Positions 1 through 58,201 of a stretch of 58,201 nucleotides of DNA are shown one piece after another. How positions within the stretch are numbered: position 1 is the first letter of the stretch; each line of letters opens with the position of its first letter. Both the position numbers and the translations under genes were made by a program. The stretch is taken from the NCBI GenBank assembly GCA_964492195.1, contig CAZBJL010000005.1, positions 1 through 58,201 on the forward strand, in the 5' to 3' direction. The stretch comes from an uncultured Candidatus Saccharibacteria bacterium (lineage in GTDB: Bacteria > Patescibacteriota > Minisyncoccia > Phycocordibacterales > DATGWK01). The notes beneath the pieces are model-generated. The model was not told the origin of the DNA, did no database searches, and was given only the letters and a program-made list of their open reading frames with translations.

Positions 1-102
1 GGCCACAATGCGTATACGGCTGATTTTACCTATGAAATCAGTGGAATTGGCCAGCCGTTAGTGCGAAATTTCGTCATTAGAACTACTCCTTTGAAGCCTT
101 AA
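1..102 (+). CDS. 3' end of an unidentified CDS (partial, enters from the left edge)
   Basis: Open frame from base 1 to TAA at 100-102 (33 codons). No recognisable motif. Confidence 0.2.
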   Translation, partial: GHNAYTADFTYEISGIGQPLVRNFVIRTTPLKP

Positions 103-211
103 ATCCCCGCCGGAAACCCCTTCCACAGTTTACAAATCTGTGCTATGATGTGGACGAATCAGTTCTTTGTAATCTGTTTGATGGAACGACAACTCTCACA
201 TGGAGGTCTCT

Positions 212-559
212 ATGCTTGTGCTCTCTCGCCAGCGTGACGAAGTAATTAAGATCGGAGACGAGATCGAAATCACGGTCGTTGATATCCGTGGCGACAAAGT
301 TCGCCTCGGTATCACTGCCCCGACTCGCGTCTCAGTGCATCGCAAAGAAGTCTACGAGGCTATCAAAGCCGAGAATCAGCGGAATGCCGAGAACATGAAT
401 GCTCCCATTCCTCCGACGCGTGGACCCTGCCCGACAACCACAGGTACGCCTCCGATGGGCCCACCGCGCATACGCCAGGGTGGCAAACGATTCGACGCCT
501 CCCTACCTTCTCCGCAGAAACACGGCAGCTCCGAACACCAGGCAAAACTTGCGGGGTAA
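212..559 (+). CDS. csrA: CsrA-like carbon storage regulator with a long Pro-rich C-terminal extension
   Basis: N-terminal ~60 aa [51 protein letters not shown] matches the CsrA/RsmA fold signature. GGAGG lies upstream. The ORF could also start at 200. Confidence 0.75.
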
Positions 560-597
560 CACTCATGAAGGAAATCCATCTACAGGTTCAGTTTTCA

Positions 598-632
598 CAC
601 TCCGACAGTCTACACTTTCGGAGTTTTTTATT
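598..632 (+). terminator. Intrinsic terminator after csrA
   Basis: CTCCG...CGGAG hairpin followed by TTTTTTATTT. Confidence 0.5.
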
Positions 633-704
633 TGAACAAAAAAATAAAGAAGGTTAAAAATTTAGTGAGTCGATTACTAGAATCTCGGTCTTTTTTGCTG
701 TACT

Positions 705-2156
705 ATGATTGCTTATATGAAATTATTTTTGAAAAGAAAACGTGTTGTTTTTAGCATTATTGGCGCTGTAATACTTATTGGTATTGGTGCATTTGTGTTC
801 AGTAAAAGTGGCGACAACACAGAAGGAACTGTAGTGGTCAGCCATGGAGATTTTGTAAAGGAAGTCTCTGTTTCCGGCAAAGTTGTCGCATCAGAAAATG
901 TCGATCTTTCTTTTTCGGAAACCGGTCGCGTCACGAGCATCCCCGTCAAAGTTGGTGACCAAGTCACCGTTGGCCAGACATTGGCACAGCTCAACATCGG
1001 TACTCTTTTGTCTGACCTCCAGTCTGCGCGCGCAAACCTTGCACAAAAACGTGCGGAAACCCAGAACACCCAGGTCAACTTAAGCGAAGTCCAAAAAGAA
1101 CAAGACACATTGGTTGCAAACGCGCACAGAAAATTACTTTCAAATGATTTGGTTGCGATTCCAGAATCAACAGACACTACAGCCGAAGCTCCTCTCATTA
1201 CAGGTCTCTACAATGGTGTAGAAGGAAAATACAAAATTACAGTACGACAAAATCCATCGTCAGGTAGAAATAACTATCAAATATGGGTTTTTAACCTTGA
1301 AACAAACGGTGGAGTAAAAATTTTGGACACAGAACCAACACCACTTGGCACAAAAGGTTTGTTTGTTTCCTTCCCTGAAAGCACTGATTCTTACAGAGAC
1401 TCTACGTGGTACGTCACCATTCCTAACACAAAAAGTTCAACGTATCTTTCTGTATACCAAGCCTACCAAGAAGCTCTCCGAACTCGCGACCGAGAAATCT
1501 CAAACGCTGGCGCAGAATTAGCTCAAAATAATTCTGGTATTACTGTTTCCCAGGCGGAAGTTCAAAGCGCAGAAGCTGAAGTTTCAAGAGTTCTCGCTCA
1601 AATTGCTGAAAGAACGATCACTGCTCCATTTTCTGGAATCATCACCAGCGTAGATGCAAAAGTTGGCGGTATTGCCTCTGCAAATGAAGCCGCACTTTCA
1701 ATGATCAGCGCTGACAATCTTCAGATCGAGAGTTTCGTTCCCGAAATCCACGTTCAGTTTGTCAAAATTGGTGATTTAGCAGATGTAACACTCGATGCGT
1801 ACGGTCCTGAAGTTCCCTTCAAGGCAAAAGTTGTTTCCCTCGACCCCGCAGAAACTATTCGCGATGGAGTTTCAACATATCGCGCAAAACTTGAATTTAC
1901 TGAAAAAGATGAACGCGTACGATCCGGCATGACCGCAAACGTCATCATCACAAGCGAAAAGAAATCAAACGTCATCGTTATTCCACAAGGCGCAGTCACA
2001 AGTCACGATGGTCAAAAATTTGTCTTCGTTAAAAAGGGCGAACAAAAAGTTGAACAAGCAGTAACGACTGGAAGCATTTCATCCTTTGGAGAAATTGAAA
2101 TTGTTTCTGGTTTGAATGACGGAGACATCGTTATCGTTTCCGACGAAACTAAGTAA
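705..2156 (+). CDS. HlyD/MacA-type periplasmic adaptor (membrane fusion protein)
   Basis: N-terminal TM segment, coiled-coil middle and beta-barrel C-terminus typical of efflux adaptors. It sits first in an operon with an FtsX permease and an ABC ATPase. The start may be ATG 717. Confidence 0.8.
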   Translation: MIAYMKLFLKRKRVVFSIIGAVILIGIGAFVFSKSGDNTEGTVVVSHGDFVKEVSVSGKVVASENVDLSFSETGRVTSIPVKVGDQVTVGQTLAQLNIGTLLSDLQSARANLAQKRAETQNTQVNLSEVQKEQDTLVANAHRKLLSNDLVAIPESTDTTAEAPLITGLYNGVEGKYKITVRQNPSSGRNNYQIWVFNLETNGGVKILDTEPTPLGTKGLFVSFPESTDSYRDSTWYVTIPNTKSSTYLSVYQAYQEALRTRDREISNAGAELAQNNSGITVSQAEVQSAEAEVSRVLAQIAERTITAPFSGIITSVDAKVGGIASANEAALSMISADNLQIESFVPEIHVQFVKIGDLADVTLDAYGPEVPFKAKVVSLDPAETIRDGVSTYRAKLEFTEKDERVRSGMTANVIITSEKKSNVIVIPQGAVTSHDGQKFVFVKKGEQKVEQAVTTGSISSFGEIEIVSGLNDGDIVIVSDETK

Positions 2157-2161
2157 TACAT

Positions 2162-3421
2162 ATGTTTTCTCAAATCGGTCTCAACACACGAATTGGTCTC
2201 TACCTGGCCATCCGTCAGATCAGACGTTCAAGCCTCTGGACAACGGGCCTCATTGTATTCGTCATGGTTCTCACCTTCCTCAACCTTGTTGTGGTTTCAG
2301 GAATTCTTGTTGGTCTCATCCAAGGTTCAGTCGAAGCAGCACGAACAAAATATACGAGCGACATCATCATTTCTACCCTTTCCGACAAAAAGTATATTGA
2401 AAATAGTCCAAACATTATCGGACTCCTCCACACATTGCCGCAAGTAGAAAAAATTAGTCATCGTTTCCAAGAAGGCGCGAACCTCGAAGCAAATTACAAA
2501 ACGAGAAAAGATACCGACAAACCAAACATCACAGGCACACAAATTGTCGGTATTGACCCTGGACTTGAGGACGCAGTCACAGGACTTTCGGATTCTGTTG
2601 CACTCGGCTCCTATTTAGTTCCTGGCGACTACGACCAAGTCCTCGTCGGGCAATATTTGCTCAAACAATTCGTTCCAATCGACTCACCAGGCTTTGCAGC
2701 ACTTGAAAACGTAAACGTCGGTACAAAGATCAGAATCATTATTGGCGATGTTACGCGAGAAGTAACTGTCAAAGGAATTCTCAAAAGTAAAGTCGATGAA
2801 ATTACACGAAACGTCTACATGACGGACTCACAGCTTAAAAATCTCATTGGCCGTGCTGATGGCAATGTCGACCAAATCGTCGTGAAGCTCAAAGATGGCG
2901 TCGATCCCCTTGTTGTCCGCGAAATCTTGAAACAACGCGGTGTCGACGAATTTGCAAAGGTCCAAACGTACGCCGATGCTCAACCGCAATTTTTGAAAGA
3001 CATCATTGCGACCTTCAGCATGCTTGGTAATTTCTTCAGTTCAATCGGCTTAGTGGTTTCTTCAATCACTATTTTCATTGTGATTTTCATCAATGCGATT
3101 ACTCGTCGAAAGTTTATTGGAATTTTAAAAGGTATTGGCATTAACGGCCAAGCAATCGAAATCTCTTACATTTTTCAATCAATTTTTTACGCGACGTGCG
3201 GCTCAATCATTGGTCTCACCTTGCTGTATGGTTTCCTTTCACCGTTTATCGCAGCTCATCCGATAGACTTCCCATTTTCTGACGGCATCTTGGTTGCTCC
3301 ACTTGGTGGAACAATGTTTAGAGTTGGTTTGCTCATTCTTTCAACAGTTATCGCCGGATACGTTCCTGCTCGCATGATCGTTCGTAAAAACACCCTTGAT
3401 TCAATCTTAGGCAGAAAATAA
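2162..3421 (+). CDS. ABC transporter permease, FtsX/MacB family
   Basis: N-terminal TM segment, large extracytoplasmic domain and C-terminal FtsX-like TM bundle. It is adjacent to the ATPase. Confidence 0.85.
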   Translation: MFSQIGLNTRIGLYLAIRQIRRSSLWTTGLIVFVMVLTFLNLVVVSGILVGLIQGSVEAARTKYTSDIIISTLSDKKYIENSPNIIGLLHTLPQVEKISHRFQEGANLEANYKTRKDTDKPNITGTQIVGIDPGLEDAVTGLSDSVALGSYLVPGDYDQVLVGQYLLKQFVPIDSPGFAALENVNVGTKIRIIIGDVTREVTVKGILKSKVDEITRNVYMTDSQLKNLIGRADGNVDQIVVKLKDGVDPLVVREILKQRGVDEFAKVQTYADAQPQFLKDIIATFSMLGNFFSSIGLVVSSITIFIVIFINAITRRKFIGILKGIGINGQAIEISYIFQSIFYATCGSIIGLTLLYGFLSPFIAAHPIDFPFSDGILVAPLGGTMFRVGLLILSTVIAGYVPARMIVRKNTLDSILGRK

Positions 3422-3422
3422 C

Positions 3423-4091
3423 ATGATTACTACAAAAAATTTAGTGAGATCGTTTAAAGACGGCGCGAGAGAAACTCGAGTCTTAAAAGGAGTTGATTTC
3501 GTTGCCCAAGAAGGCGAATTCATTGCCATCATGGGTCGCTCTGGAGCGGGAAAAAGCACTTTCCTCTATCAAATTGGTCTTCTCGATGACCCAACAAGTG
3601 GTGAAATTGTGATTGATGGACAAAATACTCACGCAATGAGCGTTGCAGAACGTACCAATTTCCGCCTACAGAAATTCGGCTTTGTATTCCAGGATTACGC
3701 TCTCCTTCCAGAAATGTCGGCACTTGAAAATGTTGCTCTCCCCCTCCTCATGCAAAACATGAATAAAAAAGAAGCCTACAAAAAATCCGCCGAGGCACTC
3801 ACGAAAGTCCGACTCGGTGATCGTTTGAATAATCTTCCAAGCCAACTTTCTGGAGGAGAACAACAGCGTGTTTCTATTGCTCGTGCAGTCGCCCATGAAC
3901 CCAAAATTCTCTTTGCTGATGAACCAACAGCAAACCTCGACAACGAATCTTCTCGAACTGTCATGGCGATCTTCCAAGAACTTCACAAAAATGGTCAGAC
4001 TATCATTATGGTTACCCACGAAGAAGAATTCGCTCGTTTAGCTGAAAAGATTGTCCGTATGGACGATGGAAAAATCGATCCTGCACACTAG
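3423..4091 (+). CDS. ABC transporter ATP-binding protein (MacB/LolD-like)
   Basis: Walker [10 protein letters not shown], signature [14 protein letters not shown] and Walker B ILFADEPT. Confidence 0.95.
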
Positions 4092-4178
4092 TTTTTCTGC
4101 ACTGTTCTTCTTATCCCCACAGATCTCTCAAGATTCTGGGCTATAATTTGACTGTTTACTAAATAATAAATACTACCT

Positions 4179-4820
4179 ATGAAATCGATGGCTATGGGAC
4201 CTATGATATACGGATTTCCTTTAACGACACTGCTCATGCTTCTTTCAGGAGTTTTTTATCTTCTCTGCGCCTTCCTCTTGTGGAAGCCGTATCGTCGAGA
4301 AAAGAATGAACTTATCGGTGCACTCTTGGCTTTCCTCGTGTATCAGTCAATTAATATGTTTTTCATGGGACTTCAGATGTATACCATGAACATGGTGTAC
4401 TCACAGATTTCAGCATTTGCAGTATTTGTGGGTTCTGCATACATGCTTAAGTTTCCCTTTAGTTCATTTTCACGAGGAACACGCCGATTCATCTTTGCAG
4501 TTTCGCTCGTCGGTGCACTCGGCCTCTTTGTGTGGTTCATGTTGACTCCCGCACGACAAATGGGACTTATGAACTTCGTCCTCTGGTACGACATTGTCGT
4601 AAACGGCATTATCGTCGGTGGTTCAATCTTTATTTTCGGTTTGATGGCGAAAGAAAAAAGACAGCGCCTCAAAACTATCGGTGGTGGAACTGGTGTTGCA
4701 ACTTGCTGCGTTGTTTCAAATGCCGCAATGCTCGGAGGTGCACTCCTTACAAGTACACTTCTTTCTTTTGCAGCTCCCGTCATTATCCTTGGAACCCTTG
4801 CAGTTTCCCGTAAAAACTAA
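4179..4820 (+). CDS. Polytopic membrane protein, function unknown
   Basis: About six hydrophobic segments. TATAAT lies about 30 nt upstream. It sits immediately upstream of the histidine kinase. Confidence 0.6.
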   Translation: MKSMAMGPMIYGFPLTTLLMLLSGVFYLLCAFLLWKPYRREKNELIGALLAFLVYQSINMFFMGLQMYTMNMVYSQISAFAVFVGSAYMLKFPFSSFSRGTRRFIFAVSLVGALGLFVWFMLTPARQMGLMNFVLWYDIVVNGIIVGGSIFIFGLMAKEKRQRLKTIGGGTGVATCCVVSNAAMLGGALLTSTLLSFAAPVIILGTLAVSRKN

Positions 4821-4831
4821 CAACCCTCACT

Positions 4832-5773
4832 ATGAGTGAAATTGGAGAAAAGATTACCTACAACATAATTGGAGGAATATGCGGTGTGGCTTTTGGGCTC
4901 ATCATTAAATCTTTTAATTTCTCCCTTCTTCAAACAACAGACACCGTTCTTCTTCTCATCATCACTGGCCTCTTCGGCATACTCTTTTTTGAAAATCTTC
5001 TTGAATATAAGAAAGCTCAAGAGTTTGTAGTTATCAAAAAGATTCGAGACGAAACTGTCGCACTCATTACGCATGAAATGCGAACAGGTCTTACCTCAAC
5101 AAGTTGGGCTATTCAAGTAATCCTCGAGAGTTATCAGAACGCCTTGAGCCCGGAACATCGGGAAATGCTTCAAAACGTCACGAAGTCTATCAACACGACG
5201 GTCATGCATTCGGTAAACCTGCTCGACATTAGTCTTCTTGATGTAGGCAAACTCACCCTTTCGCTTCAGTGGGTAACGCTTGGAGAATTAGAAAAAGGAT
5301 TCAAAGAAATTCTTCACAAATACGAGCTCGGTACCTCTCAAGCCGGCATTACCCTCACTTCGAAAGTTGTGCTGGATCCTAAGTTTCGAGTGCAGGCAGA
5401 TTTACTTCGTTTACGCATTACACTAGAAAACTTACTCGAAAATGCAATTCAGTACACTCTCCGCCCAGAGAAAAAGATCAACGTCGACATTCACAACAAT
5501 TCTTCTACCCTTTTCATCACCGTAAGTGACACAGGAATAGGAATTCCACCAGAAGAAAAACACAAAATCTTTTCTGAATTTTTCCGAGCAAGCAATGCGC
5601 GAATGGCGTTGAGTCACGGAAGCGGCATTGGTCTCCACATGTGCGAAGAATACATCCGAGCTCATCACGGCACGATTCGGTTTGAATCAAAAGTAAACGA
5701 AGGCACCACGTTCTACATCACCCTTCCACTCCGCACAGTTGCAGACGTGAACGAATTTCTCACGAAGATTTAA
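4832..5773 (+). CDS. Sensor histidine kinase (HisKA + HATPase_c)
   Basis: Two N-terminal TM segments, H-box THEMRTGLTS, N-box LENAIQYT, and G-boxes DTGIGI and GSGIGL. Confidence 0.9.
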   Translation: MSEIGEKITYNIIGGICGVAFGLIIKSFNFSLLQTTDTVLLLIITGLFGILFFENLLEYKKAQEFVVIKKIRDETVALITHEMRTGLTSTSWAIQVILESYQNALSPEHREMLQNVTKSINTTVMHSVNLLDISLLDVGKLTLSLQWVTLGELEKGFKEILHKYELGTSQAGITLTSKVVLDPKFRVQADLLRLRITLENLLENAIQYTLRPEKKINVDIHNNSSTLFITVSDTGIGIPPEEKHKIFSEFFRASNARMALSHGSGIGLHMCEEYIRAHHGTIRFESKVNEGTTFYITLPLRTVADVNEFLTKI

Positions 5774-5790
5774 TTCATTCTTAAACAACA

Positions 5791-5818
5791 AAAAACCAGG
5801 GCACATGCCCTGGTTTTT
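5791..5818. terminator. Bidirectional intrinsic terminator
   Basis: AAAAA-CCAGGGC-acat-GCCCTGG-TTTTT, lying between convergent genes. Confidence 0.7.
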
Positions 5819-5837
5819 CTTCGCACATTTTTACAGC

Positions 5838-6086
5838 CTATTTTCGAACCATCTTCATGATCCAGATAAGGACCACCGCACCTAAAAGAGCGACAAGGAA
5901 ACTTGAGATGTTAAAACCTTGAACTCCACTGCCGCCAAAGAAACTCATGAGCCAGCCACCAATGACTGCGCCAACGATACCAACAATGACATTAACAATG
6001 ATTCCTTGTTGAGCATCAGTTCCCATGATGAGGGAAGCTACCCAGCCCACCAATCCTCCAAATATAATCCAAATGATGATACCCAT
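5838..6086 (-). CDS. GlsB/YeaQ/YmgE family (transglycosylase-associated) small membrane protein
   Basis: MGIIIWIIFGGLVGWVASLIMG... Gly-rich TM repeats typical of the family. Confidence 0.8.
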   Translation of the reverse strand: MGIIIWIIFGGLVGWVASLIMGTDAQQGIIVNVIVGIVGAVIGGWLMSFFGGSGVQGFNISSFLVALLGAVVLIWIMKMVRK

Positions 6087-6242
6087 ATATGTTTAACTAA
6101 TGATAACAATATAAGTATATACCTAAATAAAGCCCCATTTTGATCAGAACACACTCTGTTGACTTTCCCCTCCACAGGCGTACGCTGTGAGGTAGAAATG
6201 GGCTAACAATCGACACACCTGATATGTAAACAAAGGAGGGGT

Positions 6243-6572
6243 ATGTTTAATTTGTTTAGGCGAAATGGGGTGAGGACCAAGAAGAATATCAAAATGGGTC
6301 CCGCCAATGTTATGCAACTGTTTTCTGGACTGTACGGTTCCGCAACGCGGCAAGTTCCAATCGTGTTTACTCTCGATTCCCCGATCAACATCAGCGGTTC
6401 CTCAATCTCTGAAGTAGCAATTACGCTGGTCGGTATCGAACGATCTGATCCTGGCGGAAACAAATTCGCCTTCGAAGGAAAGTTTGGGCAGGGCGATTCC
6501 TACAGAGAGGTAAACGGTGAATACAGCTTTGTAACAACCTCGGGCTGGATAGAGTTCGTAAAGGATGCATAA
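6243..6572 (+). CDS. Hypothetical protein (orphan with a strong SD)
   Basis: AAGGAGG lies 4 nt upstream of the ATG. TTGACT-16-TACGCT lies upstream and a terminator downstream. No recognisable domain. Confidence 0.55.
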   Translation: MFNLFRRNGVRTKKNIKMGPANVMQLFSGLYGSATRQVPIVFTLDSPINISGSSISEVAITLVGIERSDPGGNKFAFEGKFGQGDSYREVNGEYSFVTTSGWIEFVKDA

Positions 6573-6582
6573 CCACACTGAA

Positions 6583-6607
6583 CCCCACACATTCGTGGGG
6601 TTTTTTT
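6583..6607 (+). terminator. Intrinsic terminator
   Basis: CCCCAC-acattc-GTGGGG followed by T7. Confidence 0.8.
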
Positions 6608-6646
6608 ATAGCAAAAAAAATTTCGCATGATATAATTCCAGACACT

Positions 6647-7528
6647 ATGGGTTTCAACTCAAAAATGAATGAACGGCTCCTCATCATCTTCTCTGTCATT
6701 CTTTTGGTTTTTATCGGTTTTGGTGGCTACAAATATTACGTATTAGGAAAAACGTATACCCAAAATAAAACTGCGAACGAGGTCGCGATTGCAGATCTTA
6801 CCTCTCGTCTCCAAGGTATCGAGCTTGAAAGGACAAGTTTGAGTGATGCGCTGACCGCAGAGCAAAGCAAAAACAGAGACTTTGAAGATCAGTTGGAAGA
6901 ACTTTCCGGCACTGTTGGTACGCTCACAAAATTAAGTAAAACTGACCCTGAACTTCTCAAAAAATATTCCAAAGTTTATTTCCTCAATGAAAATTACCTG
7001 CCTTCAAAATTAAGCGACATTCCTTCAGAAAGTTTATTTGATATACAAAAACCCCAAAAGTTTCAATCTGAAGCTCTTCCTTTTCTCAAACGACTTCTCA
7101 ACGAAGCAAAAAATGACGATGTTACTTTAAAAGTTCTTTCAGCGTATCGTTCCTTCGATACACAAGCGACTCTCAAAACGGGATACAAATTTATTTACGG
7201 CGCTGGAACTGCAAATCAATTTTCTGCTGACCAAGGATATTCAGAACATCAGCTCGGTACTGCGATCGACTTTACAAATCCAACTGTTGGCAGCACGCTC
7301 GATAATTTTGAAAAAACTCCTGAATACACGTGGCTTGTCAACAATGCGTACAAATTTGGTTTCATTCTTTCGTACCCAAGCGGAAATCAATATTACCAAT
7401 ACGAACCATGGCACTGGCGTTTCGTTGGTGTTGATCTTGCAGAAAAACTTCACGATCAAAATAAAAAATTCTACGATCTCGACCAAAATAACATCGACTC
7501 TTTCCTCATCAAAATTTTCGACAGATAG
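6647..7528 (+). CDS. VanY/M15B-family D-alanyl-D-alanine carboxypeptidase, membrane anchored
   Basis: N-terminal TM segment. SEHQLGTAIDF and EPWHWRFVG zinc-ligand motifs of peptidase M15. TATAAT lies 10 nt upstream of the ATG. Confidence 0.85.
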   Translation: MGFNSKMNERLLIIFSVILLVFIGFGGYKYYVLGKTYTQNKTANEVAIADLTSRLQGIELERTSLSDALTAEQSKNRDFEDQLEELSGTVGTLTKLSKTDPELLKKYSKVYFLNENYLPSKLSDIPSESLFDIQKPQKFQSEALPFLKRLLNEAKNDDVTLKVLSAYRSFDTQATLKTGYKFIYGAGTANQFSADQGYSEHQLGTAIDFTNPTVGSTLDNFEKTPEYTWLVNNAYKFGFILSYPSGNQYYQYEPWHWRFVGVDLAEKLHDQNKKFYDLDQNNIDSFLIKIFDR

Positions 7529-7610
7529 GTTTCTTCTGTCTTGTTGAAGCGTGTTACAATCTCCTCCAGAAAAGTTCTTCGCACACTAACCTCTTAGAGA
7601 AAGGTCGCAG

Positions 7611-8474
7611 ATGTTTCAAAACAACGGACTGAATCGCGGCGACCTCAACATGAAGGTCGTCATCGGAATCGGTGTAATTCATCTTTTGGCGCTCGGCGCT
7701 CCGTGGTGTTTTACCTGGAGTGGGTTCGCGTGGTTTATGTTCTTGTACTGGCTTTCAGGCTGGATCGGGATCACCCTTTGTTATCATCGGCTTCTCACGC
7801 ACAGCAGTTTCAAAACACCTCTCTGGTTTGAGCACATCCTTACAACGATCGGCACCATCAGTCTTCAGGGCGGACCGATCGACTGGGTTGGACTTCATCG
7901 GATACATCATGCGTATTCCGACAAACCTGGCGACCCGCATTCACCACACGTGAATGACTTTTCCTGGGCGCATGTGCTGTGGGTATTCTTCCGACGAGCA
8001 GAAGGCGTTGATCCGAGGTCTGTTACGTTAGACCTTCAGAAAGACCCGTTTATGGAAACCATTGATCGTTTCCACTGGGTGCCACCACTCACTGTAGGAA
8101 TTGTGCTTTTTGGGACGGGGTTCATTGTTGGAGGCCTCTACACTGCGCTTTCATGGCTCGTATGGGGCGTTGGGGTGCGTACGGTGGCGGTCTACCACAC
8201 AACCTGGTTTGTGAACTCTGCCGCACATACGTGGGGCTACCGGAGCTACAACACATCCGACGGGTCGAGAAACAATTGGTGGGTCGGGCTACTGGGTGGC
8301 GGTGAGGGCTGGCATAACAACCATCACGCCGACCAAACTGCAGCCGCACATGGCTGGCGTTGGTGGGAAATTGATCCGACGTATTGGACGATCCGACTCT
8401 TGGGTCTTGTCGGGTTAGCCTGGAAAATCAAAAAGCCGAATTCCGCTGCACTTCTTTCTAAAAAAGTAGTGTGA
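7611..8474 (+). CDS. Membrane fatty-acid (acyl-lipid/acyl-CoA delta-9 type) desaturase
   Basis: Three histidine boxes: HRLLTH, HRIHHAYSD and HNNHHA. TM pairs are present. Confidence 0.85.
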   Translation: MFQNNGLNRGDLNMKVVIGIGVIHLLALGAPWCFTWSGFAWFMFLYWLSGWIGITLCYHRLLTHSSFKTPLWFEHILTTIGTISLQGGPIDWVGLHRIHHAYSDKPGDPHSPHVNDFSWAHVLWVFFRRAEGVDPRSVTLDLQKDPFMETIDRFHWVPPLTVGIVLFGTGFIVGGLYTALSWLVWGVGVRTVAVYHTTWFVNSAAHTWGYRSYNTSDGSRNNWWVGLLGGGEGWHNNHHADQTAAAHGWRWWEIDPTYWTIRLLGLVGLAWKIKKPNSAALLSKKVV

Positions 8475-8481
8475 TTCGCAA

Positions 8482-8508
8482 GCCTCCGACTACATCGGAG
8501 GCTTTTTT
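8482..8508 (+). terminator. Intrinsic terminator after the desaturase
   Basis: GCCTCCGA-ctaca-TCGGAGGC followed by T6. Confidence 0.85.
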
Positions 8509-8532
8509 ATATTTATATGGATATACGAATAT

Positions 8533-8558
8533 GCAAAAATACCAGCCGAAGCTGGTAT
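8533..8558 (-). terminator. Intrinsic terminator (UUCG-loop hairpin)
   Basis: Minus strand reads ATACCAGC-TTCG-GCTGGTAT followed by TTTTGC. Confidence 0.7.
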
Positions 8559-8566
8559 TTTCATTA

Positions 8567-8671
8567 TTACATTTCTTCTCCCGGAATTTCCTCTTCGTCA
8601 TCCTTTGGGATAACCACACCGTTTTCATCTTCTTCCTCTTCTACTGGCACACCCTCCATATTGTCGTCCAT
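8567..8671 (-). CDS. Candidate 34-aa highly acidic peptide
   Basis: ATG..TAA ORF MDDNMEGVPVEEEEDENGVVIPKDDEEEIPGEEM. TAATAT lies 7 nt upstream of the ATG and a terminator follows directly. It is below the ORF-track size cutoff. Confidence 0.3.
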   Translation of the reverse strand: MDDNMEGVPVEEEEDENGVVIPKDDEEEIPGEEM

Positions 8672-8790
8672 TTTTTAGATATTAGATTGATAAAGGTTTC
8701 TTATTTGACACTTTGCAAATAAAAATTCACCAACTTACACGGACAGTATACATGAGTCATATGTTTGGGCAATTAGAACTTACCAACAGG

Positions 8791-9165
8791 TTAGTTACTT
8801 TTTTCTATTTCGAGAACAGTGAGAGTGTGACGGTCAATTGTGGATGTAAAAGACACCTTCATCCCTTCTTTTTCTGCGCTTGTTTCAACGTATATGAATT
8901 GTGAATCTCGAGTTACCCTTTCTATCGTGCAGTTTCCAGAATACACAGCGTATGTATTCTCAATTGAATCCTCAGCAAGTGAAATTTTGAGACGAGCAAT
9001 GGACACACAAGAGAGCGCATTAAATTTCAACACCTCGAGAGTTTGAAATTCACTGACGTTTCTCGCCTGCACATACGCTCGACCTGCAGAAGAAATAACA
9101 AAAATGGCGGCAAGAAAACCAAAAATTGTTACAGTCATGAGTGCAATGAATCCCCTATTATTCAT
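8791..9165 (-). CDS. Pseudopilin-like small protein (last gene of the pilus operon)
   Basis: MNNRG/FIALMTVTIF... N-terminus resembles a prepilin leader plus hydrophobic helix. The ATG overlaps the upstream stop (ATGAATAA). Confidence 0.5.
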   Translation of the reverse strand: MNNRGFIALMTVTIFGFLAAIFVISSAGRAYVQARNVSEFQTLEVLKFNALSCVSIARLKISLAEDSIENTYAVYSGNCTIERVTRDSQFIYVETSAEKEGMKVSFTSTIDRHTLTVLEIEKSN

Positions 9166-9616
9166 GGTGAATTGGATATGTGGTAGTGGCAAAGTTTAAA
9201 CCATTTATAACCGCAGTGAATGTAAGCACATTCACACCTGGTAAGTTTGAGCGATAAAAAAGGAGTGACGAAGTCAGCACTGAATCCAAATGAAGTGGTT
9301 CTAATTCTTCATTATTTTTCTGAATTGAAATCAGTCCATGGTGATTTGAAATTTGATATCTTTCTCCGCCATGCGCCGTAACCGAAAGATTTTCAGTGAA
9401 TTGCCCCGGACGAGGTTCTTGGATCGAATCTGCTTCAGAAAGTATGTGTTGAATTTTTCCTTCAAGAAATAAAAATTCTTGTGTTGCATCAGCAATTGTT
9501 TTTTGTTTTGATTGCCATGTCTGGAGATTAATAAGAACCGGGATTGCAACAACAATAAAAATAGAAAACAGCGCAATGTACAAAATTACTTCTATAAGTG
9601 TGAGACCTTTATTCAT
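9158..9616 (-). CDS. Prepilin-type N-terminal cleavage/methylation domain protein (pseudopilin)
   Basis: MNKG/LTLIEVILYIALF matches the G-[FL]TLIE prepilin motif. The ORF can extend to 9637. Confidence 0.75.
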   Translation of the reverse strand: MNKGLTLIEVILYIALFSIFIVVAIPVLINLQTWQSKQKTIADATQEFLFLEGKIQHILSEADSIQEPRPGQFTENLSVTAHGGERYQISNHHGLISIQKNNEELEPLHLDSVLTSSLLFYRSNLPGVNVLTFTAVINGLNFATTTYPIHHE

Positions 9617-10985
9617 GTTCTGTTTGGGTGAATACATACGCTGAATTCCCTGCCGTCACAGCAAAGGCTTCATTTTCATAATCAATCCCTGTTGCTGGAG
9701 CTGGTAGATCTTTACTCCATACTGGAACAAGTTCATTTTCTTGATTCAGTTCAAAAACCTGCAATTCCTTTTGGATATTGCTTGTGGCTGTGAAAACAAA
9801 ACCTCCCGCATACGTAAGGGCGTATATGTCTGCACCTGTCGGAGCAGAAGTAATTTCATTAATTTGAATGGAATTGCCTGTGGGATCAGTCTGATACTCG
9901 AGCACGGAGAGTTCATTGTGCCCCGGCACAGTGCCTTTATAGCGACCGAGAAATATCGTATTTCCCATAACTTGAATTGACCGACCATCTTCATTTCCTG
10001 GAAGATCGATTGCTGCCAGCTGAAGAATGTGTGTCGGATCCCTGATATCAAGTACGATGAGATCCCGAATATTTCCCGACGTGGCAAGAAATGCGAATCC
10101 ATCCTTAACAGAAATATCATTTATATTATGGTTAACTTCACGACTTCCAAGCCACCGAGGTGAGGCCGGGTCTGAAACATCGTAGATATGGAATTCATGT
10201 CCAGCGGTGCGTTTTGTACCAACATATATTTTGGAATCAAAATAAGAAATACTAATTGCCTCCGGCCGTACTCCTGCAACATTAGGAAGTGTCGATGTTG
10301 CAAGAAAATGAGGGGATGAATCAAGTGCAACAACCTGACTTGTACTACTATGCTGGGCTACAAAAGCATACTGTGTGGCTGCATCAATTTTATTCGCACC
10401 AATGCCAAAATCTAGAAAAGCTACATCGTGAGGATTTAATAAAGAAAAAGCAGCAACGTCAGCATCAGATTCTGATAGCGAACGAAGAGAGACAAATGCT
10501 CGACCGTTTGCAATATCTACTGAAGATGCAGGAAAACCGAGATCAACTGTATCAGTGAGTTGGAAACCTGATACTGAAAAATGTTTTGGTTGCCCACCAC
10601 AGTCATCACCGTACCGATGAGCCACATCCAGATCACTTGAAATAAACGAAACGTGCATCGTTGATGTACTCCGCCAGCCCGTTCGCCAGGAGGATTTTAC
10701 GTCCTTAACATCTTCACATCGAGTGAAGGGTTTTGTGACAACATCATTTTGAATTCCCCACATGTCCTGCACACTTTCTTCGGGATTTTGATTGTTTAAA
10801 ATATTCAGCAATTTACTCGAGGAAAGATGGAGCGCAGTGATACTTCTCACATTATGGATAAACAAATCTCCTATCTGCCACTGGGTATCGAACACAGCAG
10901 CAAAAATTATAGAAAACAAAGTGAGCGCGAGGATCACTTCAACCAAACTCACACCACGAGAATGTTTAGAGTATTGCGCCGGCAT
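9609..10985 (-). CDS. Pseudopilin fused to an LVIVD-repeat beta-propeller domain
   Basis: N-terminus SRG/VSLVEVILALTLF is prepilin-type. The C-terminal ~330 aa carries repeated units resembling LVIVD repeats, e.g. DLIVLDIRDP, FHIYDVSDP, LQVFEL. Confidence 0.75.
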   Translation of the reverse strand: MPAQYSKHSRGVSLVEVILALTLFSIIFAAVFDTQWQIGDLFIHNVRSITALHLSSSKLLNILNNQNPEESVQDMWGIQNDVVTKPFTRCEDVKDVKSSWRTGWRSTSTMHVSFISSDLDVAHRYGDDCGGQPKHFSVSGFQLTDTVDLGFPASSVDIANGRAFVSLRSLSESDADVAAFSLLNPHDVAFLDFGIGANKIDAATQYAFVAQHSSTSQVVALDSSPHFLATSTLPNVAGVRPEAISISYFDSKIYVGTKRTAGHEFHIYDVSDPASPRWLGSREVNHNINDISVKDGFAFLATSGNIRDLIVLDIRDPTHILQLAAIDLPGNEDGRSIQVMGNTIFLGRYKGTVPGHNELSVLEYQTDPTGNSIQINEITSAPTGADIYALTYAGGFVFTATSNIQKELQVFELNQENELVPVWSKDLPAPATGIDYENEAFAVTAGNSAYVFTQTEHE

Positions 10986-11412
10986 TGTGTATCGTTATTA
11001 CTTCACTACAAGTTGAACTACTTGTTCCGATGTGAATCTCAATTTCATGTTCATTTCCAACAAGTGAACCACTCCCTTCCTGAAAAATTATTTCATCTGT
11101 GGCTGATACTGGGAGTGGCGCTTGATGATTTATTTCATCACGCAAAATTGAATGATTACGTTCTTCTGAATACATCTGGTAACCCTCATCATTTATTTGA
11201 ACTGAAACATTCCCATTTCCGGAGAACTGGGACAAAAATTGCGCCCGCTCGAGTGCAAGCTTCGCGGTTTTTACTTCTTGAGCACAGGCGTATGTAGAAA
11301 GTGCCGGCACCGTGTATGCAACAGACGCAACTGCAATAAGCCCCGCCAACGCCAACACGAGCACAATCTCAATGAGCGTAAACCCTTTTTGTTGAGTTCT
11401 GTCTTTACACAT
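10966..11412 (-). CDS. Prepilin-type pilin/pseudopilin
   Basis: MCKDRTQQKG/FTLIEIVLVLALAGLIA is a canonical class III signal. The ATG overlaps the pilC stop (ATGTGTAA). Confidence 0.8.
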   Translation of the reverse strand: MCKDRTQQKGFTLIEIVLVLALAGLIAVASVAYTVPALSTYACAQEVKTAKLALERAQFLSQFSGNGNVSVQINDEGYQMYSEERNHSILRDEINHQAPLPVSATDEIIFQEGSGSLVGNEHEIEIHIGTSSSTCSEVITIHNAGAIL

Positions 11413-12481
11413 TTTGAAAATGCGAAGTGATACCGTATATCGGCAAGATAATCGATAGGGCGATAAAACCAATTACGAAACTCATTGAAACCATAAGGAT
11501 AGGCTCAAGGGCGGCGGTAAGAATTCGAATCTTGTCATCAAGTTCGGTTCTCAATATGTCTGAAACACTCTTCATTGAGTTCTCCATATTCCCAGTTTTT
11601 TCACCAACAGAGACGATGCCCGAAATATAGAGTGGAAATTTTTTCTTTTCTTCTCGAAAAAATACTGACAATGACTTCCCTTCGCTCACAAGCTCTGAGG
11701 CCTTTTCGAGCAACACTGCGTATTCGATAAATTTCAGAGTAATCGCAATATTTTTGAGCACCTCCGAAAGCTGTTCTTGTCCACGAAGAAGTACATATGT
11801 TGAATCAAAAATTGAATACAAAATCCGAGTTCGAAATATGTGACCGATAATTGGAATTCGCAACACAGCAGCGCGAAAAAAGTTTTGTGCTCGCGGAGAA
11901 AAACGCCACAGAAGTATCACAGAAAGAATGACCCCAACTATTACGAGGAGGAACATCCACCATTGTTTTGAAAGTGTTTCACTTACCCATATGAGTATCC
12001 TCGTTGAAAGAGGAAGAGTAACTTTAAGGGTTTTAAACAGCGGTACAATTTTAGGAAATACAAACAACAAAAGTCCAACTACAAGGCAAAGCGTACCGAT
12101 GAGTATTGCGAACGGATACGCGACTGCTCCAATAATTTTCTTTTTCATAATCAAAAGCTTTTCCACTTGTTCGTGGGCACTTTTGAATGAGTCTGAAAGA
12201 GAGCCACTTCTCTCACCAAGCCGGGCAGCATTCGTACTTATACCACTTACTTTCATCCCTTCGCCTCGTTCAAACACATGACTTACACTTTTGCCAGCTT
12301 CCACAGAATCTTTCCACAGCAAAAAAGTTTCTTTTTTACGCTTTGATTCGGTTTGTTCTGCGAGCATTGCGAGCGCCTCGCTCAAAGAAATATGAGCGGA
12401 CAAATACATCGAGAGTGTATTGAGAATGGCGGCCTCATCCTTAAGCGAAAATTTTGATTTGAATATATTCATATATGACAT
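11405..12481 (-). CDS. pilC: Type II secretion/type IV pilus platform protein (GspF/PilC family)
   Basis: Duplicated T2SSF domain architecture with three TM segments. It follows the GspE ATPase. Confidence 0.85.
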   Translation of the reverse strand: MSYMNIFKSKFSLKDEAAILNTLSMYLSAHISLSEALAMLAEQTESKRKKETFLLWKDSVEAGKSVSHVFERGEGMKVSGISTNAARLGERSGSLSDSFKSAHEQVEKLLIMKKKIIGAVAYPFAILIGTLCLVVGLLLFVFPKIVPLFKTLKVTLPLSTRILIWVSETLSKQWWMFLLVIVGVILSVILLWRFSPRAQNFFRAAVLRIPIIGHIFRTRILYSIFDSTYVLLRGQEQLSEVLKNIAITLKFIEYAVLLEKASELVSEGKSLSVFFREEKKKFPLYISGIVSVGEKTGNMENSMKSVSDILRTELDDKIRILTAALEPILMVSMSFVIGFIALSIILPIYGITSHFQNV

Positions 12482-13674
12482 GCTGAAGCGACCTCATCGA
12501 GAGTCGTGAGACCTTGTAACACTTTTTCAATTGCATCTTCCATAAGAACTGTCATTCCACCTTCCACTGCCGCTTTACGAATATCTTCTGATTGCGCTTT
12601 TTGCATAATTAGATCTCGAACCTTTTCGTTGAGAATCAAAACTTCAGAAATTACTGTTCGACCGGAATAGCCCGTATTCCTACATTGCAAACATCCTTTT
12701 CCCCGAAAGAGAGATTGATCCTTCGTAAGCAGTGCGGTGTTTGCTTTTTTAAAAAAATCCATTTCACTGGCCGTTGGTTTTACTTCCACTTTGCATTTCA
12801 TACAAATTTTTCGAACCAATCGTTGACTTATGATTGCCCGCACAGTTGAAGCAATGAGAAACGGCTCAACACCCATATCAATAAGCCTCGGAAGTGCCGT
12901 AACTGCATCATTTGTGTGAAGCGTTGAGAGAAGTAAATGCCCAGTCAGCGCAGCTTGTGTTGAAAGTTCAGCTGTCACAGAATCACGAATTTCCCCTACC
13001 ATGATCACATCGGGGTCTTGCCGCACCACTGCCCGCAAAGCTGTTACAAACGTCAGATTGTTACCAAGGTGAATTGGAATTTGAGTTATACCAGGCACAG
13101 AATATTCGATTGGATCTTCAAGAGTTACCACCGAGACTTCGGGTTGAGCAATAGTACCCAAAAGCGCATACAAGGTCGTAGTTTTACCAGAGCCTGTCGG
13201 CCCAACGACGAGAATCATCCCATGGGCGACACCGAGCACATCAGTAATCTTTTTTGTGTCTGATTGATTAAAACCGAGAGCTTCAAACGTGTTGGACCGA
13301 GTTGTCTGGGGCAATAAGCGCAGCACACATTTTTCTCCATAAAAAGATGGCACGATAGATAAACGAACGTTGATCCCTGTTCCAGAAATATTCACCTTAA
13401 ATCTCCCATCCTGCGGTGACATTCGAACGTCAGTCCGAAGCATTGAAAGAACCTTAAGCCGAGCAACAGCTTCTTCATGAATTTCTTTTTTATATCGACC
13501 AAGATGCACAAGCGCTCCATCAATTCGAATCCGAACTCGGCATTCGTGTTCTGCTGGCTCAATATGAATATCGGAAGATTTTTCTTGAAAGGCACGCGAA
13601 ATCACCTCATCAATCAATTTGACTGGTGAATATGAAATCATTTCTTCTCGGATGGTTTTTGTTGCAGATGTCAC
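12469..13674 (-). CDS. pilB: Type II/IV secretion ATPase (GspE/PilB family)
   Basis: Walker A GPTGSGKTT, Asp/His boxes, and tetracysteine CMKC...CLQC. The start is uncertain (GTG 13674 or ATG 13641). Confidence 0.9.
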   Translation of the reverse strand: MTSATKTIREEMISYSPVKLIDEVISRAFQEKSSDIHIEPAEHECRVRIRIDGALVHLGRYKKEIHEEAVARLKVLSMLRTDVRMSPQDGRFKVNISGTGINVRLSIVPSFYGEKCVLRLLPQTTRSNTFEALGFNQSDTKKITDVLGVAHGMILVVGPTGSGKTTTLYALLGTIAQPEVSVVTLEDPIEYSVPGITQIPIHLGNNLTFVTALRAVVRQDPDVIMVGEIRDSVTAELSTQAALTGHLLLSTLHTNDAVTALPRLIDMGVEPFLIASTVRAIISQRLVRKICMKCKVEVKPTASEMDFFKKANTALLTKDQSLFRGKGCLQCRNTGYSGRTVISEVLILNEKVRDLIMQKAQSEDIRKAAVEGGMTVLMEDAIEKVLQGLTTLDEVASACHI

Positions 13675-13729
13675 TCCGAAGAAGTGTATTCGCGCTTGCT
13701 TAAATTTAGATTAAGGAATAATAAAGCAT

Positions 13730-13758
13730 TTGACTTCCCCAATTTCCCGTGTTAAATT
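13730..13758 (+). promoter_or_regulatory. Sigma70-type promoter
   Basis: TTGACT-17-TAAATT. Confidence 0.55.
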
Positions 13759-13801
13759 CTGCGGAGAACATCCGCTCACACCTCACATCTGGGAGACCCG
13801 T

Positions 13802-14023
13802 ATGCGCCTTTTCTTCTTTATTGTCGGGACACTTTTCATGGCGGCGGCAATCATGTACGCCTTCCTTGGACCACGATTTGCTCCGGTCGGCTGGCTCAAC
13901 GAAACGGACCAGCAGGTCACAAGCAACGGTTTTTTCACCTTTACGTTTCTTGCCGTCATCTTGATCAGCGGATTCCTCGTCGTCTGTGCCGCGCTCTCAA
14001 TTCCCAAAAAGCCAAGACTCTGA
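13802..14023 (+). CDS. 73-aa two-TM membrane protein (orphan)
   Basis: MRLFFFIVGTLFMAAAIMYAF... GGGAGA lies upstream. It has its own promoter and terminator. Confidence 0.5.
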   Translation: MRLFFFIVGTLFMAAAIMYAFLGPRFAPVGWLNETDQQVTSNGFFTFTFLAVILISGFLVVCAALSIPKKPRL

Positions 14024-14030
14024 TCCCTAA

Positions 14031-14052
14031 CCCCTCCATGTGAGGGGTTTTT
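14031..14052 (+). terminator. Intrinsic terminator
   Basis: CCCCTC-catgt-GAGGGG followed by T5. Confidence 0.8.
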
Positions 14053-14059
14053 CTTTGTA

Positions 14060-14647
14060 TTAGGTAGTTGCTTCTCCGTAGCTATTCATCACAATTCCTG
14101 CCGCTACAGCGACATTGAGCGACCTCACACTGCCTCTTTGAGCAATTTCCACTACTGCAGTGCATTTGTCGAGAATTTCTTTTGGTATTCCCCCACTTTC
14201 CTGACCAAAAATCATAAGAGTTTTTTTATTCTTGTCCCAGGTGTAATCCTTGAGCGCTACAGCACCTGCGGTATTTTCAACGGCAACAATTACTTCATAT
14301 TCTTTAAAAAGCGCGTCGAGGTCCTCTGTAAATTTTAAATGTCTGAAGTGAGAATAAAATTCTGCCCCCACACTTGCTCGGCGATCAAACTTTTTGTGAC
14401 CATAGAAAATAATTTCACTCGCTCCAAACGCATTCGCTGAACGGACAATGTTACCCGCATTATTATCAAAAAGAATATTCAAAATAAGCACACCGAAGTT
14501 AAGTTTCTTTTCTTCGAGGTATTTTTTGGTTTCTTCGTCTGTAAGCCACTTCAAATAATCCGCGACGTTTCGTGGCTTTGTAGGGTCATATGCGAGGCTA
14601 TTGAATTCAAAGTGACCTCGTTTCTTTTCATTACTTTGTTCAGACAT
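14060..14647 (-). CDS. SpoU/TrmH-family RNA 2'-O-methyltransferase
   Basis: SPOUT motifs NAGNIVRSANAFG and IFGQESGGIP...LNVAVAAGI. The ATG overlaps the upstream stop (ATGTCTGA). Confidence 0.85.
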   Translation of the reverse strand: MSEQSNEKKRGHFEFNSLAYDPTKPRNVADYLKWLTDEETKKYLEEKKLNFGVLILNILFDNNAGNIVRSANAFGASEIIFYGHKKFDRRASVGAEFYSHFRHLKFTEDLDALFKEYEVIVAVENTAGAVALKDYTWDKNKKTLMIFGQESGGIPKEILDKCTAVVEIAQRGSVRSLNVAVAAGIVMNSYGEATT

Positions 14648-15194
14648 GGGCGTGAGGTTGTGTAGGAATTCCTTGGCTGTTGTGCATTTCAAAAATAAGC
14701 TTACGCACATCGTCGGGCCGTGCGGCATTTCTCATTACAAAATCTTTATTGTCTTCAGAAGCAGTTTGTACACGCAAGTCACCGTACTTCAAAAAAGTCG
14801 CCACGATTCCGCGTACTTCTACAGTAATATCCTGGATTTTATCGAACCGTAAATTTGAAATTTCTCGATGGAAAATCCATTTTTGATTAATATCGATAAT
14901 TCGTTTGTCTGTTATATACCACACATCGAGATAGTAATTCGTCCAGTTTATAAAAAACATTACCCACAAAAATAATGCCCAGATCGCGTACACAAAAAGA
15001 GTGACGTAGAAATAATCTGAAATATGTTGAGCTGCTTCGATGGGCGCGAGAGTAATTCCAACAGCGTAGAGTGCAGGTGGAACAATGAGCAAAATAACAC
15101 TGATGACAATTTGCGGAAAAAATACGATCCAGTGTTTTCTCACTGTTCGGAGGATTTTTTCATCTGGCGCTAAATCAAGTCGAGTAAAAAGCAT
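14640..15194 (-). CDS. Membrane protein with a bacterial PH (YdbS/YdbT-like) domain
   Basis: Two TM segments followed by WYITDKRIIDINQ...GDLRVQTA, typical of bPH_2. Confidence 0.65.
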   Translation of the reverse strand: MLFTRLDLAPDEKILRTVRKHWIVFFPQIVISVILLIVPPALYAVGITLAPIEAAQHISDYFYVTLFVYAIWALFLWVMFFINWTNYYLDVWYITDKRIIDINQKWIFHREISNLRFDKIQDITVEVRGIVATFLKYGDLRVQTASEDNKDFVMRNAARPDDVRKLIFEMHNSQGIPTQPHAHV

Positions 15195-15433
15195 TAGAGT
15201 AAAAGTAAAGCTACAAACGCAACAATAAAAATTGCTGCGGATCCAATAAAATACACGATTTCTGCGAATGAGGTAAGGCGGCTTTTCATCCCATACTGAC
15301 GCCAGTGATACATGAGAATCAAGGTCATTATGAAATAGAGGAGGAACACAACACCAAACACAGGCCAGGTAATGGTCCGAATTGTGTGCATATTAAAATG
15401 AAAATTGGTCTGTAAAGACGAGAAAAAAGTCAT
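15194..15433 (-). CDS. 79-aa two-TM membrane protein
   Basis: Hydrophobic ORF, translationally coupled (TAATG) to the PH-domain gene. Confidence 0.55.
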   Translation of the reverse strand: MTFFSSLQTNFHFNMHTIRTITWPVFGVVFLLYFIMTLILMYHWRQYGMKSRLTSFAEIVYFIGSAAIFIVAFVALLLL

Positions 15434-15481
15434 TGTGTATACCCATTATAGTACCAGGATTACGCCATCCGCAATGCCATC

Positions 15482-15510
15482 TTGTGATACGATCATTTCT
15501 CCGTTAAAAT
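15482..15510 (+). promoter_or_regulatory. hisS promoter, -10 box 7 nt from the ATG (leaderless configuration)
   Basis: TTGTGA-17-TAAAAT, then caccatt, then ATG. No SD. Confidence 0.55.
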
Positions 15511-15517
15511 CACCATT

Positions 15518-16831
15518 ATGGTAAAAAAAGCAGCTGCAAAAGAAATTGTAACGACTCCCTACAAAGGAGTCCGTGATTTTTATCCCGAAGACATGTACTT
15601 CGAAAAGTATATGTTTGCCGCAATGCGACACACCGCCGAAAATTTTGGCTATGTTGAATACGGCGCATCTATCCTTGAACCAGCTGAACTCTATCAAGCG
15701 AAAACTGGCGAAGAAATTGTAAACGAGCAAACCTACACCTTTACAGATCGCGGCGGCCGAGAGGTTACCCTTCGCCCAGAAATGACTCCAACCGTTGCCC
15801 GTATGATTGCCGCAAAACGCCGTGAACTTTCTTTCCCTCTTCGTTGGTATTCAATTCCAAACCTTTTCCGATACGAACAACCACAACGAGGCCGTCTCCG
15901 AGAACATTTCCAGCTCAACCTCGACATGTTCGGTGTTGAAAGCGAACGTGCAGATATTGAAATTGTTTCTATTGCGTACCAACTTTTAAAAAATCTTGGT
16001 GCAGAAGATTCAGATTTTGAAATCAGAATTAGCGATAGAAACCTCTTGAATTATTTCTGGGATCTCATTGCACTTCCCGCTTCAAAGCGCCGAAAGATTG
16101 AAAAAATCATCGACAAAAAAGCAAAAATGTCTGATGAGGACTTCAAAAAAGCTATCGAAACCGAAGCTGGAAAACGCGCACCGAAAATCATTCAAGCGCT
16201 TGATTCTGGTCATGCATTCATGGAAGCAATTGGAAAAGAAAATCCAGAAATCGCCAAAAGATTAATCAACGTTGTTGACGGCCTTTCAAAACTTGGCGTT
16301 ACGAACGTCATTTTTACTCCTACGCTCGTGCGAGGTTTCGACTATTACACTGGCTTTATTTTTGAAATTTTTGACAAAGATGCAACAAACTCTCGCTCCC
16401 TTTTTGGTGGCGGCCGATACGACAATCTCCTCAAGATTTTCGGAGCAGAACCAGTTCCTGCAGTTGGCTTTGGTGTAGGCGACGTTACACTTATGGATTT
16501 CCTCACGACACACAAACTGCTCCCCGACTATCGTTCAAGTACACTTCTCTGTTTGGCAATCCTTGATGATGAATTTGAATTTGCCGACATTGTTGCTGAA
16601 AAAATCAGAGACAGCGGAGTTTCTGTTGCGATCGATTACACCGACAAAAGCATTGGCGACAAGATCAAAAAAACTTCTGCTGACAAAATCCCCTTCTTTG
16701 CAGTCATCGGTGGAACAGAAGTAAAAAGTCGCACGCTTAAAATCAAAAAACTCGACGACCGCACCGAGATGACGTTTCCAATCAACGAAGCAGGCCTTCA
16801 CGCTCTTACAGATTATTTATTTAAAATGTAA
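15518..16831 (+). CDS. hisS: Histidine--tRNA ligase
   Basis: Class II motifs, HisRS-specific RGGREVTLRPEMTP and FGGGRYDNL, and a C-terminal anticodon-binding domain. Confidence 0.95.
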   Translation: MVKKAAAKEIVTTPYKGVRDFYPEDMYFEKYMFAAMRHTAENFGYVEYGASILEPAELYQAKTGEEIVNEQTYTFTDRGGREVTLRPEMTPTVARMIAAKRRELSFPLRWYSIPNLFRYEQPQRGRLREHFQLNLDMFGVESERADIEIVSIAYQLLKNLGAEDSDFEIRISDRNLLNYFWDLIALPASKRRKIEKIIDKKAKMSDEDFKKAIETEAGKRAPKIIQALDSGHAFMEAIGKENPEIAKRLINVVDGLSKLGVTNVIFTPTLVRGFDYYTGFIFEIFDKDATNSRSLFGGGRYDNLLKIFGAEPVPAVGFGVGDVTLMDFLTTHKLLPDYRSSTLLCLAILDDEFEFADIVAEKIRDSGVSVAIDYTDKSIGDKIKKTSADKIPFFAVIGGTEVKSRTLKIKKLDDRTEMTFPINEAGLHALTDYLFKM

Positions 16832-17415
16832 TGAGTATGAAAAAAGTTGTTTTCGACATCGAAACAAGTAACCTTTTTGCCGACGTTGGCAAAGCTGACC
16901 CCGCACTTCTCGATATTTCTGTTGTAGGAATTTATGAATATGAAAAGGATTTGTACCAATGCTTCGAGCAAAGTGAATTCAAAAAGCTCTGGCCAATTCT
17001 TGAGAGCGCGGATTTACTCATCGGTTTCAATTCCGAACATTTTGACTTGCCACTCCTCAACAAATATTACTCCGGTGATTTGTACAAAATTCATCACCTA
17101 GATATTTTAAAAGAAATCCGTCAAAGCTACGGCCGAAGAATGAAGCTCGACCAAATCGCCGAAGGCACGCTCGGACTCAACAAGTCTGGCCAAGGAATCC
17201 AAGCAACCGTCTGGTGGAAAAATGGTGAGAAAGAAAAAGTGAAAAAATATTGCCTCGACGACGTGCGAATCACAAAAGACGTTTTTGAATACGCGATCAA
17301 AAATAATGGCCTTAAGTTTAAAGAAGACGGAAAAGTTATTGATATTCCACTCAAATCTGCGGATTGGGCAAAACCAAAAGAAGCGAGCGCGATGACCTTT
17401 TCAATGCCTTTTTAG
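16831..17415 (+). CDS. RNase H-like/DEDD 3'-5' exonuclease domain protein (YprB-like)
   Basis: VVFDIETSN, GFNSEHFDLPLL and YCLDDVRIT acidic motifs. Confidence 0.7.
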   Translation: MSMKKVVFDIETSNLFADVGKADPALLDISVVGIYEYEKDLYQCFEQSEFKKLWPILESADLLIGFNSEHFDLPLLNKYYSGDLYKIHHLDILKEIRQSYGRRMKLDQIAEGTLGLNKSGQGIQATVWWKNGEKEKVKKYCLDDVRITKDVFEYAIKNNGLKFKEDGKVIDIPLKSADWAKPKEASAMTFSMPF

Positions 17416-17487
17416 TTTGTGGTGTGCGTATGATAGAATGTGCGAATTGTACTTTAATCAATAGACTCACAGTCTGTAATAAAATCC

Positions 17488-18291
17488 ATGGAAAATAAAT
17501 CATCACTTTCAATCCCAATTGCAATCGTTGTCGCAGGACTCATTATTGGTGGAGCAGTTTACGTTTCAAACCGTAACAGCAAAAACACCGTTGCAACTCC
17601 TGCCCAAACGGAAAACCAAACGACAAAAGTAACATCCGAAGACATCGCAATTGAACCTGTATCTTCACAGGATTACGTTCGGGGCAATCCAAATGCAAAA
17701 GTAGTCCTTGTTGAATTTTCTGATACCGAATGCCCATTCTGCAAAGCGTTCCACGGAACCCTCAAAAATCTCGTCGACAAACACGCTCTCTCTGGAACTC
17801 TTGCGTGGGCATACCGAAACTTCCCCATCAAAGAACTTCATTCAAAGGCTCCCAAAGAGGCCGAAGCACTTCTCTGTGCCGGTAAACTTGGCGGTAATGA
17901 CGCGTTCTGGAATTACACCGACGCCGTGTACGCAAAAACATCTTCAAATAATTCTCTCGATGCTGCCCAACTTCCAGTTATCGCCAAAGACGTTGGTCTT
18001 GATGTAAAAGCGTTCAACACCTGCCTTTCAAGCGGCGAAATGACTGCACGAGTAAATGCGAGCGTTCAGGATGCGAAAAAAAGCGGTGGCAACGGCACTC
18101 CGTACAGCGTTCTCATGACGAGCAAATCTTTTGACAAAGCAAAGGTAGAAAAATTCTTCACAGACAACATACTCAAATACGGTTTTCCAAGCAATCTTTT
18201 CACAATCTCAAATGACAATAAAAAAGTTGCTGTGAGCGGTGCAATGCCTCCAGAATTTATGGATAGTTTGATCGTACTACTTTCAAAATAG
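17488..18291 (+). CDS. DsbA-family thiol:disulfide oxidoreductase, membrane anchored
   Basis: N-terminal TM segment. CPFC active site in a thioredoxin fold. Confidence 0.85.
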   Translation: MENKSSLSIPIAIVVAGLIIGGAVYVSNRNSKNTVATPAQTENQTTKVTSEDIAIEPVSSQDYVRGNPNAKVVLVEFSDTECPFCKAFHGTLKNLVDKHALSGTLAWAYRNFPIKELHSKAPKEAEALLCAGKLGGNDAFWNYTDAVYAKTSSNNSLDAAQLPVIAKDVGLDVKAFNTCLSSGEMTARVNASVQDAKKSGGNGTPYSVLMTSKSFDKAKVEKFFTDNILKYGFPSNLFTISNDNKKVAVSGAMPPEFMDSLIVLLSK

Positions 18292-18313
18292 CTGGTTTGC
18301 AATACCCAAACCC

Positions 18314-21300
18314 CTACTCTGCTGGAATAAACAACTTCCTCATAGCACAGTACTCGCAATCCAGGTTTTCACACTTCTTGTTCCAAAAAGACAGAGTTAG
18401 AATTTCTTCTGCTGATTTTTTGATAACCTGTGTGAGTTCGGCTATTTCCTTGTCTGTAATTTCAAATTTTTCTTTTTTATAATTACCTCGCTCATTCGGC
18501 TCGACAAAATCTATTTCCCCCGACTTCATGTTGAACGTGGTCTTACCACTTCCATCCAAAAGAATTTTATAGAAAACCAACTGGCGCTTGATGTTGCCTT
18601 CGGATGACGCGGTTTCACCTTCAATCTCTCTACGGCTCTTTGGCTTACCTGTTTTGTAATCCACGACATTTACACTTGAACCATCGAGCAATTCCACCTT
18701 ATCAAGCTGACCACGCAAAATAATATTTTGATTTTCTCCATTTATGTCAACAGGCATACTGACATCAGAAATACTGAACTCGTTAAAAATATTTTTTGAC
18801 CACGTGCCTTTGTAAGTATCATAGTACCCACCAAGTGCCTCACGGCCCCTCTCCAAAAACAATTCGTAATCAGAAGTCGAAAGTGCCTTTCTGTTAAGGA
18901 AACTTTCAAAAAACTCGAGAAGCTCTTTTTTACTTATTTCCTTATCATTTTTATAAGCATCAAAAAAAAGTTTCAGAGAATCGTGAATGGCCGTACCATA
19001 AAGTTGATGTCTTTCTTGGGCATGTGGCACACGTACAAGATTGCTGAAAAAGAATTGCCACGGACAAGTTAGGTAATTGTTTAGCGCACTAACAGAAAAA
19101 CCTTGTTCCAAGAAAAGACTTGCTAAATATTCCTTATTTTTAATATCAAGATCGCCACCAAAAGCATGTCCACCATCTGGTTTTGAAAAACTTTTAGTGT
19201 GTATTTTTGCATCTATTCTGGTCACTAAATTTGGATCAATTTCGTCCAAAAACTGGCTTTGGATGAGCTCTTTGCCCAAACCTCGATATCTGGCATATGT
19301 GAGCATTATGGCCCTTCTGGCGCGCGTTAAAACGACGTAAAGGAGGCGTCTTTCGTCGGCCACAGAGTCTTCAACCCCATTTTCAAGATTAGCCCCAATT
19401 GCCAAAAAATGACTCGGGCTTCGTCGGCCACCCCAATGACCATCGTTTAAGTTCAAACAGTAAACGAAATCGAATTCTAGGCCCTTTGACTTGTGGGCGG
19501 TGAGCAAATTAACCCTGCCAGGATGACTGGAAACACTTCTCGCTTTGATCGAGACACCATGAATAAGCATCTTATCTACAAGGGTAATGTAATCGCTTAA
19601 CCGGGCGTATTTATGCCTCTCCAAAAGCTCGACCATGTGGGAAAGCAAAGAGTCATATGACGCAAGCAATTCGATGGAATTGGGCTTGGACAATATCATG
19701 CCAATGAAACCAATTTTAGACGTAATCTCCTGAAAGGCTTCGATGAGACTTTTGTTTTTTGCCGTAGAGCTTAATTCGTGCAAGATTGTATAAAAATCCA
19801 AAAAAGATTTCGGATCTTCCACGCCAGCCGATTCCAATTCTCTTTTTGATTTAATAACTGTGTAGATATTCTTTCTGGAAGATTTTGCGTAAACCAAAAT
19901 TTTATAAATATCTAAATGATTGAGTTTGAAAAAATCCAAGAAAATTGCCTTGGTTACATATTCATCATTACCAAAATCATTTACAGCCCTGACAACAAAA
20001 AACAATTTTTGGATTTGCTCATCTGAAAAAACATCTCGATCGGTATGTAAAATATATTGAACTCCAGCATTGCCAAAAGCACGCGAGATTTCATCGGCAT
20101 CTTTATTATTTCGAAAAAGCACAGCGATTTGTTCAGGCTTTTCGCCATTGGCAATTTTCTTTTTTACATCTTCAGCCACGAAAGCTGCTTCTTCTTGTGG
20201 GTTGTCTAGCTCGGCAATAAAAATATTGGCAACTTTGTCGCCATCTTTGGCTTCAAGCTTCACCCTTTCAACAGAACCAGAATTATTCTTGGAGATTAAT
20301 TCATGTGATGCATCCAAAATACCTTGGGTTGAACGATAATTCTTTACAAGCGAGACCATGACTGCCGATGGAAAACGTTTTTTAAAATAGAGAAAATTTT
20401 CAAGGGAGGCACCTTGGAAGCGAAAAATGGCCTGCTTTTCATCGCCAACAACAAACAGATTGGGATTTTTTTCATGGAAACCTGACAAAAGTTCTAGGAG
20501 CAGATTTTGTCCACGATTAGCATCCTGATGTTCGTCTGCTAAGACATATTGATAGTTTTCCTGAAGTTCAAGCAAAAGTTCACTATTCTGGCGCAAAGCC
20601 CGAAGAACCTCCATGATCATATCCTCAAAGTCGTACAATCTTTTTTCCTGCAAAGCCTCCTCATACTTAGAATAAATAAGAGCTAGCTCTTTGCTATTTT
20701 CGATCTTGCGAAAAAATGGTTTGTATTTGGATTTCACTTCCCCCTTATGAGCACCCTTTGTGTGTTTCAAATCTTCGGATTCGAGCAAATCGCCCTCAAA
20801 ATTTTTGACTATATTACCGTACTCCTTGGCACCAATATCTTCACGTTTAAGTTCTTTAATGAAATTTAAAATTGGCTTTAGGTAATAAACCGGATTACCA
20901 GATGGTTTAAGCGAAACTAATTTTAGTTCCTCAATCAAACCTTCCAGAATATTTATCTGGTCTAAATCCGTGACATGTTGGGCACCGATAATTCTCGGAA
21001 ATTCCTGAGGAAAATTCTTTATAATTTCGTTACAAAAGCTATGGAAAGTGTAGATCGGAATCCGATAAGCAGCAGTTCCAACAATTTCCTTCAATTTCTT
21101 GCGCATTGAATGAACGCCGGATTCAGTGAATGTCAGAGCTAAAATATTTTCAGGTGAAGTGTCTGTTTTTCGCAGAATATTGGCGATTCTAAGAGTAAGG
21201 ATCGAGGTCTTACCTGTTCCGGGCCCAGCAATAACAATCATTGGTCCATCTACATTATCCACCGCCTGTCTTTGCTCACTATTGAGGTTTTTATAGAGTG

Positions 21301-21334
21301 ACTCGAATTTGGAAGATGACATGTTTTTAGACAT
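18314..21334 (-). CDS. UvrD/PcrA-type helicase fused to a C-terminal PD-(D/E)XK (RecB/Cas4-like) nuclease with Cys cluster
   Basis: Walker A GPGTGKTS and motif II ADEHQD. C-terminal VDYKTGK plus Cys in CPWQFF and C-x4-C-x2-C at the extreme C-terminus. Confidence 0.85.
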   Translation of the reverse strand: MSKNMSSSKFESLYKNLNSEQRQAVDNVDGPMIVIAGPGTGKTSILTLRIANILRKTDTSPENILALTFTESGVHSMRKKLKEIVGTAAYRIPIYTFHSFCNEIIKNFPQEFPRIIGAQHVTDLDQINILEGLIEELKLVSLKPSGNPVYYLKPILNFIKELKREDIGAKEYGNIVKNFEGDLLESEDLKHTKGAHKGEVKSKYKPFFRKIENSKELALIYSKYEEALQEKRLYDFEDMIMEVLRALRQNSELLLELQENYQYVLADEHQDANRGQNLLLELLSGFHEKNPNLFVVGDEKQAIFRFQGASLENFLYFKKRFPSAVMVSLVKNYRSTQGILDASHELISKNNSGSVERVKLEAKDGDKVANIFIAELDNPQEEAAFVAEDVKKKIANGEKPEQIAVLFRNNKDADEISRAFGNAGVQYILHTDRDVFSDEQIQKLFFVVRAVNDFGNDEYVTKAIFLDFFKLNHLDIYKILVYAKSSRKNIYTVIKSKRELESAGVEDPKSFLDFYTILHELSSTAKNKSLIEAFQEITSKIGFIGMILSKPNSIELLASYDSLLSHMVELLERHKYARLSDYITLVDKMLIHGVSIKARSVSSHPGRVNLLTAHKSKGLEFDFVYCLNLNDGHWGGRRSPSHFLAIGANLENGVEDSVADERRLLYVVLTRARRAIMLTYARYRGLGKELIQSQFLDEIDPNLVTRIDAKIHTKSFSKPDGGHAFGGDLDIKNKEYLASLFLEQGFSVSALNNYLTCPWQFFFSNLVRVPHAQERHQLYGTAIHDSLKLFFDAYKNDKEISKKELLEFFESFLNRKALSTSDYELFLERGREALGGYYDTYKGTWSKNIFNEFSISDVSMPVDINGENQNIILRGQLDKVELLDGSSVNVVDYKTGKPKSRREIEGETASSEGNIKRQLVFYKILLDGSGKTTFNMKSGEIDFVEPNERGNYKKEKFEITDKEIAELTQVIKKSAEEILTLSFWNKKCENLDCEYCAMRKLFIPAE

Positions 21335-21426
21335 TTTGCGAAGTATAGCACGATGAAAATGGCCTGGTTTTTGCTTGTTTTACGCCGTGAAGCGAGTTGG
21401 CTTGACTGAAATGTGCCGAGGATGAG

Positions 21427-21451
21427 AAAACCGGCTGCTGGAGCCGGTTTT
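21427..21451 (-). terminator. Intrinsic terminator after rpoD
   Basis: CCGGCT-ccagc-AGCCGG followed by TTTTCTC on the minus strand. Confidence 0.75.
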
Positions 21452-21479
21452 CGCTCATGGTGGGAGGATGGGTGAAAAA

Positions 21480-22703
21480 CTAGTAATAATTCCTCAACCT
21501 CGCAATACTTGGATGCTGACGAATTTTTTCATGTGCTTTTGCTTCAATCTGACGAATGCGTTCGCGAGTGACACCGAATTCTTTTCCTACTTCCTCGAGT
21601 GTGTGCGTAATACCATCAACGAGTCCATGTCTCATTTCCAAAATCTTTCTTTCTTTTTGTGGAAGATCATCAAGAATTTCTCGGATTTGGTCGGCAATAA
21701 TTCTACGTGCTGACTCTTGGTCTGGAGAAAGAATTTTGTCGTCGGCAATAAAATCGCCAAGTGTAGACTTGCCGTCATCGTCGTCACCTACAGGACTTTC
21801 GAGTGAAACAGTATTTTGATCGATCTTTTCAATCTGATAAATTTTTTCAGGATCAAGGTCCATTTCTGTTGCCACTTCTTCGGGCAATGGATCACGACCG
21901 AGGTCTTGAGAAAGTCGTCGAACGACTTGTTTATACTTCGCAATTGTTTCGACCATGTGTACTGGCACACGGATTGTGCGGCTTTGGTCGGCCAACGCAC
22001 GTGTAATAGCCTGTCTGATCCACCACGTAGCATACGTAGAAAATTTATACCCCTTCGTCCAGTCAAACTTATCGACAGCCTTAAAGAGTCCCAAATTACC
22101 CTCCTGAATAAGATCAAGAAGTGTTAAGTCAGGACTGCGACCAACATATTTTTTAGCAATAGAAACAACGAGACGGAGATTCGAACGTGCGAGCAAATTT
22201 TTGGCTTCAGGATCGTTTGCCTCAATAAGTTTCGCGAGTTCTTTTTCTTTTGCACCGTTAATGAGCGGATACTGGCCGATTTCCTTAAGGTACATTTGGA
22301 TCGAATCGTATCCAGAACTGCTTTCATGACCAGTGTATTTTTTGAGCGTGTCATCAACGGCGATATCGAGCAAACCTCCGCCTTCGAGCACGTCGATGGT
22401 TGCTTCGCTCAAGCGCGTATAGAGAGTGTCGAGGAATGTGATGTCATCTTCAACCGTTGGAAATTCTTTCAAAATTTCATCGTGCGTCACAAAGCCGCGT
22501 TCTTTTCCTTTATGAATAAGGCGTTTGACTGCGTCCTCAAGCTTTTTTGCTTTAATGCTTAGCTTTGGAGCGGCAGCTTTTACAGTCTTTTTTGTTTCAG
22601 CTTTTTTGGCTGGTTTTGAAACTGTTTTCCTGGCAAGGGGTTTTTTGGAGGCTTTGGCCACCTTTTTTGCCTTTTTTGTTTTTGTTTTTTTTGCGGCTGC
22701 CAT
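21480..22703 (-). CDS. rpoD: RNA polymerase sigma factor RpoD (sigma-70)
   Basis: Region 2.4 [13 protein letters not shown], region 3, and region 4.2 [23 protein letters not shown]. The N-terminus is Lys/Ala-rich. Confidence 0.95.
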
Positions 22704-22704
22704 T

Positions 22705-24432
22705 TTATATTAGTTTTTTCTTTAACGCGCTTAATTTATTCGTGACCTCGACGTATTCTGTTAAAAGTTTTTTTGCCTTTTCACTATCTTTGCCTAATTC
22801 TGCTTTGTGGAGTTCGGCCATTTTTTTGACCAATTCTTCCTTTAGCATTTCTTCCTTGATGTTTATAAAAAGTTCTTCAATGTCCTCATCAAACTTACTA
22901 CTTTGTTCGTAATATTGTTCGGCTTCAAAAATAAGTTTCTCTTTTTCGATGCCGACATCTCTTTCGAGAGCTTTTTCGACATCTTCGCCGACGATTTCTG
23001 CAAAGCGTTTGCGGATCGCCGCCGAAACTTCCGCTCGATCCTTCTTCCCTTCCTGCCAACAAATAACTCCGATGATTCGTCGCTCGATCGCCTGCCTTCT
23101 CGACGCAAGCGCATTCATTCCCGCTCGGGCTGGCACGCTTGCAACGCCTGTTTTTCTCGCCGTTGCAAGACTTTTCAAATCATCCCAGAGCGCCTCTTCT
23201 TTGAGGTCCGCCTTCTCGGCAATTGTTTTAATAAAATGAGCTTGCTCTGTTTTACTATCAACGTCGAGAACTGAAGGCAACACCGCGGATTTTATTTCTC
23301 GAGACAATACTCGTGCATCAAGTTTTCTTGCAAGAATATTGTCGAGATAAAAATCTATAATATGTTTACCTTCTTTGAGCGCGTGTTTCCAATGGTTGGG
23401 ATTCTTGGCGACGAGTGATGCGGGGTCGTCGCCAGGCGGCAAGACCGCAACCTTCACTTCCATACCAATGACGAGCGCTAATTCTGCACTTCGTTTTGTA
23501 GCATTGAAGCCAGCACTGTCAGAGTCAAACGCAAACATAATCCGCGGCGACAATCTCTGAAGGCGGCGCAAATGAAGCTCTGAAAGCGCAGTACCAGACG
23601 ACGCCACTGTGTTTGTAAGTCCCGCCTGGTGAGACATGATCAAGTCCATCTGGCCTTCGACCAAAATTGCATAATTAAGCTTGCGGATGGCAGTTTTGGC
23701 TCGATCAAAGCCGTACAACACCTCTGATTTATTAAACAGTGTCGTTGCCGGACTGTTTAAATATTTTGGAGATTTTCCATCATCCACAAAGATTCGGCCA
23801 GAGAAAGCGACAGGTCTCCCCGTGTGGTCAAAAATCGGAAACATAATTCGGCCACGGAACACATCGTAAAATTTGTGCTCACCTGCGCCGGATTCATTTC
23901 TTTTAATGAGACCAGTCGCCAACATGTCGGCTTCTGTAACTTTTTTACTCTTGAGATGGTCGGACAAAACCCGCCATTCATTTTGAGCAAAACCGATACG
24001 CCATTTTGCAATTGTCTCTGGCGTCAAACCTCGTTTTGCAAGATACTCCAAAACTGGTTTATTTTTTTTCAACTCTTGTTCAAAGAACTCCGTTGCAAGC
24101 TCTACAGCTTGAAACAATTTTTCTCTTTCATCTCGTTCCCCTACTTTCTCTGGAACAAGTTCAACGCCAGCTTTTGCCGCAAGGTTTACGAGAGCTTGTT
24201 TGAATTCCAAACCTTCGAACTGTTCGACGAACGTGAACATGTCACCTTTTGCACCACAACCGAAGCAATAATATGTACCTCGATCAGGGGAAATAAAAAA
24301 CGATGGTGTCTTCTCGTTATGGAAAGGACATTTGCCTTTGTAGCTTGCGCCAGCTTTTTCCAATTTTACGTACGAAGACACGACGTCAGCAATCGAGAGT
24401 CTTTCTTTGATTTTTTCAACTGAAGACGCCAT
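22705..24432 (-). CDS. dnaG: DNA primase
   Basis: Zinc ribbon [11 protein letters not shown]...CFGCG. TOPRIM motifs EGQMD and DSDSAG. Confidence 0.95.
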
Positions 24433-24482
24433 TTTTTATTTCTCAAAAACCACGTCACACCTTACCACTGCACGCGAAGCAA

Positions 24483-27400
24483 TTAATGTCTTGCGTCGCT
24501 TGCTTTCTTCTTCGCTTCCGCAACCATTGCCTCCTTTACACTGCCTGGAAAACCAGTTCCTGCGGGGATCAAATTTCCGATAATAACGTTTTCCTTGAGA
24601 CCAACCAAAAGGTCTTGGTGACTCTTGAGGGCACCGTTGATAAGCACACGAGTCGTGTGTTGGAACGAAGCAGATGACAAGAAGCTTCGGCGAGAAAGAG
24701 AGACTTCGGTGATACCCATAATGAGTGCATCAACTTTTGCTTCCTTAACTCCTTTTGCACGTGCTTTTTTGTTTTCTTCGAGCAACTCGGTGAGTTCCAC
24801 AACGTCACCAATTGAAAACGGAGTATCGCCTTGGTCTTTTACTTTTCGACGATTGAACATTTGGCGAACCATAACTTCGATGTGCTTTCGGGCAACGTTT
24901 TCTCCCTGAAGTTCATAGAGTTTGCTAATTTCTTTAATGATGTAGTGCTCAGTTTTTTCCTTACCAGCGTACACGAAGAGTTCGTCGAGATCAGCAGAAC
25001 CGTCGGTAAGGATGTCACCTTTTTTGACCGCGCTTCCTACCTTCACGAGAATCATACGGCTGTGTGATACTGGGTATTCAACTGCTTCTTTTGTTTTTGC
25101 TTTAGATTTTTCAGCAAATTCTGGCATGATGGCGATTAATTTTTCGCCAGGATTATTTCGAACTTCAACAACAACTCCGTCAACAAAGCTCACAACCGCA
25201 GGACTCTTTGGTTTGCGCTTTTCGAAGACTTCTTCAACGCGAGGCAAACCTTGTGTGATGTCTCCACCAACAGACGCAGTACCTCCGGCGTGGAAGGTTC
25301 TCATCGTAAGCTGTGTTCCTGGTTCACCGATCGCTTGTGCGGCGACAGTTCCTACGGCTTCACCAAGCGCGATTGGACGGCTGTTTCCAAGATCAGAACC
25401 GTAACACTTCACGCAGATTCCTTGAATTGTTTTACATGCGAGAGGGGTTCGAACCAAAATTTCAGAAATGCTTGTCTTGTCGATTTCGGCAGCAAGTTCT
25501 TTTGTTACAAAGTCGCCTTTTTTCGCAATTGTTTTGCCGTTTGAAATCACATCTTCCGCCAAATATCGGCCTTTAATGTTTCTTGAAAGCGGCATTTCAA
25601 TACCTGACGCACCTTCTTTCAAAATCTTAATACCTTCTTTTGAACCACAATCTTCTTCAGTAATGATGACGTCTTGTGCAACGTCGAAGAGTCGGCGTGT
25701 GAGGTATCCAGCTTTTGCAGTGTTGAGCGCGGTGTCGGTCAAACCTTTTCGAGATCCGTGAGTAGTAATGAAGTACTCGATCGGAGTCAAACCTTCTTTT
25801 GCAGATGACAAAATTGGGAATTCATTTGTTTCTCCGGCTGTGTTCTGGATGAGACCTTTCATGCCTCCCATCTGGGTAATCTGAGAGACGGAACCTCGGG
25901 CACCAGAGTTCACCATGTCGTAGAGAGATCCTTTTGGATCAAGTGTTCCAGGAATGAGTTTTTCGATTTCATTCTTTGCTCCGTGCCAGATTTCAATTCC
26001 CTTTCGGAATCGCTCCTCTTCGGAAATCAAACCTTCATTGTATTGAGAAACGATTTCATCAACCTTTGCTTTTGCGCGGCCGATAACTTCTGGCTTCTGT
26101 TTTGGAATAACGACTTCGTCGAGACCCCAAGTAACTCCAGAACGAGTTGTGTAGTGAAAACCGAAATCCTTGATCTTATCCATGATTGCTGGAATAGATT
26201 CCAAACCATAGAGCGTAATCATATTGTCGAGAATACCGGTCATCTTCTTTTTATCGACTTCGATGTTCTGGTACGGATAATCAGCAGGAAGAATGTCGTT
26301 AAAGAGCAATCGGCCTGGAGTTGTTTCGAAAATTGTTCCAGCCATTTCTGCAAACTTTGGGTTTCCTGTTGGAGCCAAAACTTTGACCTTTGCGCGATAG
26401 TCAACGTTGCCGAATGAATGCGCGATAGCCGCGCTTTGTGGATCTTCGAAAATCATTCCTTCTCCCTTTGCTCCAGTGATGTTCTTTGTCATCCAGTAAC
26501 AACCGAGGATGATGTCGAGCATCTTGTTTGTGAGTACGGGTTCACCGCTTCCAGGCTTCAAAATGTTTTTGTCAGAAGCCATGATGCTTTTTGCTTCTGC
26601 TTGGGCTTCGTCAGAAAGTGGTACGTGAACGGCCATCTGGTCACCGTCGAAGTCGGCGTTGAATGCAGTACAGACGAGAGGGTGAACTTGGATCGCATTT
26701 CCTTCGATGAGAATTGGCTTGAAAGCCTGAATACCCAAACGATGCAATGTCGGTGCGCGATTCAAAAGCACGTATTTGTTCTTGATAACTTCTTCGAGAA
26801 TTGCCCACACTTCGGGAATACCGTCTTCAATGAGACGTGTTGCACCACGAATGTTGTATGCCAATTCTTTCTTCAAAAGACCGGAAATAACGAATGGCTT
26901 GAAAAGTTCAATAGCCATGTGTTTTGGCAAACCACATTGGTCGAGTTTGAGGTCAGGACCGACGACGATAACTGAACGACCAGAATAGTCGACTCGTTTA
27001 CCGAGAAGATTTTGTCTGAAAAGACCTCGTTTACCTTTGAGGTTGTCGGAAAGAGATTTGAGCGGACGTCGCTGTGACTGATTCAATGCACCTGCAGAAG
27101 AACTGCCGTGGCGAATTGTGTTGTCGATCAACGCATCAACTGCTTCCTGAAGAATTCTTTTTTCGTTTCGGAGAATAACTTCTGGCGCGCTAATTTCTTT
27201 GAGTTTCTTGAGACGATTATTTCTGTTGATGACTCGACGGTACAAATCGTTCACGTCAGATGTCGCATAGCGACCTCCATCAAGAGGAACCATTGGGCGA
27301 AGTGCTGGTGGAATTACAGGGATGCGTGTCAAAAACATCCATTCAGGGCGAATGTTGTTTTTGATGAGGTTTCGAAGAAGTGAAAGTCGTTTCTGAATTT

Positions 27401-28151
27401 TATCAACTTCAACGCCTGGAGCATTTTCAAGAATTTCTTCGAGAGTCTTTTCGAGCTTTTTGAGATCGATTTTCTTGAAAAGGTTGAAAATTGCTTCTGC
27501 ACCAATGCCGGCTTCGAAAATCGAGCCGTACTTAACAGAGAAGTTGTGGTATTCGATTTCATCGAGCACGCGACCAATATCGAGACTTTCGATTTCTTTC
27601 TTTGTATTTGAGAAAAGTTCTTTTATTGCTTCTTTTGTTTTCTCGTCAGTTGCGCCTTTGAATTTTGCTTTGAATTCGCTATCGAGGTCTTTGAGTGCTC
27701 GTGTTCGTTCGTCTTCAGAAACACCAGTCACAATGTAACCTGCAAAGTAGATAACCTTTTCGATATCGATCGTAGGAATTCCCATAATGAGACCGATTCG
27801 TGAAGGCAAACCACGAAGGAACCAGATGTGCGAAACAGGAGTTGCGAGTTCAATGTGACCCATTCGTTCACGTCGAACAATAGAGCGAGTTATTTCGACT
27901 CCACATTTTTCACAGACGATTCCTTTGTAACGAATACCGCGATACTTTCCGCAGTAACATTCATAATCCTTGTCTGGACCGAATATTTTTTCATCGAAAA
28001 GACCATTGCGTTCGCTTCGCTGTGTTCGGTAATTGATTGTTTCAGGTTTTGTAACTTCGCCGAATGACCATTCTTTAATTCGCTCCGGTGAAGCGAGCTT
28101 GAGAACAATCGAATTGAAATCTTGAGTTGTTGTTGCTTTATTTTTATTCAT
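24483..28151 (-). CDS. rpoC: DNA-directed RNA polymerase subunit beta'
   Basis: NADFDGDQM catalytic motif and zinc-binding CYCGKY...CEKCGV. Confidence 0.98.
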   Translation of the reverse strand: MNKNKATTTQDFNSIVLKLASPERIKEWSFGEVTKPETINYRTQRSERNGLFDEKIFGPDKDYECYCGKYRGIRYKGIVCEKCGVEITRSIVRRERMGHIELATPVSHIWFLRGLPSRIGLIMGIPTIDIEKVIYFAGYIVTGVSEDERTRALKDLDSEFKAKFKGATDEKTKEAIKELFSNTKKEIESLDIGRVLDEIEYHNFSVKYGSIFEAGIGAEAIFNLFKKIDLKKLEKTLEEILENAPGVEVDKIQKRLSLLRNLIKNNIRPEWMFLTRIPVIPPALRPMVPLDGGRYATSDVNDLYRRVINRNNRLKKLKEISAPEVILRNEKRILQEAVDALIDNTIRHGSSSAGALNQSQRRPLKSLSDNLKGKRGLFRQNLLGKRVDYSGRSVIVVGPDLKLDQCGLPKHMAIELFKPFVISGLLKKELAYNIRGATRLIEDGIPEVWAILEEVIKNKYVLLNRAPTLHRLGIQAFKPILIEGNAIQVHPLVCTAFNADFDGDQMAVHVPLSDEAQAEAKSIMASDKNILKPGSGEPVLTNKMLDIILGCYWMTKNITGAKGEGMIFEDPQSAAIAHSFGNVDYRAKVKVLAPTGNPKFAEMAGTIFETTPGRLLFNDILPADYPYQNIEVDKKKMTGILDNMITLYGLESIPAIMDKIKDFGFHYTTRSGVTWGLDEVVIPKQKPEVIGRAKAKVDEIVSQYNEGLISEEERFRKGIEIWHGAKNEIEKLIPGTLDPKGSLYDMVNSGARGSVSQITQMGGMKGLIQNTAGETNEFPILSSAKEGLTPIEYFITTHGSRKGLTDTALNTAKAGYLTRRLFDVAQDVIITEEDCGSKEGIKILKEGASGIEMPLSRNIKGRYLAEDVISNGKTIAKKGDFVTKELAAEIDKTSISEILVRTPLACKTIQGICVKCYGSDLGNSRPIALGEAVGTVAAQAIGEPGTQLTMRTFHAGGTASVGGDITQGLPRVEEVFEKRKPKSPAVVSFVDGVVVEVRNNPGEKLIAIMPEFAEKSKAKTKEAVEYPVSHSRMILVKVGSAVKKGDILTDGSADLDELFVYAGKEKTEHYIIKEISKLYELQGENVARKHIEVMVRQMFNRRKVKDQGDTPFSIGDVVELTELLEENKKARAKGVKEAKVDALIMGITEVSLSRRSFLSSASFQHTTRVLINGALKSHQDLLVGLKENVIIGNLIPAGTGFPGSVKEAMVAEAKKKASDARH

Positions 28152-28162
28152 GATTTTTATGA

Positions 28163-31100
28163 TTATTCTTCGCTTCCCTTACTTGATTTGGTGTCATCGG
28201 CATCTCTGTCTGCTTTTCGGAGTTCGACATCAAGACCCAAACCGCGGAGGTTGTTAAGAAGCACATTAAACGATGCGGGAATATTTAATTCTCGGATCGG
28301 CTCACCTTTCACGATTGCATCGAATGCAGCAGAACGACCGACGATATCGTCTGACTTAATGGTGAGCATTTCACGAAGTGTATGTGCGGCACCGTAGCCC
28401 AAAAGTGCCCAGACTTCCATTTCTCCAAATCGCTGACCTCCGTTTTGTGCCTTTCCACCGAGTGGCTGCTGGGTAATAAGAGAGTATGGACCGATTGAAC
28501 GCATGTGGATTTTATCTTCAACCATGTGATGAAGCTTCATGATGTACATGTAACCGACTGCAATTTTCTGACCAAAGGTTTCACCTGTTCGTCCGTCAAA
28601 AAGTGATACTTTGCCATCTTCGTTGAAGCCAGCTTTTTTGAGTTCGTCTTTGATTTCAACATCGCTTGCACCAGAGAACGGCGGCACAATTGCTTGGTAG
28701 CCAAGCGTATTTGCAGCAAGACCCAAATGCATTTCAAGAATCTGACCCAAGTTCATACGAGATGGAACACCAAGTGGCGTCAAAATAATGTCGATCGGCG
28801 TACCGTCTGCCATGTATGGCATATCTTCTTCTGGAAGAATCTTTGAAATAACACCTTTGTTACCGTGGCGACCTGCGAGTTTGTCTCCAACAGACACGTT
28901 TCGAAGCTGCGCAACTTCAATATGAATACTCTTGATGATTCCTGATTCGAGTTTGTCTCCACGCTCACGTGAGAACACTTGAACGTTAATGATTCGGCCA
29001 CGTTTTCCACCTTCCATTCTCTTTGATGTGTCTTTTACATCGCGAGCTTTTTCACCGAAGAGAGATCGGAGCAAACGTTCTTCTGGAGTAAGCTGACTTT
29101 CACCTTTTGGAGTAATTTTTCCAACGAGAATGTCGCCGGGACGAACTTCTGCACCAATGCGGATAATTCCGTCTTCAGCCAAATTTTTGAGTTTTGTTTC
29201 ACCGACGTTTGGAATGTCGCAGGTTGTAACTTCGGGACCGAGTTTTGTATCGCGAACGTTTACAACAAATTCTTCGATATGAATGCTTGTAAATTTGCTG
29301 TTTTTAACGAGTCGTTCAGAAAGAATAATGGCGTCTTCGTAGTTGGCACCAGACCATGACATGAATGCAACGAGGATGTTTTGCCCAAGAGCCATTTCAC
29401 CGCGATCGCTCGAAGATGTGTCGGCCATGATGTCACCTTTTTTAACCTTGTCACCAACGTTCACGCTTGGGCGCTGATGGAAACAGGTAAAACCGTTTGT
29501 TCGGGAGAAGTTTACAAGTTTGTATTCTTTTTCTTTTCCGCCTTTTGTATTTTTAACGATAATTTTCTTGGCGTCGGATGCGATGATTACACCGTCTTCT
29601 TCAGCTAAAAGGAGGCGACCTGTGTCACGAACTGCTTTACCTTCGATACCTGTCGCAACAAGAGGAGCTTCAGGAACGATACAAGGAGTTGCTTGCTTCT
29701 GCATGTTCGAACCCATGAGCGCTCGGCTCGCATCGTCGTGATTCAAAAATGGAATCATCGAAGTCGCAACAGAGAACGCTTGGTTTGTATCAACGTCGAT
29801 ATAGTCAACCTTGTCTTTTGAAACAACGATAGGATCGCCTGCAAGTCGAACTTCGACATCGTTATCAAGAATCATGTTGTTGTCGCCAACAGAAGTTGCG
29901 GCGTGTGCAATATAGAAAGATTCTTCTTCCATTGCATTAAGGTAGACGATTTCGTCGGTAACTTTACCGTTTTTAACCTTTGCGTACGGAGTTTCGATCA
30001 TGCCGAATTCATTGAGTCGAGCATAGAGACCGAGACGCAAAATAAGACCGATGTTTGGACCTTCGGGAGTGTGGATCGGACAGAGACGACCGTAATGTGA
30101 TGGATGAACGTCTCGAACTTCGAAACCAGCGCGAGCACGATTCAAACCGCCGGGACCGAGGGCTGAAAGTGTTCGTAAATGCTCGATTTCAGAAAGAGCA
30201 TTTTCCTGTTGCATGAACTGTGAGAGTTGATTGGTTGTGAAAAATTCTTTGATTCGAGCTTGGAGCGGTTTTGGACTAATAAACTGCACCGGAAGCGTAA
30301 TGTCGCTTTCAACCGTCGACATTCTGTTCTGAATGTTTCGTTTGATTTGAGCCATACCCATGCGAATTTTCTGCTGGAACATTTCTCCAACAAATCGCAC
30401 ACGGCGTGAACCGAGATGATCGATATCGTCTTCAACAGAGCCTGGAGTCGTATTCAAAACTCCAATGTGATTGATGATAGTTACAACGTCATCAAGAGAA
30501 AGAACCTTTCGTTCCAATTCCCCTTCTGACATTTTCTTTTCAAAACGCTTGTTGAACTGGACACGACCGACACGAGAAAAATCGTATCGTTCTTCACCAA
30601 AAATAGATTTGATAAATTCGCGGGCATTGTCTGCAGTTGCAAGGTCACCGTCGCGAAGTCGTTTGTGAATTTCAATAAAAGCTTCATCGAGAGACTTTGT
30701 GTGGTCTTTTACCAACGTTTTGTCGATGAAAGATTTGGCTGCAGAATCTTTAAACAAATCCTGAATGTTTTTGTCTGTAGCAGCACCGAGGACACGGAGG
30801 AGTGATGTAACGGGGAATTTTCGTTTTCGGTCGATTCGGGCAAACATACTGCCGTCAGAATCAGTTTCGATTTCAATCCACGCACCACGAGCTGGGATTA
30901 TCTTTGCACCAAACAAAATTTTGCCTTTGAGTTCATTGAGAGTAAAAAATACACCGAAAGATCGAGCAAGTTGCGGGACAACAACGCGCTCAACTCCGCT
31001 GATGATGAACGTACCGTGGTCAGTCATGACTGGCATGTCCGCCATGAAGATTTCCTGTTCTTTAGAAGTTCCGAGAGTGAGATTTTTGAGACGAATCTTT

Positions 31101-31378
31101 ACCTTAAGAGACGCTTCGTAAGACATTTTATTGTCTTTTGCGTAGTATTCGTCGAATTTTGGCTCTGCAAGTTCAAAACCAGTGAAATCGAGTTGAAACT
31201 TCTTTCCAGAATAGTCTTTAATAGAAGAAAATTCGCTGAAGACTTCTTTGAGGCCGTCTTTGAGAAGCCATTGGAAAGAATTCACCTGCGATTCGACGAA
31301 ATTTGGCATCTCGGTGAGAGGCTTTTTGAATTTCGCAAAATATTTTTTTACGATTGGCTGTGTCCCAGTTTTATCCAT
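28163..31378 (-). CDS. rpoB: DNA-directed RNA polymerase subunit beta
   Basis: Conserved blocks throughout, e.g. GRHGNKGVISKI and GGQRFGEMEVWAL. Confidence 0.98.
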   Translation of the reverse strand: MDKTGTQPIVKKYFAKFKKPLTEMPNFVESQVNSFQWLLKDGLKEVFSEFSSIKDYSGKKFQLDFTGFELAEPKFDEYYAKDNKMSYEASLKVKIRLKNLTLGTSKEQEIFMADMPVMTDHGTFIISGVERVVVPQLARSFGVFFTLNELKGKILFGAKIIPARGAWIEIETDSDGSMFARIDRKRKFPVTSLLRVLGAATDKNIQDLFKDSAAKSFIDKTLVKDHTKSLDEAFIEIHKRLRDGDLATADNAREFIKSIFGEERYDFSRVGRVQFNKRFEKKMSEGELERKVLSLDDVVTIINHIGVLNTTPGSVEDDIDHLGSRRVRFVGEMFQQKIRMGMAQIKRNIQNRMSTVESDITLPVQFISPKPLQARIKEFFTTNQLSQFMQQENALSEIEHLRTLSALGPGGLNRARAGFEVRDVHPSHYGRLCPIHTPEGPNIGLILRLGLYARLNEFGMIETPYAKVKNGKVTDEIVYLNAMEEESFYIAHAATSVGDNNMILDNDVEVRLAGDPIVVSKDKVDYIDVDTNQAFSVATSMIPFLNHDDASRALMGSNMQKQATPCIVPEAPLVATGIEGKAVRDTGRLLLAEEDGVIIASDAKKIIVKNTKGGKEKEYKLVNFSRTNGFTCFHQRPSVNVGDKVKKGDIMADTSSSDRGEMALGQNILVAFMSWSGANYEDAIILSERLVKNSKFTSIHIEEFVVNVRDTKLGPEVTTCDIPNVGETKLKNLAEDGIIRIGAEVRPGDILVGKITPKGESQLTPEERLLRSLFGEKARDVKDTSKRMEGGKRGRIINVQVFSRERGDKLESGIIKSIHIEVAQLRNVSVGDKLAGRHGNKGVISKILPEEDMPYMADGTPIDIILTPLGVPSRMNLGQILEMHLGLAANTLGYQAIVPPFSGASDVEIKDELKKAGFNEDGKVSLFDGRTGETFGQKIAVGYMYIMKLHHMVEDKIHMRSIGPYSLITQQPLGGKAQNGGQRFGEMEVWALLGYGAAHTLREMLTIKSDDIVGRSAAFDAIVKGEPIRELNIPASFNVLLNNLRGLGLDVELRKADRDADDTKSSKGSEE

Positions 31379-31612
31379 AATGTTTTATTAAAATTTTCTA
31401 AATAATCCTTTCAAACATTCTTCTCACACAGCAGTCTCCTGCATTCATTTACAAAAAAATAGAAAAGACGGAAAAATTCCCCCTGTGGATAAGGGTTCTT
31501 GATCTTCTTTTTAATTTATCTATTTAAATGAGGCACGTTGCCGCTTGTATCTAAAACAGCCTTGTAAACCTTCATTTTCTGCCACGACTCAATCGGAATG
31601 AATTGGACCCCG

Positions 31613-31641
31613 ATTATATACTGGGGTGCGTATTTGGTCAA
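31613..31641 (-). promoter_or_regulatory. rpoBC promoter, giving a ~228-nt leader
   Basis: Minus strand reads TTGACC-17-TATAAT. Confidence 0.6.
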
Positions 31642-31644
31642 GTA

Positions 31645-31734
31645 AATAAAAACCCCGAACACAGCCTTTGTGTAGGGGGTCCATGGACGAGAGCGCCGAA
31701 GCGCAAGATCGAATGAATACAGAGTAAACGTTCT
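31645..31734 (-). ncRNA. Candidate small RNA 2 (self-contained promoter-to-terminator unit)
   Basis: Starts ~7 nt after the TATGAT -10 box. Internal hairpins ACAGAG/CTCTGT and GCGC-UUCG-GCGC. Ends with CCCC..ACACA/UGUGU..GGGG followed by UUUUUAUUU. Confidence 0.45.
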
Positions 31735-31740
31735 CTGTTA

Positions 31741-31768
31741 ATCATACTGCGCCCACACTTATAGTCAA
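31741..31768 (-). promoter_or_regulatory. Promoter of candidate sRNA 2
   Basis: Minus strand reads TTGACT-16-TATGAT. Confidence 0.55.
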
Positions 31769-31771
31769 GCA

Positions 31772-31894
31772 AAGAAAAAGGGCCGCCACCCGAAGGTAGG
31801 CGGCCCAGTTGGAATGGAGGAGTCTGGGACTCCAAACCAACGTCTCAGGGTCCAAAGACCAAAAAGCTTCACCTGAAGCCAACACATGACATCT
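31772..31894 (-). ncRNA. Candidate small RNA 1 (self-contained promoter-to-terminator unit)
   Basis: Starts ~7 nt after the TAATCT -10 box. Hairpin GUUGG..GGAGUC-cca-GACUCC..CCAAC. Terminator GGGCCGCC-uaccuucgggu-GGCGGCCC followed by UUUUUCUUU. Confidence 0.45.
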
Positions 31895-31900
31895 TTCACT

Positions 31901-31928
31901 AGATTACACCGACACAAGACTCTGTCAA
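31901..31928 (-). promoter_or_regulatory. Promoter of candidate sRNA 1
   Basis: Minus strand reads TTGACA-16-TAATCT, directly after the trmD stop. Confidence 0.55.
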
Positions 31929-31932
31929 CAGG

Positions 31933-32574
31933 CTACTTCTTTGCTCGCCACTCCTCTATTTTTTTATGATCACCGGAAAGAAGGACCTTGGGCACTTTGT
32001 ATTTTTTACCTTTATATTCTAAAACTTCTGGTCGAGTGTATACGTCAGAACTCGCCGCTCGACTTTCTTCCAAAGAATCAAAATTTCCGAGCACGCCTTT
32101 CACCTGTCGAGCAACACAATCCATAATAAGCATTGCGGGCAATTCCCCACCTGTGAGCACAAACGGTCCAATCGAAACATCTTCCATTTTAAAAACTTTT
32201 TTTACCCGAGCATCAATACCTTCGTAACGGCCAGAGACAATAATGATGTCAGTGTATTTTTTGGCAGCAGTTTTGGCGTATTCGTTCGTAAATTGCACAC
32301 CTCCAGGAGAAAGGAAAATGATTTTTGGTTTACGTTTCTTGCCTGAAGCCTTCATTGCAGCTTCGATAGCCCTGATCGTTGGGAGTGCCCGCACTACCAT
32401 CCCTGGCCCACCGCCGTATGGTTTATCATCAGCTCGCTTACCTTCTGTTTCAAAGTCTTTAGGATCATAAAATGTGATCTTAATCTTTTTGTCTTCAATG
32501 GCGCGCTTAATGATCGACTCGGAAAGATACGAGTCGAAAGCGCCTGGAAAAAGGGTTATGACGTGAAAATTCAT
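31933..32574 (-). CDS. trmD: tRNA (guanine37-N1)-methyltransferase
   Basis: MNFHVITLFPGAF..., GGGPGMV and GRYEGIDARV motifs. The start was chosen at the conserved N-terminus; the ORF extends to 32616. Confidence 0.93.
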   Translation of the reverse strand: MNFHVITLFPGAFDSYLSESIIKRAIEDKKIKITFYDPKDFETEGKRADDKPYGGGPGMVVRALPTIRAIEAAMKASGKKRKPKIIFLSPGGVQFTNEYAKTAAKKYTDIIIVSGRYEGIDARVKKVFKMEDVSIGPFVLTGGELPAMLIMDCVARQVKGVLGNFDSLEESRAASSDVYTRPEVLEYKGKKYKVPKVLLSGDHKKIEEWRAKK

Positions 32575-32643
32575 CGCCGCACAATACCACAAAATCCAAT
32601 TTACGTAAAACCGCACTCATACGAGTGCGGTTTACTGACAAGA

Positions 32644-32952
32644 CTAGAGTTTCAAATCCGCCATTGCTTCGTCGACGGTTTTGCTTGCCTTTACTACCTT
32701 TTCGCCACCAACTGGCTCATTTATTTTAAGATTTACGCGAGCGTTGTGCTTCATGCCAACAACTCGAAGAAGGGTTCGAATGGCTTTTGCTGTGTTTCCT
32801 TCCCGACCGATCACCTTACCCATATCTGCGGAGTTAACGTCGAGGGTCAAAAGTACGCCCATTTCATCAACAACTCGTGTAATTTTTACATCGTTTGGAT
32901 TATCAACCAACGCTCGGACAACAAATTCTAAAAACTGACTGTCATGTTCCAT
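32644..32952 (-). CDS. KH-domain RNA-binding protein (YlqC/UPF0109 family)
   Basis: GKVIGREGNTAKAIRTLL GXXG KH motif, in the conserved position between rpsP and trmD. Confidence 0.85.
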   Translation of the reverse strand: MEHDSQFLEFVVRALVDNPNDVKITRVVDEMGVLLTLDVNSADMGKVIGREGNTAKAIRTLLRVVGMKHNARVNLKINEPVGGEKVVKASKTVDEAMADLKL

Positions 32953-33046
32953 GTTTTAAAGTTTAGCTGTTTATAAAGTACTTGCCTGTATTCAGAATAG
33001 GGGAAAAAACAACTAGTAGCAACGGAGAAGTCAACAGTTCTTTAAC

Positions 33047-33188
33047 TAATCTTCCAACGAGAGCGCCGTAAATTCTGCTGAATTTCGGCTACTCTCGCCC
33101 ACGGAATGACTTTCGAGAATTCATGACGAAAGTCATTCCTGCCTGCGGAAACTCTCGTTGGAAGATTAGTTTGGAAAAAATACAATAC
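33047..33188 (-). ncRNA. Candidate structured RNA element, copy A (strand assignment tentative)
   Basis: Perfect 17-bp outer helix (33047-33063 pairs with 33152-33168) enclosing a conserved hairpin and a 12-bp hairpin (33104-33115 pairs with 33127-33138). A 21-nt box shared with copy B lies at 33169-33188. Confidence 0.45.
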
Positions 33189-33207
33189 GCACACTAAAAA
33201 AGAGGGA

Positions 33208-33588
33208 TTATGCTTGTACTGGCTCTGGAGCAACTTCTGCAGGAGCAGTCGGAGCTTCTGGAGCAGGTGCTGCGACTTCTGCCGGTGCACCACCTTCAAC
33301 TTCTTTCTTGATTGGACGTTTCTTTGGGAGAACGTTTACTTTTTTACCAGGAATAAGTTTGCGGCTCACAAGGAGGTTGTGGATTGTGCCAGAAAGTTTG
33401 GCACCGTGAGACATCCAGTGTTTTACTCGGTCGAATTTAATTTCGGCCTTTTCAGCTCGGCGAGAATCAAAAGAACCCAACACTTCAAGAGACTTACCGC
33501 TCTTTGGACCGTTCTTTGAATCCGTTAAAACCACGCGGAAAGTCGGCTCGTTCTTTCGGCCAACCCTTTGTAATCGAATCATAAGCAT
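33208..33588 (-). CDS. rpsP: 30S ribosomal protein S16 with an Ala/Pro/Glu-rich C-terminal tail
   Basis: MLMIRLQRVGRKNEPTFRVVLTDS... is a canonical S16 N-terminus. The ORF extends to 33624. Confidence 0.93.
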   Translation of the reverse strand: MLMIRLQRVGRKNEPTFRVVLTDSKNGPKSGKSLEVLGSFDSRRAEKAEIKFDRVKHWMSHGAKLSGTIHNLLVSRKLIPGKKVNVLPKKRPIKKEVEGGAPAEVAAPAPEAPTAPAEVAPEPVQA

Positions 33589-33698
33589 GGGGGCCATTGT
33601 AGCAGGGGTTTTTAAAAGGGTCAATGTCTTTTAAGCCCTATCCTCCGAAGACAAAAGAAAACCGCGCAAAGCGCGGTTGGAGCACTGCCCGACAATCC

Positions 33699-34304
33699 CT
33701 AAGTAGGAAAAGTGGACCTGGTTGCTACAAGATAAGACCCTTCGGGCAAAAGTACACAGAACCGATGAGTCAACTCATAGAGCTGATAGAATTCTTCCCT
33801 ACACAGAGCCAACATCTCCTCCGAATGTCTTTTGCCGACTGACTGAAGTCCCACCCATGAATCTTCCACGACAGTCCTGTGATGAACGATAGAGGCACCC
33901 AACTCCCTCAACCGCACCGCAGCACGTGATTCAAGGACCCCTGGATTCAATGGGTCATCGTTCTTGAAACAGAGCATACTCCTCAACGTCTGAATGTCAT
34001 TAAAGAAATACTGGCAGAGTGTGGGCTTGGGCCAATAGTCGATAATCACACAGACCACGAGGAAAGGAACAAAGTAGAAAAAGATGGTAGATCCAGATGC
34101 TTTTACACGTTCGGGGTATAAAAGCATCACTACAAGACCCAAAAGAATGAGGGTACTCATATTTATCGCGATTAACCACTTCTTCCATTGATGTAGTCGG
34201 TCGGATCTCTCGACCTCTGCCCGCGAGACATGTGTACTTTCTGCCCAGCGAGTAAGAAGGTCTTCATGAATCAAACCCGTACGAATTGCCTTACGCAGAG
34301 TCAT
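33699..34304 (-). CDS. Hypothetical membrane protein (orphan with an SD)
   Basis: AAGGAG lies upstream of the ATG. Two central TM segments. It looks more G+C-rich than its neighbours. No known domain. Confidence 0.55.
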   Translation of the reverse strand: MTLRKAIRTGLIHEDLLTRWAESTHVSRAEVERSDRLHQWKKWLIAINMSTLILLGLVVMLLYPERVKASGSTIFFYFVPFLVVCVIIDYWPKPTLCQYFFNDIQTLRSMLCFKNDDPLNPGVLESRAAVRLRELGASIVHHRTVVEDSWVGLQSVGKRHSEEMLALCREEFYQLYELTHRFCVLLPEGSYLVATRSTFPT

Positions 34305-34443
34305 GCGACGCTCCTTATTTCATTGTGAAAGATGTGCAACTTATATAACGATTCTGCGAAAAAAATATCACAGAATCAGTCTTTGTCAATAACTGTAGTT
34401 CCACCCACCTTCCCAAAGTAATGACTTTCCCCTCTTTTCTGGT

Positions 34444-36438
34444 ATGATTTCAGCACAAATGAAACAGTCAGACAGTACGAGTTCGGGAAGTACGGGCGAA
34501 CAAAATCACCCAAAATCGGACCAGAAAACAGAGACAACACTCACAGGTAAACTCACAGTCAGTGGCCGCGGCACTGGTTATTTGCGTATTCTTGACCGAG
34601 AAGAAGATATCGAAATCGACAATCAACTCCTCCGAACAGCGCTCAACGGTGACGAGGTTACCGTTTCTCTCCTTCCCCGAGTTACAGGCGAACGACAAAA
34701 AGGTGAGGTTACAGAAATAATTTCTCGTGCCCGAAACAACTTCGTCGGTGTTGTTGAAATGAACAACGGTATCTACATCGTTCCGGATGATCGTCGCATG
34801 TACAAAGATATTGTCGTAAAGCCAGAAAATTCCCTCGATGCAAAAGCTGGCGACAAAGTTCATGTGACACTTTTCCCGTGGCTCGATGCGAAGAAAAATC
34901 CTGAAGGCAAAGTCATCCAAATCATTGGCCGAAAGGGCGAACACAATGCCGAAATGGAAGCGATCGTGATCGAAAGCGGTTTTGAAAATAGCTTTCCGCA
35001 AAATGTCGTCGACGAAGCCGAAGCAATCGCCGCACACGAACGAGCACGGATGGAAGAAGAAACGGCTCTTCGTGCCGACCTCCGAGACATCACCACGTTT
35101 ACGATTGATCCGTTTGACGCCAAAGACTTCGACGATGCTATTTCCGTAAAAGAACTCGGCGATGGCACCTACGAAATCGGCGTTCACATTGCTGACGTGT
35201 CGCACTTCGTTCGCCCAGGTGGCCCACTTGATGCTGAAGCGCGCAAACGTGCTCTTTCTGTCTACCTCGTTGACCGGACGATCCCCATGCTTCCAGAAGT
35301 ACTTTCAAACGACCTCTGTAGCTTGAATCCGAACGTCGACCGTTTAGCGTTCAGCGCCATTTTTACCATGACAGATGATGGCGTAATTTCTAAACGCTGG
35401 TTTGGAAAATCAACGATCAATTCAAACAAACGCTTTTCATATGAAGAAGCCCAAGACGTACTCAACAAAAAATCTGGTGAATTTTCAAAAGAACTTTTGC
35501 TTTTAAATAAAATTGCCTACGCACTTCGTAAAGTAAAATTCGCCGACGGGGCAATTGATTTTGAAACGACTGAAGTCAAATTCAAACTCGACGAGAAAGG
35601 CAAACCGATTTCTGTATACAAAAAAGAACGTCTCGATACTCATAAGCTCGTTGAAGACTTCATGCTTCTCGCCAACCGCGAAGTTGCCGAATATATTTTC
35701 AAATCCCACAAAAATCGCCGAGGTTTTTCTCTGTACCGAATTCACGACATGCCAGATCCACAAAAGATCACTGATTTGGCATTGTTCCTAAAAGCGATGG
35801 GATATGAATTGAAAAATACTGACGGCAAAATTACGTCAAAAGACATCAACGAACTCCTCAAAAAAGTCGACAACAGCCCGAACGAAGATTTGATAAAAAC
35901 CGCAACAATCCGTTCTATGTCAAAAGCAATTTACTCAACCAAAAATATTGGCCACTTCGGTCTTGGGTTCCGTTTTTACACTCACTTCACCTCGCCTATT
36001 CGCCGCTACCCCGACCTCATCGTTCACCGCATTCTCGAACAAGAACTCAAAGGCAAGCCAGTAGACGCCGATGAATTCGCTCGACTCGAACGCATTGCAA
36101 CCGAATCCTCAAACCGAGAAGTAAATGCTGCCGAAGCCGAACGCGCATCTATTAAATACAAACAAGTTGAGTACATGGGTACTCGAATCGGCCAGATTTT
36201 TGATGGAAAAATTTCTGGTGTCGCTGAATTCGGAATTTTTGTTGAAGAAAAAGAAACTGGCTGTGAAGGCATGGTTCGCCTCCGAGACCTCGGAAGTGAT
36301 TTTTATACATTAGATAAAAAGAATTACGCTGTTGTCGGTGAAAAAACACGAAAGCGTTTCTCTCTCGGTGACAAAGTAAAATTTAAAGTCGTTGGCGCCG
36401 ACCTCGAACGTCGAGCTCTCGACTACGTCTTCGTGTAA
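34444..36438 (+). CDS. rnr: Ribonuclease R
   Basis: Cold-shock/OB N-terminus, RNB catalytic domain (FTIDPFDAKDFDDA, HFTSPIRRYPDL) and C-terminal S1 domain. Confidence 0.93.
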   Translation: MISAQMKQSDSTSSGSTGEQNHPKSDQKTETTLTGKLTVSGRGTGYLRILDREEDIEIDNQLLRTALNGDEVTVSLLPRVTGERQKGEVTEIISRARNNFVGVVEMNNGIYIVPDDRRMYKDIVVKPENSLDAKAGDKVHVTLFPWLDAKKNPEGKVIQIIGRKGEHNAEMEAIVIESGFENSFPQNVVDEAEAIAAHERARMEEETALRADLRDITTFTIDPFDAKDFDDAISVKELGDGTYEIGVHIADVSHFVRPGGPLDAEARKRALSVYLVDRTIPMLPEVLSNDLCSLNPNVDRLAFSAIFTMTDDGVISKRWFGKSTINSNKRFSYEEAQDVLNKKSGEFSKELLLLNKIAYALRKVKFADGAIDFETTEVKFKLDEKGKPISVYKKERLDTHKLVEDFMLLANREVAEYIFKSHKNRRGFSLYRIHDMPDPQKITDLALFLKAMGYELKNTDGKITSKDINELLKKVDNSPNEDLIKTATIRSMSKAIYSTKNIGHFGLGFRFYTHFTSPIRRYPDLIVHRILEQELKGKPVDADEFARLERIATESSNREVNAAEAERASIKYKQVEYMGTRIGQIFDGKISGVAEFGIFVEEKETGCEGMVRLRDLGSDFYTLDKKNYAVVGEKTRKRFSLGDKVKFKVVGADLERRALDYVFV

Positions 36439-36445
36439 AAGAAAA

Positions 36446-36467
36446 GGCTTGAGCAAATGCTCAAGCC
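36446..36467. terminator. Bidirectional terminator hairpin
   Basis: GGCTTGAGC-aaat-GCTCAAGCC, flanked by an A-run and a T-run, between convergent genes. Confidence 0.75.
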
Positions 36468-36474
36468 TGAATTT

Positions 36475-36981
36475 TTACCCTTCGACACACCCTGGCCGCC
36501 GCACGAAAACCCAGTTCGTGTCAGCATCCCACAAGTCCTCCGGCGTCATCTTGCGACAACTCAGCCGCAACATGTCTTCTTCGAGATGTGTAATGGTGAA
36601 CACCCGAGGTTTTTCTTGTGAATCCAACAGAGGCCGCATGGCCATCACCAGAGACTCACCGAAAACCTGGTCTGTGAGTTGCAACCGGAGCCTCGGACCG
36701 AAATCCGGGGGACAGAGTTCACCGAACTTCCGAATCGCTTGATTGACCTCGATCCGGGTCGCTCGTTTGGTGAAGCCAAGTTCGTAGCCCGACATGATGC
36801 CAAGCTCGGTACTTTTGACCTCGCCCGGAAGAAACTCCACATGTGGGAGAATTTCTTGAGCAAGGCCACTCACCACCATCTTCCTCCCCCTCATCAATTC
36901 CTCGAACTGACGCTTGGATGTGAGTTCCCTCTCCATCTGAAGGCTCACAGAACACGTCGCAGAAGCAAGTACAGTCATCAT
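36475..36981 (-). CDS. Hypothetical protein (orphan with an SD)
   Basis: GAGGAAG lies upstream of the ATG. It looks more G+C-rich than its neighbours. No known domain. Confidence 0.5.
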   Translation of the reverse strand: MMTVLASATCSVSLQMERELTSKRQFEELMRGRKMVVSGLAQEILPHVEFLPGEVKSTELGIMSGYELGFTKRATRIEVNQAIRKFGELCPPDFGPRLRLQLTDQVFGESLVMAMRPLLDSQEKPRVFTITHLEEDMLRLSCRKMTPEDLWDADTNWVFVRRPGCVEG

Positions 36982-37210
36982 TTCTTCCTCTCTTCAAAGT
37001 GCAACATTCCGTTTTTGCATAAACCACTACACAGTAGTCACGGTCACGAAATTCCTTTTCCAAAGAATATTGTGACTACAACCACCGTAAGTGTACATGC
37101 GCTCCCTTCCCGTAATTATAATAACCCATTTAAACGATATGTCAAACACTACATAACAAAAAACCCGCCGCAATGCAGTGGGTTTTTTGTAACACGTAAT
37201 CTTGTATAGA

Positions 37211-37939
37211 TTACTGGTTGAGGACAGCTCGGGTCAAAGGACCAACGAAGCCAGTCACATAACCGATTTGGTTAAAGTGAGCTTCTTGGTACGCTTTTGC
37301 CGCAGCAAAAGTGATTGGACCAAAGTAGCCAGTGTCGGTTGGGAAGGTAAAGAAACCTTCAGCACGGAGACGTTTCTGGAGTTCCATAACATCATTGCTC
37401 TGCATACCGATTGAAAGATCATTCAAGAACTTAAAATCTGTAGCACCCAAAACGATTCCCTGTGAAGTAGACGCGACTCGGTTGCGACTACCACCACTTG
37501 AAGAATGACGACGAGTAGAACCAGTCTCTGTTGGAGTTGGAACATCAATAGTAGGAACAGGAGAAGCTACGTGTGTAGTATCAACTGCTTGTGGTTCTTC
37601 TGATTCGTCTGAAAGTGAAGGCATAACAGGGTTAGCTGTTGGAGCATTATCACCTGCTTCAGCACCATCAGTACTTGGAGTCATACTACCGTCAAGCGTT
37701 CCGCTTGTAGGAAGCGCAGTTACAACTGGAGTGTCTGTAACGACAACATCAGGAGTAGCAACACCAGCGTCGAGAACAACTTCTGATACAGGGAGAGCAA
37801 TGCTGTCCACTGAATCATGAGCTGAAGCTTCGACAGCAACAGGCGCAACTTGTGCGTCTGCAATAGATGCAGCGTAAGTACCTGTCATAGAAATGGCAGC
37901 AATTACGAGCATAATCTTAGAAAATATTGTTTTTTTCAT
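37211..37939 (-). CDS. Secreted protein with a C-terminal peptidoglycan-binding (PG_binding_1) domain
   Basis: Signal peptide MKKTIFSKIMLVIAAISMTGTYA, a low-complexity T/V/P/S linker, and C-terminal NDVMELQKRLRAEGFF...GYFGPITFAAAKAYQ. Confidence 0.8.
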   Translation of the reverse strand: MKKTIFSKIMLVIAAISMTGTYAASIADAQVAPVAVEASAHDSVDSIALPVSEVVLDAGVATPDVVVTDTPVVTALPTSGTLDGSMTPSTDGAEAGDNAPTANPVMPSLSDESEEPQAVDTTHVASPVPTIDVPTPTETGSTRRHSSSGGSRNRVASTSQGIVLGATDFKFLNDLSIGMQSNDVMELQKRLRAEGFFTFPTDTGYFGPITFAAAKAYQEAHFNQIGYVTGFVGPLTRAVLNQ

Positions 37940-38017
37940 AATAAATTACTAACAAACTGTTAAATGCAGATTTGGTTTTAAATCCGCCAATATATTTCGA
38001 TATATATTGAGGTCAGC

Positions 38018-38046
38018 ATTGTATCAAACATACAACTATTTGTCAA
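38018..38046 (-). promoter_or_regulatory. Strong sigma70-type promoter for the PG-binding protein gene
   Basis: Minus strand reads TTGACA-17-TACAAT. The ~80-nt leader contains a CAATATAT/ATATATTG hairpin. Confidence 0.65.
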
Positions 38047-38092
38047 GACTATTGCTGGGAATAGCGCTGCGCGGAGGGATTATAAAAAGGCT

Positions 38093-40351
38093 TTATTTAG
38101 CCACGGTAACTGCTTCGTCAAACTGAATAGAAAGGAGCTTTGAAACACCGGTCATCATCGTAACGCCATACAAAACACCTGCGCGGGCCATTGTTTCGCG
38201 ATTATGCGTAATGAGAATGAGCTGGGAATACTTTGCGAGGCTTTCGATCATGTCGCCGTATTTTTTGGAGTTTGATTCGTCGAGGGCAGCGTCGGTTTCG
38301 TCGAGAATAATAAAAGGAGGCGGTTTAACCTGTGACATTGCAAAAATAAGAGCAATAGAAGTGAGCGCCCGTTCGCCACCGGAAAGCATCATGAGACCTT
38401 TGATTTTTTTCTTCGGTAAATTTACAGAAATTTCAATTCCCTCTTCGGCCTCTGAATCATCCAACATACCCGCTTCGATTGATTCAAGTCCTGCGCCGAG
38501 GTCGAGGTCTGGGTCAACTGCGCGACGTTTCTTTTCTTTGAGAAGTACAAGCTTTGCTTCCCCACCTCCGAACATGAGGGAGAAAAATTCGGCAAATTGT
38601 CTGTTGATCTTTTCGAGACCAATAGCAAATTCTGTACTGATCTTTTCACCAAAATCTCTAATGAGAATTTTCAAAGATTCCGCAGACTTTCCAAGATCTT
38701 CGAGTTCACGAATCAAAAACGCATCACGTTCGGATACATCGCGGAACTCCTTCATAATCTCGTCTGTTGCGCCAACACCACTTTCTTCAAGACGAATTTT
38801 TATTTTCTCCAACGTTCTTCTGCGATCATTTTGAACGGTTCGTTCTTCGAATTCACCACCTTCAAGTGGAACATTTTCAAAATCCAAAATATCTCTACCA
38901 ACAATTGCCGCGGCTTCGCCGAGTTCACGTTTGTAGTTCTCTTCTTCAATCCGGAGAGTATCTTCACGGGCCTTGATTATATTTTTTTGAGCAATGACTT
39001 CATTTTGCGCAGTCATAACTTCAAAAAGTTTCTTTTCAGCCGCACGGTTTGTATCTTTTTCTTCATCAATTTCAGTACGCAGTGATTCATATTCCTTCGA
39101 AAGGGTTTCTTCTTCGGTTTGAACTGCCTTTATTTTCTGGTCTAATTCAATTCTTTCTGTTTTGAGTTGTGCGAGAACCTTTTCTGAATCAGCAGAGCTT
39201 GTTTCGGCATCTTTTTGTTTATGTTTTGAAATAAAACCCGAAACCAAATTTCGCACGTGGGCGACAATTTTTTTCAATGCAGAAATGTCACTTTCATTTT
39301 CCGCAAGCTGTATCTGTTCGCTCAATTCCCCTGCAAGATTTTCGACGTCAGAAATCGGCACACGAATTTCTGCAGATTTTGAAATCTCCTTTTCTTTCGT
39401 GAGGATTCTTTCTTCAGCCGAAATCTGGCCTTCTGTTCGGCCAATCTCTCGCATGTATTCATCTTTTTTCTCTCGAGTTTTTCGGATTTTTTCTTCAAGG
39501 GAAATAATGTGATCACTTTTTTGATCGTGAGTTTTTGAACGTGCCAAAATCGCCTTCGCTTCACTCAAATCATGTTCGAGCTCCGCGAGACGTTTGTCTA
39601 TCGGAGACCTTTCGAGGGCAAGTTCGGCTTTCGCACCAGTAATGTAAAAATTTTCTCGCTTCAAATACTGTTTGTAGAGCGTCGCGAGCTCGGCTTTCAT
39701 GTGGACCGCCTTTTCAACTTTTTCAACCTGTTTTTTGAGGAATTTGAGGTGAGGCGCAACTTCCCGACGAAGAGACTCGACAGATTTAATATTTTCTTCG
39801 GTCTTAGAAAGCTTTCGTTCGCTTTCTTCCATTTTGTACTGATAAATTTTGAGACCGAGCGCATCTTCGATCATTGCTTTACGCTCTTTGATATTTGAAT
39901 TCAAAATTCGATCGGCTTCCCCCTGCGAAATAATGTGATGCCCTGATGAACCAATGTGAGCTGATGCGAGAAGCTCCAAAACGTCCTTAAGGCGAACCTT
40001 CGTGCCGTTGATTGCATACTCGTTTACTCCGTCACGAAACACGGTGCGTTCAATACTTACTTCATCAAAATCAAGATTTAAAAATCGACGACTATTGTCG
40101 AACACAATCTTTACTGAACCGCGATTTGCACGAGCAACTTCATTGTTACCGTTCCAAATCATGTCCTCGCCTTTTTTGCCGCGCATAGACTTGAGCGACT
40201 GTTCACCCAACACAAAACGGAATGCTTCGGCAACGTTCGATTTGCCGGAACCGTTGGGGCCGACAATAGACGTAATTGGCGTATTAAAATTCAATCCGCT
40301 TTTTTTTGCGAATGATTTAAAACCATGGAGTTCCAAACTCTTCAAATACAT
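38093..40351 (-). CDS. smc: SMC-like chromosome segregation ATPase, short form (752 aa, no recognisable hinge)
   Basis: N-terminal head FKSF...GPNGSGKSN, C-terminal head LSGGERALTSIAL and ILDETDAALD. Continuous coiled-coil sequence lies between them. Confidence 0.85.
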   Translation of the reverse strand: MYLKSLELHGFKSFAKKSGLNFNTPITSIVGPNGSGKSNVAEAFRFVLGEQSLKSMRGKKGEDMIWNGNNEVARANRGSVKIVFDNSRRFLNLDFDEVSIERTVFRDGVNEYAINGTKVRLKDVLELLASAHIGSSGHHIISQGEADRILNSNIKERKAMIEDALGLKIYQYKMEESERKLSKTEENIKSVESLRREVAPHLKFLKKQVEKVEKAVHMKAELATLYKQYLKRENFYITGAKAELALERSPIDKRLAELEHDLSEAKAILARSKTHDQKSDHIISLEEKIRKTREKKDEYMREIGRTEGQISAEERILTKEKEISKSAEIRVPISDVENLAGELSEQIQLAENESDISALKKIVAHVRNLVSGFISKHKQKDAETSSADSEKVLAQLKTERIELDQKIKAVQTEEETLSKEYESLRTEIDEEKDTNRAAEKKLFEVMTAQNEVIAQKNIIKAREDTLRIEEENYKRELGEAAAIVGRDILDFENVPLEGGEFEERTVQNDRRRTLEKIKIRLEESGVGATDEIMKEFRDVSERDAFLIRELEDLGKSAESLKILIRDFGEKISTEFAIGLEKINRQFAEFFSLMFGGGEAKLVLLKEKKRRAVDPDLDLGAGLESIEAGMLDDSEAEEGIEISVNLPKKKIKGLMMLSGGERALTSIALIFAMSQVKPPPFIILDETDAALDESNSKKYGDMIESLAKYSQLILITHNRETMARAGVLYGVTMMTGVSKLLSIQFDEAVTVAK

Positions 40352-40358
40352 TTGTACA

Positions 40359-40364
40359 ATTTTA
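40359..40364 (-). promoter_or_regulatory. -10 box 7 nt upstream of the smc ATG (leaderless configuration)
   Basis: Minus strand reads TAAAAT, then tgtacaa, then ATG. No SD. Confidence 0.45.
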
Positions 40365-40375
40365 CCGCATACATA

Positions 40376-40404
40376 AGAAAAAGTCCTGAGTATTAGTCAG
40401 GACT
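40376..40404 (-). terminator. Intrinsic terminator after the small membrane protein gene
   Basis: AGTCCTGA-ctaatac-TCAGGACT followed by TTTTTC. Confidence 0.7.
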
Positions 40405-40585
40405 TTTCATTTTCAAAATTGAAACCAACGATTATGATTGCAAAAAAAGTTACAAAGAAAGCCTTTACAAATCTCCCACTCCCGACCTGTTCCAGAGGAG
40501 CTGAGATAAGAACAGCGAACACGACCAGGGACACGATTTTGAGCGTCAGAAATGCAACAACCACATCGTCCGCTTTTTTGTTCAT
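40397..40585 (-). CDS. 62-aa two-TM membrane peptide (orphan)
   Basis: AAGGAGG lies 7 nt upstream of the ATG. It has its own promoter TTGACT-16-TATGTT (40627-40654) and terminator. Confidence 0.55.
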   Translation of the reverse strand: MNKKADDVVVAFLTLKIVSLVVFAVLISAPLEQVGSGRFVKAFFVTFFAIIIVGFNFENEKS

Positions 40586-40654
40586 TTTCACTCCTCCTTG
40601 TGTTATGAGTGGTACAACCTACACACAACATAGAACAATTCTAGAGAAAGTCAA

Positions 40655-41347
40655 CTACGCCCAATCCTTCACTTCAAGCGCCTTCTTTGCGGCTTCCTGC
40701 TCTGCGTCTTGTTTCGACTTTCCTTCTCCTGTTGCGATCATCTTGTTGCCGATAAAAACGCCGACTGTGAACTGTTTGTCATGGTCTGGGCCGGTTTCTT
40801 TTACAGTTTTATATTGCGGAGTAAGCTCAACGATCTCCTGTGCCTTTTCCTGAAAGAGACTCTTTGAGTCAATCCATGAGCCTTCCGAAAGAACAGTGTC
40901 GATAAGTGGAGAAATATGAGTATAAATAAAATCCTTTGCGGCATCGTACCCTTGGTCGACATAGACTGCGCCGATCACTGCCTCAAGTGTATTTGCCAAA
41001 ATGTACTGGCGTGCACGGCCAGTGTCTTTTGCTTCACCTTTTGAAAGGATGAGGTAGTCGTTCATGCCGAGCTTCGTGGCCACTGCAGCGCACGTAGTGG
41101 CATTCACAAGCGCTGAACGATACGCGGTCATGTCACCCTCATTTTTATCTGGATATTTTTTGAAAAGATAATCCGTGATGACGAGTTCGAGCACTGCATC
41201 GCCTAAAAATTCGAGACGCTCGTTGTGCCCAAAGCCAGCGTCTTTATTTTCATTTATATAGGAACGATGAACAAACGCTTGCCGGAGCAAGTTTTTGTCG
41301 TTAAATTTTACGCCCGCTGTTTTTTCAAATTCACTGAAATCTGGCAT
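40655..41347 (-). CDS. rnc: Ribonuclease III
   Basis: Signature NERLEFLGDAVL and a C-terminal dsRBD. Confidence 0.95.
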   Translation of the reverse strand: MPDFSEFEKTAGVKFNDKNLLRQAFVHRSYINENKDAGFGHNERLEFLGDAVLELVITDYLFKKYPDKNEGDMTAYRSALVNATTCAAVATKLGMNDYLILSKGEAKDTGRARQYILANTLEAVIGAVYVDQGYDAAKDFIYTHISPLIDTVLSEGSWIDSKSLFQEKAQEIVELTPQYKTVKETGPDHDKQFTVGVFIGNKMIATGEGKSKQDAEQEAAKKALEVKDWA

Positions 41348-41398
41348 TTTGTTTTAGTTTACCCCTCTTTAGTACACGAGTTTGCCATTTTGGGCAAG

Positions 41399-42298
41399 CT
41401 ACTTCTTAAGCAAGATATTGATTGCCTTTGTCACGATCGGCAAAATGTCATTATAAAAATTGAGGTCAAGAATGTCGGCAAGTTTGAACCATTTTGTATC
41501 ATCGAGGCCGCCATTACCTTCTTCGAGTTTGAGATCTTTAAACGGAGCCTTGGCCATATAATAGACGACCCGCTTTCGCTTCTTTCCCGTTTCAGGGTGA
41601 TAGGCAATGTACTCATTTTCACCGAGCTTGTCTTCAATCGTGACGTCCAAACCAATTTCATCATGAGCTCCGCGAGTAATCCCCGCTTTTTCTTCTTCGC
41701 CTGGCTTTAATTTGCCCTTGGTAAGCGTCCAATGGCCAAAAACGTCATGCACAAGCGCGAGGTAGATATCGCCTTCATGGTGAGCGTATACGACCGCCCC
41801 GCCGAGGATTTCCAGGGGTGCTTCTGCATCTGGGATGTCCTTTGGGCGTTTATGCTTCGAGGTTTCGTTCTTGTCTGGCTCGCCCATTTCTTTGTACACC
41901 GCACCGAGAACGCCGTTGACGAATTTACTACTTGTGTCACCGCCGTATGTCTTTGCGAGTTCGATTGCTTCGTTAATAGCAACCTTCGGTGGCACTTCTT
42001 TATGGTCAGCAAAAATGAGTTCGTAGAGACCAACTCTTAAAATATTGCGGTCAACGATAGAAATTTTTTCGATTGGCCAATCCGGAGCAGCTTTGGTAAT
42101 AATTTTATCTAAATCAGTGCTTTTTTTGAGCACATTTTTCATGAGATTGTCCGTAAATAAAAAATCTCCCATACCGGGAGCAAACTCTTCTGTATTGCGA
42201 CGAAGAATATCGAGCGCTTCTTTTTCGCTTTTCTTATTGAAATCAGTCTCGAAGAGGGACTGAACAACTATTGATCTGGAAAGGTGCCGATTTGCCAT
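41399..42298 (-). CDS. nusB: NusB antitermination factor fused to a C-terminal Nudix-fold domain
   Basis: N-terminal ~140 aa is NusB-like (RSIVVQSLFETDF...AINEAIELAKTYG). The C-terminus has a Nudix-box-like GKLKPGEEEKAGITRGAHDEIGL. Confidence 0.8.
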   Translation of the reverse strand: MANRHLSRSIVVQSLFETDFNKKSEKEALDILRRNTEEFAPGMGDFLFTDNLMKNVLKKSTDLDKIITKAAPDWPIEKISIVDRNILRVGLYELIFADHKEVPPKVAINEAIELAKTYGGDTSSKFVNGVLGAVYKEMGEPDKNETSKHKRPKDIPDAEAPLEILGGAVVYAHHEGDIYLALVHDVFGHWTLTKGKLKPGEEEKAGITRGAHDEIGLDVTIEDKLGENEYIAYHPETGKKRKRVVYYMAKAPFKDLKLEEGNGGLDDTKWFKLADILDLNFYNDILPIVTKAINILLKK

Positions 42299-42348
42299 TT
42301 TCTTGCTTCGTGCAACATGCGAACTGCGCGGAGCCGGTTACACCGAAA

Positions 42349-42573
42349 CTACTTTGCTTCTGTAGCTTTTTGAGACTTTTTTGTCTCCTTTTTTAACGCT
42401 GATTCCATGTCCATAACCTTGCGACCTTTGTATTGGCCACAACTTGCACAGACAGCGTGTTTTTCTTTGGGGGCATTGCAGTTTGCACAGACAGCAAAAC
42501 CTCGCGCCTTGAGCGCGTGATGAGACCGGCGGTTACCGGTGTGGCTTCTTGTGCTTCGCATTCGTACTACCAT
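42349..42573 (-). CDS. rpmF: 50S ribosomal protein L32
   Basis: MVVRMRSTRSHTGNRRSHHALK... and a CxxC...CxxC zinc ribbon. Confidence 0.92.
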   Translation of the reverse strand: MVVRMRSTRSHTGNRRSHHALKARGFAVCANCNAPKEKHAVCASCGQYKGRKVMDMESALKKETKKSQKATEAK

Positions 42574-42583
42574 ACAGGGAAGG

Positions 42584-42612
42584 ATTATAGCGGAAATGGC
42601 TTATTTAGGCAA
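42584..42612 (-). promoter_or_regulatory. rpmF promoter, -10 box 10 nt from the ATG
   Basis: Minus strand reads TTGCCT-17-TATAAT, then ccttccctgt, then ATG. Confidence 0.6.
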
Positions 42613-42671
42613 GAAATCTACAGCCCCACCCTCCGAAGACCGTTCGCGCACTCCTGCGGAGGGCTTTTCAA

Positions 42672-42780
42672 CCCACCCCTCCAGGAGAGCGCATAAATTC
42701 TACTGAATTTTGCTCCTCTCGGTCGCCTTCGCGACCTGCGAACTCTCCTTCCGGGCTGGGTTTGGTAAAAAATACAATAC
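42672..42780 (-). ncRNA. Candidate structured RNA element, copy B (strand assignment tentative)
   Basis: Outer helix 42672-42689 pairs with 42743-42760. Conserved hairpin at 42685-42720. GGTCGC/GCGACC hairpin at 42721-42736. Shared 21-nt box at 42761-42780. Confidence 0.45.
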
Positions 42781-42866
42781 TCATACTGTCATCCCCGACT
42801 CGCCTCGCGGCGTAAATTTAACGGGGATCCAGTATTTTTTTCAAAGAAAAACTTCTGAATATGATT

Positions 42867-43490
42867 CTATGAAATCCCCTTCAAAAAACTCCTTCGATGA
42901 ATCTCACTCGGCCCGAATTTCTTAATTTTTTGCCGATGAGAAAGCGTTCCATAGCCTTTATGAATATGAAAATCAAAGTCAGGGTACCGTTTTGATAACC
43001 GAATCATTGTGTGGTCACGGGTAACTTTGGCGACGATGGATGCAAGGCTGATGAGTGGTTCGCTTTGATCTCCACGGATGATCGTTTTTTGGTATAAAAA
43101 TTCTTCTGGAGCAGAGAGACTGCCATCGAGAATAACCATTGTCTGATGAGCTGGCACTTGGAGTTTTTTAAGAATTTTTTTCGTCGCAAGGCGAATCGCA
43201 AAGACAATTCCCTTTTCGTCGATAATTTTTGGACTGATTAAAGCTACCGCGAAGTCGAGTGATTTTTCTTTTTTTGCGTGCTTCATTTTTTTGAAAATTT
43301 CTTCACGAACTTTCGGCGAAAGCATTTTTGAATCTTTTGCGATTTTAAAAAGAGGATGTTTTGTGTTGAAAGGTATGACGACAGCACCCACAGAAACCGG
43401 TCCAGCCAAAGGCCCACGCCCTGCCTCATCTATTCCAACAATAAAATTAATACGACTCGGATATATTTTGACGATTTTCGGCGCGGTCAT
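42867..43490 (-). CDS. rnhB: Ribonuclease HII
   Basis: GIDEAGRGPLAGPV catalytic motif. The start was chosen at MTAPKIV; the ORF extends to 43532. Confidence 0.9.
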   Translation of the reverse strand: MTAPKIVKIYPSRINFIVGIDEAGRGPLAGPVSVGAVVIPFNTKHPLFKIAKDSKMLSPKVREEIFKKMKHAKKEKSLDFAVALISPKIIDEKGIVFAIRLATKKILKKLQVPAHQTMVILDGSLSAPEEFLYQKTIIRGDQSEPLISLASIVAKVTRDHTMIRLSKRYPDFDFHIHKGYGTLSHRQKIKKFGPSEIHRRSFLKGIS

Positions 43491-43518
43491 GGAAGTAGGT
43501 AAGGTAATCTCTAAGTTG

Positions 43519-43524
43519 TATAAT
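43519..43524 (+). promoter_or_regulatory. -10 box 6 nt upstream of the dnaE ATG (leaderless configuration)
   Basis: TTG-TATAAT, then cgtagc, then ATG. No SD. Confidence 0.5.
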
Positions 43525-43530
43525 CGTAGC

Positions 43531-46500
43531 ATGTCGAAATTTACACACCTCCACGTCCATAGTCATTACAGCCTCCTCAACGCTTTGCCCAAAATCCCCG
43601 ACCTTGTTGAAACAGCGAAAGAAAATGGAATGGAGGCACTCGCCCTCACCGACAACGGCAACCTCTATGGCGCAATCGAGTTCTATAAAGAATGCAAAAA
43701 AGGTGGCATCAAACCCATTTTAGGTATCGATGCGTACGTTGCTCCTCGAACTCGAGCAGACAAAGAACGCGGTATCGACAACCCTCGCCAGCGTTTGTTG
43801 CTTTTGGCAAAAGATGTTTCGGGCTACAAAAATCTCATCAAGATTGTGACTACTGCAAACCTCGAGGGCTTTTATTACAAACCTCGCGTCGACAAAGAAC
43901 TTGTCCAAACTCACAAAGAAGGTCTCATCGCTATTTCACCTGCAATGTATGGCGAAGTTGCAAGTGCGATTGCAAACAAAGATTTTGAAAAAGCCAAAAC
44001 GATCATTACCTTTTACAAAGAAACATTCGGTCCTGATCATTTTTATATTGAAATAACCTATCATCCAGAAATCGACGGTCATGAAGAAAAAATGGCAGGC
44101 GTGATTAAGATCGCAAAAGAAATGGATGTGCCGATCGTCGCGGCGCACGAAGTTTTTTATCTTTCGGTTAAAGATCGCCTTGCTCGCAACACCCTTGTTT
44201 CGATTCAAAATATTGATTACAGCGACAGGAACAACGGTGGCGGAGGTATCGGCGACTCCGAAGAAGATTTTTCTATGATCACACCAGCGCAAGCCGAAAA
44301 GTTTTTCAAAAAAATTCCGGAAGCACTTGAAAATAATGAAAAAATCGTCGGTATGTGCAACCTGGAACTCCAGCTCGGCAAATGGCTCTTTCCAAACATT
44401 GTCGTTAAAAGCGGGCTTTCGTATGACGACGAACTCCGACACATGGTCTATGAAGGCCTCAAACGCCGCGGAGTAATCGAGACTCCAGAGGCAAAAACAA
44501 GAATTGACTTCGAGCTTGGTGTCATTAAAGACAAAGGCTATGCGCCATACTTCCTCGTTGTGGCCGACCTTCTTGCCTTTGCCCACAAAAACCACATCCT
44601 CACGACAATTCGAGGTTCGGTTGCCGGATCTTTTGTTACATACCTTTCCGGAATTACAAACGTCGATCCGATAAAATTTAAATTGCCATTCGAACGATTC
44701 TTAAATCCCGAACGTCCATCTGCTCCCGATATCGACATGGACTATGCCGATAACCGTCGCGATGAAATGATTGCGTATGCAAAAGAAAAATACGGCGCAG
44801 ACAAAGTCGCCCAGATCGGAACGTTCGGTACGATGATGGCCCGTGGCTCTGTACGCGACGTTACCCGTGCACTCGGTCATCCATACATTTTGGGCGACAA
44901 AATTTCAAAACTCATTCCGATGGGTGCGCAAGGATTCCCGATGACTATCGACCGTGCAATGGAAGAAGTCGCCGAACTCCGCCAACTCTATAAAGCTGAC
45001 GCAACGGTAAAAGAAATCATCGACATGGCAAAAAAGATTGAAGGTTGTGCACGCCACATTTCAGTTCATGCCGCTGGTGTTGTTATTTCCCCTGTTCCTC
45101 TTACAGAAATCGTACCGCTTCAGTACGACACCCGCGAAGGCAAAGACATCATCACCCAGTACGATATGTATTCGATCGATGAAGAAAATGCCGGCCTCCT
45201 CAAATTCGACTTTCTTGGAATTAAAAACTTGGCGATTCTTGCCGACGCCGTTGCACTGACTAAAAAACTCAAGAACATCGACATTGATATTGAAAACGTT
45301 CAGATTGATGACAAAAAAACGTATGAAATGCTTGCTCGAGGTGAAACGCTTGGCCTTTTCCAGCTGAACGGCGAAGCAATGACGAAGTTCCTCAAAGAAC
45401 TCCGCCCGACAAACATCAACGACATCAACGTCATGATCGCCCTCTACCGTCCGGGTCCAATGCGAAACATTCCCGATTACATCAACCGCAAGCATGGAAA
45501 AGCTCCTGTCACGTATCTTCATCCAAAAATGGAAAGTTACCTCAAAGACTCGTACGGGATTTTGGTGTACCAGGAAGACATCATGTTCACGGCGCTCGAA
45601 CTCGCTGGCTACACCTGGAAAACAGTCGACAAACTCCGCAAAGCCATCGGTAAAAAAATTCCAAAAGAAATGGAAGAGCAGCATGCAGTGTTTGTCGACG
45701 GCTGTTTGAAATCTTCGAATATTCCGAAAGAAAAAGCCGAGCAAATCTGGGATTTGTTCGATCCGTTCAAAGGCTACGGCTTCAACAAAGCCCACGCCGC
45801 AAGCTACGGCAAGGTTGCATACCAAACGTCATACATGAAGGCGAATTTCCCTGCGATCTATATGTCAGCCGTCCTTACTGCGGATTCTGGCGACGTCGAG
45901 CAAATCGCCGAAATTATTTCTGAATGTAAACGCATGAAGATTCCCGTACTCGCCCCAGACATCAATGAAAGCTTTGGTGGATTTACCGTCGTGCAAGACG
46001 ACGCATCACAAATAGAGAAAATTCGCTTCGGGCTCTACACCATCAAAAACCTTGGCGAAGGCATTGCTGACACGATTATTACGGAAAGAAAGAAGAATGG
46101 AAAATTCAAATCTCTTTCAGATTTTTTGGATCGAGTGAAAGATAAAAATTTAAATAAAAAGTCTCTCGAAGCCCTTATTAAAACTGGAGCAATGGATGAA
46201 CTTGGCGAACGCGGCCAGCTTCTTGCGAATCTCGAAAATATTCTTGCATACAGCAAAGAAAAAACTGCGGGTAACGATGGACAATCCCTTTTTGGTTTGA
46301 TGGCGGACACCTCAAGTATCCCTGGCCTCCGGCTCGCTCCCGCTGAACCCGCAAGCAACCAAGACAAGCTGACCTGGGAACGCGATCTCCTCGGACTCTA
46401 CATTTCTGGCCACCCACTCGATCGCTTCAAAGAAAAAATCGCAAAGCTTGGCGGAGCAATTAACCAGACAAAAGAACACGCAATCGAAGGCAGCACGATC

Positions 46501-46734
46501 GTTATTGCCGGACTCATTGAAGAAGTGAAACCAATTTTTACAAAAAAAGGCGACAACATGATGTTCATCCGACTCGGTGATTATTCTGGAAGTATCGAAG
46601 CAGTGGTGTTCCCGAAAACTCTCGAAGCATACAAAGATGTATTCACTCAAGACAAATGCGTAGCCGTAAAAGGAAAAATTTCTACGCGAAACGGCGCACG
46701 AAGTATTGTAGTGGACGTTGCAAAAGCTCTGTAA
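43531..46734 (+). CDS. dnaE: DNA polymerase III alpha subunit
   Basis: PHP domain FTHLHVHSHYSLL, polymerase core and OB fold. The ORF-track start at 43291 is antisense to rnhB and was rejected. Confidence 0.95.
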   Translation: MSKFTHLHVHSHYSLLNALPKIPDLVETAKENGMEALALTDNGNLYGAIEFYKECKKGGIKPILGIDAYVAPRTRADKERGIDNPRQRLLLLAKDVSGYKNLIKIVTTANLEGFYYKPRVDKELVQTHKEGLIAISPAMYGEVASAIANKDFEKAKTIITFYKETFGPDHFYIEITYHPEIDGHEEKMAGVIKIAKEMDVPIVAAHEVFYLSVKDRLARNTLVSIQNIDYSDRNNGGGGIGDSEEDFSMITPAQAEKFFKKIPEALENNEKIVGMCNLELQLGKWLFPNIVVKSGLSYDDELRHMVYEGLKRRGVIETPEAKTRIDFELGVIKDKGYAPYFLVVADLLAFAHKNHILTTIRGSVAGSFVTYLSGITNVDPIKFKLPFERFLNPERPSAPDIDMDYADNRRDEMIAYAKEKYGADKVAQIGTFGTMMARGSVRDVTRALGHPYILGDKISKLIPMGAQGFPMTIDRAMEEVAELRQLYKADATVKEIIDMAKKIEGCARHISVHAAGVVISPVPLTEIVPLQYDTREGKDIITQYDMYSIDEENAGLLKFDFLGIKNLAILADAVALTKKLKNIDIDIENVQIDDKKTYEMLARGETLGLFQLNGEAMTKFLKELRPTNINDINVMIALYRPGPMRNIPDYINRKHGKAPVTYLHPKMESYLKDSYGILVYQEDIMFTALELAGYTWKTVDKLRKAIGKKIPKEMEEQHAVFVDGCLKSSNIPKEKAEQIWDLFDPFKGYGFNKAHAASYGKVAYQTSYMKANFPAIYMSAVLTADSGDVEQIAEIISECKRMKIPVLAPDINESFGGFTVVQDDASQIEKIRFGLYTIKNLGEGIADTIITERKKNGKFKSLSDFLDRVKDKNLNKKSLEALIKTGAMDELGERGQLLANLENILAYSKEKTAGNDGQSLFGLMADTSSIPGLRLAPAEPASNQDKLTWERDLLGLYISGHPLDRFKEKIAKLGGAINQTKEHAIEGSTIVIAGLIEEVKPIFTKKGDNMMFIRLGDYSGSIEAVVFPKTLEAYKDVFTQDKCVAVKGKISTRNGARSIVVDVAKAL

Positions 46735-46743
46735 GCAGGAATT

Positions 46744-46772
46744 TTGTAAGAATTACCCAAAAACGCTATAAT
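46744..46772 (+). promoter_or_regulatory. thrS promoter, -10 box 7 nt from the ATG (leaderless configuration)
   Basis: TTGTAA-17-TATAAT, then ttccctc, then ATG. Confidence 0.6.
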
Positions 46773-46779
46773 TTCCCTC

Positions 46780-48534
46780 ATGAATAATAAAACTAACATC
46801 GAGGCTCTTCGTCATTCCCTTGCCCACCTTTTGGCTGCTGCAGTCCTCGAACTCCACAGGGATGCAAAACTTACAATCGGCCCAGCAGTCGACAATGGTT
46901 TTTACTACGATTTTGAATTCAGCTCGCCTGTTTCTGACGCAGATTTACCGAAAATCACCAAAGCAATGAAAAAGCTTCTTCCTTCATGGAAAAGTTTTGA
47001 ACATGAAGAAGTTTCAGAAAGCAAAGCTCGAGAAATTTTCAAAGATAATCCGTACAAGCTCGAACTCATTGATGAGATTGTAGAAAAAGGTGAAAAAATT
47101 ACTCTCTATACTGCTGGAAAATTTACCGACCTCTGCCGTGGTGGTCACCTTGAAAATCCAGCAAAAGAAATCGACTCTGATGCATTTGTACTCGACCGTG
47201 TTGCTGGTGCCTACTGGCGTGGCGACGAAAAGAACAAAATGCTCACTCGCATCTACGGTCTCGCGTTTGGAACAAAGGCCGAGCTCGATGAATACGTGAA
47301 CATACGCGAAGAAGCTAAAAAACGCGATCACAAAAAGCTTGGAAAAGAGCTTGGTCTTTTTGTCTTTTCAGAATTAGTCGGAGCAGGCCTTCCTTTGTGG
47401 ACTCCTAAAGGCACCATCATGCGCGAACTCCTCAACGACTACGTCTGGGAACTCCGTAAGAAAAAAGGGTATCAGAAAGTCTCAATTCCCCACATTACCA
47501 AAAAAGATTTGTACGAAACTTCTGGACACTGGAGCAAATTTGCCGATGAACTTTTCAAAATCACCACACGTGAAAAGCATCTCTTTGCCATGAAGCCTAT
47601 GAACTGTCCGCATCATACGCAGATTTTCGCAAGCTCACCCAAAAGCTATCGCGATATGCCCCAGCGATACTGCGAAACAACGATGGTCTACCGCGACGAA
47701 CAATCCGGCGAGCTTTCCGGTCTTTCTCGTGTCCTTTCTATTACCCAAGACGATGCGCATGTGTTTTGTCGCAAAAGTCAGATCAAAGATGAAGCCTTTG
47801 CGGTCTGGGACATTATCGATGAATTCTACAAAGTGTTTGGTTTCAAAGATTTAAAAATCCGAGTCTCACGCCATGATCCAAAAAAGTTTGAAAATTACAT
47901 TGGAACTCCAGAAACATGGAAAGAGGCTGAAGACCAGCTTGTCGCTCTCGTTAAAGAACGTGGCATAACAGAATTTATCGACGGCCTCGGTGAAGCAGCA
48001 ATGTACGGCCCAAAGATCGACTTCATTGCCAAAGATTCAATTGGCCGTACGCTCCAACTCGCCACAATCCAGCTCGACTTTAATATGCCGAAAAACTTTG
48101 ACCTTACCTGCACAAATGAAAAAGGTGAGAAAGAACTTATTGTTATGATTCATGCCGCAATCATGGGCTCAATTGAACGCTTTATGAGTGCCTTGATCGA
48201 ACACATGGCTGGCGTTTTCCCGCTCTGGCTTTCTCCAGTGCAAGTAAAAATTCTTCCTATTACAGAAAATCATGTAGGCTACGCCGAAACAGTATTCAAC
48301 GAACTCAAGAAAAATAATATTCGTGTCGAGCTTGATATGACAAATGAAGGTCTTGGCAAAAAAGTTCGCAATGCGAAAATTCAGAAAATTCCATACATTC
48401 TCGTAATCGGAGAAAAAGAAGTTGAGGCACAAAAAGTTACTGTTGAAAGTCGAGACAAAGGCAACATCGGCCAGATGTCACTTTCAGAAATTTCTGAAAA
48501 GCTCCACAAAGAAATCGAAGAAAAAAGTTTGTAG
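46780..48534 (+). CDS. thrS: Threonine--tRNA ligase (no N-terminal TGS domain)
   Basis: Starts in the editing domain (RHSLAHLL, CRGGH). Class II core and anticodon-binding domain are present. Confidence 0.93.
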   Translation: MNNKTNIEALRHSLAHLLAAAVLELHRDAKLTIGPAVDNGFYYDFEFSSPVSDADLPKITKAMKKLLPSWKSFEHEEVSESKAREIFKDNPYKLELIDEIVEKGEKITLYTAGKFTDLCRGGHLENPAKEIDSDAFVLDRVAGAYWRGDEKNKMLTRIYGLAFGTKAELDEYVNIREEAKKRDHKKLGKELGLFVFSELVGAGLPLWTPKGTIMRELLNDYVWELRKKKGYQKVSIPHITKKDLYETSGHWSKFADELFKITTREKHLFAMKPMNCPHHTQIFASSPKSYRDMPQRYCETTMVYRDEQSGELSGLSRVLSITQDDAHVFCRKSQIKDEAFAVWDIIDEFYKVFGFKDLKIRVSRHDPKKFENYIGTPETWKEAEDQLVALVKERGITEFIDGLGEAAMYGPKIDFIAKDSIGRTLQLATIQLDFNMPKNFDLTCTNEKGEKELIVMIHAAIMGSIERFMSALIEHMAGVFPLWLSPVQVKILPITENHVGYAETVFNELKKNNIRVELDMTNEGLGKKVRNAKIQKIPYILVIGEKEVEAQKVTVESRDKGNIGQMSLSEISEKLHKEIEEKSL

Positions 48535-48543
48535 CAATGAAAA

Positions 48544-48565
48544 AGCCCCGGCACATGCTGGGGCT
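48544..48565. terminator. Bidirectional terminator hairpin
   Basis: AGCCCC-ggcacatgct-GGGGCT between convergent genes. Confidence 0.6.
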
Positions 48566-48578
48566 TATCGTTTCAAAC

Positions 48579-48737
48579 TCAAGGCGTCGCTTTGGCAGCC
48601 ACCTCTTCGACCGGGGTCTTGAAGGTAACAACTGCGGTGATCGCCAGACCAAGTGTAAGAAGAACGATGAGAACCGTATTCCTTCTCCTGATCCGACGAT
48701 TGCGCCTTCTTCTCTGCAGACTCACATACGAATGCAT
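48579..48737 (-). CDS. 52-aa Arg-rich single-TM peptide (orphan, below the ORF-track cutoff)
   Basis: AAGGAGG lies 4 nt upstream of the ATG. Sequence is MHSYVSLQRRRRNRRIRRRNTVLIVLLTLGLAITAVVTFKTPVEEVAAKATP. Promoter TTGACA-16-TATCAT lies upstream. Confidence 0.5.
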   Translation of the reverse strand: MHSYVSLQRRRRNRRIRRRNTVLIVLLTLGLAITAVVTFKTPVEEVAAKATP

Positions 48738-48841
48738 ACAACCTCCTTGTGTATTTTAGGACAAACGGTACGTCAGAAATCTAATATAATGATACCACTT
48801 TCGTGCAAATTGTCAATCTATATCCTCGAACGGAAAGTGCC

Positions 48842-50923
48842 TTAGATGTCGATTGTCGCCTTCTTCGCGTTTGACTGAATGAATGACTTTCGAGCTGGAA
48901 CGTCTGTACCCATGAGAATATCGAACACCTTGTCGGCTTCGATAGCGTCGTGCACAGTCACCTGCTTGAGGATTCTGTGTGCAGGGTCCATGGTTGTTTC
49001 CCAGAGTTCTTCGGAGTTCATTTCTCCAAGACCTTTGTAGCGCTGAATTGAAACCTTTGCCTTTTTCGGTTCATCAGAACCTTTTCCCTTACCTGTTTGC
49101 TGTTCTGATTCTTCAGTGTTTTCTTCTACGGCTTCCCCATCTTCACCTTCAGTAACTTCCTCTACCTCAAAATCATTTCCAACTTTCTTGAATTTTTCTT
49201 CATCACTGTATGCGTAGGAAATTTCTTTACCTTGTTTGATTTTATAAAGCGGGGGTTGGGCAACATACACAAATCCACCATCGAGGAGCGGACGGAAGAA
49301 ACGGAACAAGAGTGTCAAAATGAGCGTACGGATGTGGGCTCCGTCGACGTCGGCATCAGTTGCAATGATGATTTTGTGGTATCTCAACTTACTTACATCA
49401 AATGAATCGGCGATACCAGCGCCAAATGCGAGCACGAGATTTTTAATTTGCTCTGATGCGAGCATTTTGTCGAGACGTGCTCGTTCGATATTTAAAATTT
49501 TACCGCGCAAAGGCAAGACTGCCTGCGTGCGACGATCACGACCAGACTTTGCAGTACCACCAGCGGATTCTCCCTCCACAATCCAGACTTCGGAATCCTC
49601 GGCAGAAGTTCCTGCTTGGCAGTCTGCGAGCTTTCCCGGCAATGTCATGCCTTCGAGCGCACCCTTGCGGAGAACACCGTCCTTTGCGGCTTTAGCAGCT
49701 TTGCGAGCCTGGAGCGCAAGAGACACTTTGCTGATGATTGCACGAGCGTCTTCAGGATTTTCTTCGAGGAAATATGAAAAAGCTTCGCTGAAAATAGTTT
49801 CTACCATACCTCGAGCCTCGACGCTTCCGAGTTTTGCTTTCGTCTGACCTTCGAACTGTACCTCGCGGAGCTTTACGGAAATGACTGCAGTGAGACCTTC
49901 CATAACGTCTTCACCAGTAAAATTGTCCTCTTCCTTTCCATTACCACCGTTTTTCTTGGCGTATGTGTTGAGTGTTCGAGTAAGAGCAGATTTGAAACCT
50001 GTCACATGCGTTCCACCTTCGGAATTGTAAATATTGTTGGCAAAGGCAGTAAGACGACTTGAAACTTCGTCAATATACTGAAGTGCGATTTCGACTGTTT
50101 CGTATTCCTTTACAGCTTTTTCAACATAGAAAATATTTTTGTGAATTGGCTTCTGGGTTTTGTTATGAAATTTTACGAGTGACAAAAGTCCTCCTTCAAA
50201 ACAGAAAGATTGCGAAGGAAAATCCCCACCAATCTCGCGAACATAGAAAACTTCAGTAAAATCTGTGCCGGCTTTTGCTTCTCGCGCATCAATAACGCTG
50301 ATTCGCAAACCTTTCACAAGGTATGCCTGCTGACGCATGTGGTTTACGATTCGGTCAACTTCAAATACTTGTTTACCAAAAATTTCTTCGTCTGGTTCAA
50401 AGGTGATGATTGTGCCATTTTGTTTTGTTGAACCAACTTTTTTAACTGCAGCTTTTCTTTTTCCTTGACTGTATTCCTGCATGTATATGCCGCCGTCTTT
50501 GTGAACTGTTGCATTAACGTAAACAGAAAGTGCGTTTACAACAGATGCGCCGACACCGTGGAGACCTCCGGAAACTTTGTAACCTTCGCCGCCGAACTTT
50601 CCTCCAGCGTGAAGTGTTGTCATGATTGTTTCCAATGCAGAAACTTTTGTTTGTTTATGAATGTCGATCGGAATACCTCGGCCGTTGTCGGCGACACGAA
50701 CGCGGTTGTTAGGGAGAAATGTAACTTCAATATCATTCGCAAAACCACCCATGGCTTCGTCGCGGGAGTTATCGAAAATTTCTGTAACCAAATGATGGAA
50801 GCCGTCTGGACCAGTTGTACCAATGTACATTCCGGGTCGTTTTCGGACCGGTTCAAGACCTTCAAGAACCGAGATTTGATCGGCGTTATAGTTTGATTTT
50901 TTAGGTTCTTTTTCAGCAGCCAT
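48842..50923 (-). CDS. gyrB: DNA gyrase subunit B
   Basis: GHKL ATPase HHLVTEIFDNSRDEA, TOPRIM EGESAGG and PLRGKILN. The start was chosen at ATG 50923; the ORF track uses an upstream TTG. Confidence 0.95.
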   Translation of the reverse strand: MAAEKEPKKSNYNADQISVLEGLEPVRKRPGMYIGTTGPDGFHHLVTEIFDNSRDEAMGGFANDIEVTFLPNNRVRVADNGRGIPIDIHKQTKVSALETIMTTLHAGGKFGGEGYKVSGGLHGVGASVVNALSVYVNATVHKDGGIYMQEYSQGKRKAAVKKVGSTKQNGTIITFEPDEEIFGKQVFEVDRIVNHMRQQAYLVKGLRISVIDAREAKAGTDFTEVFYVREIGGDFPSQSFCFEGGLLSLVKFHNKTQKPIHKNIFYVEKAVKEYETVEIALQYIDEVSSRLTAFANNIYNSEGGTHVTGFKSALTRTLNTYAKKNGGNGKEEDNFTGEDVMEGLTAVISVKLREVQFEGQTKAKLGSVEARGMVETIFSEAFSYFLEENPEDARAIISKVSLALQARKAAKAAKDGVLRKGALEGMTLPGKLADCQAGTSAEDSEVWIVEGESAGGTAKSGRDRRTQAVLPLRGKILNIERARLDKMLASEQIKNLVLAFGAGIADSFDVSKLRYHKIIIATDADVDGAHIRTLILTLLFRFFRPLLDGGFVYVAQPPLYKIKQGKEISYAYSDEEKFKKVGNDFEVEEVTEGEDGEAVEENTEESEQQTGKGKGSDEPKKAKVSIQRYKGLGEMNSEELWETTMDPAHRILKQVTVHDAIEADKVFDILMGTDVPARKSFIQSNAKKATIDI

Positions 50924-51072
50924 GAGTTTTTCAAATGCGAAACCGTCCAAATACCTACGGACGGCTTTTGCAATTTAACCTTTTCTTTATAAGCCTATTT
51001 TACCAAAACTGACCCCATAATACAATGCCAAAATCCCCCAATTTTGGAGGTATTTTACAGGTCATGTTATGC

Positions 51073-51101
51073 TTGACAATATTTCAATACAATGATATGA
51101 T
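51073..51101 (+). promoter_or_regulatory. Sigma70-type promoter
   Basis: TTGACA-17-TATGAT. Confidence 0.6.
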
Positions 51102-51178
51102 AGTAACAGAAGCATCGAGAGGACATGGCGTCGAAACGCCATGCTTCGGTGCAAAACTCCATTTCACGGAGAGTATCA

Positions 51179-51312
51179 TGTTGTACGACCAGATGACATT
51201 GGAAGACACTCGGGCCTTCGATTACGACCTCAACCACGGATGGATGGTGTCGTTCGAGAAGCCGGTCCAGAAGGTGCAGGCCGGCCGCGTCGAGCCCTGG
51301 CAGCTCAGCTGA
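51179..51312 (+). CDS. 44-aa hypothetical protein (orphan)
   Basis: GGAGAG lies upstream of the ATG. A structured ~70-nt leader precedes it and a terminator follows. The longer 51025 start precedes the promoter. Confidence 0.4.
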
Positions 51313-51345
51313 TCCTCGTAACGTTTCAAAAACTTGAACATTCGT

Positions 51346-51375
51346 AGGCCCGCACTTTGTGTGGGCCTTGTTTTA
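51346..51375 (+). terminator. Intrinsic terminator
   Basis: AGGCCCGCAC-ttt-GTGTGGGCCT followed by TGTTTT. Confidence 0.7.
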
Positions 51376-51392
51376 TGTAGAGAGACTTACTT

Positions 51393-52595
51393 TTAAATAT
51401 AGCCCTTCGTTCCCTTGTGGAGCTTTGGATACACTGCATCGTAGAGTTCGTTCGCCTCCTTTTTTGTAAGTGTAAGGTCTGGATGTCTTAACACAATCGT
51501 AACGAGAATGTTGTCCTGTCCCACAGAAGCACCGAGTTTTTCGCGGACAATCGGAAGAAGGTCTTCGTATTTTGTTCGAGAGATTATTTTTACATTTTCC
51601 ACGAGATACGATTTGTCACCAAACGCGTCTTTTATTTCTTCATTTATATCTTCTTCGGTGAAATTCCCCGGTATGCAGTACGACATGTCTCGTGAGATTG
51701 GTGGCATACTCGAAACCTCTTTAAACTTTGAAGTATTCGTCATCTGCTCGGCGATTCGTGGTTCTTTAGAACGCAAATATCGTACGTCAGGAATTTCTTT
51801 AAGGGCCATCGTAAGACGATCGAGTCCGAGACCAAGCGCAAGACCAGAATAGATTTCTGGGTCAAAGCCAGCACCTCGCAACACTTCTGGATGCGCGAGA
51901 CCAGCTTCTAGAATTTCAAGTTCAGAGTTGTCGAATTTTGCATACACTTCGACACCATTAAGCGTGTATGGGTGAACAGCCTTGTAAATAACAGGTTGTG
52001 AGCCCGGTACCACAGCTTCGAAAATCATATTCACCAAGCCGAGTAAATCAGCGTCAGTTACGGGACCTCGTGTGCCATTTTTTCGAAGCGTCCACACGTC
52101 CATCTGATGAAAGACGTCGAGATGTTTTGGATCAATCACGTCACGACGATATACAAGACCTACAAAAATAAAAACGGTGTCAGGAATATCGCCGTTGAAT
52201 TCTTGATAAAAATTCTTGAATGTTTCAGGAACATTCGCGGACGTGTGCGTTCGTAACACATGATTTTCGTCTGTATAGCGTGTGTATGTCGACGCTCGTC
52301 CTGCGTTGTCGTATGGGAACAAGAGCTTATCGAAATTATCTTCAACAGACACGATTGGGTTAGCTCGAATGACTCGCATTTGACCAAAACCAGCGGCTTC
52401 GAGCCGAGTTTTAACTTTATTTAAAATAATATTTATTGCATGAAGCGGACTGTCGTCGAGCGTGAGATCCGTTACCGCAAGCGCTTTCTCTATCGCTTCA
52501 GGTGTAGAAACCTCGAATCGCAACAAATCGTCGTTAGGACGTTTCGCATTCACCGCTAATTCCGCTCTTTTTAATGCAGACTGTTCTTCTTTCAT
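51393..52595 (-). CDS. pheS: Phenylalanine--tRNA ligase, single-chain type (PheS-like catalytic core plus C-terminal FDX-ACB-like domain)
   Basis: Class II motif 2 YRRDVIDPKHLDVFHQMD and motif 3 GLALGLGLDRLTMAL. About 95 extra C-terminal residues follow (PPISRDMSYCIPGNF...). No pheT is adjacent. Confidence 0.8.
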   Translation of the reverse strand: MKEEQSALKRAELAVNAKRPNDDLLRFEVSTPEAIEKALAVTDLTLDDSPLHAINIILNKVKTRLEAAGFGQMRVIRANPIVSVEDNFDKLLFPYDNAGRASTYTRYTDENHVLRTHTSANVPETFKNFYQEFNGDIPDTVFIFVGLVYRRDVIDPKHLDVFHQMDVWTLRKNGTRGPVTDADLLGLVNMIFEAVVPGSQPVIYKAVHPYTLNGVEVYAKFDNSELEILEAGLAHPEVLRGAGFDPEIYSGLALGLGLDRLTMALKEIPDVRYLRSKEPRIAEQMTNTSKFKEVSSMPPISRDMSYCIPGNFTEEDINEEIKDAFGDKSYLVENVKIISRTKYEDLLPIVREKLGASVGQDNILVTIVLRHPDLTLTKKEANELYDAVYPKLHKGTKGYI

Positions 52596-53431
52596 TGGTT
52601 TACGTTTAGTTCGGCGAGATAATTAGTATCTTTTATATACACACGGTTGTCACTTACCCTAAAATCCGGCTGCTGACCTCGATATATTGGATAGAAATTC
52701 TGATACGGTCTGCGGTCGATTTCTACTGCATACACACCGTTGTCCAACGCCAGCATAATAGCATCAGACCGTGAAGGATAAAAATCAAACGACCGAATTG
52801 GCACGAAGGATTCAAAAACCAATACAGGGTCTGTACAGCTAATAACCGTGCAGAAATATTTTGGTGCGGAATCTTCACTTCCCGTCCATTGTGCGTATAT
52901 CGTGTTACCCGTACGCCAAATTTCAACTTTTTTATATGTAAGAACTTCCGGACTTGTCGTTGCGGAAGCAGTTTTATTTATTTTAAGTGAGCTTGGAACA
53001 GTTGAAGAAGCAAAGAGAGTAAGGATTTCTTTTCGAGACGCCGGAGTAGTGATTTCATCCGCAACAATAACTTTTGGCACAAGTAACGGATAGAGCGCTT
53101 CAACCTCCCCCGCTTTTACCTGAATGATTTTTGCCCATGGCCAAAACGCTTCATTTGCCGCAAGGACGAGGTATTGATCTGGCTTGAGATTGTTGACGAG
53201 TACTTCTCTTTTAAGGAAACCTGACTGGCTTTTAAGCTCATTGCCAATATAGACCGCAGTATTCGGTTCTGGTGTAAACACGTAGACGCCACCACGAATC
53301 GTGAGACCGAGGGTCGTGTCGAACGTGTAGCCGTTTGAGTAAAAAACAAGAATCGGAAAACCTACGAGAAAAACAAGAAGAAATCCAAAAAAATAGATGA
53401 GGCGTAACTTATATGAAACCGGACGTGGCAT
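52592..53431 (-). CDS. Membrane-anchored hypothetical protein (possible PEGA-like beta domain)
   Basis: N-terminal TM segment. Translationally coupled (ATGA) to the PheRS gene. Confidence 0.55.
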   Translation of the reverse strand: MPRPVSYKLRLIYFFGFLLVFLVGFPILVFYSNGYTFDTTLGLTIRGGVYVFTPEPNTAVYIGNELKSQSGFLKREVLVNNLKPDQYLVLAANEAFWPWAKIIQVKAGEVEALYPLLVPKVIVADEITTPASRKEILTLFASSTVPSSLKINKTASATTSPEVLTYKKVEIWRTGNTIYAQWTGSEDSAPKYFCTVISCTDPVLVFESFVPIRSFDFYPSRSDAIMLALDNGVYAVEIDRRPYQNFYPIYRGQQPDFRVSDNRVYIKDTNYLAELNVNQ

Positions 53432-53479
53432 AGCGTTTAGTATATGACGAATTTCTCCTACAACAAATATGAACCCGTA

Positions 53480-55018
53480 CTAGGATTGATGCTTTGGCGT
53501 AACCCAAAAACCCATATATCGACCAAGCATAAGACGAGTCTGTGCATCGAGACTCGGAATTGAACCGAAGACAGTGATCGTAATCGGAATCAAAAGCCAT
53601 TGAATGAGCATGAAAACAAATTTAAAGCGTCCATGGACGATCGGTCGTTTTGGCAAAAAGCTCATAGAAATAATCGCAGAGAAAATGAGTCCACACATTG
53701 CAAGCACCATGAGGTTTCGCGTCACGACCGGCAAGTTATACGAAAGGACAGTGGTATGAAATCTGTATCCACCAAGGATAAGCGGCAACCAACTCAACAT
53801 AAAAATAATGATCGGGTTTGTCGCAAGCGACCAAAAGCCCTCAAGCTGAACAAATGCGACTCGTATCTTTTTCCAAGTCGAAATCCGTTTATTTTTTACC
53901 AAACCAAACAAAATATAGGGAATATTTTCCACTCCCCAACCCCATCGTCGCTGTTGTTTGTAAATATTTATAAGTGTCTGCCAAAAGGTTGGTGCGAGAT
54001 TTGCATCCATAGAAACGGGGTACGAAATCGGCGTCACAAAGTAGTCTCCGTCGTACGCAAGGTATGCATTCCAGAAAATTCGAGAGTCTTCGGAAACCAT
54101 ATTTTTCTGCCAATATCCAATTTCATGCAACACTTTAAAGCTCACTGAATGCGAAGAAAACGTCGCAATCTTTTCTGGACGTTCCTGCTGAATCATCTGC
54201 CAAAACGTACCTGACGTCGCAACAACTCGCGACAGTGCAGGCGCATCCCACATATTGTTGTTATAAAGCGGCACAGGTTGGAAAGAAGTCCTGAACGGCT
54301 TTTCCCCTGTGAGGAAATGCCACGTGATGCACGCGAGATAGTCCGAATACACCACAGTATCGATATCGAACGCAGACACGAGCACATTTTCATAAGGAAT
54401 TTTCTTTGCATCCAATATTTTCTTTCGAGCTTCATCGATTGCGTGTGCAATGTTTGATCCCTTTCCAGCCATTTCGCCAGGTAAATCCTTCGGGTGAATA
54501 GTGATAAGCAAATCACCAAAGACACCGGCGTATTCTTTCTTTACCTTTTCCGCTTTTTGTACTGCATCATTCCCTGCTCGTTCCTCAAGCGCAAGGACAA
54601 CGAGAATCTTTTTATTATCGTAATGCGAATCAACAAGCGACTTGAGGCAGTTTTCAATAACACTCACATCTTCTTTGTAGTACGGCAACAAAATGAGGTG
54701 GTAAATGTGTTCGTATTTCACATGACTTAACATTTCAAGCCAGTTAAGTGACCTGTTATGTTTCAAACGTCGCCAGTTTTGTCTCAAATACGTCGAAAGG
54801 TACACTGTCTTTAAAAGCCAGTAAAAATCAAAAATAATAATAAAAATTGCTGCGTAAACAGGTGCAAAGTACGAAAGGAGCACACAACCAAGAATCGAGC
54901 CCCACGCGAGAGCTCCTGGAAGGATTTCAAACGCTCGGTACAGAGTTCTGTCACGGCCAGTGAGTTCGGAGGCTCGGCCGATATGAAGTGGTTTGTAGAT
55001 TGGAACAGATGAATCCAT
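53480..55018 (-). CDS. Processive family-2 glycosyltransferase (cellulose/chitin-synthase-like), polytopic
   Basis: GT2 core with D, DxD (FDIDT) and QQRRWGWG (QxxRW) motifs, flanked by TM segments. Confidence 0.85.
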   Translation of the reverse strand: MDSSVPIYKPLHIGRASELTGRDRTLYRAFEILPGALAWGSILGCVLLSYFAPVYAAIFIIIFDFYWLLKTVYLSTYLRQNWRRLKHNRSLNWLEMLSHVKYEHIYHLILLPYYKEDVSVIENCLKSLVDSHYDNKKILVVLALEERAGNDAVQKAEKVKKEYAGVFGDLLITIHPKDLPGEMAGKGSNIAHAIDEARKKILDAKKIPYENVLVSAFDIDTVVYSDYLACITWHFLTGEKPFRTSFQPVPLYNNNMWDAPALSRVVATSGTFWQMIQQERPEKIATFSSHSVSFKVLHEIGYWQKNMVSEDSRIFWNAYLAYDGDYFVTPISYPVSMDANLAPTFWQTLINIYKQQRRWGWGVENIPYILFGLVKNKRISTWKKIRVAFVQLEGFWSLATNPIIIFMLSWLPLILGGYRFHTTVLSYNLPVVTRNLMVLAMCGLIFSAIISMSFLPKRPIVHGRFKFVFMLIQWLLIPITITVFGSIPSLDAQTRLMLGRYMGFWVTPKHQS

Positions 55019-55031
55019 GATGGAAAAAGTG

Positions 55032-55104
55032 AGCCACCTCTCGGATTTGAACCGAGGACCTACTGTTTACAAAACAGTTGCTCTACCAACTGAGCTAAGG
55101 TGGC
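55032..55104 (-). tRNA. tRNA-Thr (anticodon UGU), CCA not encoded
   Basis: Manual cloverleaf: acceptor GCCACCT/AGGTGGC, D arm GCTC-AGTTGGTA-GAGC, anticodon arm ACTGT-TTTGTAA-ACAGT, T arm CTCGG-TTCAAAT-CCGAG. Total 73 nt. Confidence 0.9.
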
Positions 55105-55145
55105 GTGTTACTCGCTTGTCGAGTGAAAATACAATACCATCAAAC

Positions 55146-55517
55146 CTACGCCGTGTCGCCGTCGCGACGGAATGACATCGAACGCATGTACGGTGAAACG
55201 GTATTGTTTGAAAAGTCTCGCTTGCCTCTCATTTTTGGATTCGTCCCATGATAATACCCATGGGTTTTTGCTTTAATCCGTCCAAAGAGTGCTTCCACTC
55301 GATTTGGGATATGAACCAAAAAAAGAAAGAACGCTCTTTCTCGGCGATGATCCCAAATTTCCTGCAATCGTTTACCAACAGCAATGATTACAGGATCACC
55401 TTTAGAAAAAAATCGGCCAAAAAAAGTTTGTCGACCCTTTTTCATTTCTACACGCTTTACAACCAAGAGGAATAAAATTCCCAGAAGAGCAACGATACAT
55501 GTATAGAGCAGTGACAT
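55146..55517 (-). CDS. Membrane-anchored hypothetical protein
   Basis: N-terminal TM segment and a basic C-terminal region. No known domain. Confidence 0.5.
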   Translation of the reverse strand: MSLLYTCIVALLGILFLLVVKRVEMKKGRQTFFGRFFSKGDPVIIAVGKRLQEIWDHRRERAFFLFLVHIPNRVEALFGRIKAKTHGYYHGTNPKMRGKRDFSNNTVSPYMRSMSFRRDGDTA

Positions 55518-55523
55518 ACATTT

Positions 55524-56111
55524 TTAACGAACGGTTGAAAATCGGGCAAATCGCGCGACTTCAATTCGTTCACCAAACTTCTGTATAGCCGATTCAATCA
55601 TTTGGCTAATAGTTACATTTTGATCCTTTACGAAGGGCTGGTCAAGCAGTATACGTTCACCAAAATATGCATTTAATTTGCCTTCAATTGCCTTTTCTCG
55701 AATATTTTCAGGCTTATCTTTAACTTCATCTGCAAAGATTTCCTGCGCTTTTTTTCGAGCTTCAACGTCGATATCTTCTTTTTTCAAGAATTCTGGGTTG
55801 TTAGCCGCAACATGCATTGCAATGTCACGAGCAAGCGTCTTGAAGTCGTCGTTTTTTGCAACGAAATCTGTTTCGCAGAGAAGTTCAACCATGGCACCTA
55901 CCGTGCCACCACCGTGAATGTAAGAAGCAACGACACCAGAACCCAAGTTTCGATCAGATTTTTTGGAAGCGATGCCTTTACTATTCTTTTTGAGAATAAT
56001 AACTGCCTTTTCCATGTCACCATGAGCTTCCTCCAACGCCTTTCGACATTGCATAATAGAAATGCCTGTAAGATCTCTCAACTCCTTGATTCTTTCAACG
56101 GTTATTTCCAT
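55524..56111 (-). CDS. tsf: Elongation factor Ts (short form)
   Basis: UBA-like N-terminus IKELRDLTGISIMQCRKALEE and ETDFVAKN. It lies downstream of rpsB. Confidence 0.93.
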   Translation of the reverse strand: MEITVERIKELRDLTGISIMQCRKALEEAHGDMEKAVIILKKNSKGIASKKSDRNLGSGVVASYIHGGGTVGAMVELLCETDFVAKNDDFKTLARDIAMHVAANNPEFLKKEDIDVEARKKAQEIFADEVKDKPENIREKAIEGKLNAYFGERILLDQPFVKDQNVTISQMIESAIQKFGERIEVARFARFSTVR

Positions 56112-56146
56112 ATATATGATATAAAAAACGAACTAAAAACGAGTAA

Positions 56147-56851
56147 TTACTTCTTTGTAACTTTGCCAGAATTATAAGCCTCTACAAACTTATTTACGAA
56201 AAATGCAATGCTTGCAACTGACGCATCGTTTGCAGGAATAGCGTAGTCAACTTCAGTAATATCACAGTCAGAACCACAGAGCGCAACGATTGGAATTCCT
56301 CGTTCCTGTGCTTCCTTTACAGCAATATCTTCCTTTTTAGAATCAACAATAATGAGGGCCTTTGGCAATTCTTTCATTGGAATCAAGCCTTCAAAGAATC
56401 TCTTGAGATTTTCGATTTCTTTATCGATGAGCATTCTTTCGCGCTTTGTGTATTTTGCCAATTCACCCTTTTCTTTTTGCATGGTGAGGTCTTCGAGTTT
56501 TGCAACGCGTCTTTTGATCTGGGTAAAGTTTGTGAGCGTACCACCGATCCAGCGTCCATCAACGTACGGCATGCCAAGTTTGAGAGCTCCTGCCTTCACT
56601 GCAACACGCGCTTCGCCTTTGCCACCAACAAAAAGAACTGGTGCGTTCACTGCACCGAGGTTTTTTACGAATTCGAGAGCTTTATCTAAAGACTGATTGG
56701 TTTTTTCAAGATCAAAAATTTCAACACGGTTTTTTACACCGAAAATAAAAGGTTTTGTTGAAGGATGACGTCGTGAACGAACAAAGCCGAAGTGAGCTCC
56801 GACTTTAAAGAGTTCTGAAACAATATTTGATTCTGTTGGTTTGGTATTCAT
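56147..56851 (-). CDS. rpsB: 30S ribosomal protein S2
   Basis: LFKVGAHFGF..RRHPSTKPFIFG and the conserved S2 core. The ORF track uses an upstream TTG. Confidence 0.95.
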   Translation of the reverse strand: MNTKPTESNIVSELFKVGAHFGFVRSRRHPSTKPFIFGVKNRVEIFDLEKTNQSLDKALEFVKNLGAVNAPVLFVGGKGEARVAVKAGALKLGMPYVDGRWIGGTLTNFTQIKRRVAKLEDLTMQKEKGELAKYTKRERMLIDKEIENLKRFFEGLIPMKELPKALIIVDSKKEDIAVKEAQERGIPIVALCGSDCDITEVDYAIPANDASVASIAFFVNKFVEAYNSGKVTKK

Positions 56852-56940
56852 TGGTATTAAAATCCCGGGAAACAAAACGCGTTTCTAAGAGAAACGCTTG
56901 AGAAGTCTAGCAAAATAGGGTAAATATTGCAATTCTCTTT

Positions 56941-57900
56941 TTATTCTGCTTCTTTTGCTACTTTTTCCTGAAAAGACTCTACGATTTGGTCGAGGTCGCC
57001 TGCAAAGATTGCCTCAATATTGTGCCATGACTCTTTAAGGCGATGGTCGGTAATTCTGTCCTGTAAAATATTGTACGTCCTGATTTTTTCTGAACGATCG
57101 GCAGTTCCCACGAGTTCCTTCCTTTCCGCAGAGTGCTTTTTCGCTTCTTCGGCTTCATGAAGAACGTCGAGTTTTGCCTGCAAAATTGTCATCGCTCGTT
57201 CGCGGTTTGCCGACTGACTTCGTTCTGATGTGCAGCGCACGTCGATACCAGTTGGTTTATGGATGAGTCGAACGGCAGTTTCAACTTTGTTCACGTTTTG
57301 TCCGCCAGCGCCGCCGGAACGAGAAAATTCGATTTCAAGGTCAGCAGGATTGATTTCTACATTCACCTTTTTTCGAATCGGCAACACAGCAACAGAAGCA
57401 GTCGAGGTATGAACGCGGCCAGACTTTTCTGTCGCGGGAACGCGCTGGATTCGATGTACACCAGACTCAAATCGAAGGTCTTTATAGACACCCCTTCCTT
57501 TAATTTCAAAAGACGCATCTTTGTACCCACCGAGAGAATTTTTGGACTCCTCGAGAACTCGGACGATCCAGCCTCGACGTTCACCGAACCGGCGATACAT
57601 CGTTGCTAACTTTTCCGCAAAAAGGGCGGCTTCGTCACCACCGGCACCAGCACGTACTTCGAGAATGATTTCATTAGGAAACTCTTCTTCCGCAGCGTCT
57701 TTTGAAACAATCTCTTTCATCTGATTCATAAGAGATTCCTTTTGAGCGGCAAGACCGTCGAGTTCGTCTTTGGCAAGCGCCGCAAAAGACGGGTCAGTTG
57801 CGGCCATTGTTTTTACTTCATTTTCTTCTTTCTCGAGTTTGGAGTATAAATCCGCGAGAAAAGCAGTCTTAGAATTTTGTTTAAAACTTTCTATGTTCAT
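56941..57900 (-). CDS. prfA: Peptide chain release factor 1 (short, 319 aa)
   Basis: GGQ motif [16 protein letters not shown] and a PAT tripeptide ([14 protein letters not shown]). Confidence 0.9.
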
Positions 57901-57921
57901 GTAAGAAAGAGGTGCGGCAAT

Positions 57922-58158
57922 CTACGCAGCAGTGACTTTCTTGGTTTTAGCAGTAGTAGCAGCGGCTCGGCGGCTCTTGAATTTCTCCACTCGTCCTGCG
58001 CTGTCGAGACTTTTTTCAGTTCCAGAGTAGAAAGGATGGCATTTGCTGCAGATTTCAACACGAATAAGCTCTTTTGTTGAGCCAACAGTAAATTTGTTTC
58101 CGCATGCGCATTCTACAACGGCTTTTGGAAAATATTGGGGATGTGTATCTTTTTTCAT
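57922..58158 (-). CDS. rpmE: 50S ribosomal protein L31
   Basis: MKKDTHPQY..., CACG...[10 protein letters not shown] zinc motif. Confidence 0.93.
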
Positions 58159-58201
58159 GTTATTTCAGGCCACTATATCAAAAACCCCTTAAAAGTCAAA
58201 A

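Follow-up and report, generated by a model that had tools for sequence, protein, structure and literature searches.

A private, hairpin-rich insert with two predicted promoter-terminator units lies between trmD and a conserved rpoB leader in a Patescibacteriota genome

Results

The genome studied here (634,573 bp in 12 contigs, 98.85% complete) contains contig C5, and the whole stretch of that contig that we analyzed, 58,201 nucleotides in length, is called the window. On its minus strand the genes run in the order rpsP, khpA (encoding a KhpA-type KH protein), trmD, a 554-nt spacer, rpoB, and rpoC (Table 1). In the direction of transcription, the spacer holds a first predicted promoter and terminator (P1 and T1, unit 1), a second such pair (P2 and T2, unit 2), and a third promoter, P3, followed by a conserved leader (unit 3). 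It is likely that trmD starts at the ATG at 32574, giving a protein of 213 aa, rather than at the GTG at 32616, because a Logan-contig gene call and the BLAST alignments to relatives begin at the former. A look-up of identical KhpA proteins returned a single match, a 1.1-kb Logan contig (run SRR12487045) that ends within trmD, and a look-up of identical TrmD proteins returned none. Classically, rplS comes after trmD; here the L19 gene lies away from trmD, at C2:71735-72019, and dnaA is found at C2:30211-30720. The only gene reported by ARAGORN in the window is that of a tRNA-Thr.

Table 1. Features of the rpsP-rpoB region in the window
Feature	Position	Strand	Basis or score
rpsP	33208-33624	minus	
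KhpA-type KH protein gene	32644-32952	minus	
trmD, last gene of rpsP-khpA-trmD	31933-32574 (from GTG: 31933-32616)	minus	Pfam PF01746, E 2.4e-33
trmD stop	31935-31933	minus	
Private insert with units 1 and 2, non-coding, hairpin-rich, 283 nt (right boundary uncertain by ~10 nt)	31650-31932	minus	clean gap versus L022
P1, candidate promoter, TTGACA-16-TAATCT, 9/12	31901-31928	minus	read from sequence
P1 -35 hexamer, TTGACA	31928-31923	minus	
P1 -10 hexamer, TAATCT	31906-31901	minus	
T1, predicted strong intrinsic terminator, 27-nt hairpin with C(UUCG)G loop, then UUUUUCUU	31772-31806	minus	-22.5 kcal/mol
T1 hairpin, GGGCCGCC...GGCGGCCC	31806-31780	minus	
T1 U-tract	31779-31772	minus	
P2, predicted promoter, TTGACT-16-TATGAT, 10/12	31741-31768	minus	listed by consensus scan
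T2, predicted moderate intrinsic terminator, CCCC..ACACA/UGUGU..GGGG, then UUUUUAUU	31645-31678	minus	-11.1 kcal/mol
T2 hairpin, CCCCUACACA...UGUGUUCGGGG	31678-31653	minus	
T2 U-tract	31652-31645	minus	
P3, predicted rpoB leader promoter, TTGACC-17-TATAAT, 11/12	31613-31641	minus	listed by consensus scan
Conserved rpoB leader	31461-31612	minus	BLAST identity, covariance model
Leader motif CGATTGAGT	31595-31587	minus	
Weak attenuator-like hairpin and T-run of the leader	31495-31479	minus	
DnaA box TTATCCACA, perfect, forming the leader hairpin loop	31492-31484	minus	
rpoB	28163-31378	minus	six Rpb2 Pfam domains

A site was read as a sigma-70-type promoter when its hexamers lay near TTGACA and TATAAT and were 16-18 nt apart. 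The earlier note had described three consecutive near-consensus promoters after trmD. This holds for P2 and P3, which agree with the consensus at 10 and 11 of the 12 positions, but it overstates P1, which agrees at 9, resembles TATAAT at just three of the six positions of its -10 hexamer, and was passed over by the consensus scan. The -35 hexamer of P1 begins 4 nt past the trmD stop codon, and the predicted transcription starts of P1 and P2 fall at ~31894 and ~31734. Across this genome, promoter-like sites are denser in spacers than in coding sequence, 2.6-fold for sites matching at least 9 of 12 positions, 6.8-fold for at least 10, and 17-fold for at least 11, which supports use of this promoter consensus by the organism. 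Real promoters are thus probable at P2 and P3 and uncertain at P1. The hexamer positions of P3 are kept in most of the family sequences examined, and P3 probably drives rpoB, as had been proposed for rpoBC, because relatives share it and the gene has no second good promoter before it. The earlier note saw in this stretch a promoter and nothing more, but P3 is followed by ~130 nt of strongly conserved leader with a terminator-like hairpin at its end.

Predicted T1 and T2 each consist of a G+C-rich hairpin that runs directly into a U-tract, the arrangement by which intrinsic terminators were recognized, and both hairpins appear in the predicted fold. T1 is in the top 14 by strength of the 608 terminator-like sites in the genome, and T2 adjoins the -35 hexamer of P3. 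The RNase P RNA, the tmRNA, and the 6S candidate of this genome carry similar terminators. When the minus strand is read for the two units that had been described after trmD, every element is in its place, and the predicted RNAs are ~120 nt for unit 1 and ~90 nt for unit 2, the latter with the reported GCGC-UUCG-GCGC hairpin in its fold. Non-coding promoter-to-terminator units of 40-250 nt number only 21 in the 634 kb of the genome, and units 1 and 2, side by side, are two of these. Together with the spacer enrichment of promoter-like sites, the rank of T1, and the terminators of the stable RNAs, this speaks against a chance arrangement. We also considered that the units might be tandem copies of the rpoB promoter and leader, a possibility that we rejected, as shuffled sequences reach the same local alignment scores as units 1, 2, and 3 do with one another.

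The segment that carries the two units, called the insert below, has no counterpart among the relatives examined. When the whole spacer was searched as DNA against 60 relatives, matches were confined to its right-hand part, 31449-31645, which is P3 onward. The closest relative, L022, was picked from 80 metagenomic trmD loci and is identical to the window at 98% in the N-terminal protein sequence of rpoB, 87% in rpoB DNA, 76% in trmD DNA, and ~94% in the leader (BLAST). Pairwise alignment with L022 shows one clean gap, such that the distance from the trmD stop to the P3 -35 hexamer is 9 nt there versus ~283 nt here (31932 to ~31650). The segment is likewise missing from four other genomes of the family, G005, G001, G008, and G009, where the trmD stop directly adjoins the conserved P3 and leader part. 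Three congeners have unrelated content at this place: G004 has an ORF of ~135 aa, membrane-like in appearance, in the slot after trmD (L014:997-1500), G006 has a different insert of ~500 nt that resembles an opposite-strand ORF with a hairpin beside the trmD stop (L012:946-1500), and G002 has two peptidase-like genes downstream of trmD (L129). Over 33 metagenomic loci the trmD-rpoB spacer spans 151 to 2294 nt. Judged from these sequences, the trmD/rpoB junction is an operon boundary and a variable slot in the lineage.

Wider searches returned no homologue of the insert: none in the 60 relatives and 80 metagenomic trmD loci, none in phage records and viral contigs, matches of only 17-38 nt in 400 genomes of the order, many of them to terminator or T-run parts, and, in an exact-pattern scan of all GTDB species, 14 chance matches in high-G+C genomes (Caulobacter, Streptomyces, Actinotalea). 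Since the insert is a gap in L022 and absent elsewhere among what was searched, units 1 and 2 are a lineage-private gain. Conserved small-RNA genes would be expected to have homologues in relatives, preferably with compensatory changes; for units 1 and 2 no such homologue was found in the collections searched. The earlier note had named a lack of conservation in relatives as evidence against its reading, and this is what we see, with the 283-nt segment missing from L022, from every other relative examined, and from all collections searched. The units are therefore not small-RNA genes that have been conserved along with the RNA polymerase operon. Units 1 and 2 are at most young, lineage-private orphan small-RNA candidates.

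Could such young units nevertheless be functional? One alternative is that both are trans-acting small RNA genes, recently arisen or acquired in the lineage. Their promoter and terminator architecture is complete, P2 belongs to the 10/12 class of sites with its 6.8-fold enrichment in spacers, the local G+C content is within the range of the known structured RNAs of the genome, and unit 1 folds at z -3.6 relative to shuffles (unit 2, z -2.0). Without their terminators, however, the unit bodies fold like shuffles (z -1.25 for unit 1 and 0.01 for unit 2), so that the fold signal stems mostly from the terminators. Further, no stretch of complementarity between the units and the rest of the genome exceeds 13 nt, a length that chance alone would produce, and neither a homologue in the relatives and collections searched nor a match in Rfam speaks for this alternative, which we consider unlikely.

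Protein-coding genes in the insert would be expected to have a family match, a translation signal, or conservation, and its ORFs have none of these. The segment contains ORFs of 47, 50, 65, and 31 aa that run across the terminators, no Pfam match at E<=1 was found for five ORFs, and no ribosome-binding site was seen for those in the segment, all in keeping with the earlier statement that neither unit contains a credible ORF. A translated search of the insert found no similarity to the cassettes of its neighbors, to this genome, or to any fetched sequence. Decay of an rplS gene was also considered as the origin of the insert and rejected, as L19 is encoded elsewhere (see above) and the ORFs have no Pfam match.

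In composition and folding, the insert stands out from its surroundings. Its G+C content is 49.7% versus a spacer median of 39.8%, and its richest 120-nt window, in the body of unit 1, reaches 55.8%, which puts it at about rank 8 in the 123 spacers, alongside the genes of tRNAs and RNase P RNA. Taken whole (288 nt), the segment has a folding energy of -108.4 kcal/mol (z -4.5). Another alternative is that the segment is a relic without a present role, either the remains of a deleted accessory cassette, whose promoter and terminator stayed behind, or a small non-autonomous insertion element. Several observations are consistent with this. Unrelated accessory genes fill the same slot in G002, G004, and G006, and other private palindromic insertions of this genome, such as that between rpsP and khpA, are missing from L022. 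The opposite strand of the segment is as far from shuffles as the transcribed one (z -4.4), and the ends of the insert are complementary, its first ~34 nt pairing with the T2 region at -24.1 kcal/mol, an energy that 1.3% of shuffled sequences and 0.8% of windows taken from the genome attain, although this pairing was noticed post hoc. Against a relic, the segment is single-copy, with no copies elsewhere in its own genome; no terminal inverted repeat was found by the tool used, the end complementarity being gapped; and no target duplication is visible at the junctions in the L022 alignment. The translated searches also gave no similarity, as described above. We regard a relic as rather doubtful.

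The insert can also be compared with known small palindromic elements. Like the MITE-like Correia/NEMIS, ERIC, and RPE elements, and like a two-copy element of this genome (33047-33188/42600-42780), the insert is lineage-private, hairpin-dense, and non-coding; it occupies a spacer without counterpart in the closest relative, and its ends are partly complementary. Some MITE-like elements carry promoters or terminators. Unlike them, the insert has neither several copies, nor clean terminal inverted repeats, nor a target-site duplication, the features by which such elements are identified, and its similarity to the palindromic elements of this genome amounts to one 12-nt word, shared between unit 2 (31686-31697) and the element between rpsP and khpA (33057-33068). 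The latter element (33051-33219) is missing from L022, which has a 30-nt spacer there (L022:1930-1960); several spacers of this genome have thus acquired hairpin-rich insertions.

A further alternative, that one of the units encodes a small protein or is a very divergent housekeeping RNA, of the SRP or 6S kind, was approached for the RNAs through Rfam. At gathering thresholds, none of 4227 models matched the spacer, and at E<=10 the matches were terminator-shaped noise, the best being sbrA at 19.7 bits versus a threshold of 45, with the terminator shape alone aligned. The units match neither SRP RNA, tmRNA, RNase P RNA, or 6S RNA, whose hallmarks the earlier note had likewise not recognized in them, nor any other Rfam family. 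RNase P RNA (RF00010, C1:60767-61131) and tmRNA (RF00023, C3:39265-39655) are present elsewhere in the genome above threshold. Some room for the alternative is given by SRP RNA, which is undetectable in this genome (RF00169 and RF01854 at E<=10, with no match in 30 relatives either), and by the 6S family, whose sole match (RF00013, C3:33500-33645) is weak, at 19.3 bits, and lies elsewhere.

The SRP54 and SRP_SPB domains of Ffh and FtsY were not found in this genome, and 40 relatives gave only short partial SRP54 matches. The lineage thus lacks the SRP system as a whole, in agreement with its loss in Parcubacteria, which has already been published (PMC4508563). With Ffh and FtsY missing and this precedent, no SRP RNA is expected, and there is no vacancy for the units to fill. 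As SRP RNA the units were rejected because they have no covariance-model match and no Ffh partner and are absent from relatives. As 6S RNA they were rejected because their sizes of ~90 and ~120 nt differ from the ~180 nt with central bubble of that RNA and because the RF00013 match lies elsewhere, where the candidate has its own promoter and terminator. The promoter, TTGAAT-16-TATAGT, and the intrinsic terminator, at -11.3 kcal/mol, flank the match (C3:33464-33680). More generally, absence from the closest relatives is incompatible with a housekeeping role, and a small protein gene is opposed by ORFs that cross the terminators without a family match or visible ribosome-binding site. We consider this alternative, in either form, very improbable.

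The conserved part of the spacer is the rpoB leader. It comprises ~130 nt of strong conservation after P3, with BLAST identities of 78-84% among members of the genus and 71-75% for two further genera of its family, and it ends in a terminator-like hairpin ~100 nt before rpoB. Nine sequences of the family were used to build a covariance model; run on 60 metagenomic loci, it gave 20 matches, of which 17 lie just upstream of rpoB, across the order. The aligned matches have in common GATTGAGTTAYGG, the motif AATAGATAAAT, which the leader of the window also carries, and a terminal hairpin with T-run. The order-wide layout is a promoter, 15-25 nt, GATTGAGTTAYGG, a variable middle, AATAGATAAAT, and hairpin plus T-run, and it is seen at 31461-31641 of the window, at L022:3197-3347, L023:3242-3395, L037:3245-3396, and L054:3209-3355, and at other loci. 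There is little covariation, with 3 of 18 pairs showing it, and the consensus structure has an energy of -2 kcal/mol. A short ORF in the leader (MKVYK...) was considered as a gene and rejected, as it is frame-shifted in three congeners and in G009 ends at codon 4, with the DNA nonetheless conserved. Because covariation is weak and the ORF is not conserved, the constraint may act on sequence, as RNA or DNA sites. With a boxA-like element in mind, we also looked before other operons for the leader motif GATTGAGT and found no further copy.

The DnaA box in the loop of the leader hairpin is one of 11 perfect boxes in the genome. In G009 a DnaA box lies at the same place but inverted, which argues for a DNA site. 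Perfect boxes are present in 10 of 32 distinct trmD-rpoB spacers, and their density there (10 in 20.1 kb) is ~67-fold that in the flanks (1 in 136 kb). The spacers noted for them are those of L022, L023, L054, L056, L058, L061-L064, L069, and L076, and the boxes sit upstream of the -35 hexamer, inside the promoter spacer, or in the leader. These positions and densities suggest DnaA control of rpoBC in this order.

Discussion

The reading that we are somewhat inclined to accept is that units 1 and 2 belong to a private, hairpin-rich insert at a variable junction, in which T1 ends the upstream operon and P2, and perhaps P1, give rise to short orphan RNAs. We judge the signals in the insert to be typical of the organism, because promoter-like sites are enriched in its spacers, its stable RNAs have similar terminators, and T1 ranks among the strongest terminator-like sites of the genome. 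Several consequences would follow. First, T1 would most likely end the rpsP-khpA-trmD transcript, with T2 as backup. Second, relatives have no terminator between trmD and P3, so that in them this transcript would continue into the promoter and leader of rpoB. Third, P2, and less surely P1, would fire and be stopped by T2 and T1, respectively, to produce orphan RNAs of ~90 and ~120 nt. Such RNAs would be mere by-products of transcription or else transcripts of very recent origin, and not conserved regulators of RNA polymerase. Finally, rpoBC would be expressed from the conserved P3 through the conserved leader and attenuator.

Some features fit this reading of the insert less well. The distance from the trmD stop to T1, 127 nt, is rather long for the terminator of an operon, and relatives without any terminator here indicate that insulation is not required. 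For the production of RNAs, the poor -10 hexamer of P1 is a difficulty. Unit 1, G+C-rich and hairpin-dense, would also be compatible with a selected, structured RNA. Nothing in the sequence indicates a selected function of the orphan RNAs, because they have no homologue, the structure of their bodies is at the level of chance, and their complementarity to the genome is at most 13 nt.

The units can be compared with the orphan, lineage-specific small RNAs of bacterial intergenic regions, which are defined by a sigma-70 promoter and an intrinsic terminator. They are alike in their predicted stand-alone promoters, hairpins within ~90-120 nt, and ending in a G+C-rich stem and U-tract, and, as with those RNAs, they lack an ORF and are located between operons. 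They differ in having no homologue in the collections searched, no predicted target, and no structure signal beyond the predicted terminators.

A stronger version of the argument would be that the insert created two new expressed small RNAs beside the RNA polymerase operon of an ultra-small CPR bacterium, newly uncoupling rpoBC from read-through of the ribosomal-protein/trmD operon. We think it improbable that all of this is so. If true, it would be the birth of small-RNA genes by insertion at an operon junction, caught in the act. Variable spacers commonly contain orphan promoter-terminator units, and the significance of the units themselves is small; as they are not conserved, they are candidates and cannot be counted as genes.

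The leader may be of wider interest. Lineage-specific motifs upstream of rpoB are known as Lacto-rpoB and Rhodo-rpoB (PMC5737381); of the known kinds, they come nearest to unit 3, though not to units 1 and 2. Like them, the leader is a lineage-restricted, conserved, non-coding element directly before rpoB; it differs in belonging to another phylum, in being conserved mainly in sequence with little covariation, and in its DnaA box. The scan of all Rfam models at E<=10 matched neither Lacto-rpoB nor Rhodo-rpoB, and the conserved rpoB leader is not in Rfam. As an element common to a whole order of Parcubacteria-type bacteria, with recurring DnaA boxes, it may represent a lineage-specific control of RNA polymerase synthesis. 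No Shine-Dalgarno sequence was seen within normal distance of the rpoB ATG (window 31379-31470). Conservation is poor over the final 100 nt before rpoB, apart from a TTTTAATAAAAC-type stretch that is common to L022 and, loosely, to G004 and G005.

Follow-up and report, generated by a model that had tools for sequence, protein, structure and literature searches.

Two diverged copies of a putative small modular insertion element in a Paceibacteria lineage

The Correia elements of Neisseria and the ERIC/IRU and BOX-type elements are non-coding intergenic sequences of ~100–160 nt, whose presence or absence varies among close relatives, whose ends pair as a long duplex when transcribed, and which may carry promoter-like sequences. 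The terminal duplex of the Correia element is a substrate of RNase III, and roles in mRNA processing and stability have been reported for Correia and ERIC/REP elements. To our knowledge, no mobile non-coding elements have been described in Patescibacteria (CPR), the genomes of which are small and tightly packed. Here, we report two structured intergenic sequences, copies A and B, in a stretch of DNA of 58,201 nt (hereafter the window) whose KH-protein homologues belong to Paceibacteria/Parcubacteria. Both resemble the above elements in size, in their non-coding intergenic nature, in their variable presence among close relatives, in the pairing of their ends, and in their promoter-like sequences, and TA lies beside the 15-bp inverted repeat of copy A and beside that of a metagenomic relative, L159, as it does in the Correia, ERIC and BOX elements. 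On the other hand, these known elements occur in tens to hundreds of copies and have conserved terminal repeats, whereas here there are two copies (plus one relative), the outer arms co-vary, an asymmetric box lies outside the inverted repeat, and the target is apparently an 8-bp word rather than TA. We propose, with moderate confidence, that A and B represent diverged copies of one small (~150–165 nt) modular non-coding insertion element that recently entered one lineage of Paceibacteria (Patescibacteria); the evidence comprises the two copies in 58 kb and one distant relative elsewhere.

Copy A is situated between rpsP (33624..33208) and a KH-protein gene (32952..32644), followed by trmD (32616..31933) and rpoB (31378..28163), all on the minus strand. 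The gene coordinates confirm the length of 255 nt given for the rpsP-KH spacer in the first-pass annotation of the sequence. Read on the minus strand, copy A starts with the box AGTGTGCGTATTGTATTTTTTCCAAAC (33169..33195), which contains the −10-hexamer-like TATTGT/TATTTT, and continues with the 5′ arm of the outer helix P1 (AACTAATCTTCCAACGAGAG, 33152..33171), GAGAGTT, hairpin H2 (33103..33139), a second GAGAG, hairpin H1 (33065..33089), GCGCTCTC, the 3′ arm of P1 (CTCTCGTTGGAAGATTAGTT, 33044..33063), and GTTAAAG. Folding and an inverted-repeat search identify P1 as a 20-bp helix with 20/20 Watson-Crick pairs and no bulge, the longest inverted repeat in the window. H2 is a perfect hairpin of 13 bp with an 11-nt loop and differs between the copies. 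H1, the conserved hairpin, consists of a 6-bp AAATTC/GAATTT stem with a 4-nt loop, a bulged base, and a lower stem that co-varies between the copies. The predicted folding energy of copy A is −71.2 kcal/mol (z = −9.0), and none of 200 shuffled sequences folds equally well. The three-helix architecture proposed in the first-pass annotation thus holds for the folds of both copies, as does H1 of copy A, and two stems need only be lengthened: the outer helix is indeed perfect, with 20 bp (33044–33063 paired with 33152–33171) in place of 17, and H2 is perfect with 13 bp in place of 12.

Copy B (42664..42787, minus strand; delimited by folding and by alignment to A) is located between the genes for RNase HII (43532..42867) and rpmF (42573..42349), and starts 77–79 nt past the RNase HII stop codon. 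It has the same upstream box and the same order of parts, as had been noted: the box (42787..42760), the P1 arms (42762..42743 and 42689..42670), H2 (42736..42721), H1 (42713..42691), and the tail GTTGAAAAG. It folds at −49.3 kcal/mol (z = −4.7), and its P1 is imperfect, with 16/20 Watson-Crick pairs and symmetric internal loops only. No clear direct repeat was observed at the flanks of copy B, the right side being ambiguous. An extra segment directly 3′ of it (42621..42663, minus strand; long-context fold) contains a second 3′-arm-like sequence, CTTCGGAGGGTGGGGCTG (42638..42621), and in the fold of the whole spacer the 5′ arm of copy B pairs with this second segment just before the rpmF promoter. 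Possibly, a second insertion at that site left this segment behind. The gene following rpmF (41399–42298, minus strand) encodes a 299-aa protein; its homologue in L019, a contig of the closest relative, matches NusB and, weakly, NUDIX, which would be an unusual fusion.

Conservation between the two copies is strongly mosaic. The shared box, AGTrTGmGTATTGTATTTTTT(A)CCAAAC on the minus strand, is identical in 25 of 28 columns (~0.01 chance matches expected); it is common to both copies, as reported, although longer than the 21 nt ascribed to it. The conserved segments taken together (the box, GAGAGTT, CGCAGG, the second GAGAG, and H1 with GCGCTCTC) coincide at 70 of 81 positions, compared to 8/24 in the variable 12-nt parts of both arms (Fisher p = 1e-6). 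Within the window, the full box and exact matches to the H1 core, TAAATTCTNCTGAATTT, are confined to A and B. H1 and H2 are unrelated to each other in sequence and length. The diverged helices have nevertheless kept their pairing, with five compensatory pairs in P1 and two in the lower stem of H1. Both the compensating change in H1 and the contrast between divergent sequence and preserved self-complementarity had been pointed out before; the former is borne out, and the latter stands for P1 and H2, with the reservation that the outer helix of B is not perfect.

Nearly all pairs in the helices of both copies are Watson-Crick, and the co-variation is equally compatible with a DNA hairpin and an RNA. 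The first-pass annotation stated that there are no G-U pairs to tell the strands apart, but A and B both have one such pair (GAGAGU/GCUCUC), restricted to the minus strand, and the fold of this strand is 4–8 kcal/mol more stable than that of the plus strand; hence some strand information exists, though it is weak. A conformational switch had also been suggested, as GAGAG may pair with alternative CUCUC tracts. These alternatives exist in both copies but are not iso-energetic, since pairing of the proximal GAGAG with the single CUCUC is less favorable by 6.8 kcal/mol in A and by 7.0 kcal/mol in B.

Comparison with related genomes shows that the element is a recent addition at both loci. Site A is empty in the rpsP-KH loci of seven relatives with KH proteins 89–96% identical to that of the window, and their spacers are 78–128 nt long. 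The closest relative (KH protein 96% and EF-Ts 93% identical) lacks the element at both sites: its RNase HII-rpmF spacer is 133 nt long, and sensitive BLAST and motif scans of ~32 kb of its sequence (L019 and L173 are one contig of this genome) revealed no copy. Site B is empty in L019–21. The element is therefore not a conserved part of an rpsP-KH-trmD operon. In another relative, L022, site B contains a different insert, a 115-aa ORF with its own terminator (929–1276), and the RNase HII-rpmF spacer seems to be an insertion hot spot (copy B and the L022 ORF). The junction of the 3′ half of copy A with the KH gene is identical in the Logan assembly of run SRR12487045 and thus is not an assembly artifact. 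Two contigs of the same species from this assembly, L017 and L018, end inside H1 of A and 24 nt before the box of B; repeats or hairpins that break the assembly graph could be the cause, or simply low coverage.

The empty sites delimit the insertion at site A. The sequence there is stop-TTCGCACCTGGGGA-TTAGTTAAGG... in L002, the closest relative, compared to stop-TCCCTCTTTT-TTAGT-GTGCG...(element)...GGAAGA-TTAGT-TAAAG in the window. Hence, 148 nt were inserted, bounded by the 5-bp direct repeat TTAGT (33197..33193 and 33049..33045, read from the sequence; unit with repeats 33045..33197, minus strand, as compared to the empty sites of L001, L002, L005, L161, L162, and L163). It also follows that the outermost 6 bp of P1 (AACTAA/TTAGTT) are formed with DNA already present in the relatives, the last 6 nt of the 3′ arm, TTAGTT, being target or flank DNA; L001, too, has TAGTTA here. 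In L002 (2380–2405), rpsP stops at a TAG, and a second in-frame TAG 18 nt further on is that of the word TTAGTTAA, which suggests that the C-terminus of this protein was recently shortened; the rpsP tail is Ala/Pro-rich and variable among the relatives.

The same word TTAGTTAA is retained at the right junction of copy A (33042..33049, minus strand), and it occurs exactly twice in ~32 kb of the closest relative, namely, at its empty site A and at its empty site B, 78 nt past the RNase HII stop. Once site A has set the motif, the probability that it turns up in the B spacer by chance is 0.007, an estimate based on two sites; the unconditioned test for any common word of at least 8 nt in the two spacers is not significant (p = 0.30). 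The target-site statistics are hence suggestive rather than conclusive. The only other occurrence of TTAGTTAA in the window (6093..6100, minus strand) is unoccupied, 7 nt ahead of the point where the gene 6086..5838 starts.

Each copy lies in sense orientation, past the stop codon of the gene before it and ahead of the conserved promoter of the gene after it. The spacer sequence that follows copy A aligns in all seven relatives and contains the native KH promoter TTGCTA-N17-TATTCT (32994..33022, minus strand), conserved among them, so that this promoter is downstream of the element. Similarly, the alignment places the native rpmF promoter TTGCCT-N17-TATAAT (42584..42612, minus strand), conserved in L019, downstream of copy B. 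Therefore neither copy is an ordinary leader of the following gene, a possibility that the first-pass annotation had allowed for, and a role as a riboswitch or leader is unlikely.

The box itself is a possible promoter, judging from its sequence. Its 12-mer GTATTGTATTTT is found again, with 12/12 nt in common, 21 nt upstream of tRNA-Thr, where GCGACA-N17-TGgTATTGT, which is also kept in the closest relative, seems to be a true extended −10 promoter. The boxes of A and B have the same hexamer without a −35 element, and their TG is shifted by one base. Between the −10 hexamer and the tRNA-Thr (UGU) gene there are ~27 nt in the window (55121–55165, minus strand) and ~90 nt in L174 (10950–11075). 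We considered the tRNA-Thr box as a third remnant of the element and rejected this, since the box is conserved in the closest relative and hence ancestral there. Other candidate signals also failed: a plus-strand promoter (TTGGAA-17-TACAAT) is present in A only; no U-tract that would make an intrinsic terminator follows the helices of A or B; the short ORFs of A and B, judged by their sequence, lack the conservation and hydrophobicity that a conserved small peptide or a type I toxin would show; and the box, by our reading, resembles a dif/Xer site only partially, with no XerD arm.

A search for the frame pattern TGTATTTT..CCAAAC-N12-GAGAGTT yielded one real relative, L159 (Ga0247841_10044897), a phage-like metagenome contig in which the sequence follows an AAA_24 ATPase gene and is near an HTH_17 protein. 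It matches the left end of A at 33 of 36 nt, with 17/20 nt of the 5′ arm in common, and has an inverted repeat of its own with 15/17 matches, as compared to at most 10/17 in chance hits; relative to A, the arms carry three compensatory changes. The interior of L159 has the length of that of A (86 nt), while its sequence is unrelated and not significantly structured, and the T-run of its "box" is the tail of an intrinsic terminator. Since A and L159 share the shell, and A and B share the box and the core, the family is modular.

Wider searches produced no further members. The first-pass annotation had recognized no named RNA family, and in agreement with this Rfam gave no match at A or B at either gathering or permissive E-value thresholds, with best scores of 13–17 bits (E = 1.5–5.4) to miRNA and snoRNA models; in the window only tRNA-Thr passes. 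ARAGORN predicted no tRNA-like gene at either copy. The strict H1 pattern had no matches in 185,579 GTDB representative genomes or in JGI metagenomes, and the pattern of the box plus CCAAAC, scanned in GTDB only, had 11 matches, all in unrelated taxa and none followed by GAGAG; the pattern scans needed exact matches and would thus overlook members that have diverged. In IMG/VR, further patterns and a protein-based locus search returned chance matches only, and BLAST against phages and plasmids gave nothing significant.

We compared the element with several known families, and the defining features of none of them were found in full. The terminal conservation of classical MITEs (IS630/Tc1-type, Correia), which conserve their termini, is absent: the arms co-vary, and the outer 12 nt are identical between A and B at 4/12 positions. 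TTAGT...TTAGT flanks A, no duplication is clear at B, and TA flanks the inverted repeat of L159. The copy number is two in 58 kb, and presence/absence polymorphism is evident from the comparison with relatives. The view that the element is an RNA rather than a MITE, preferred in the first-pass annotation, is not established, given the 5-bp direct repeat of copy A, the recurring target word, and the almost purely Watson-Crick helices.

With REP/REPIN sequences and the IS200/IS605-derived PATEs, the element would have in common hairpin-dependent mobility and insertion beside a short specific word; like them, it is positioned just past stop codons, and the pairing of AACTAA with TTAGTT in copy A recalls that between guide and cleavage site in IS608. 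The presence of TTAGTTAA at both empty sites (p = 0.007) together with this pairing could reflect a guide of the PATE/REPIN type, the comparison being limited to two sites. However, REP/REPIN sequences and PATEs have similar hairpins at both ends, and here H1 and H2 are unlike; IS200/IS605 elements produce no direct repeat, and copy A has one; nor was a Y1/HUH transposase gene seen. Retron msr-msd ncRNAs are similar in that they combine a sequence-variable outer helix (a1/a2-like in our element) with two hairpins, of which one is conserved and the other perfect and variable. They differ in that here no reverse transcriptase gene is adjacent (the neighbors being rpsP, KH, trmD, RNase HII, and rpmF), H2 is too short for a typical msd, and two copies are present at housekeeping loci.

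Under the preferred reading of A and B as an insertion element, it would have moved as DNA by means of an enzyme supplied in trans and integrated at TTAG|TTAA, and the insertion may be site-specific and hairpin-dependent. No transposase or recombinase was linked to the element, and no gene for a mobilizing enzyme was found within the window. As the arms co-vary rather than stay conserved, the recognized substrate is probably a folded hairpin (ssDNA or RNA) and not a fixed terminal sequence; by analogy, it would be comparable to integron attC sites, REP/REPIN, and IS200-type elements. After insertion, transcription could enter the element from the preceding gene by read-through or start from the −10-like TATTGT of its own box, and the transcript is predicted to form a very stable three-way junction. 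The 20-bp perfect duplex might then be a natural substrate of RNase III (rnc is encoded in the window at 41347..40655) or a barrier to 3′ exonucleases, and the inserted element might act in mRNA processing or stability, as reported for Correia and ERIC/REP elements.

The main rival explanation, which we consider unlikely, is a mobile small-RNA gene. In such a gene the box would be a −35-less promoter (TATTGT/TATTTT) with a start near CCAAAC, the 5′ and 3′ ends would be paired in P1, H1 and the junction would bind a protein or a target, and P1 and H2 would be free to vary as long as they remain paired. The mosaic conservation with compensatory changes agrees with this, and the conservation of the asymmetric box, of H1, and of the junction residues is reminiscent of functional constraint, which would fit an RNA gene as well. 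Moreover, the element is co-oriented with the flanking genes in all three cases, the one conserved G·U pair and the better fold are on the minus strand, and the 12-nt match of the box is to a seemingly genuine extended −10 promoter, that of tRNA-Thr. However, neither copy has a −35 element, the TG is one base too far from the hexamer, and no terminator follows either copy. In L159, the T-run belongs to an intrinsic terminator, and the interior shows no significant structure and no relation to that of A; finally, the element is absent from all relatives examined and from the GTDB and JGI scans. Regulation of the downstream genes, i.e., a cis-regulatory leader or conformational switch for KH-trmD and rpmF, as favored in the first-pass annotation, seems extremely improbable: although both copies are upstream of same-strand genes and both contain the duplicated GAGAG/CUCUC alternatives, relatives have the same operons without the element, the native promoters are downstream of it, the alternative fold is ~7 kcal/mol less stable, and the two downstream genes are unrelated to each other.

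The second rival is an integron attC-like recombination site on a tiny ORF-less cassette, i.e., a hairpin with an AAC...G|TT base inserted at a GTTRRRY-like secondary site. As in attC sites, conservation concerns the structure and not the sequence, and the terminal structure varies. At its base the helix has ..CCAAAC[stem]G|TTAAAG in A and G|TTGAAA in B, which is near to RYYYAAC and GTTRRRY and provides the AAC...GTT typical of attC stems. The lengths of 108–134 nt are within the attC range (57–141 nt), the inferred crossover inside TTAG|TT is similar to attC insertion adjoining the G|TT core, and tandem remnants are possibly present in B. Still, we hold this reading to be very unlikely, as the helix of A is perfect, with neither extrahelical bases nor an unpaired central spacer, and the core sites (TCCAAAC and GTTAAAG in A, ACCAAAC and GTTGAAA in B) each deviate from the R″ and R′ consensus at one or two positions, while L159 has no GTT. 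Further, an internal H1 and a box outside the hairpin are conserved here, and the gene map of the window, which consists of housekeeping genes, contains neither an intI gene nor a cassette array. We give equally little credence to inert remnants of horizontally acquired, phage-derived DNA with neither mobility nor function of their own, the palindromes of which are kept perfect by intrastrand template switching. The phage-like context of L159 and other lineage-specific insertions in the same 3-kb region (the ORF201 cassette and a 290-nt insert, see below) would suit such an origin; the strongly mosaic conservation of the two copies (p = 1e-6), the same target word at both sites, and the co-varying arms speak against it.

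A bolder version of the insertion-element reading, quite unlikely in our estimate, is that of a new class of miniature mobile elements of CPR bacteria and phages. Such elements would be recognized by their fold, their site TTAG|TTAA would be chosen by pairing of the internal AACTAA with the target, and host DNA would complete the terminal helix. The shell (box and arms) and the core (H1 with the junction, or other cargo) would reassort as modules, and the element would possibly also be a self-promoted small RNA gene. If insertion is truly site-specific and hairpin-dependent, the element would be a marker of recent gene exchange between CPR cells and their phages, and it might be an example of a very small element that selects its target through base pairing. 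It would also caution against taking every well-folded, co-varying intergenic sequence of a MAG for a regulatory RNA. If, on the other hand, it is no more than a rare inert insertion, it matters only locally, in that it explains a long spacer and two breakpoints of a short-read assembly.

Several other features of this region deserve mention. A lineage-specific insertion of ~290 nt (31645–31932, minus strand) directly follows trmD; it is absent in L002 and L161, folds with z = −4.3, and has no Rfam match. It contains two promoter-like sequences, TTGACA..TAATCT and TTGACT-17-TATGAT, with a strong intrinsic terminator after each (GGGCCGCC..GGCGGCCC-TTTTT and a CCCC..GGGG hairpin with TTTTT), and judging by these signals may comprise two small RNA genes. 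Next to it, rpoB has a long 5′ leader (31379–31645, minus strand) downstream of the promoter TTGACC-17-TATAAT, with blocks conserved in six relatives (TCCGATTGAGT, AAGGATTACAAGG, and CCTTATCCACAGGGG with a T-run after it, which resembles an attenuator); co-variation in this leader is weak according to RNAalifold (four pairs).

Between the divergent genes for RNase R and rpsP, a cassette (33699–34304, minus strand, with flanks to 34440) encodes a predicted membrane protein of 201 aa (ORF201) and is absent from all relatives examined, in which the spacer is ~100 nt. With this cassette, three lineage-specific insertions are clustered within 3 kb. ORF201 was considered as a partner gene of the element and rejected, as it has no Pfam domain and has its own promoter and terminator. 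Finally, the mechanically called rpsP ORF has a TTG start codon overlapping the promoter of the gene itself (TTGACC-17-TACAAT, with TG; 33585–33624, minus strand), and the true start is probably the ATG of MLMIRLQRVG.

Follow-up and report, generated by a model that had tools for sequence, protein, structure and literature searches.

A hairpin-rich repeat with a three-way-junction fold in two core-gene spacers of a Parcubacteria-type genome: a possible small palindromic insertion element

Two copies of a structured repeat among core genes

The window, by which we mean the whole 58,201-nucleotide stretch of DNA analyzed here, is a run of core genes and belongs to a genome of Parcubacteria/Patescibacteria type. 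The best named relatives of its RNase HII and S16 proteins are metagenome-assembled genomes (MAGs) of Parcubacteria, Paceibacterota, Taylorbacteria and Zambryskibacteria. Two of its intergenic spacers carry copies, here termed A and B, of a hairpin-rich repeat with a three-way-junction fold. Copy B spans 42664-42787 (124 nt) in the spacer 42574-42866, which lies 3' of rnhB and 5' of rpmF in a region where the minus strand carries every gene. Copy A is found between the rpsP stop (33208) and the start of a KH-protein gene (32952). The copies are in direct orientation, 9.6 kb apart amid core genes, and are oriented in the same way relative to their flanking genes. The copy B spacer has a G+C content of 0.49, compared with 0.43 for the window.

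Table 1. Genes, element parts and neighboring signals at the two loci (window positions; sequences are given in the gene-sense direction)
Feature	Positions	Strand	Details
KhpA-type KH protein gene	32644-32952	minus	trmD is a further neighbor
Copy A, whole	33040-33195	minus	156 nt; parts in the same order as in copy B
Copy A tail	33040-33043	minus	end ...GTT AAAG aligns with the copy B end
Copy A P1	33152-33171 / 33044-33063	minus	20/20 Watson-Crick; called as an inverted repeat
Copy A H1	33065-33089	minus	GCCG AAATTC AGCA GAATTT A CGGC
Copy A H2	33103-33139	minus	13-bp perfect hairpin, 11-nt loop; unrelated to copy B H2
Copy A box	33172-33195	minus	AGTGTGCGTATTGTATTTTTT-CCA; 3 substitutions and 1 indel relative to the copy B box
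Copy A open frame	33042-33299	minus	85 codons
rpsP	33208-33624	minus	
rnc (RNase III)	40655-41347	minus	1.3 kb from copy B
NusB-NUDIX fusion gene	41399-42298	minus	
rpmF	42349-42573	minus	
rpmF promoter	42584-42612	minus	TTGCCT-17-TATAAT; 10/12 positions; bounds the element and lies outside it
Extra hairpin	42629-42663	minus	CCCTCCG...CGGAGGG, followed by TGGGGCTGTAGATTTC (42613-42628)
Copy B tail	42664-42669	minus	GAAAAG, after the P1 3' arm
Copy B P1 3' arm	42670-42689	minus	CTCTCCTGGAGGGGTGGGTT; CTCTC + 12 copy-specific nt + GTT
Copy B single base	42690	minus	G; conserved junction
Copy B H1	42691-42713	minus	GCA-AAATTC-AGTA-GAATTT-A-TGC; conserved hairpin, one-base bulge
Copy B junction	42714-42720	minus	GAGAGGA; conserved motif
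Copy B H2	42721-42736	minus	GGTCGC-GAAG-GCGACC; perfect 6-bp palindrome, copy-specific
Copy B junction	42737-42742	minus	TTCGCA
Copy B P1 5' arm	42743-42762	minus	AACCCAGCCCGGAAGGAGAG; AAC + 12 copy-specific nt + GAGAG
Copy B box	42763-42787	minus	AGTATGAGTATTGTATTTTTTACCA; A/U-rich, unpaired, directly 5' of the closing stem
Copy B open frame	from ATG 42780	minus	38 codons
Upstream hairpin	42783-42835	minus	CCCCG...CGGGG, inner CGCC-GCGA-GGCG; in minimum-energy and centroid folds
Promoter-like site	42815-42844	minus	TTGAAA-18-TAAATT; 9/12 positions; just past the rnhB stop codon
rnhB	42867-43532	minus	

The fold common to both copies consists of a closing stem (P1) with 20-nt arms, a bulged hairpin (H1), a copy-specific hairpin (H2) and a 24-25-nt A/U-rich box. 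The sequence-only reading had described copy B as the second copy of a structured element built from an outer helix, two hairpins and a shared box. This description is supported, and all the features it listed are present at coordinates that are exact or at most 2 nt off. The outer helix, proposed to pair 42672-42689 with 42743-42760, gains two further pairs (42670-42689/42743-42762), which makes the arms exactly 20 nt long in both copies. H1, with its bulged T/A, and H2 are found in the sequence, and the shared box is real, differing by one indel between the copies and reaching beyond its proposed end to 42787. One element of the description is to be corrected: GAGAG at 42685-42689 had been counted twice, and while its place in the outer helix holds in the minimum-energy fold, its simultaneous use to close H1 does not, the two pairings being mutually exclusive. 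The P1 of copy B contains 16 Watson-Crick pairs out of 20, along with a 3x3 GGA/GGA internal loop and a G.G mismatch.

Alignment of the copies distinguishes a conserved core, made up of the A/U-rich box, the junction motifs GAGAG/CGAGAG/CTCTC and the bulged H1, from the copy-specific perfect inverted repeats around it, namely the middle 12 nt of P1 and the whole of H2. Eleven of the 20 P1 pairs are identical between copies (AAC:GTT, GAGAG:CTCTC and three others), five are changed on both sides and still pair, and four are unpaired in copy B; across the middle 12 nt of the arm, 3 positions match. H1 differs by one compensatory pair change and one inserted or deleted pair, and H2 is wholly different, with a GAAG loop and 6 bp in copy B. 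All modelled pairs form, whereas sliding the partners by 1-3 columns lowers the share to 36-47%, a covariation that is inseparable from DNA-level palindromes because it is drawn from only two sequences. All 74 pairs of P1, H1 and H2 in the two copies are Watson-Crick, with no G-U pair among them. RNA helices under selection on one strand are expected to include several G-U pairs among 74. Palindromes of this G-U-free, strand-symmetric and perfect type would fit making or upkeep at the DNA level, or a very recent origin. Copy A is also represented in L016, a short contig of this organism from a separate Logan assembly, retrieved by exact look-up of the KH protein; it is identical to copy A where the two overlap and ends inside H1.

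The structure of copies A and B, and the similarity between them, are beyond chance. RNA fold z-scores are -5.5 for copy B and about -10 for copy A on either strand, none of 200 shuffles being as stable, and DNA fold z-scores range from -5.4 to -12. Both strands fold about equally well, with a slight advantage for the gene-sense strand in each copy. When 13 larger intergenic gaps of the window are compared, the outliers are the two element spacers, one other gap and the tRNA gap. Similarity between the copies is detected by nhmmer at E-values of about 1e-4 to 3e-5, and a covariance model for which copy B was the sole input recovers copy A at 63.9 bits (E 1.4e-14), with no further match in the window at E-values up to 10.

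Several signals surround copy B. On its rpmF side, the extra hairpin CCCTCCG...CGGAGGG was recovered where it had been placed, as was the repeated C-rich tract (CCCCACCCTCC at 42624-42634 and CCCACCCCTCC at 42672-42682); the G-rich arm of this hairpin is correspondingly a near-repeat of the G-rich arm of P1. The hairpin occupies the position at which relatives carry an intrinsic terminator (...GTGCGGGGCTTTTTTC-TTGCCT) abutting the rpmF promoter, and its region shares GGGGCT...TTC-TTGCCT with these relatives. We read it as a probable degenerate terminator. A terminator scan called only a weak terminator-like site at this hairpin, whose U-tract is broken (TGGGGCTGTAGATTTC). The claim that a well-formed rpmF promoter stands between the element and the rpmF ATG was borne out, with 10 of 12 consensus positions matched. 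This promoter is conserved in L001-L003, L004, L006, L056 and L058, as is the rpmF start. Because the promoter is both conserved and downstream of the element, and is kept in relatives that have no element, copy B is not the L32 mRNA leader, as the sequence-only reading had suspected.

On the rnhB side, the promoter-like site just past the rnhB stop codon lies at the position of the TTGACA promoters that drive spacer ORFs in relatives, and could start a separate transcript through copy B. Since this site and the hairpin at the terminator position flank it, copy B may form its own unit of ~190 nt, or may be reached by read-through from rnhB. The earlier suggestion of a separate transcript or an rnhB 3' UTR may hold. 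The upstream hairpin has no counterpart at copy A and is specific to the copy B spacer.

Orthologous spacers and wider searches

The corresponding neighborhoods of relatives were retrieved through exact look-ups of their RNase HII and S16 proteins. Gene order is conserved in these relatives and runs dnaE, rnhB, rpmF, nusB-nudix, rnc, smc ... RNase R, rpsP, KH, trmD, rpoB. The element is absent from the rnhB-rpmF spacer in five related lineages (L001-L003, L056, L058, L006 and L004). In L001-L003, whose RnhB is 75% identical, this spacer is 133 nt long and contains no element. In L056, L058, L006 and L004 (RnhB identity 77%, 73%, 69% and 67%, respectively), it holds a small ORF of 115, 136, 189 or 207 aa. 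These ORFs have a TTGACA-type promoter right after the rnhB stop and an intrinsic terminator (CCCCGCAC...GTGCGGGGCTTTTTTC) that abuts the rpmF promoter. The rpsP-KH spacer likewise lacks the element in two lineages: it is 115 nt long in L050-L054 (S16 87% identical) and holds an unrelated 181-aa ORF in L055. None of the five spacer ORFs of relatives matches Pfam. The idea that they represent a common mobile cargo was rejected, as the 181-207-aa ORFs are not mutually homologous and have no Pfam match.

A covariance-model search of 196 kb of relatives' loci returned nothing, with the sole exception of copy A in L016, the assembly of the same organism. The paired architecture, whose lack of conservation in relatives the sequence-only reading had named as a refuting outcome, is missing from five lineages at one site and two at the other. 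The idea of a conserved structured RNA, and the link to ribosomal-protein genes implied by the position of both copies next to such genes, are accordingly not supported. The element is thus not a conserved feature of either spacer. Because the relatives are fairly distant (67-87% protein identity), their empty sites may also reflect loss, and a deletion in L050 could have removed the greater part of an older copy A. These comparisons mark the spacers downstream of rpsP and rnhB as insertion hot spots, in which different lineages have acquired different DNA.

Searches for homologues of the element in genome, metagenome, viral, plasmid and phage collections recovered none. The exact H1 pattern has 0 matches in genome contigs and 0 in viral contigs, and its 8 matches in metagenome contigs are all unrelated coding palindromes. 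The exact box pattern matches 11 times in genome contigs and 22 times in viral contigs, in unrelated taxa and coding-like sequence with no element beside it. A blastn comparison with plasmids and phages gave nothing relevant. Diverged relatives could escape the pattern scans, since these required exact matches to two-copy patterns, and the window's own genome is evidently absent from the scanned collections. At the gathering threshold of Rfam 15, the only match in the whole window is the tRNA, and E-value scans of both spacers gave noise (the best hits reached 12-19 bits, where the thresholds are 40-178). In the literature searched, no repeat family of this sort is described from Parcubacteria/Patescibacteria.

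No further copy was found in the window and relatives (245 kb) by blastn, nhmmer, a GAGAG-anchored inverted-repeat scan or the covariance model. An exact look-up of RF1 led to L015, which extends 7 kb beyond the window and carries no copy there, so that two copies are seen in the roughly 65 kb that the window and L015 together cover. Exact look-ups of L32, NusB-NUDIX and an HlyD-like protein for a second assembly of copy B gave no match. No transposase, RAYT, integrase or reverse transcriptase was found in the window, in which 30 ORFs were scanned along with the remaining annotated genes.

Candidate explanations

The explanation we favor, with a probability of roughly 0.45, is that copies A and B represent a lineage-restricted palindromic insertion of the MITE, REPIN, RPE or YPAL kind, passively transcribed and at most a 3'-end or processing structure. 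Absence from the relatives' spacers and from the searched collections argues for a young small insertion rather than a conserved ribosomal-protein regulator. It represents a new family without detectable homologues, belongs to an already known general kind and is not a regulator of ribosomal proteins. Both copies are shorter than 200 bp and non-coding, the sequence is repeated in the genome, and related genomes show filled and empty sites. The empty orthologous sites, the spacers that accept other insertions, the strand-symmetric perfect palindromes, the shared orientation and the lack of homologues elsewhere together form the signature of small non-autonomous bacterial repeats (PMC2229807, PMC10969869, PMC3116915), although the fit is incomplete, given the copy-specific long arms, the two known copies, the lack of a target-site duplication and the lack of a transposase in the window. 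The terminal inverted repeats common to both copies amount to AAC...GTT and GAGAG...CTCTC, and no direct repeat is common to the boundaries of both, a possible TTAG target-site duplication being found at copy A only.

Under this explanation, the copies would be two insertions in permissive spacers downstream of rpsP and rnhB, and no cellular function would be required of them. Transcription would reach them as read-through of rnhB or rpsP, and copy B could also be transcribed from the promoter-like site in its spacer. The gene-sense transcript would then fold into a three-way junction closed by the 20-bp stem, and the folded element might act as a 3'-end barrier or as an RNase III/RNase Y-type processing site, upstream of an independently promoted rpmF. 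Mobility, transcription and an effect on mRNA are all proposed here by inference, and by analogy with known repeats the most plausible effect is mRNA cleavage or a change in mRNA stability.

An unlikely refinement of the insertion model is a new kind of insertion in which the closing stem is rebuilt at each landing site, its internal 12-nt segment being copied from flanking target sequence through fold-back synthesis, template switching or a step guided by RNA or DNA; the repeat would then be a mobile structured element whose arm is programmable. The idea stems from copy A, whose KH-side arm overlaps sequence that the closest relative already has in its spacer, where the element is missing (GATTAGTT, possibly TTGGAAGATTAGTT). 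On this side L050 reads ...CTGGGGATTAGTTAAGG and the window ...GTTGGAAGATTAGTTAAAG, and the opposite arm, which lies between two conserved blocks, is a perfect inverted copy of the KH-side arm. The overlap would be equally allowed if an older element had been mostly deleted in the relative. A further observation bears on the insertion reading in general. With both strands searched, L001 and L050 each contain a single occurrence of the 8-mer TTAGTTAA, which in each case falls within the empty spacer orthologous to that of copy B or copy A. In the window it occurs at the KH-side boundary of copy A and at 6093-6100, where a small membrane-protein gene follows. The 8-mer could be a target motif or a promoter-proximal motif, or its distribution could be due to chance.

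The main rival to a mobile repeat is a young, lineage-specific family of structured ncRNAs, either paralogous sRNAs or cis-acting 3'-UTR or intercistronic elements, in which the three-way junction, its conserved nucleotides and the H1 loop would serve to bind a protein or another RNA. In this case, copy B would be a transcription unit in its own right, of ~190 nt, starting at the promoter-like site and ending at the terminator-position hairpin. We rate this possibility as somewhat unlikely. Conserved junctions combined with variable stems are also to be expected of a functional RNA, and the details agree: conservation covers the junctions, the loop and bulge of H1 and the 24-25-nt box while the helices differ, the double changes (five in P1, one in H1) maintain pairing that sliding would reduce to 36-47%, and each copy has P1 arms of exactly 20 nt. 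The flanking signals of copy B, the slightly better folding of the gene-sense strand in both copies and the raised G+C of the spacer point the same way. Set against these features are the two-sequence basis of the covariation, which leaves it inseparable from DNA-level palindromes, and the complete lack of G-U among 74 pairs. The element is also absent from relatives and from all scanned collections and has no match in Rfam, and neither a promoter nor a terminator belonging to copy A is evident.

A riboswitch- or attenuator-like switch at copy B is improbable. With P1 formed, the downstream hairpin would be free to terminate read-through from rnhB, and with P1 unformed, the first G-rich arm would pair with the second C-rich tract and transcription would continue into rpmF-nusB. 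Such an alternative fold is possible on paper because the two near-duplicate G-rich tracts (reverse complements of 42672-42682 and 42624-42634) can each pair with either C-rich partner, and the downstream hairpin does lie where relatives have a true terminator. However, the U-tract of this hairpin is broken, copy A has no such hairpin, and rpmF has its own conserved promoter downstream. The arrangement is not conserved in relatives, and the neighboring genes suggest no ligand.

We give very little credence to a site that acts as a folded DNA strand or cruciform, such as an attC-like or Xer-like recombination site or the relic of a single-strand origin. Integron attC sites have complementary R'' (RYYYAAC) and R' (GTTRRRY) boxes, L boxes with extrahelical bases, and a cassette and integrase context. 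The ends of the element (ACCAAAC/TCCAAAC ... GTTGAAA/GTTAAAG) match the consensus RYYYAAC...GTTRRRY at 5-6 of 7 positions, and the equal folding of the strands and the all-Watson-Crick pairing would suit a DNA structure, but the end boxes are complementary over 3 nt only. Moreover, the window contains no integrase, cassette array or plasmid or phage context, and the two copies are direct repeats separated by 9.6 kb of core genes.

A small protein-coding gene or leader peptide on the gene-sense strand is effectively refuted by frame shifts between the copies: the open frames end at an aligned position just past P1 (GT-TGA and GT-TAA), but the copy A frame starts inside rpsP without a ribosome-binding site, conservation tracks base pairing rather than codons, and the peptides (EIQQNLRRSRWKIS and QNSVEFMRSPGGVG) are unrelated because indels between conserved blocks shift the frame. 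Ribozymes of the hammerhead or other types were dismissed on reading the junctions by eye, where no consensus core of the CUGANGA/GAAA type used for comparison is present. A CsrA sponge was rejected as well, the 8 GGA motifs in the copy B spacer being near chance and the 2 in copy A both paired, as was boxA/NusB antitermination, for which GCGCTCTC is weakly boxA-like and base-paired. A promoter inside the conserved box was discarded, there being no conserved -35/-10 pair on either strand. Separately, we observed a CsrA-like gene at 200-559 of the window and a TTGGAA-17-TACAAT sequence on the plus strand at copy A only.

If the insertion reading is right, the element would be an ordinary selfish or neutral palindromic repeat in an unusual host, as Parcubacteria/Patescibacteria genomes are tiny and streamlined. 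For annotation, the lesson is to avoid labeling it as a regulatory leader of L32 or S16. The element would carry greater weight if many copies with flank-matching arms were found, indicating a target-templated stem, or if it gave rise to a discrete RNA with a defined partner.

Comparison with known systems

The IS200/IS605-derived PATE elements carry similar subterminal hairpins at both ends, depend on a Y1 transposase and have a fixed target of 4-5 nt on the 5' side of the left end. In the element described here, H1 is a single conserved hairpin, the left flanks on the plus strand are TTTAAC and TTTTCAAC, and no Y1 transposase is found in the window. Intrinsic terminators offer a second comparison: neither copy has a U-tract after P1, and no terminator-like site is found at copy A. 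The RNase III processing stems of the phage T7 R1.1 and NEMIS types would resemble the element in that P1 is an intercistronic helix of ~20 bp, with an internal loop in copy B. Such sites leave the conserved box, H1 and the junction motifs unexplained.

Three-way-junction riboswitch aptamers and ribosomal-protein leaders share with the element a P1 stem with two hairpins, conserved junctions and variable stems, and copy B adds a downstream hairpin with a competing pairing partner. Unlike these RNAs, the element is not in the 5' UTR of the adjacent gene and is absent at orthologous sites. It also has no Rfam match and no G-U pairs, and copy A is without an expression platform.

REP sequences and REPINs, which RAYT transposases mobilize, are likewise extragenic hairpin palindromes that are lineage-restricted, vertically persistent and located downstream of genes (PMC3116915, PMC3337134). 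A REPIN consists of two inverted copies of one conserved REP, occurs in tens to hundreds of copies and is accompanied by a RAYT gene (PMC3116915, PMC3337134). The arms of the present element, in contrast, differ between copies rather than representing a conserved REP, and the window encodes no PF01797-type protein or RAYT.

The MITE-like repeats, including Correia/NEMIS, ERIC, RPE and YPAL/RU-2, are close to it in general character, being shorter than 200 bp, non-coding and intergenic (PMC2229807, PMC10969869). As with copies A and B, they form stem-loops from either strand, have filled and empty sites, are co-oriented with genes and are probably co-transcribed with them (PMC2229807, PMC10969869). 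The element differs from them in having two known copies and long inverted repeats that are copy-specific, and in the lack of a target-site duplication and, within the window, of a cognate transposase. Its core is also a three-way junction with a conserved one-sided box rather than a simple hairpin. Roles as 3'-end barriers or processing sites are described for Correia/NEMIS and ERIC elements, and some of the known repeats are cleaved by RNase III on transcription or alter the stability of neighboring mRNAs (PMC2229807). YPAL/RU-2 elements are small and mobile, with internal inverted repeats, no TA ends and targets beside dyad symmetry (PMC2229807), and the present element is like YPAL in its lack of TA ends, its internal inverted repeats and its position beside dyad symmetry.

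Element-free spacers in related genomes

In five related-genome loci where the rnhB-rpmF or rpsP-KH spacer lacks the structured repeat, the spacer contains a different small ORF (115-207 aa), and every one of these ORFs has a strong promoter and an intrinsic terminator of its own. None of the five matched a Pfam family, and an alignment of three of them (181-207 aa) revealed no mutual similarity. New genes have landed repeatedly in these two spacers. The rare 8-mer TTAGTTAA, also located in the window, occurs once in each of two further relative loci (L001, position 10706; L050, position 10417), in both cases inside an element-free spacer, orthologous to that of copy B in L001 and to that of copy A in L050.

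Locations of the rare 8-mer in the window and of the spacer ORFs in relatives
Feature	Source	Coordinates	Strand	Position or spacer
8-mer TTAGTTAA	window	33042-33049	minus	KH-side boundary of copy A
8-mer TTAGTTAA	window	6093-6100	minus	12 nt upstream of small membrane-protein ORF (5838-6086)
Spacer ORF	L004	4058-4681		rnhB-rpmF
Spacer ORF	L006	6785-7354		rnhB-rpmF
Spacer ORF	L055	10507-11052		rpsP-KH
Spacer ORF	L056	929-1276		rnhB-rpmF
Spacer ORF	L058	1788-2198		rnhB-rpmF

Copy A in an independent assembly and other features of the window

Positions 1-55 of L016, a contig from the Logan assembly of SRR12487045 (same organism), are identical to the window across the 3' half of the conserved hairpin H1 of copy A and an arm of its closing stem P1. 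The contig end falls within H1, as if the assembly graph had been broken by a repeat or hairpin.

Elsewhere, a 299-aa fusion of NusB and NUDIX hydrolase domains (41399-42298, minus strand) is kept in all relatives fetched. The intergenic stretch after RNase R (36439-36678) is G+C-rich (0.52) and folds with a z-score of -3.9. It opens with a clear terminator, GGCTTGAGCAAATGCTCAAGCC followed by a T-run, and what follows is possibly minus-strand coding sequence. A 29-nt inverted repeat (6596-6624 / 7028-7056; 86% complementary) flanks the beginning of the VanY-like gene: its arms are separated by 403 nt and enclose the gene's start together with its first ~400 nt.

Complementarity and repeats at copy B

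The window encodes a CsrA-family RNA-binding regulator (200-559) that, at 119 aa, exceeds the usual length. A role for the GGA-rich copy B spacer as a CsrA sponge was rejected because the GGA motifs are not common to the two copies.

The A/U-rich box of copy B (42759-42774) has a perfect, inverted 16-nt match at 53890-53905 within a family-2 glycosyltransferase gene, so that the glycosyltransferase mRNA would be complementary to a gene-sense copy B transcript; the corresponding pairing with copy A would contain a 1-nt bulge. This match is probably a chance occurrence in A/T-rich sequence.

Finally, the copy B spacer carries a direct repeat, CCCCACCCTCC / CCCACCCCTCC (42624-42682), with an inverted partial copy, CGGAGGG, lying between the two units. 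Such an arrangement is expected of a template-switch duplication and suggests a way in which the spacer acquires hairpin arms.

Follow-up and report, generated by a model that had tools for sequence, protein, structure and literature searches.

Genomic context of the SrmL gene

The window, i.e. the whole 58-kb stretch of DNA analysed, from a CPR bacterium, carries on its minus strand a gene for a protein of the SrmL family, located between a membrane-protein gene and gyrB. The features of this region are the following.

43291-46734, plus strand: dnaE (Pfam), conserved downstream block, with synteny in L003, L004, L007, L039 and L095
46780-48534, plus strand: thrS, convergent with gyrB, conserved downstream block
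48842-50950, minus strand: gyrB (translation and synteny table), downstream neighbour of both type-A SrmL and pheS-pheT
50951-51392, no strand: SrmL-gyrB spacer (tblastn, promoter and terminator scan)
51393-52595, minus strand: type-A SrmL gene, open reading frame with ATG start, 400 aa, single-chain PheS-related class II ligase
51414-51713, minus strand: C-terminal FDX-ACB-like domain, aa 295-394 (Pfam FDX-ACB, 28.5 bits)
51744-52451, minus strand: class II catalytic core, aa 49-284 (Pfam tRNA-synt_2d, E 5e-33)
52592-53431, minus strand: gene for a 279-aa membrane protein, whose stop overlaps the SrmL start (ATGA); no Pfam or NCBIfam match
53480-55018, minus strand: GT2-family glycosyltransferase, 512 aa (Pfam Glyco_trans_2_3)
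55031-55104, minus strand: tRNA-Thr(TGT) (ARAGORN and Rfam), upstream boundary marker of the slot
55146-57900, minus strand: orf123, tsf, rpsB and prfB, conserved upstream block

The SrmL open reading frame is genuine, and its translation contains the motifs quoted in the original prediction, which had presented the product as a mitochondrial-type single-chain phenylalanyl-tRNA synthetase (PheRS) with no pheT beside it. The absence of an adjacent pheT holds: tblastn searches with E. coli and CPR PheT, together with Pfam annotation of the long open reading frames, detected neither pheS nor pheT in the 58-kb window. At about 30 SrmL loci, no PheT is present in the 10 kb on either side. No contig was common to SrmL and CPR PheT among the 120 and 240 matches listed, respectively, but with each list comprising the best 120 of thousands, this comparison weighs neither for nor against co-residence. 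Searches of SrmL-gyrB spacers with Paceibacteria PheS and PheT (tblastn) revealed no pheS or pheT remnants, the best hit having an E-value of 0.016. The spacer contains a strain-specific small plus-strand unit. No T-box and no other leader RNA bearing a specifier codon was found in the window, in L011, L025 and L026 or in the plasmid loci; no dedicated tRNA adjoins SrmL in the loci examined, where only tRNA-Thr is present, as it is beside canonical pheS, and none of the SrmL loci examined contains a tRNA-Phe gene.

Family membership

The window protein matches NF051887 ("PheS-related mystery ligase SrmL"), an NCBIfam equivalog model of 349 positions, with 381.8 bits against a curated cutoff of 300, its residues 42-395 aligning to model positions 2-349. 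It fails both TIGR00468 (bacterial PheS; 103.4 bits vs a cutoff of 237.45), on which canonical CPR PheS score 279-309 bits, and TIGR00469 (mitochondrial-type PheRS; 158.3 bits in two stretches vs a cutoff of 258.35), on which human FARS2 scores 452.6 bits. Conversely, human mitochondrial PheRS reaches 209 bits on NF051887, below its cutoff of 300. By these curated sequence models, the protein is classed as neither PheS nor mitochondrial-type PheRS, and as a member of NF051887.

The family comprises about 105 clusters at 50% identity and its function is termed a mystery by NCBI curators; a literature search found no paper dealing with SrmL or with single-chain PheRS in bacteria. Alignments of 121, 36 and 14 sequences show that the window protein has the invariant, family-specific residues (H-P-Y-T, E-x-G, Q-x-D, Y-T-R-Y, [RE]-T-x-[YF] and a C-terminal G-Y), of which Q-x-D deviates in one type-B subgroup. 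It also has the two-domain layout of the family, a PheS-type core joined within a single chain of ~360-420 aa to an FDX-ACB-like C-terminal domain (Pfam, AF2 model and Foldseek), which is common to plasmid, chromosomal, phage and CPR members. Within SrmL, the window protein belongs to type A, a CPR-only subclade (98% bootstrap) of ~400-aa proteins with a ~45-aa N-terminal extension that keep F162 in motif 2. Non-CPR SrmLs score higher on NF051887 (500-524 bits) than the window protein.

Catalytic core

A PheS-type class II core, as originally proposed, is identified by Pfam at residues 49-284, with 115 bits on tRNA-synt_2d for SrmL vs 280-340 bits for PheS of neighbouring lineages; identity of SrmL to any PheS is 21-30%. 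The class II ATP-binding arginines are present in motif 2, YRRDVIDPKHLDVFHQMD (R150), and in motif 3, GLALGLGLDRL (R260), as is the T-H-T-S loop (H117-T-S119), and R100, R150, R260, H117 and S119 are invariant across SrmL in the alignments of 121 and 36 sequences. Judged from these residues, the catalytic machinery is intact.

When SrmL is compared with canonical, mitochondrial and cytosolic PheRS, N97, Y104, R106, D166, H208-P-Y210-T211 and E230 stand out as family-specific core residues, and the universal PheRS signatures HPAR..DTF, FPFT, GxG and QxE are altered. H-P-x-R...D-[TN]-[FY], universal in bacterial, mitochondrial and cytosolic PheRS, reads N97...Y104-T-R106 in SrmL, and Q-x-E becomes Q-x-D. 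The contacts to the Phe ring, F-P-F-[TV] and the G-x-G wall, are not kept, SrmL having invariant H208-P-Y210-T211 and E230-A-G232 instead. Human cytosolic PheRS (3l4g_A) also has polar residues or Tyr at the pocket positions where SrmL differs from bacterial PheS, and the archaeal/eukaryotic cytosolic alpha subunit (human FARSA, 3L4G) resembles SrmL in presenting N-P-Y-T and G-N-S-G for its H-P-Y-T and L-E-A-G. We considered that the H-P-Y-T / E-x-G pocket might exclude Phe and rejected this, given that human cytosolic PheRS has N-P-Y-T / N there. The cytosolic enzyme differs from SrmL in being heterotetrameric, in using other domains to recognise the anticodon and in keeping HPAR..DTFF, which is absent from SrmL.

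C-terminal domain and predicted structure

The original prediction likened the C-terminal region to the FDX-ACB anticodon-binding domain. The Pfam match falls slightly under the gathering score (28.5 vs 31.1 bits), but the parallel is upheld at the level of the fold. We modelled the 400-aa protein with AF2 (pLDDT 91.2, pTM 0.88), and a Foldseek search with this model, carrying out the comparison proposed with the original prediction, superposed it over its full length on human mitochondrial PheRS (5mgh; TM 0.77/0.76, rmsd 3.2 A, 418 columns), whereas bacterial PheS structures match the SrmL core only (TMq about 0.5). The C-terminal domain of the predicted model therefore has an FDX-ACB-like fold, and the overall layout resembles that of mitochondrial PheRS: a core and an FDX-ACB-like domain with no editing domain. 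The absence of a B3/4 editing domain agrees with the proposal that SrmL would lack the beta-subunit editing site.

The similarity to mitochondrial PheRS (human FARS2; PDB 3CMQ, 3TUP and 5MGH; TIGR00469), the "PheRS-M" of AARS Online (PMC11580382), encompasses the ~400-aa single chain with core, linker and FDX-ACB domain, the superposition in the closed conformation, and motif 2 (YRRDxID..H..FHQ), and this enzyme is also the best PDB sequence match of SrmL (E 1e-24). In contrast, identity is 24%, F-P-F-T and G-C-G are replaced by H-P-Y-T and E-A-G, and the SrmL domain contains a 12-14-residue insertion, with a helix at 348-354, that is specific to the family. With respect to bacterial PheS/PheT (TIGR00468, TIGR00472), SrmL shares a homologous core with motifs 1-3 but lacks a beta subunit as well as the B3/4, B5 and CLM domains, and carries its own FDX-ACB-like domain. 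The reduced PheRS of CPR bacteria consists of a PheS of 233-252 aa and a PheT that lacks B2 and often contains an NlpC/P60 insertion.

In the anticodon-binding domain of PheRS, G34 is read by Asp364, Phe366, Ser375 and Arg414 (PMC7540514; numbering verified against 3cmq_A). We aligned SrmL with the B8 domains of E. coli and CPR PheT and with human mitochondrial PheRS. Asp364, Ser375 and Arg414 are kept in E. coli, in five CPR PheTs and in human mitochondrial PheRS, and are replaced in every aligned SrmL; in the window protein, the F-D-x-[FY] motif, the Ser and the C-terminal Arg give way to I-S-R340-T341-x-Y343 and a G398-Y399 end. The aromatic Y343 may stand in for Phe366 after a two-residue register shift. 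The label "mitochondrial-type" is apt for the architecture, but it extends neither to the TIGR00469 score (158 vs 258 bits) nor to the residues that read G34.

Synteny with pheS-pheT loci

The window shares with L001-L007 the gene order prfB-rpsB-tsf-orf-tRNAThr-GT2-membrane protein-SrmL-gyrB-thrS(-)-dnaE(-). In four otherwise collinear Paceibacteria loci (L091, L094, L095 and L039, of Yonath-, Kaiser- and Lloydbacteria type, on contigs of up to 753 kb), the slot occupied by SrmL holds pheS-pheT. The genes flanking the slot are orthologous, with 53-63% identity; in the upstream block, identity to L091 is 60% for tsf, 60% for rpsB and 63% for prfB, and the order is alike in L094 and L095. The gyrB neighbourhood is supported by the Pfam gene tables of L081, L088, L089, L091 and L095, and tRNA-Thr immediately precedes pheS in L039 and is found ahead of the GT2 gene in L005 and L006. 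A second arrangement, uvrD...X-gyrB, also occurs in both states, with SrmL in L081, L088 and L089 and pheST in L055. None of the loci compared contains SrmL and pheST together. The SrmL gene of the window thus occupies the exact chromosomal position of pheS-pheT in related Paceibacteria, a positional replacement, so that it is probably the phenylalanine-charging enzyme of the cell. This synteny is the new result, and it provides positive evidence for what the original prediction had put forward conditionally, a minimal monomeric PheRS.

The original prediction also noted coupling of SrmL to the membrane-protein and GT2 genes. The ATGA overlap with the membrane-protein gene is real, and the GT2 gene, also on this strand, is separated from the membrane-protein gene by 48 nt on the upstream side, but this context is inherited and offers no functional clue. 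An orthologue of the membrane-protein gene precedes pheS in L091 (28% identity, E 3e-38), as well as in L094 and L095, and a GT2 orthologue with 56% identity lies upstream of pheS in L091, with L094 arranged alike. Both genes are ancestral upstream neighbours of the pheS/SrmL slot. A functional coupling of SrmL to this pair was consequently rejected: the identical pair precedes canonical pheS in L091 and L094, and the partnership is therefore not specific to SrmL.

Between any given pair of the genomes compared, type-A SrmL diverges at the pace of thrS and dnaE, and it is surrounded by translation and replication genes; in L096 it directly follows gatB and precedes rplY. Some type-A genes lie outside the slot, adjoining transposase fragments (L086, L011).

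Distribution and phylogeny

In ordinary bacteria that possess pheST, SrmL also occurs as an accessory gene; plasmids and a phage of 635 kb carry it too. It accompanies canonical PheRS on the chromosome of Saccharospirillum and on plasmids of Azotobacter, Glutamicibacter and Corynebacterium, indicating that in these ordinary bacteria SrmL is not the housekeeping enzyme. Unlike the type-A SrmL of the window, non-CPR SrmLs lie outside the pheS-pheT slot, and they have no consistent functional neighbours, being found instead with resistance islands, IS elements or a nuo operon. No match to PheT was obtained in the 635-kb phage, and the carriage of stand-alone SrmL as cargo by plasmids and by this phage fits a self-sufficient enzyme. 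One Nomurabacteria genome contains two SrmL paralogues 6 kb apart.

The phylogeny of the core suggested with the original prediction, inferred by neighbour joining (NJ), places SrmL in a clade apart from all canonical PheS, including those of CPR bacteria, with 100% bootstrap, and non-CPR SrmLs are nested among CPR type-B sequences. On the mitochondrial side the NJ tree includes one sequence and no outgroup, making the placement of mitochondrial PheRS as sister to SrmL trivial, and this placement was set aside.

Function and origin of type-A SrmL

We lean, with moderate confidence, towards the explanation that type-A SrmL displaced pheST in situ and serves as the editing-free, single-chain PheRS of the cell. 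A protein built like mitochondrial PheRS, with a PheS-type core, a linker and a domain of FDX-ACB fold but neither beta subunit nor B3/4 editing domain, would have taken over the ancestral position of the canonical pheS-pheT operon in a Paceibacteria (CPR) lineage, and pheST would presumably be absent from the rest of the genome. The arginines of motifs 2 and 3 would enable the enzyme to activate Phe with ATP, in a pocket whose polar changes (H208-P-Y210-T, E230) parallel those of archaeal/eukaryotic PheRS (N-P-Y-T, N), and the amino acid would be passed to tRNA-Phe gripped by the C-terminal domain, the base-reading face of which would have been rebuilt, with Thr341 and Tyr343 replacing the Asp-x-Phe/Tyr motif. 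No post-transfer editing would take place. The positional replacement, the intact catalytic residues, the likeness of the pocket, the match to 5mgh and the housekeeping behaviour favour SrmL as the PheRS of the cell, whereas the loss of the G34 readers, the altered universal signatures and the sub-cutoff scores on PheRS models count against it. Coexistence with canonical PheRS, the Nomurabacteria paralogues, the "mystery" label and the remnant-free spacer likewise count against this explanation.

The main alternative, which we hold to be possible at a distinctly lower level of confidence, is that type-A SrmL is an accessory PheS-paralogous ligase for another amino acid and/or another acceptor (tRNA or non-tRNA), as the SrmLs of ordinary bacteria would have to be, with pheS-pheT elsewhere in the genome and slot occupancy reflecting rearrangement and not functional equivalence. 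The invariant substitutions at active-site positions that are universal in PheRS (N97, Y104, R106, D166, H208 and E230) agree with such a role, as do the lost G34 readers, the canonical PheRS resident in non-CPR hosts, the two paralogues in one small genome, the type-A genes outside the slot beside transposase fragments, the curated name and the separate, fully supported clade. The pocket pattern, however, is compatible with a genuine PheRS, and an accessory role would require pheST to have vacated a position that is conserved among CPR classes and a PheS paralogue to have landed exactly there, flanked by the same two genes, for the membrane protein and gyrB, and no compared locus has both SrmL and pheST. 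In addition, redundant synthetases are rarely kept in CPR genomes of 0.6-1 Mb.

A variant of the displacement explanation, differing in origin only, has SrmL born in situ in a Paceibacteria ancestor through an internal deletion that joined pheS and the 3'-terminal portion of pheT (B8), with later horizontal spread to other bacteria, plasmids and phages. A pheS-pheT fusion is the presumed origin of mitochondrial PheRS, and the exact slot, the domain order (pheS, then pheT-B8), the PheS-like motif 2 (F162-H-Q) and T-H-T-S best retained in type A, and the nesting of non-CPR SrmLs among type B would suit this origin, but we think it unlikely, given a core no closer to Paceibacteria PheS (29% identity) than to E. 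coli PheS (30%), the exclusion of SrmL from the canonical PheS clade (100% bootstrap), a C-terminal domain with no special likeness to Paceibacteria PheT B8 (E 0.014), the lack of intermediates or remnants in the SrmL-gyrB spacers (tblastn) and the top NF051887 scores of non-CPR members. It is similarly improbable, in our estimation, that SrmL is a portable, self-sufficient, editing-free PheRS, sole in a Paceibacteria clade and spread by plasmids and megaphages, that descends from a single-chain ancestor common with mitochondrial PheRS.

To our knowledge, all free-living bacteria use a heterotetrameric PheRS with a beta-subunit editing site, and we know of single-chain PheRS only from mitochondria. 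If a CPR clade relies on type-A SrmL as its only PheRS, this would be the first single-chain PheRS in a bacterium, and it would mean that a cell can forgo PheRS editing and re-wire the recognition of the tRNA-Phe anticodon. It would also assign a function to a curated "mystery" family that is likewise present on resistance plasmids and in a megaphage, and it would reopen the origin of mitochondrial PheRS, which, if a single-chain ancestor were shared, would have come from a bacterial or phage gene resembling SrmL, not through an independent proto-mitochondrial pheS-pheT fusion. Should pheST reside elsewhere in the genome, SrmL would be an aaRS paralogue of wide mobility whose conserved active site is distinctive, and it would still merit characterisation.

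Domain architecture and family assignment

The original prediction described one gene of the window as a mitochondrial-type, single-chain phenylalanyl-tRNA synthetase (PheRS):

51393-52595, minus strand: ORF with ATG start, 400 aa, PheS-related protein (SrmL)

The ORF and its PheS-type class II core were recovered as described, with the Pfam tRNA-synt_2d domain spanning residues 49-284 (E = 5e-33). An AlphaFold2 model built on an alignment of 36 homologues was predicted with confidence (pLDDT 91.2, pTM 0.88). Its best PDB match was human mitochondrial PheRS, on which it superposes over the full length (5mgh; TM 0.77/0.76, rmsd 3.2 Å, 418 columns), whereas matches to bacterial PheS chains are confined to the core (TMq about 0.5). 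Pfam also gave a weak C-terminal FDX-ACB match, below its gathering threshold (residues 295-394; 28.5 against 31.1 bits). Taken together, the Pfam domains and the full-length match show that the architecture had been described correctly. The observation is confirmed, and its interpretation as a mitochondrial-type PheRS partly supported. Among NCBIfam models, the protein matched NF051887, 'PheS-related mystery ligase SrmL', over its full length (381.8 bits, cutoff 300); its scores for mitochondrial-type PheRS (158, cutoff 258) and bacterial PheS (103, cutoff 237) were well short of the thresholds. By sequence it is thus assigned to a named, uncharacterised family, for which a literature search found no papers.

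SrmL occupies the position of pheS-pheT

The window is a Paceibacteria-type segment of a CPR/Patescibacteria chromosome carrying rpoBC, dnaE, gyrB, thrS, hisS, tsf, rpsB, prfB, sigA, dnaG and type IV pilus genes; neither pheS nor pheT occurs in its 58 kb. Public labels place close relatives in Zambryskiibacteriota or Paceibacteria. Five comparison loci from other genomes carry labels that look wrong ('Candidatus Nanoarchaeia archaeon' for L001, DATGWK010000105.1; 'Candidatus Saccharibacteria' for L002, L003, L005 and L006): they share the bacterial gene order of the window, with SrmL 75-80% and GyrB 80-92% identical, and belong to the same Paceibacteria-type lineage. In the window and L001-L007 this order is prfB, rpsB, tsf, orf123, tRNA-Thr(TGT), GT2, membrane protein, SrmL, gyrB, thrS(-), dnaE(-). 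Four independent Paceibacteria loci (Yonath-, Kaiser- and Lloydbacteria type) have pheS-pheT where the window has SrmL, with the order unchanged:

L091, 732,962-bp contig: pheS-pheT in the SrmL position
L094, 752,725-bp contig: pheS-pheT in the SrmL position
L095: pheS-pheT in the SrmL position
L039: tRNA-Thr-pheS-pheT-gyrB-thrS(-)-dnaE(-)

Flanking orthologues of the window and L091 are 63% (prfB), 60% (rpsB, tsf), 56% (GT2), 53% (thrS) and 28% (membrane protein, E = 3e-38) identical. Both states are also found in a second arrangement, uvrD...X-gyrB-thrS(-), where X is SrmL in L081, L088 and L089 and pheS-pheT in the ABY1-like L055. Since pheS-pheT lies directly upstream of gyrB in seven to eight CPR lineages, this adjacency is ancestral. 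No locus among those compared holds both SrmL and pheS-pheT, and no pheS or pheT remnants were found in the SrmL-gyrB spacers. The divergence of window-type SrmL (type A, SrmL-A) between genome pairs approximates that of thrS and dnaE. In other lineages SrmL-A lies in translation-gene contexts (in L096, 5 nt downstream of gatB and followed by rplY), and a few copies adjoin transposase fragments (L086). No contig was common to the best 120 SrmL matches and two sets of the best 120 PheT matches, a result that is uninformative either way because each set covers the top 120 matches.

The translational coupling proposed earlier is real as an ATGA overlap with the membrane-protein gene, but the GT2/membrane-protein pair is no clue to what SrmL does, since relatives have it upstream of canonical pheS as well. 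Neither a leader RNA nor a T-box is present. In the uvrD arrangement, SrmL-A is preceded at 8-21 nt by an ORF of 85-86 aa that is conserved but matches no Pfam family (L081:9736-9993, L088:9720-9980, L089:9720-9980). In L091 (13764-15852, on the 733-kb contig), gyrB is called as two ORFs (254 and 453 aa), either because the gene is split or through a frameshift or an error of assembly. The window SrmL-gyrB spacer contains a separate unit:

51073-51378, plus strand: antisense-oriented unit
51073-51101, plus strand: near-consensus promoter with extended -10, TTGACA-17-TGnTATGAT
51346-51368, plus strand: strong terminator, 10-bp stem and T-rich tail

Promoter and terminator enclose about 245 nt, locally GC-rich and with short ORFs. 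As this spacer has no similarity to those of L001-L007, the unit gives the impression of a strain-specific insertion, either a small gene or an sRNA.

Canonical PheRS of CPR relatives

The canonical PheRS of the relatives with pheS-pheT in this position is itself reduced. PheS (233-252 aa) consists of a minimal catalytic core, the N-terminal coiled-coil arm being absent (L039:566-1294, L080:454-1200, L036:10001-10702, L091:9180-9938), still scoring 280-340 bits on tRNA-synt_2d. PheT retains B3/4, B5, CLM and FDX-ACB but not the B2 tRNA_bind domain, and in many cases contains an inserted NlpC/P60 domain (C40 peptidase), located between B3_4 and B5 in the Yonath-, Kaiser- and Lloydbacteria proteins (L039:1296-3668, L091:10001-12361, L094:10001-12409, L095:10001-12391). 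Owing to this insertion and the missing B2, PGAP names many Paceibacteria PheTs 'C40 family peptidase' or 'PheT-related protein'. Three further canonical pheS loci (L057, L072, L078; GC 0.31-0.48) have an aberrant PheS pocket and motif 2, with Y-Y-P-E-V-S-P-G replacing F-P-F-[TV]-E-P-[SG], as well as N-E-T-L-x-A-T-N..F-x-Q-Y-Q-G. The similarity of the PheT of these loci to the E. coli protein is limited to residues about 140-590.

Active site and anticodon-binding domain

SrmL shows no variation in the ATP-binding residues R100, R150 (motif 2) and R260 (motif 3) or in the T-H-T-S loop, and is thus expected to be an active adenylate-forming enzyme. In contrast, F-P-F-T, G-C-G and Q-x-E of bacterial and mitochondrial PheRS are invariably H208-P-Y210-T, E230-A-G and Q-x-D166 in SrmL, and the universal PheRS signature H-P-x-R...D-[TN]-[FY]-[FWY] becomes N97-x-G-R100...Y104-T-R106-Y107. 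As an argument against a Phe substrate the pocket changes are weak, because N-P-Y-T and G-N-S-G stand at these positions in a genuine PheRS, the human cytosolic enzyme (sequence checked against 3l4g_A).

The anticodon-binding domain provides a stronger argument. Human mitochondrial PheRS reads G34 through Asp364, Phe366, Ser375 and Arg414 (PMC7540514; numbering checked against 3cmq_A). The corresponding F-D-x-[FY], Ser and C-terminal Arg are kept in E. coli PheT, five CPR PheTs and human mitochondrial PheRS. Every SrmL instead has I-[SE]-[RE]-T-x-[YF], then an insertion of 12-14 residues, and ends in an invariant G-Y in place of the Arg. The aromatic platform (Y343) may survive; in the alignment, the residues hydrogen-bonding specifically to the base are not kept.

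Distribution of the SrmL family

When 1.84 billion cluster representatives were scanned exhaustively with HMMER, 105 SrmL clusters emerged at E <= 1e-30: the family is real and of modest size. It extends beyond CPR, and non-CPR members have the top NF051887 scores:

Glutamicibacter nicotianae: plasmid gene, 524 bits
Azotobacter chroococcum: plasmid gene, 515 bits
L025, metagenomic locus of 71.5% GC: gene adjoining a nuo operon, 500 bits
Corynebacterium diphtheriae: fragment on a resistance plasmid
Saccharospirillum mangrovi: chromosomal gene, contig of 3.69 Mb
Megaphage LR745206: 359-aa copy, phage genome of 634,780 bp

In non-CPR hosts SrmL is a stand-alone accessory gene. Ordinary bacteria depend on pheS-pheT as essential genes, and canonical PheRS is for that reason presumably also present in these hosts. 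The actinobacterial plasmid copies lie within multidrug-resistance regions: in Glutamicibacter pGnB68 (L083:9001-10119) SrmL has cmx on one side and a DUF1772/NmrA/AraC block on the other, not far from tet(33), and in C. diphtheriae FRC0402_p2 (L085:7001-7585) a truncated copy stands between erm(X) and tet(65). LR745206.1, a huge phage from a subsurface sample in Japan, was absent from the PheT matches; its full-length SrmL (L093:19884-20963) is 41% identical to the Glutamicibacter copy and neighbours unannotated genes, an SPFH protein and a HAD RNA-repair-type protein.

CPR members fall into two length classes: type A (about 400 aa, at least 52% identical to the window protein; one clade, 98% bootstrap) and type B (about 370-377 aa, 43-45% identical). 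A neighbor-joining tree built on 246 core columns separates a monophyletic SrmL from all canonical PheS, including those of CPR (100%); within SrmL, type-B sequences enclose the non-CPR members. One Nomurabacteria genome (L011, an 800,830-bp ENA scaffold; also GCA_000991655.1 and GCA_000991285.1) encodes a type-B (3543-4655, 370 aa) and a type-A paralogue (10001-11242, 413 aa) 6 kb apart, flanking genes for a PLP-decarboxylase-like protein and a GFO/IDH/MocA oxidoreductase; ilvE adjoins the type-A paralogue. L086 likewise has a similar decarboxylase-like gene (538 aa) close to SrmL-A.

Displacement or accessory function

The exact collinear substitution of pheS-pheT by SrmL is most simply read as functional displacement in situ by a PheS-family single-chain enzyme. 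On this comparative evidence we lean, by a modest preference, towards SrmL-A being the PheRS of this lineage, which would be editing-free, of mitochondria-like build and with a re-wired anticodon-binding face. SrmL could instead be an accessory ligase for another substrate or acceptor, the role it must have in hosts with a PheRS of their own, and pheS-pheT would then have moved elsewhere in the genome. This alternative, which we consider credible but rather doubtful, is favoured by the changes in the anticodon face and in the universal PheRS signatures and by the type A/type B paralogy; the placement of SrmL exactly in the pheS-pheT position speaks against it. An origin of SrmL by in-situ fusion, while possible, draws no support from either the phylogeny or pairwise identities. 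The evidence for positional replacement is, as far as we could find, new, and it makes the function of this 'mystery' ligase directly testable.
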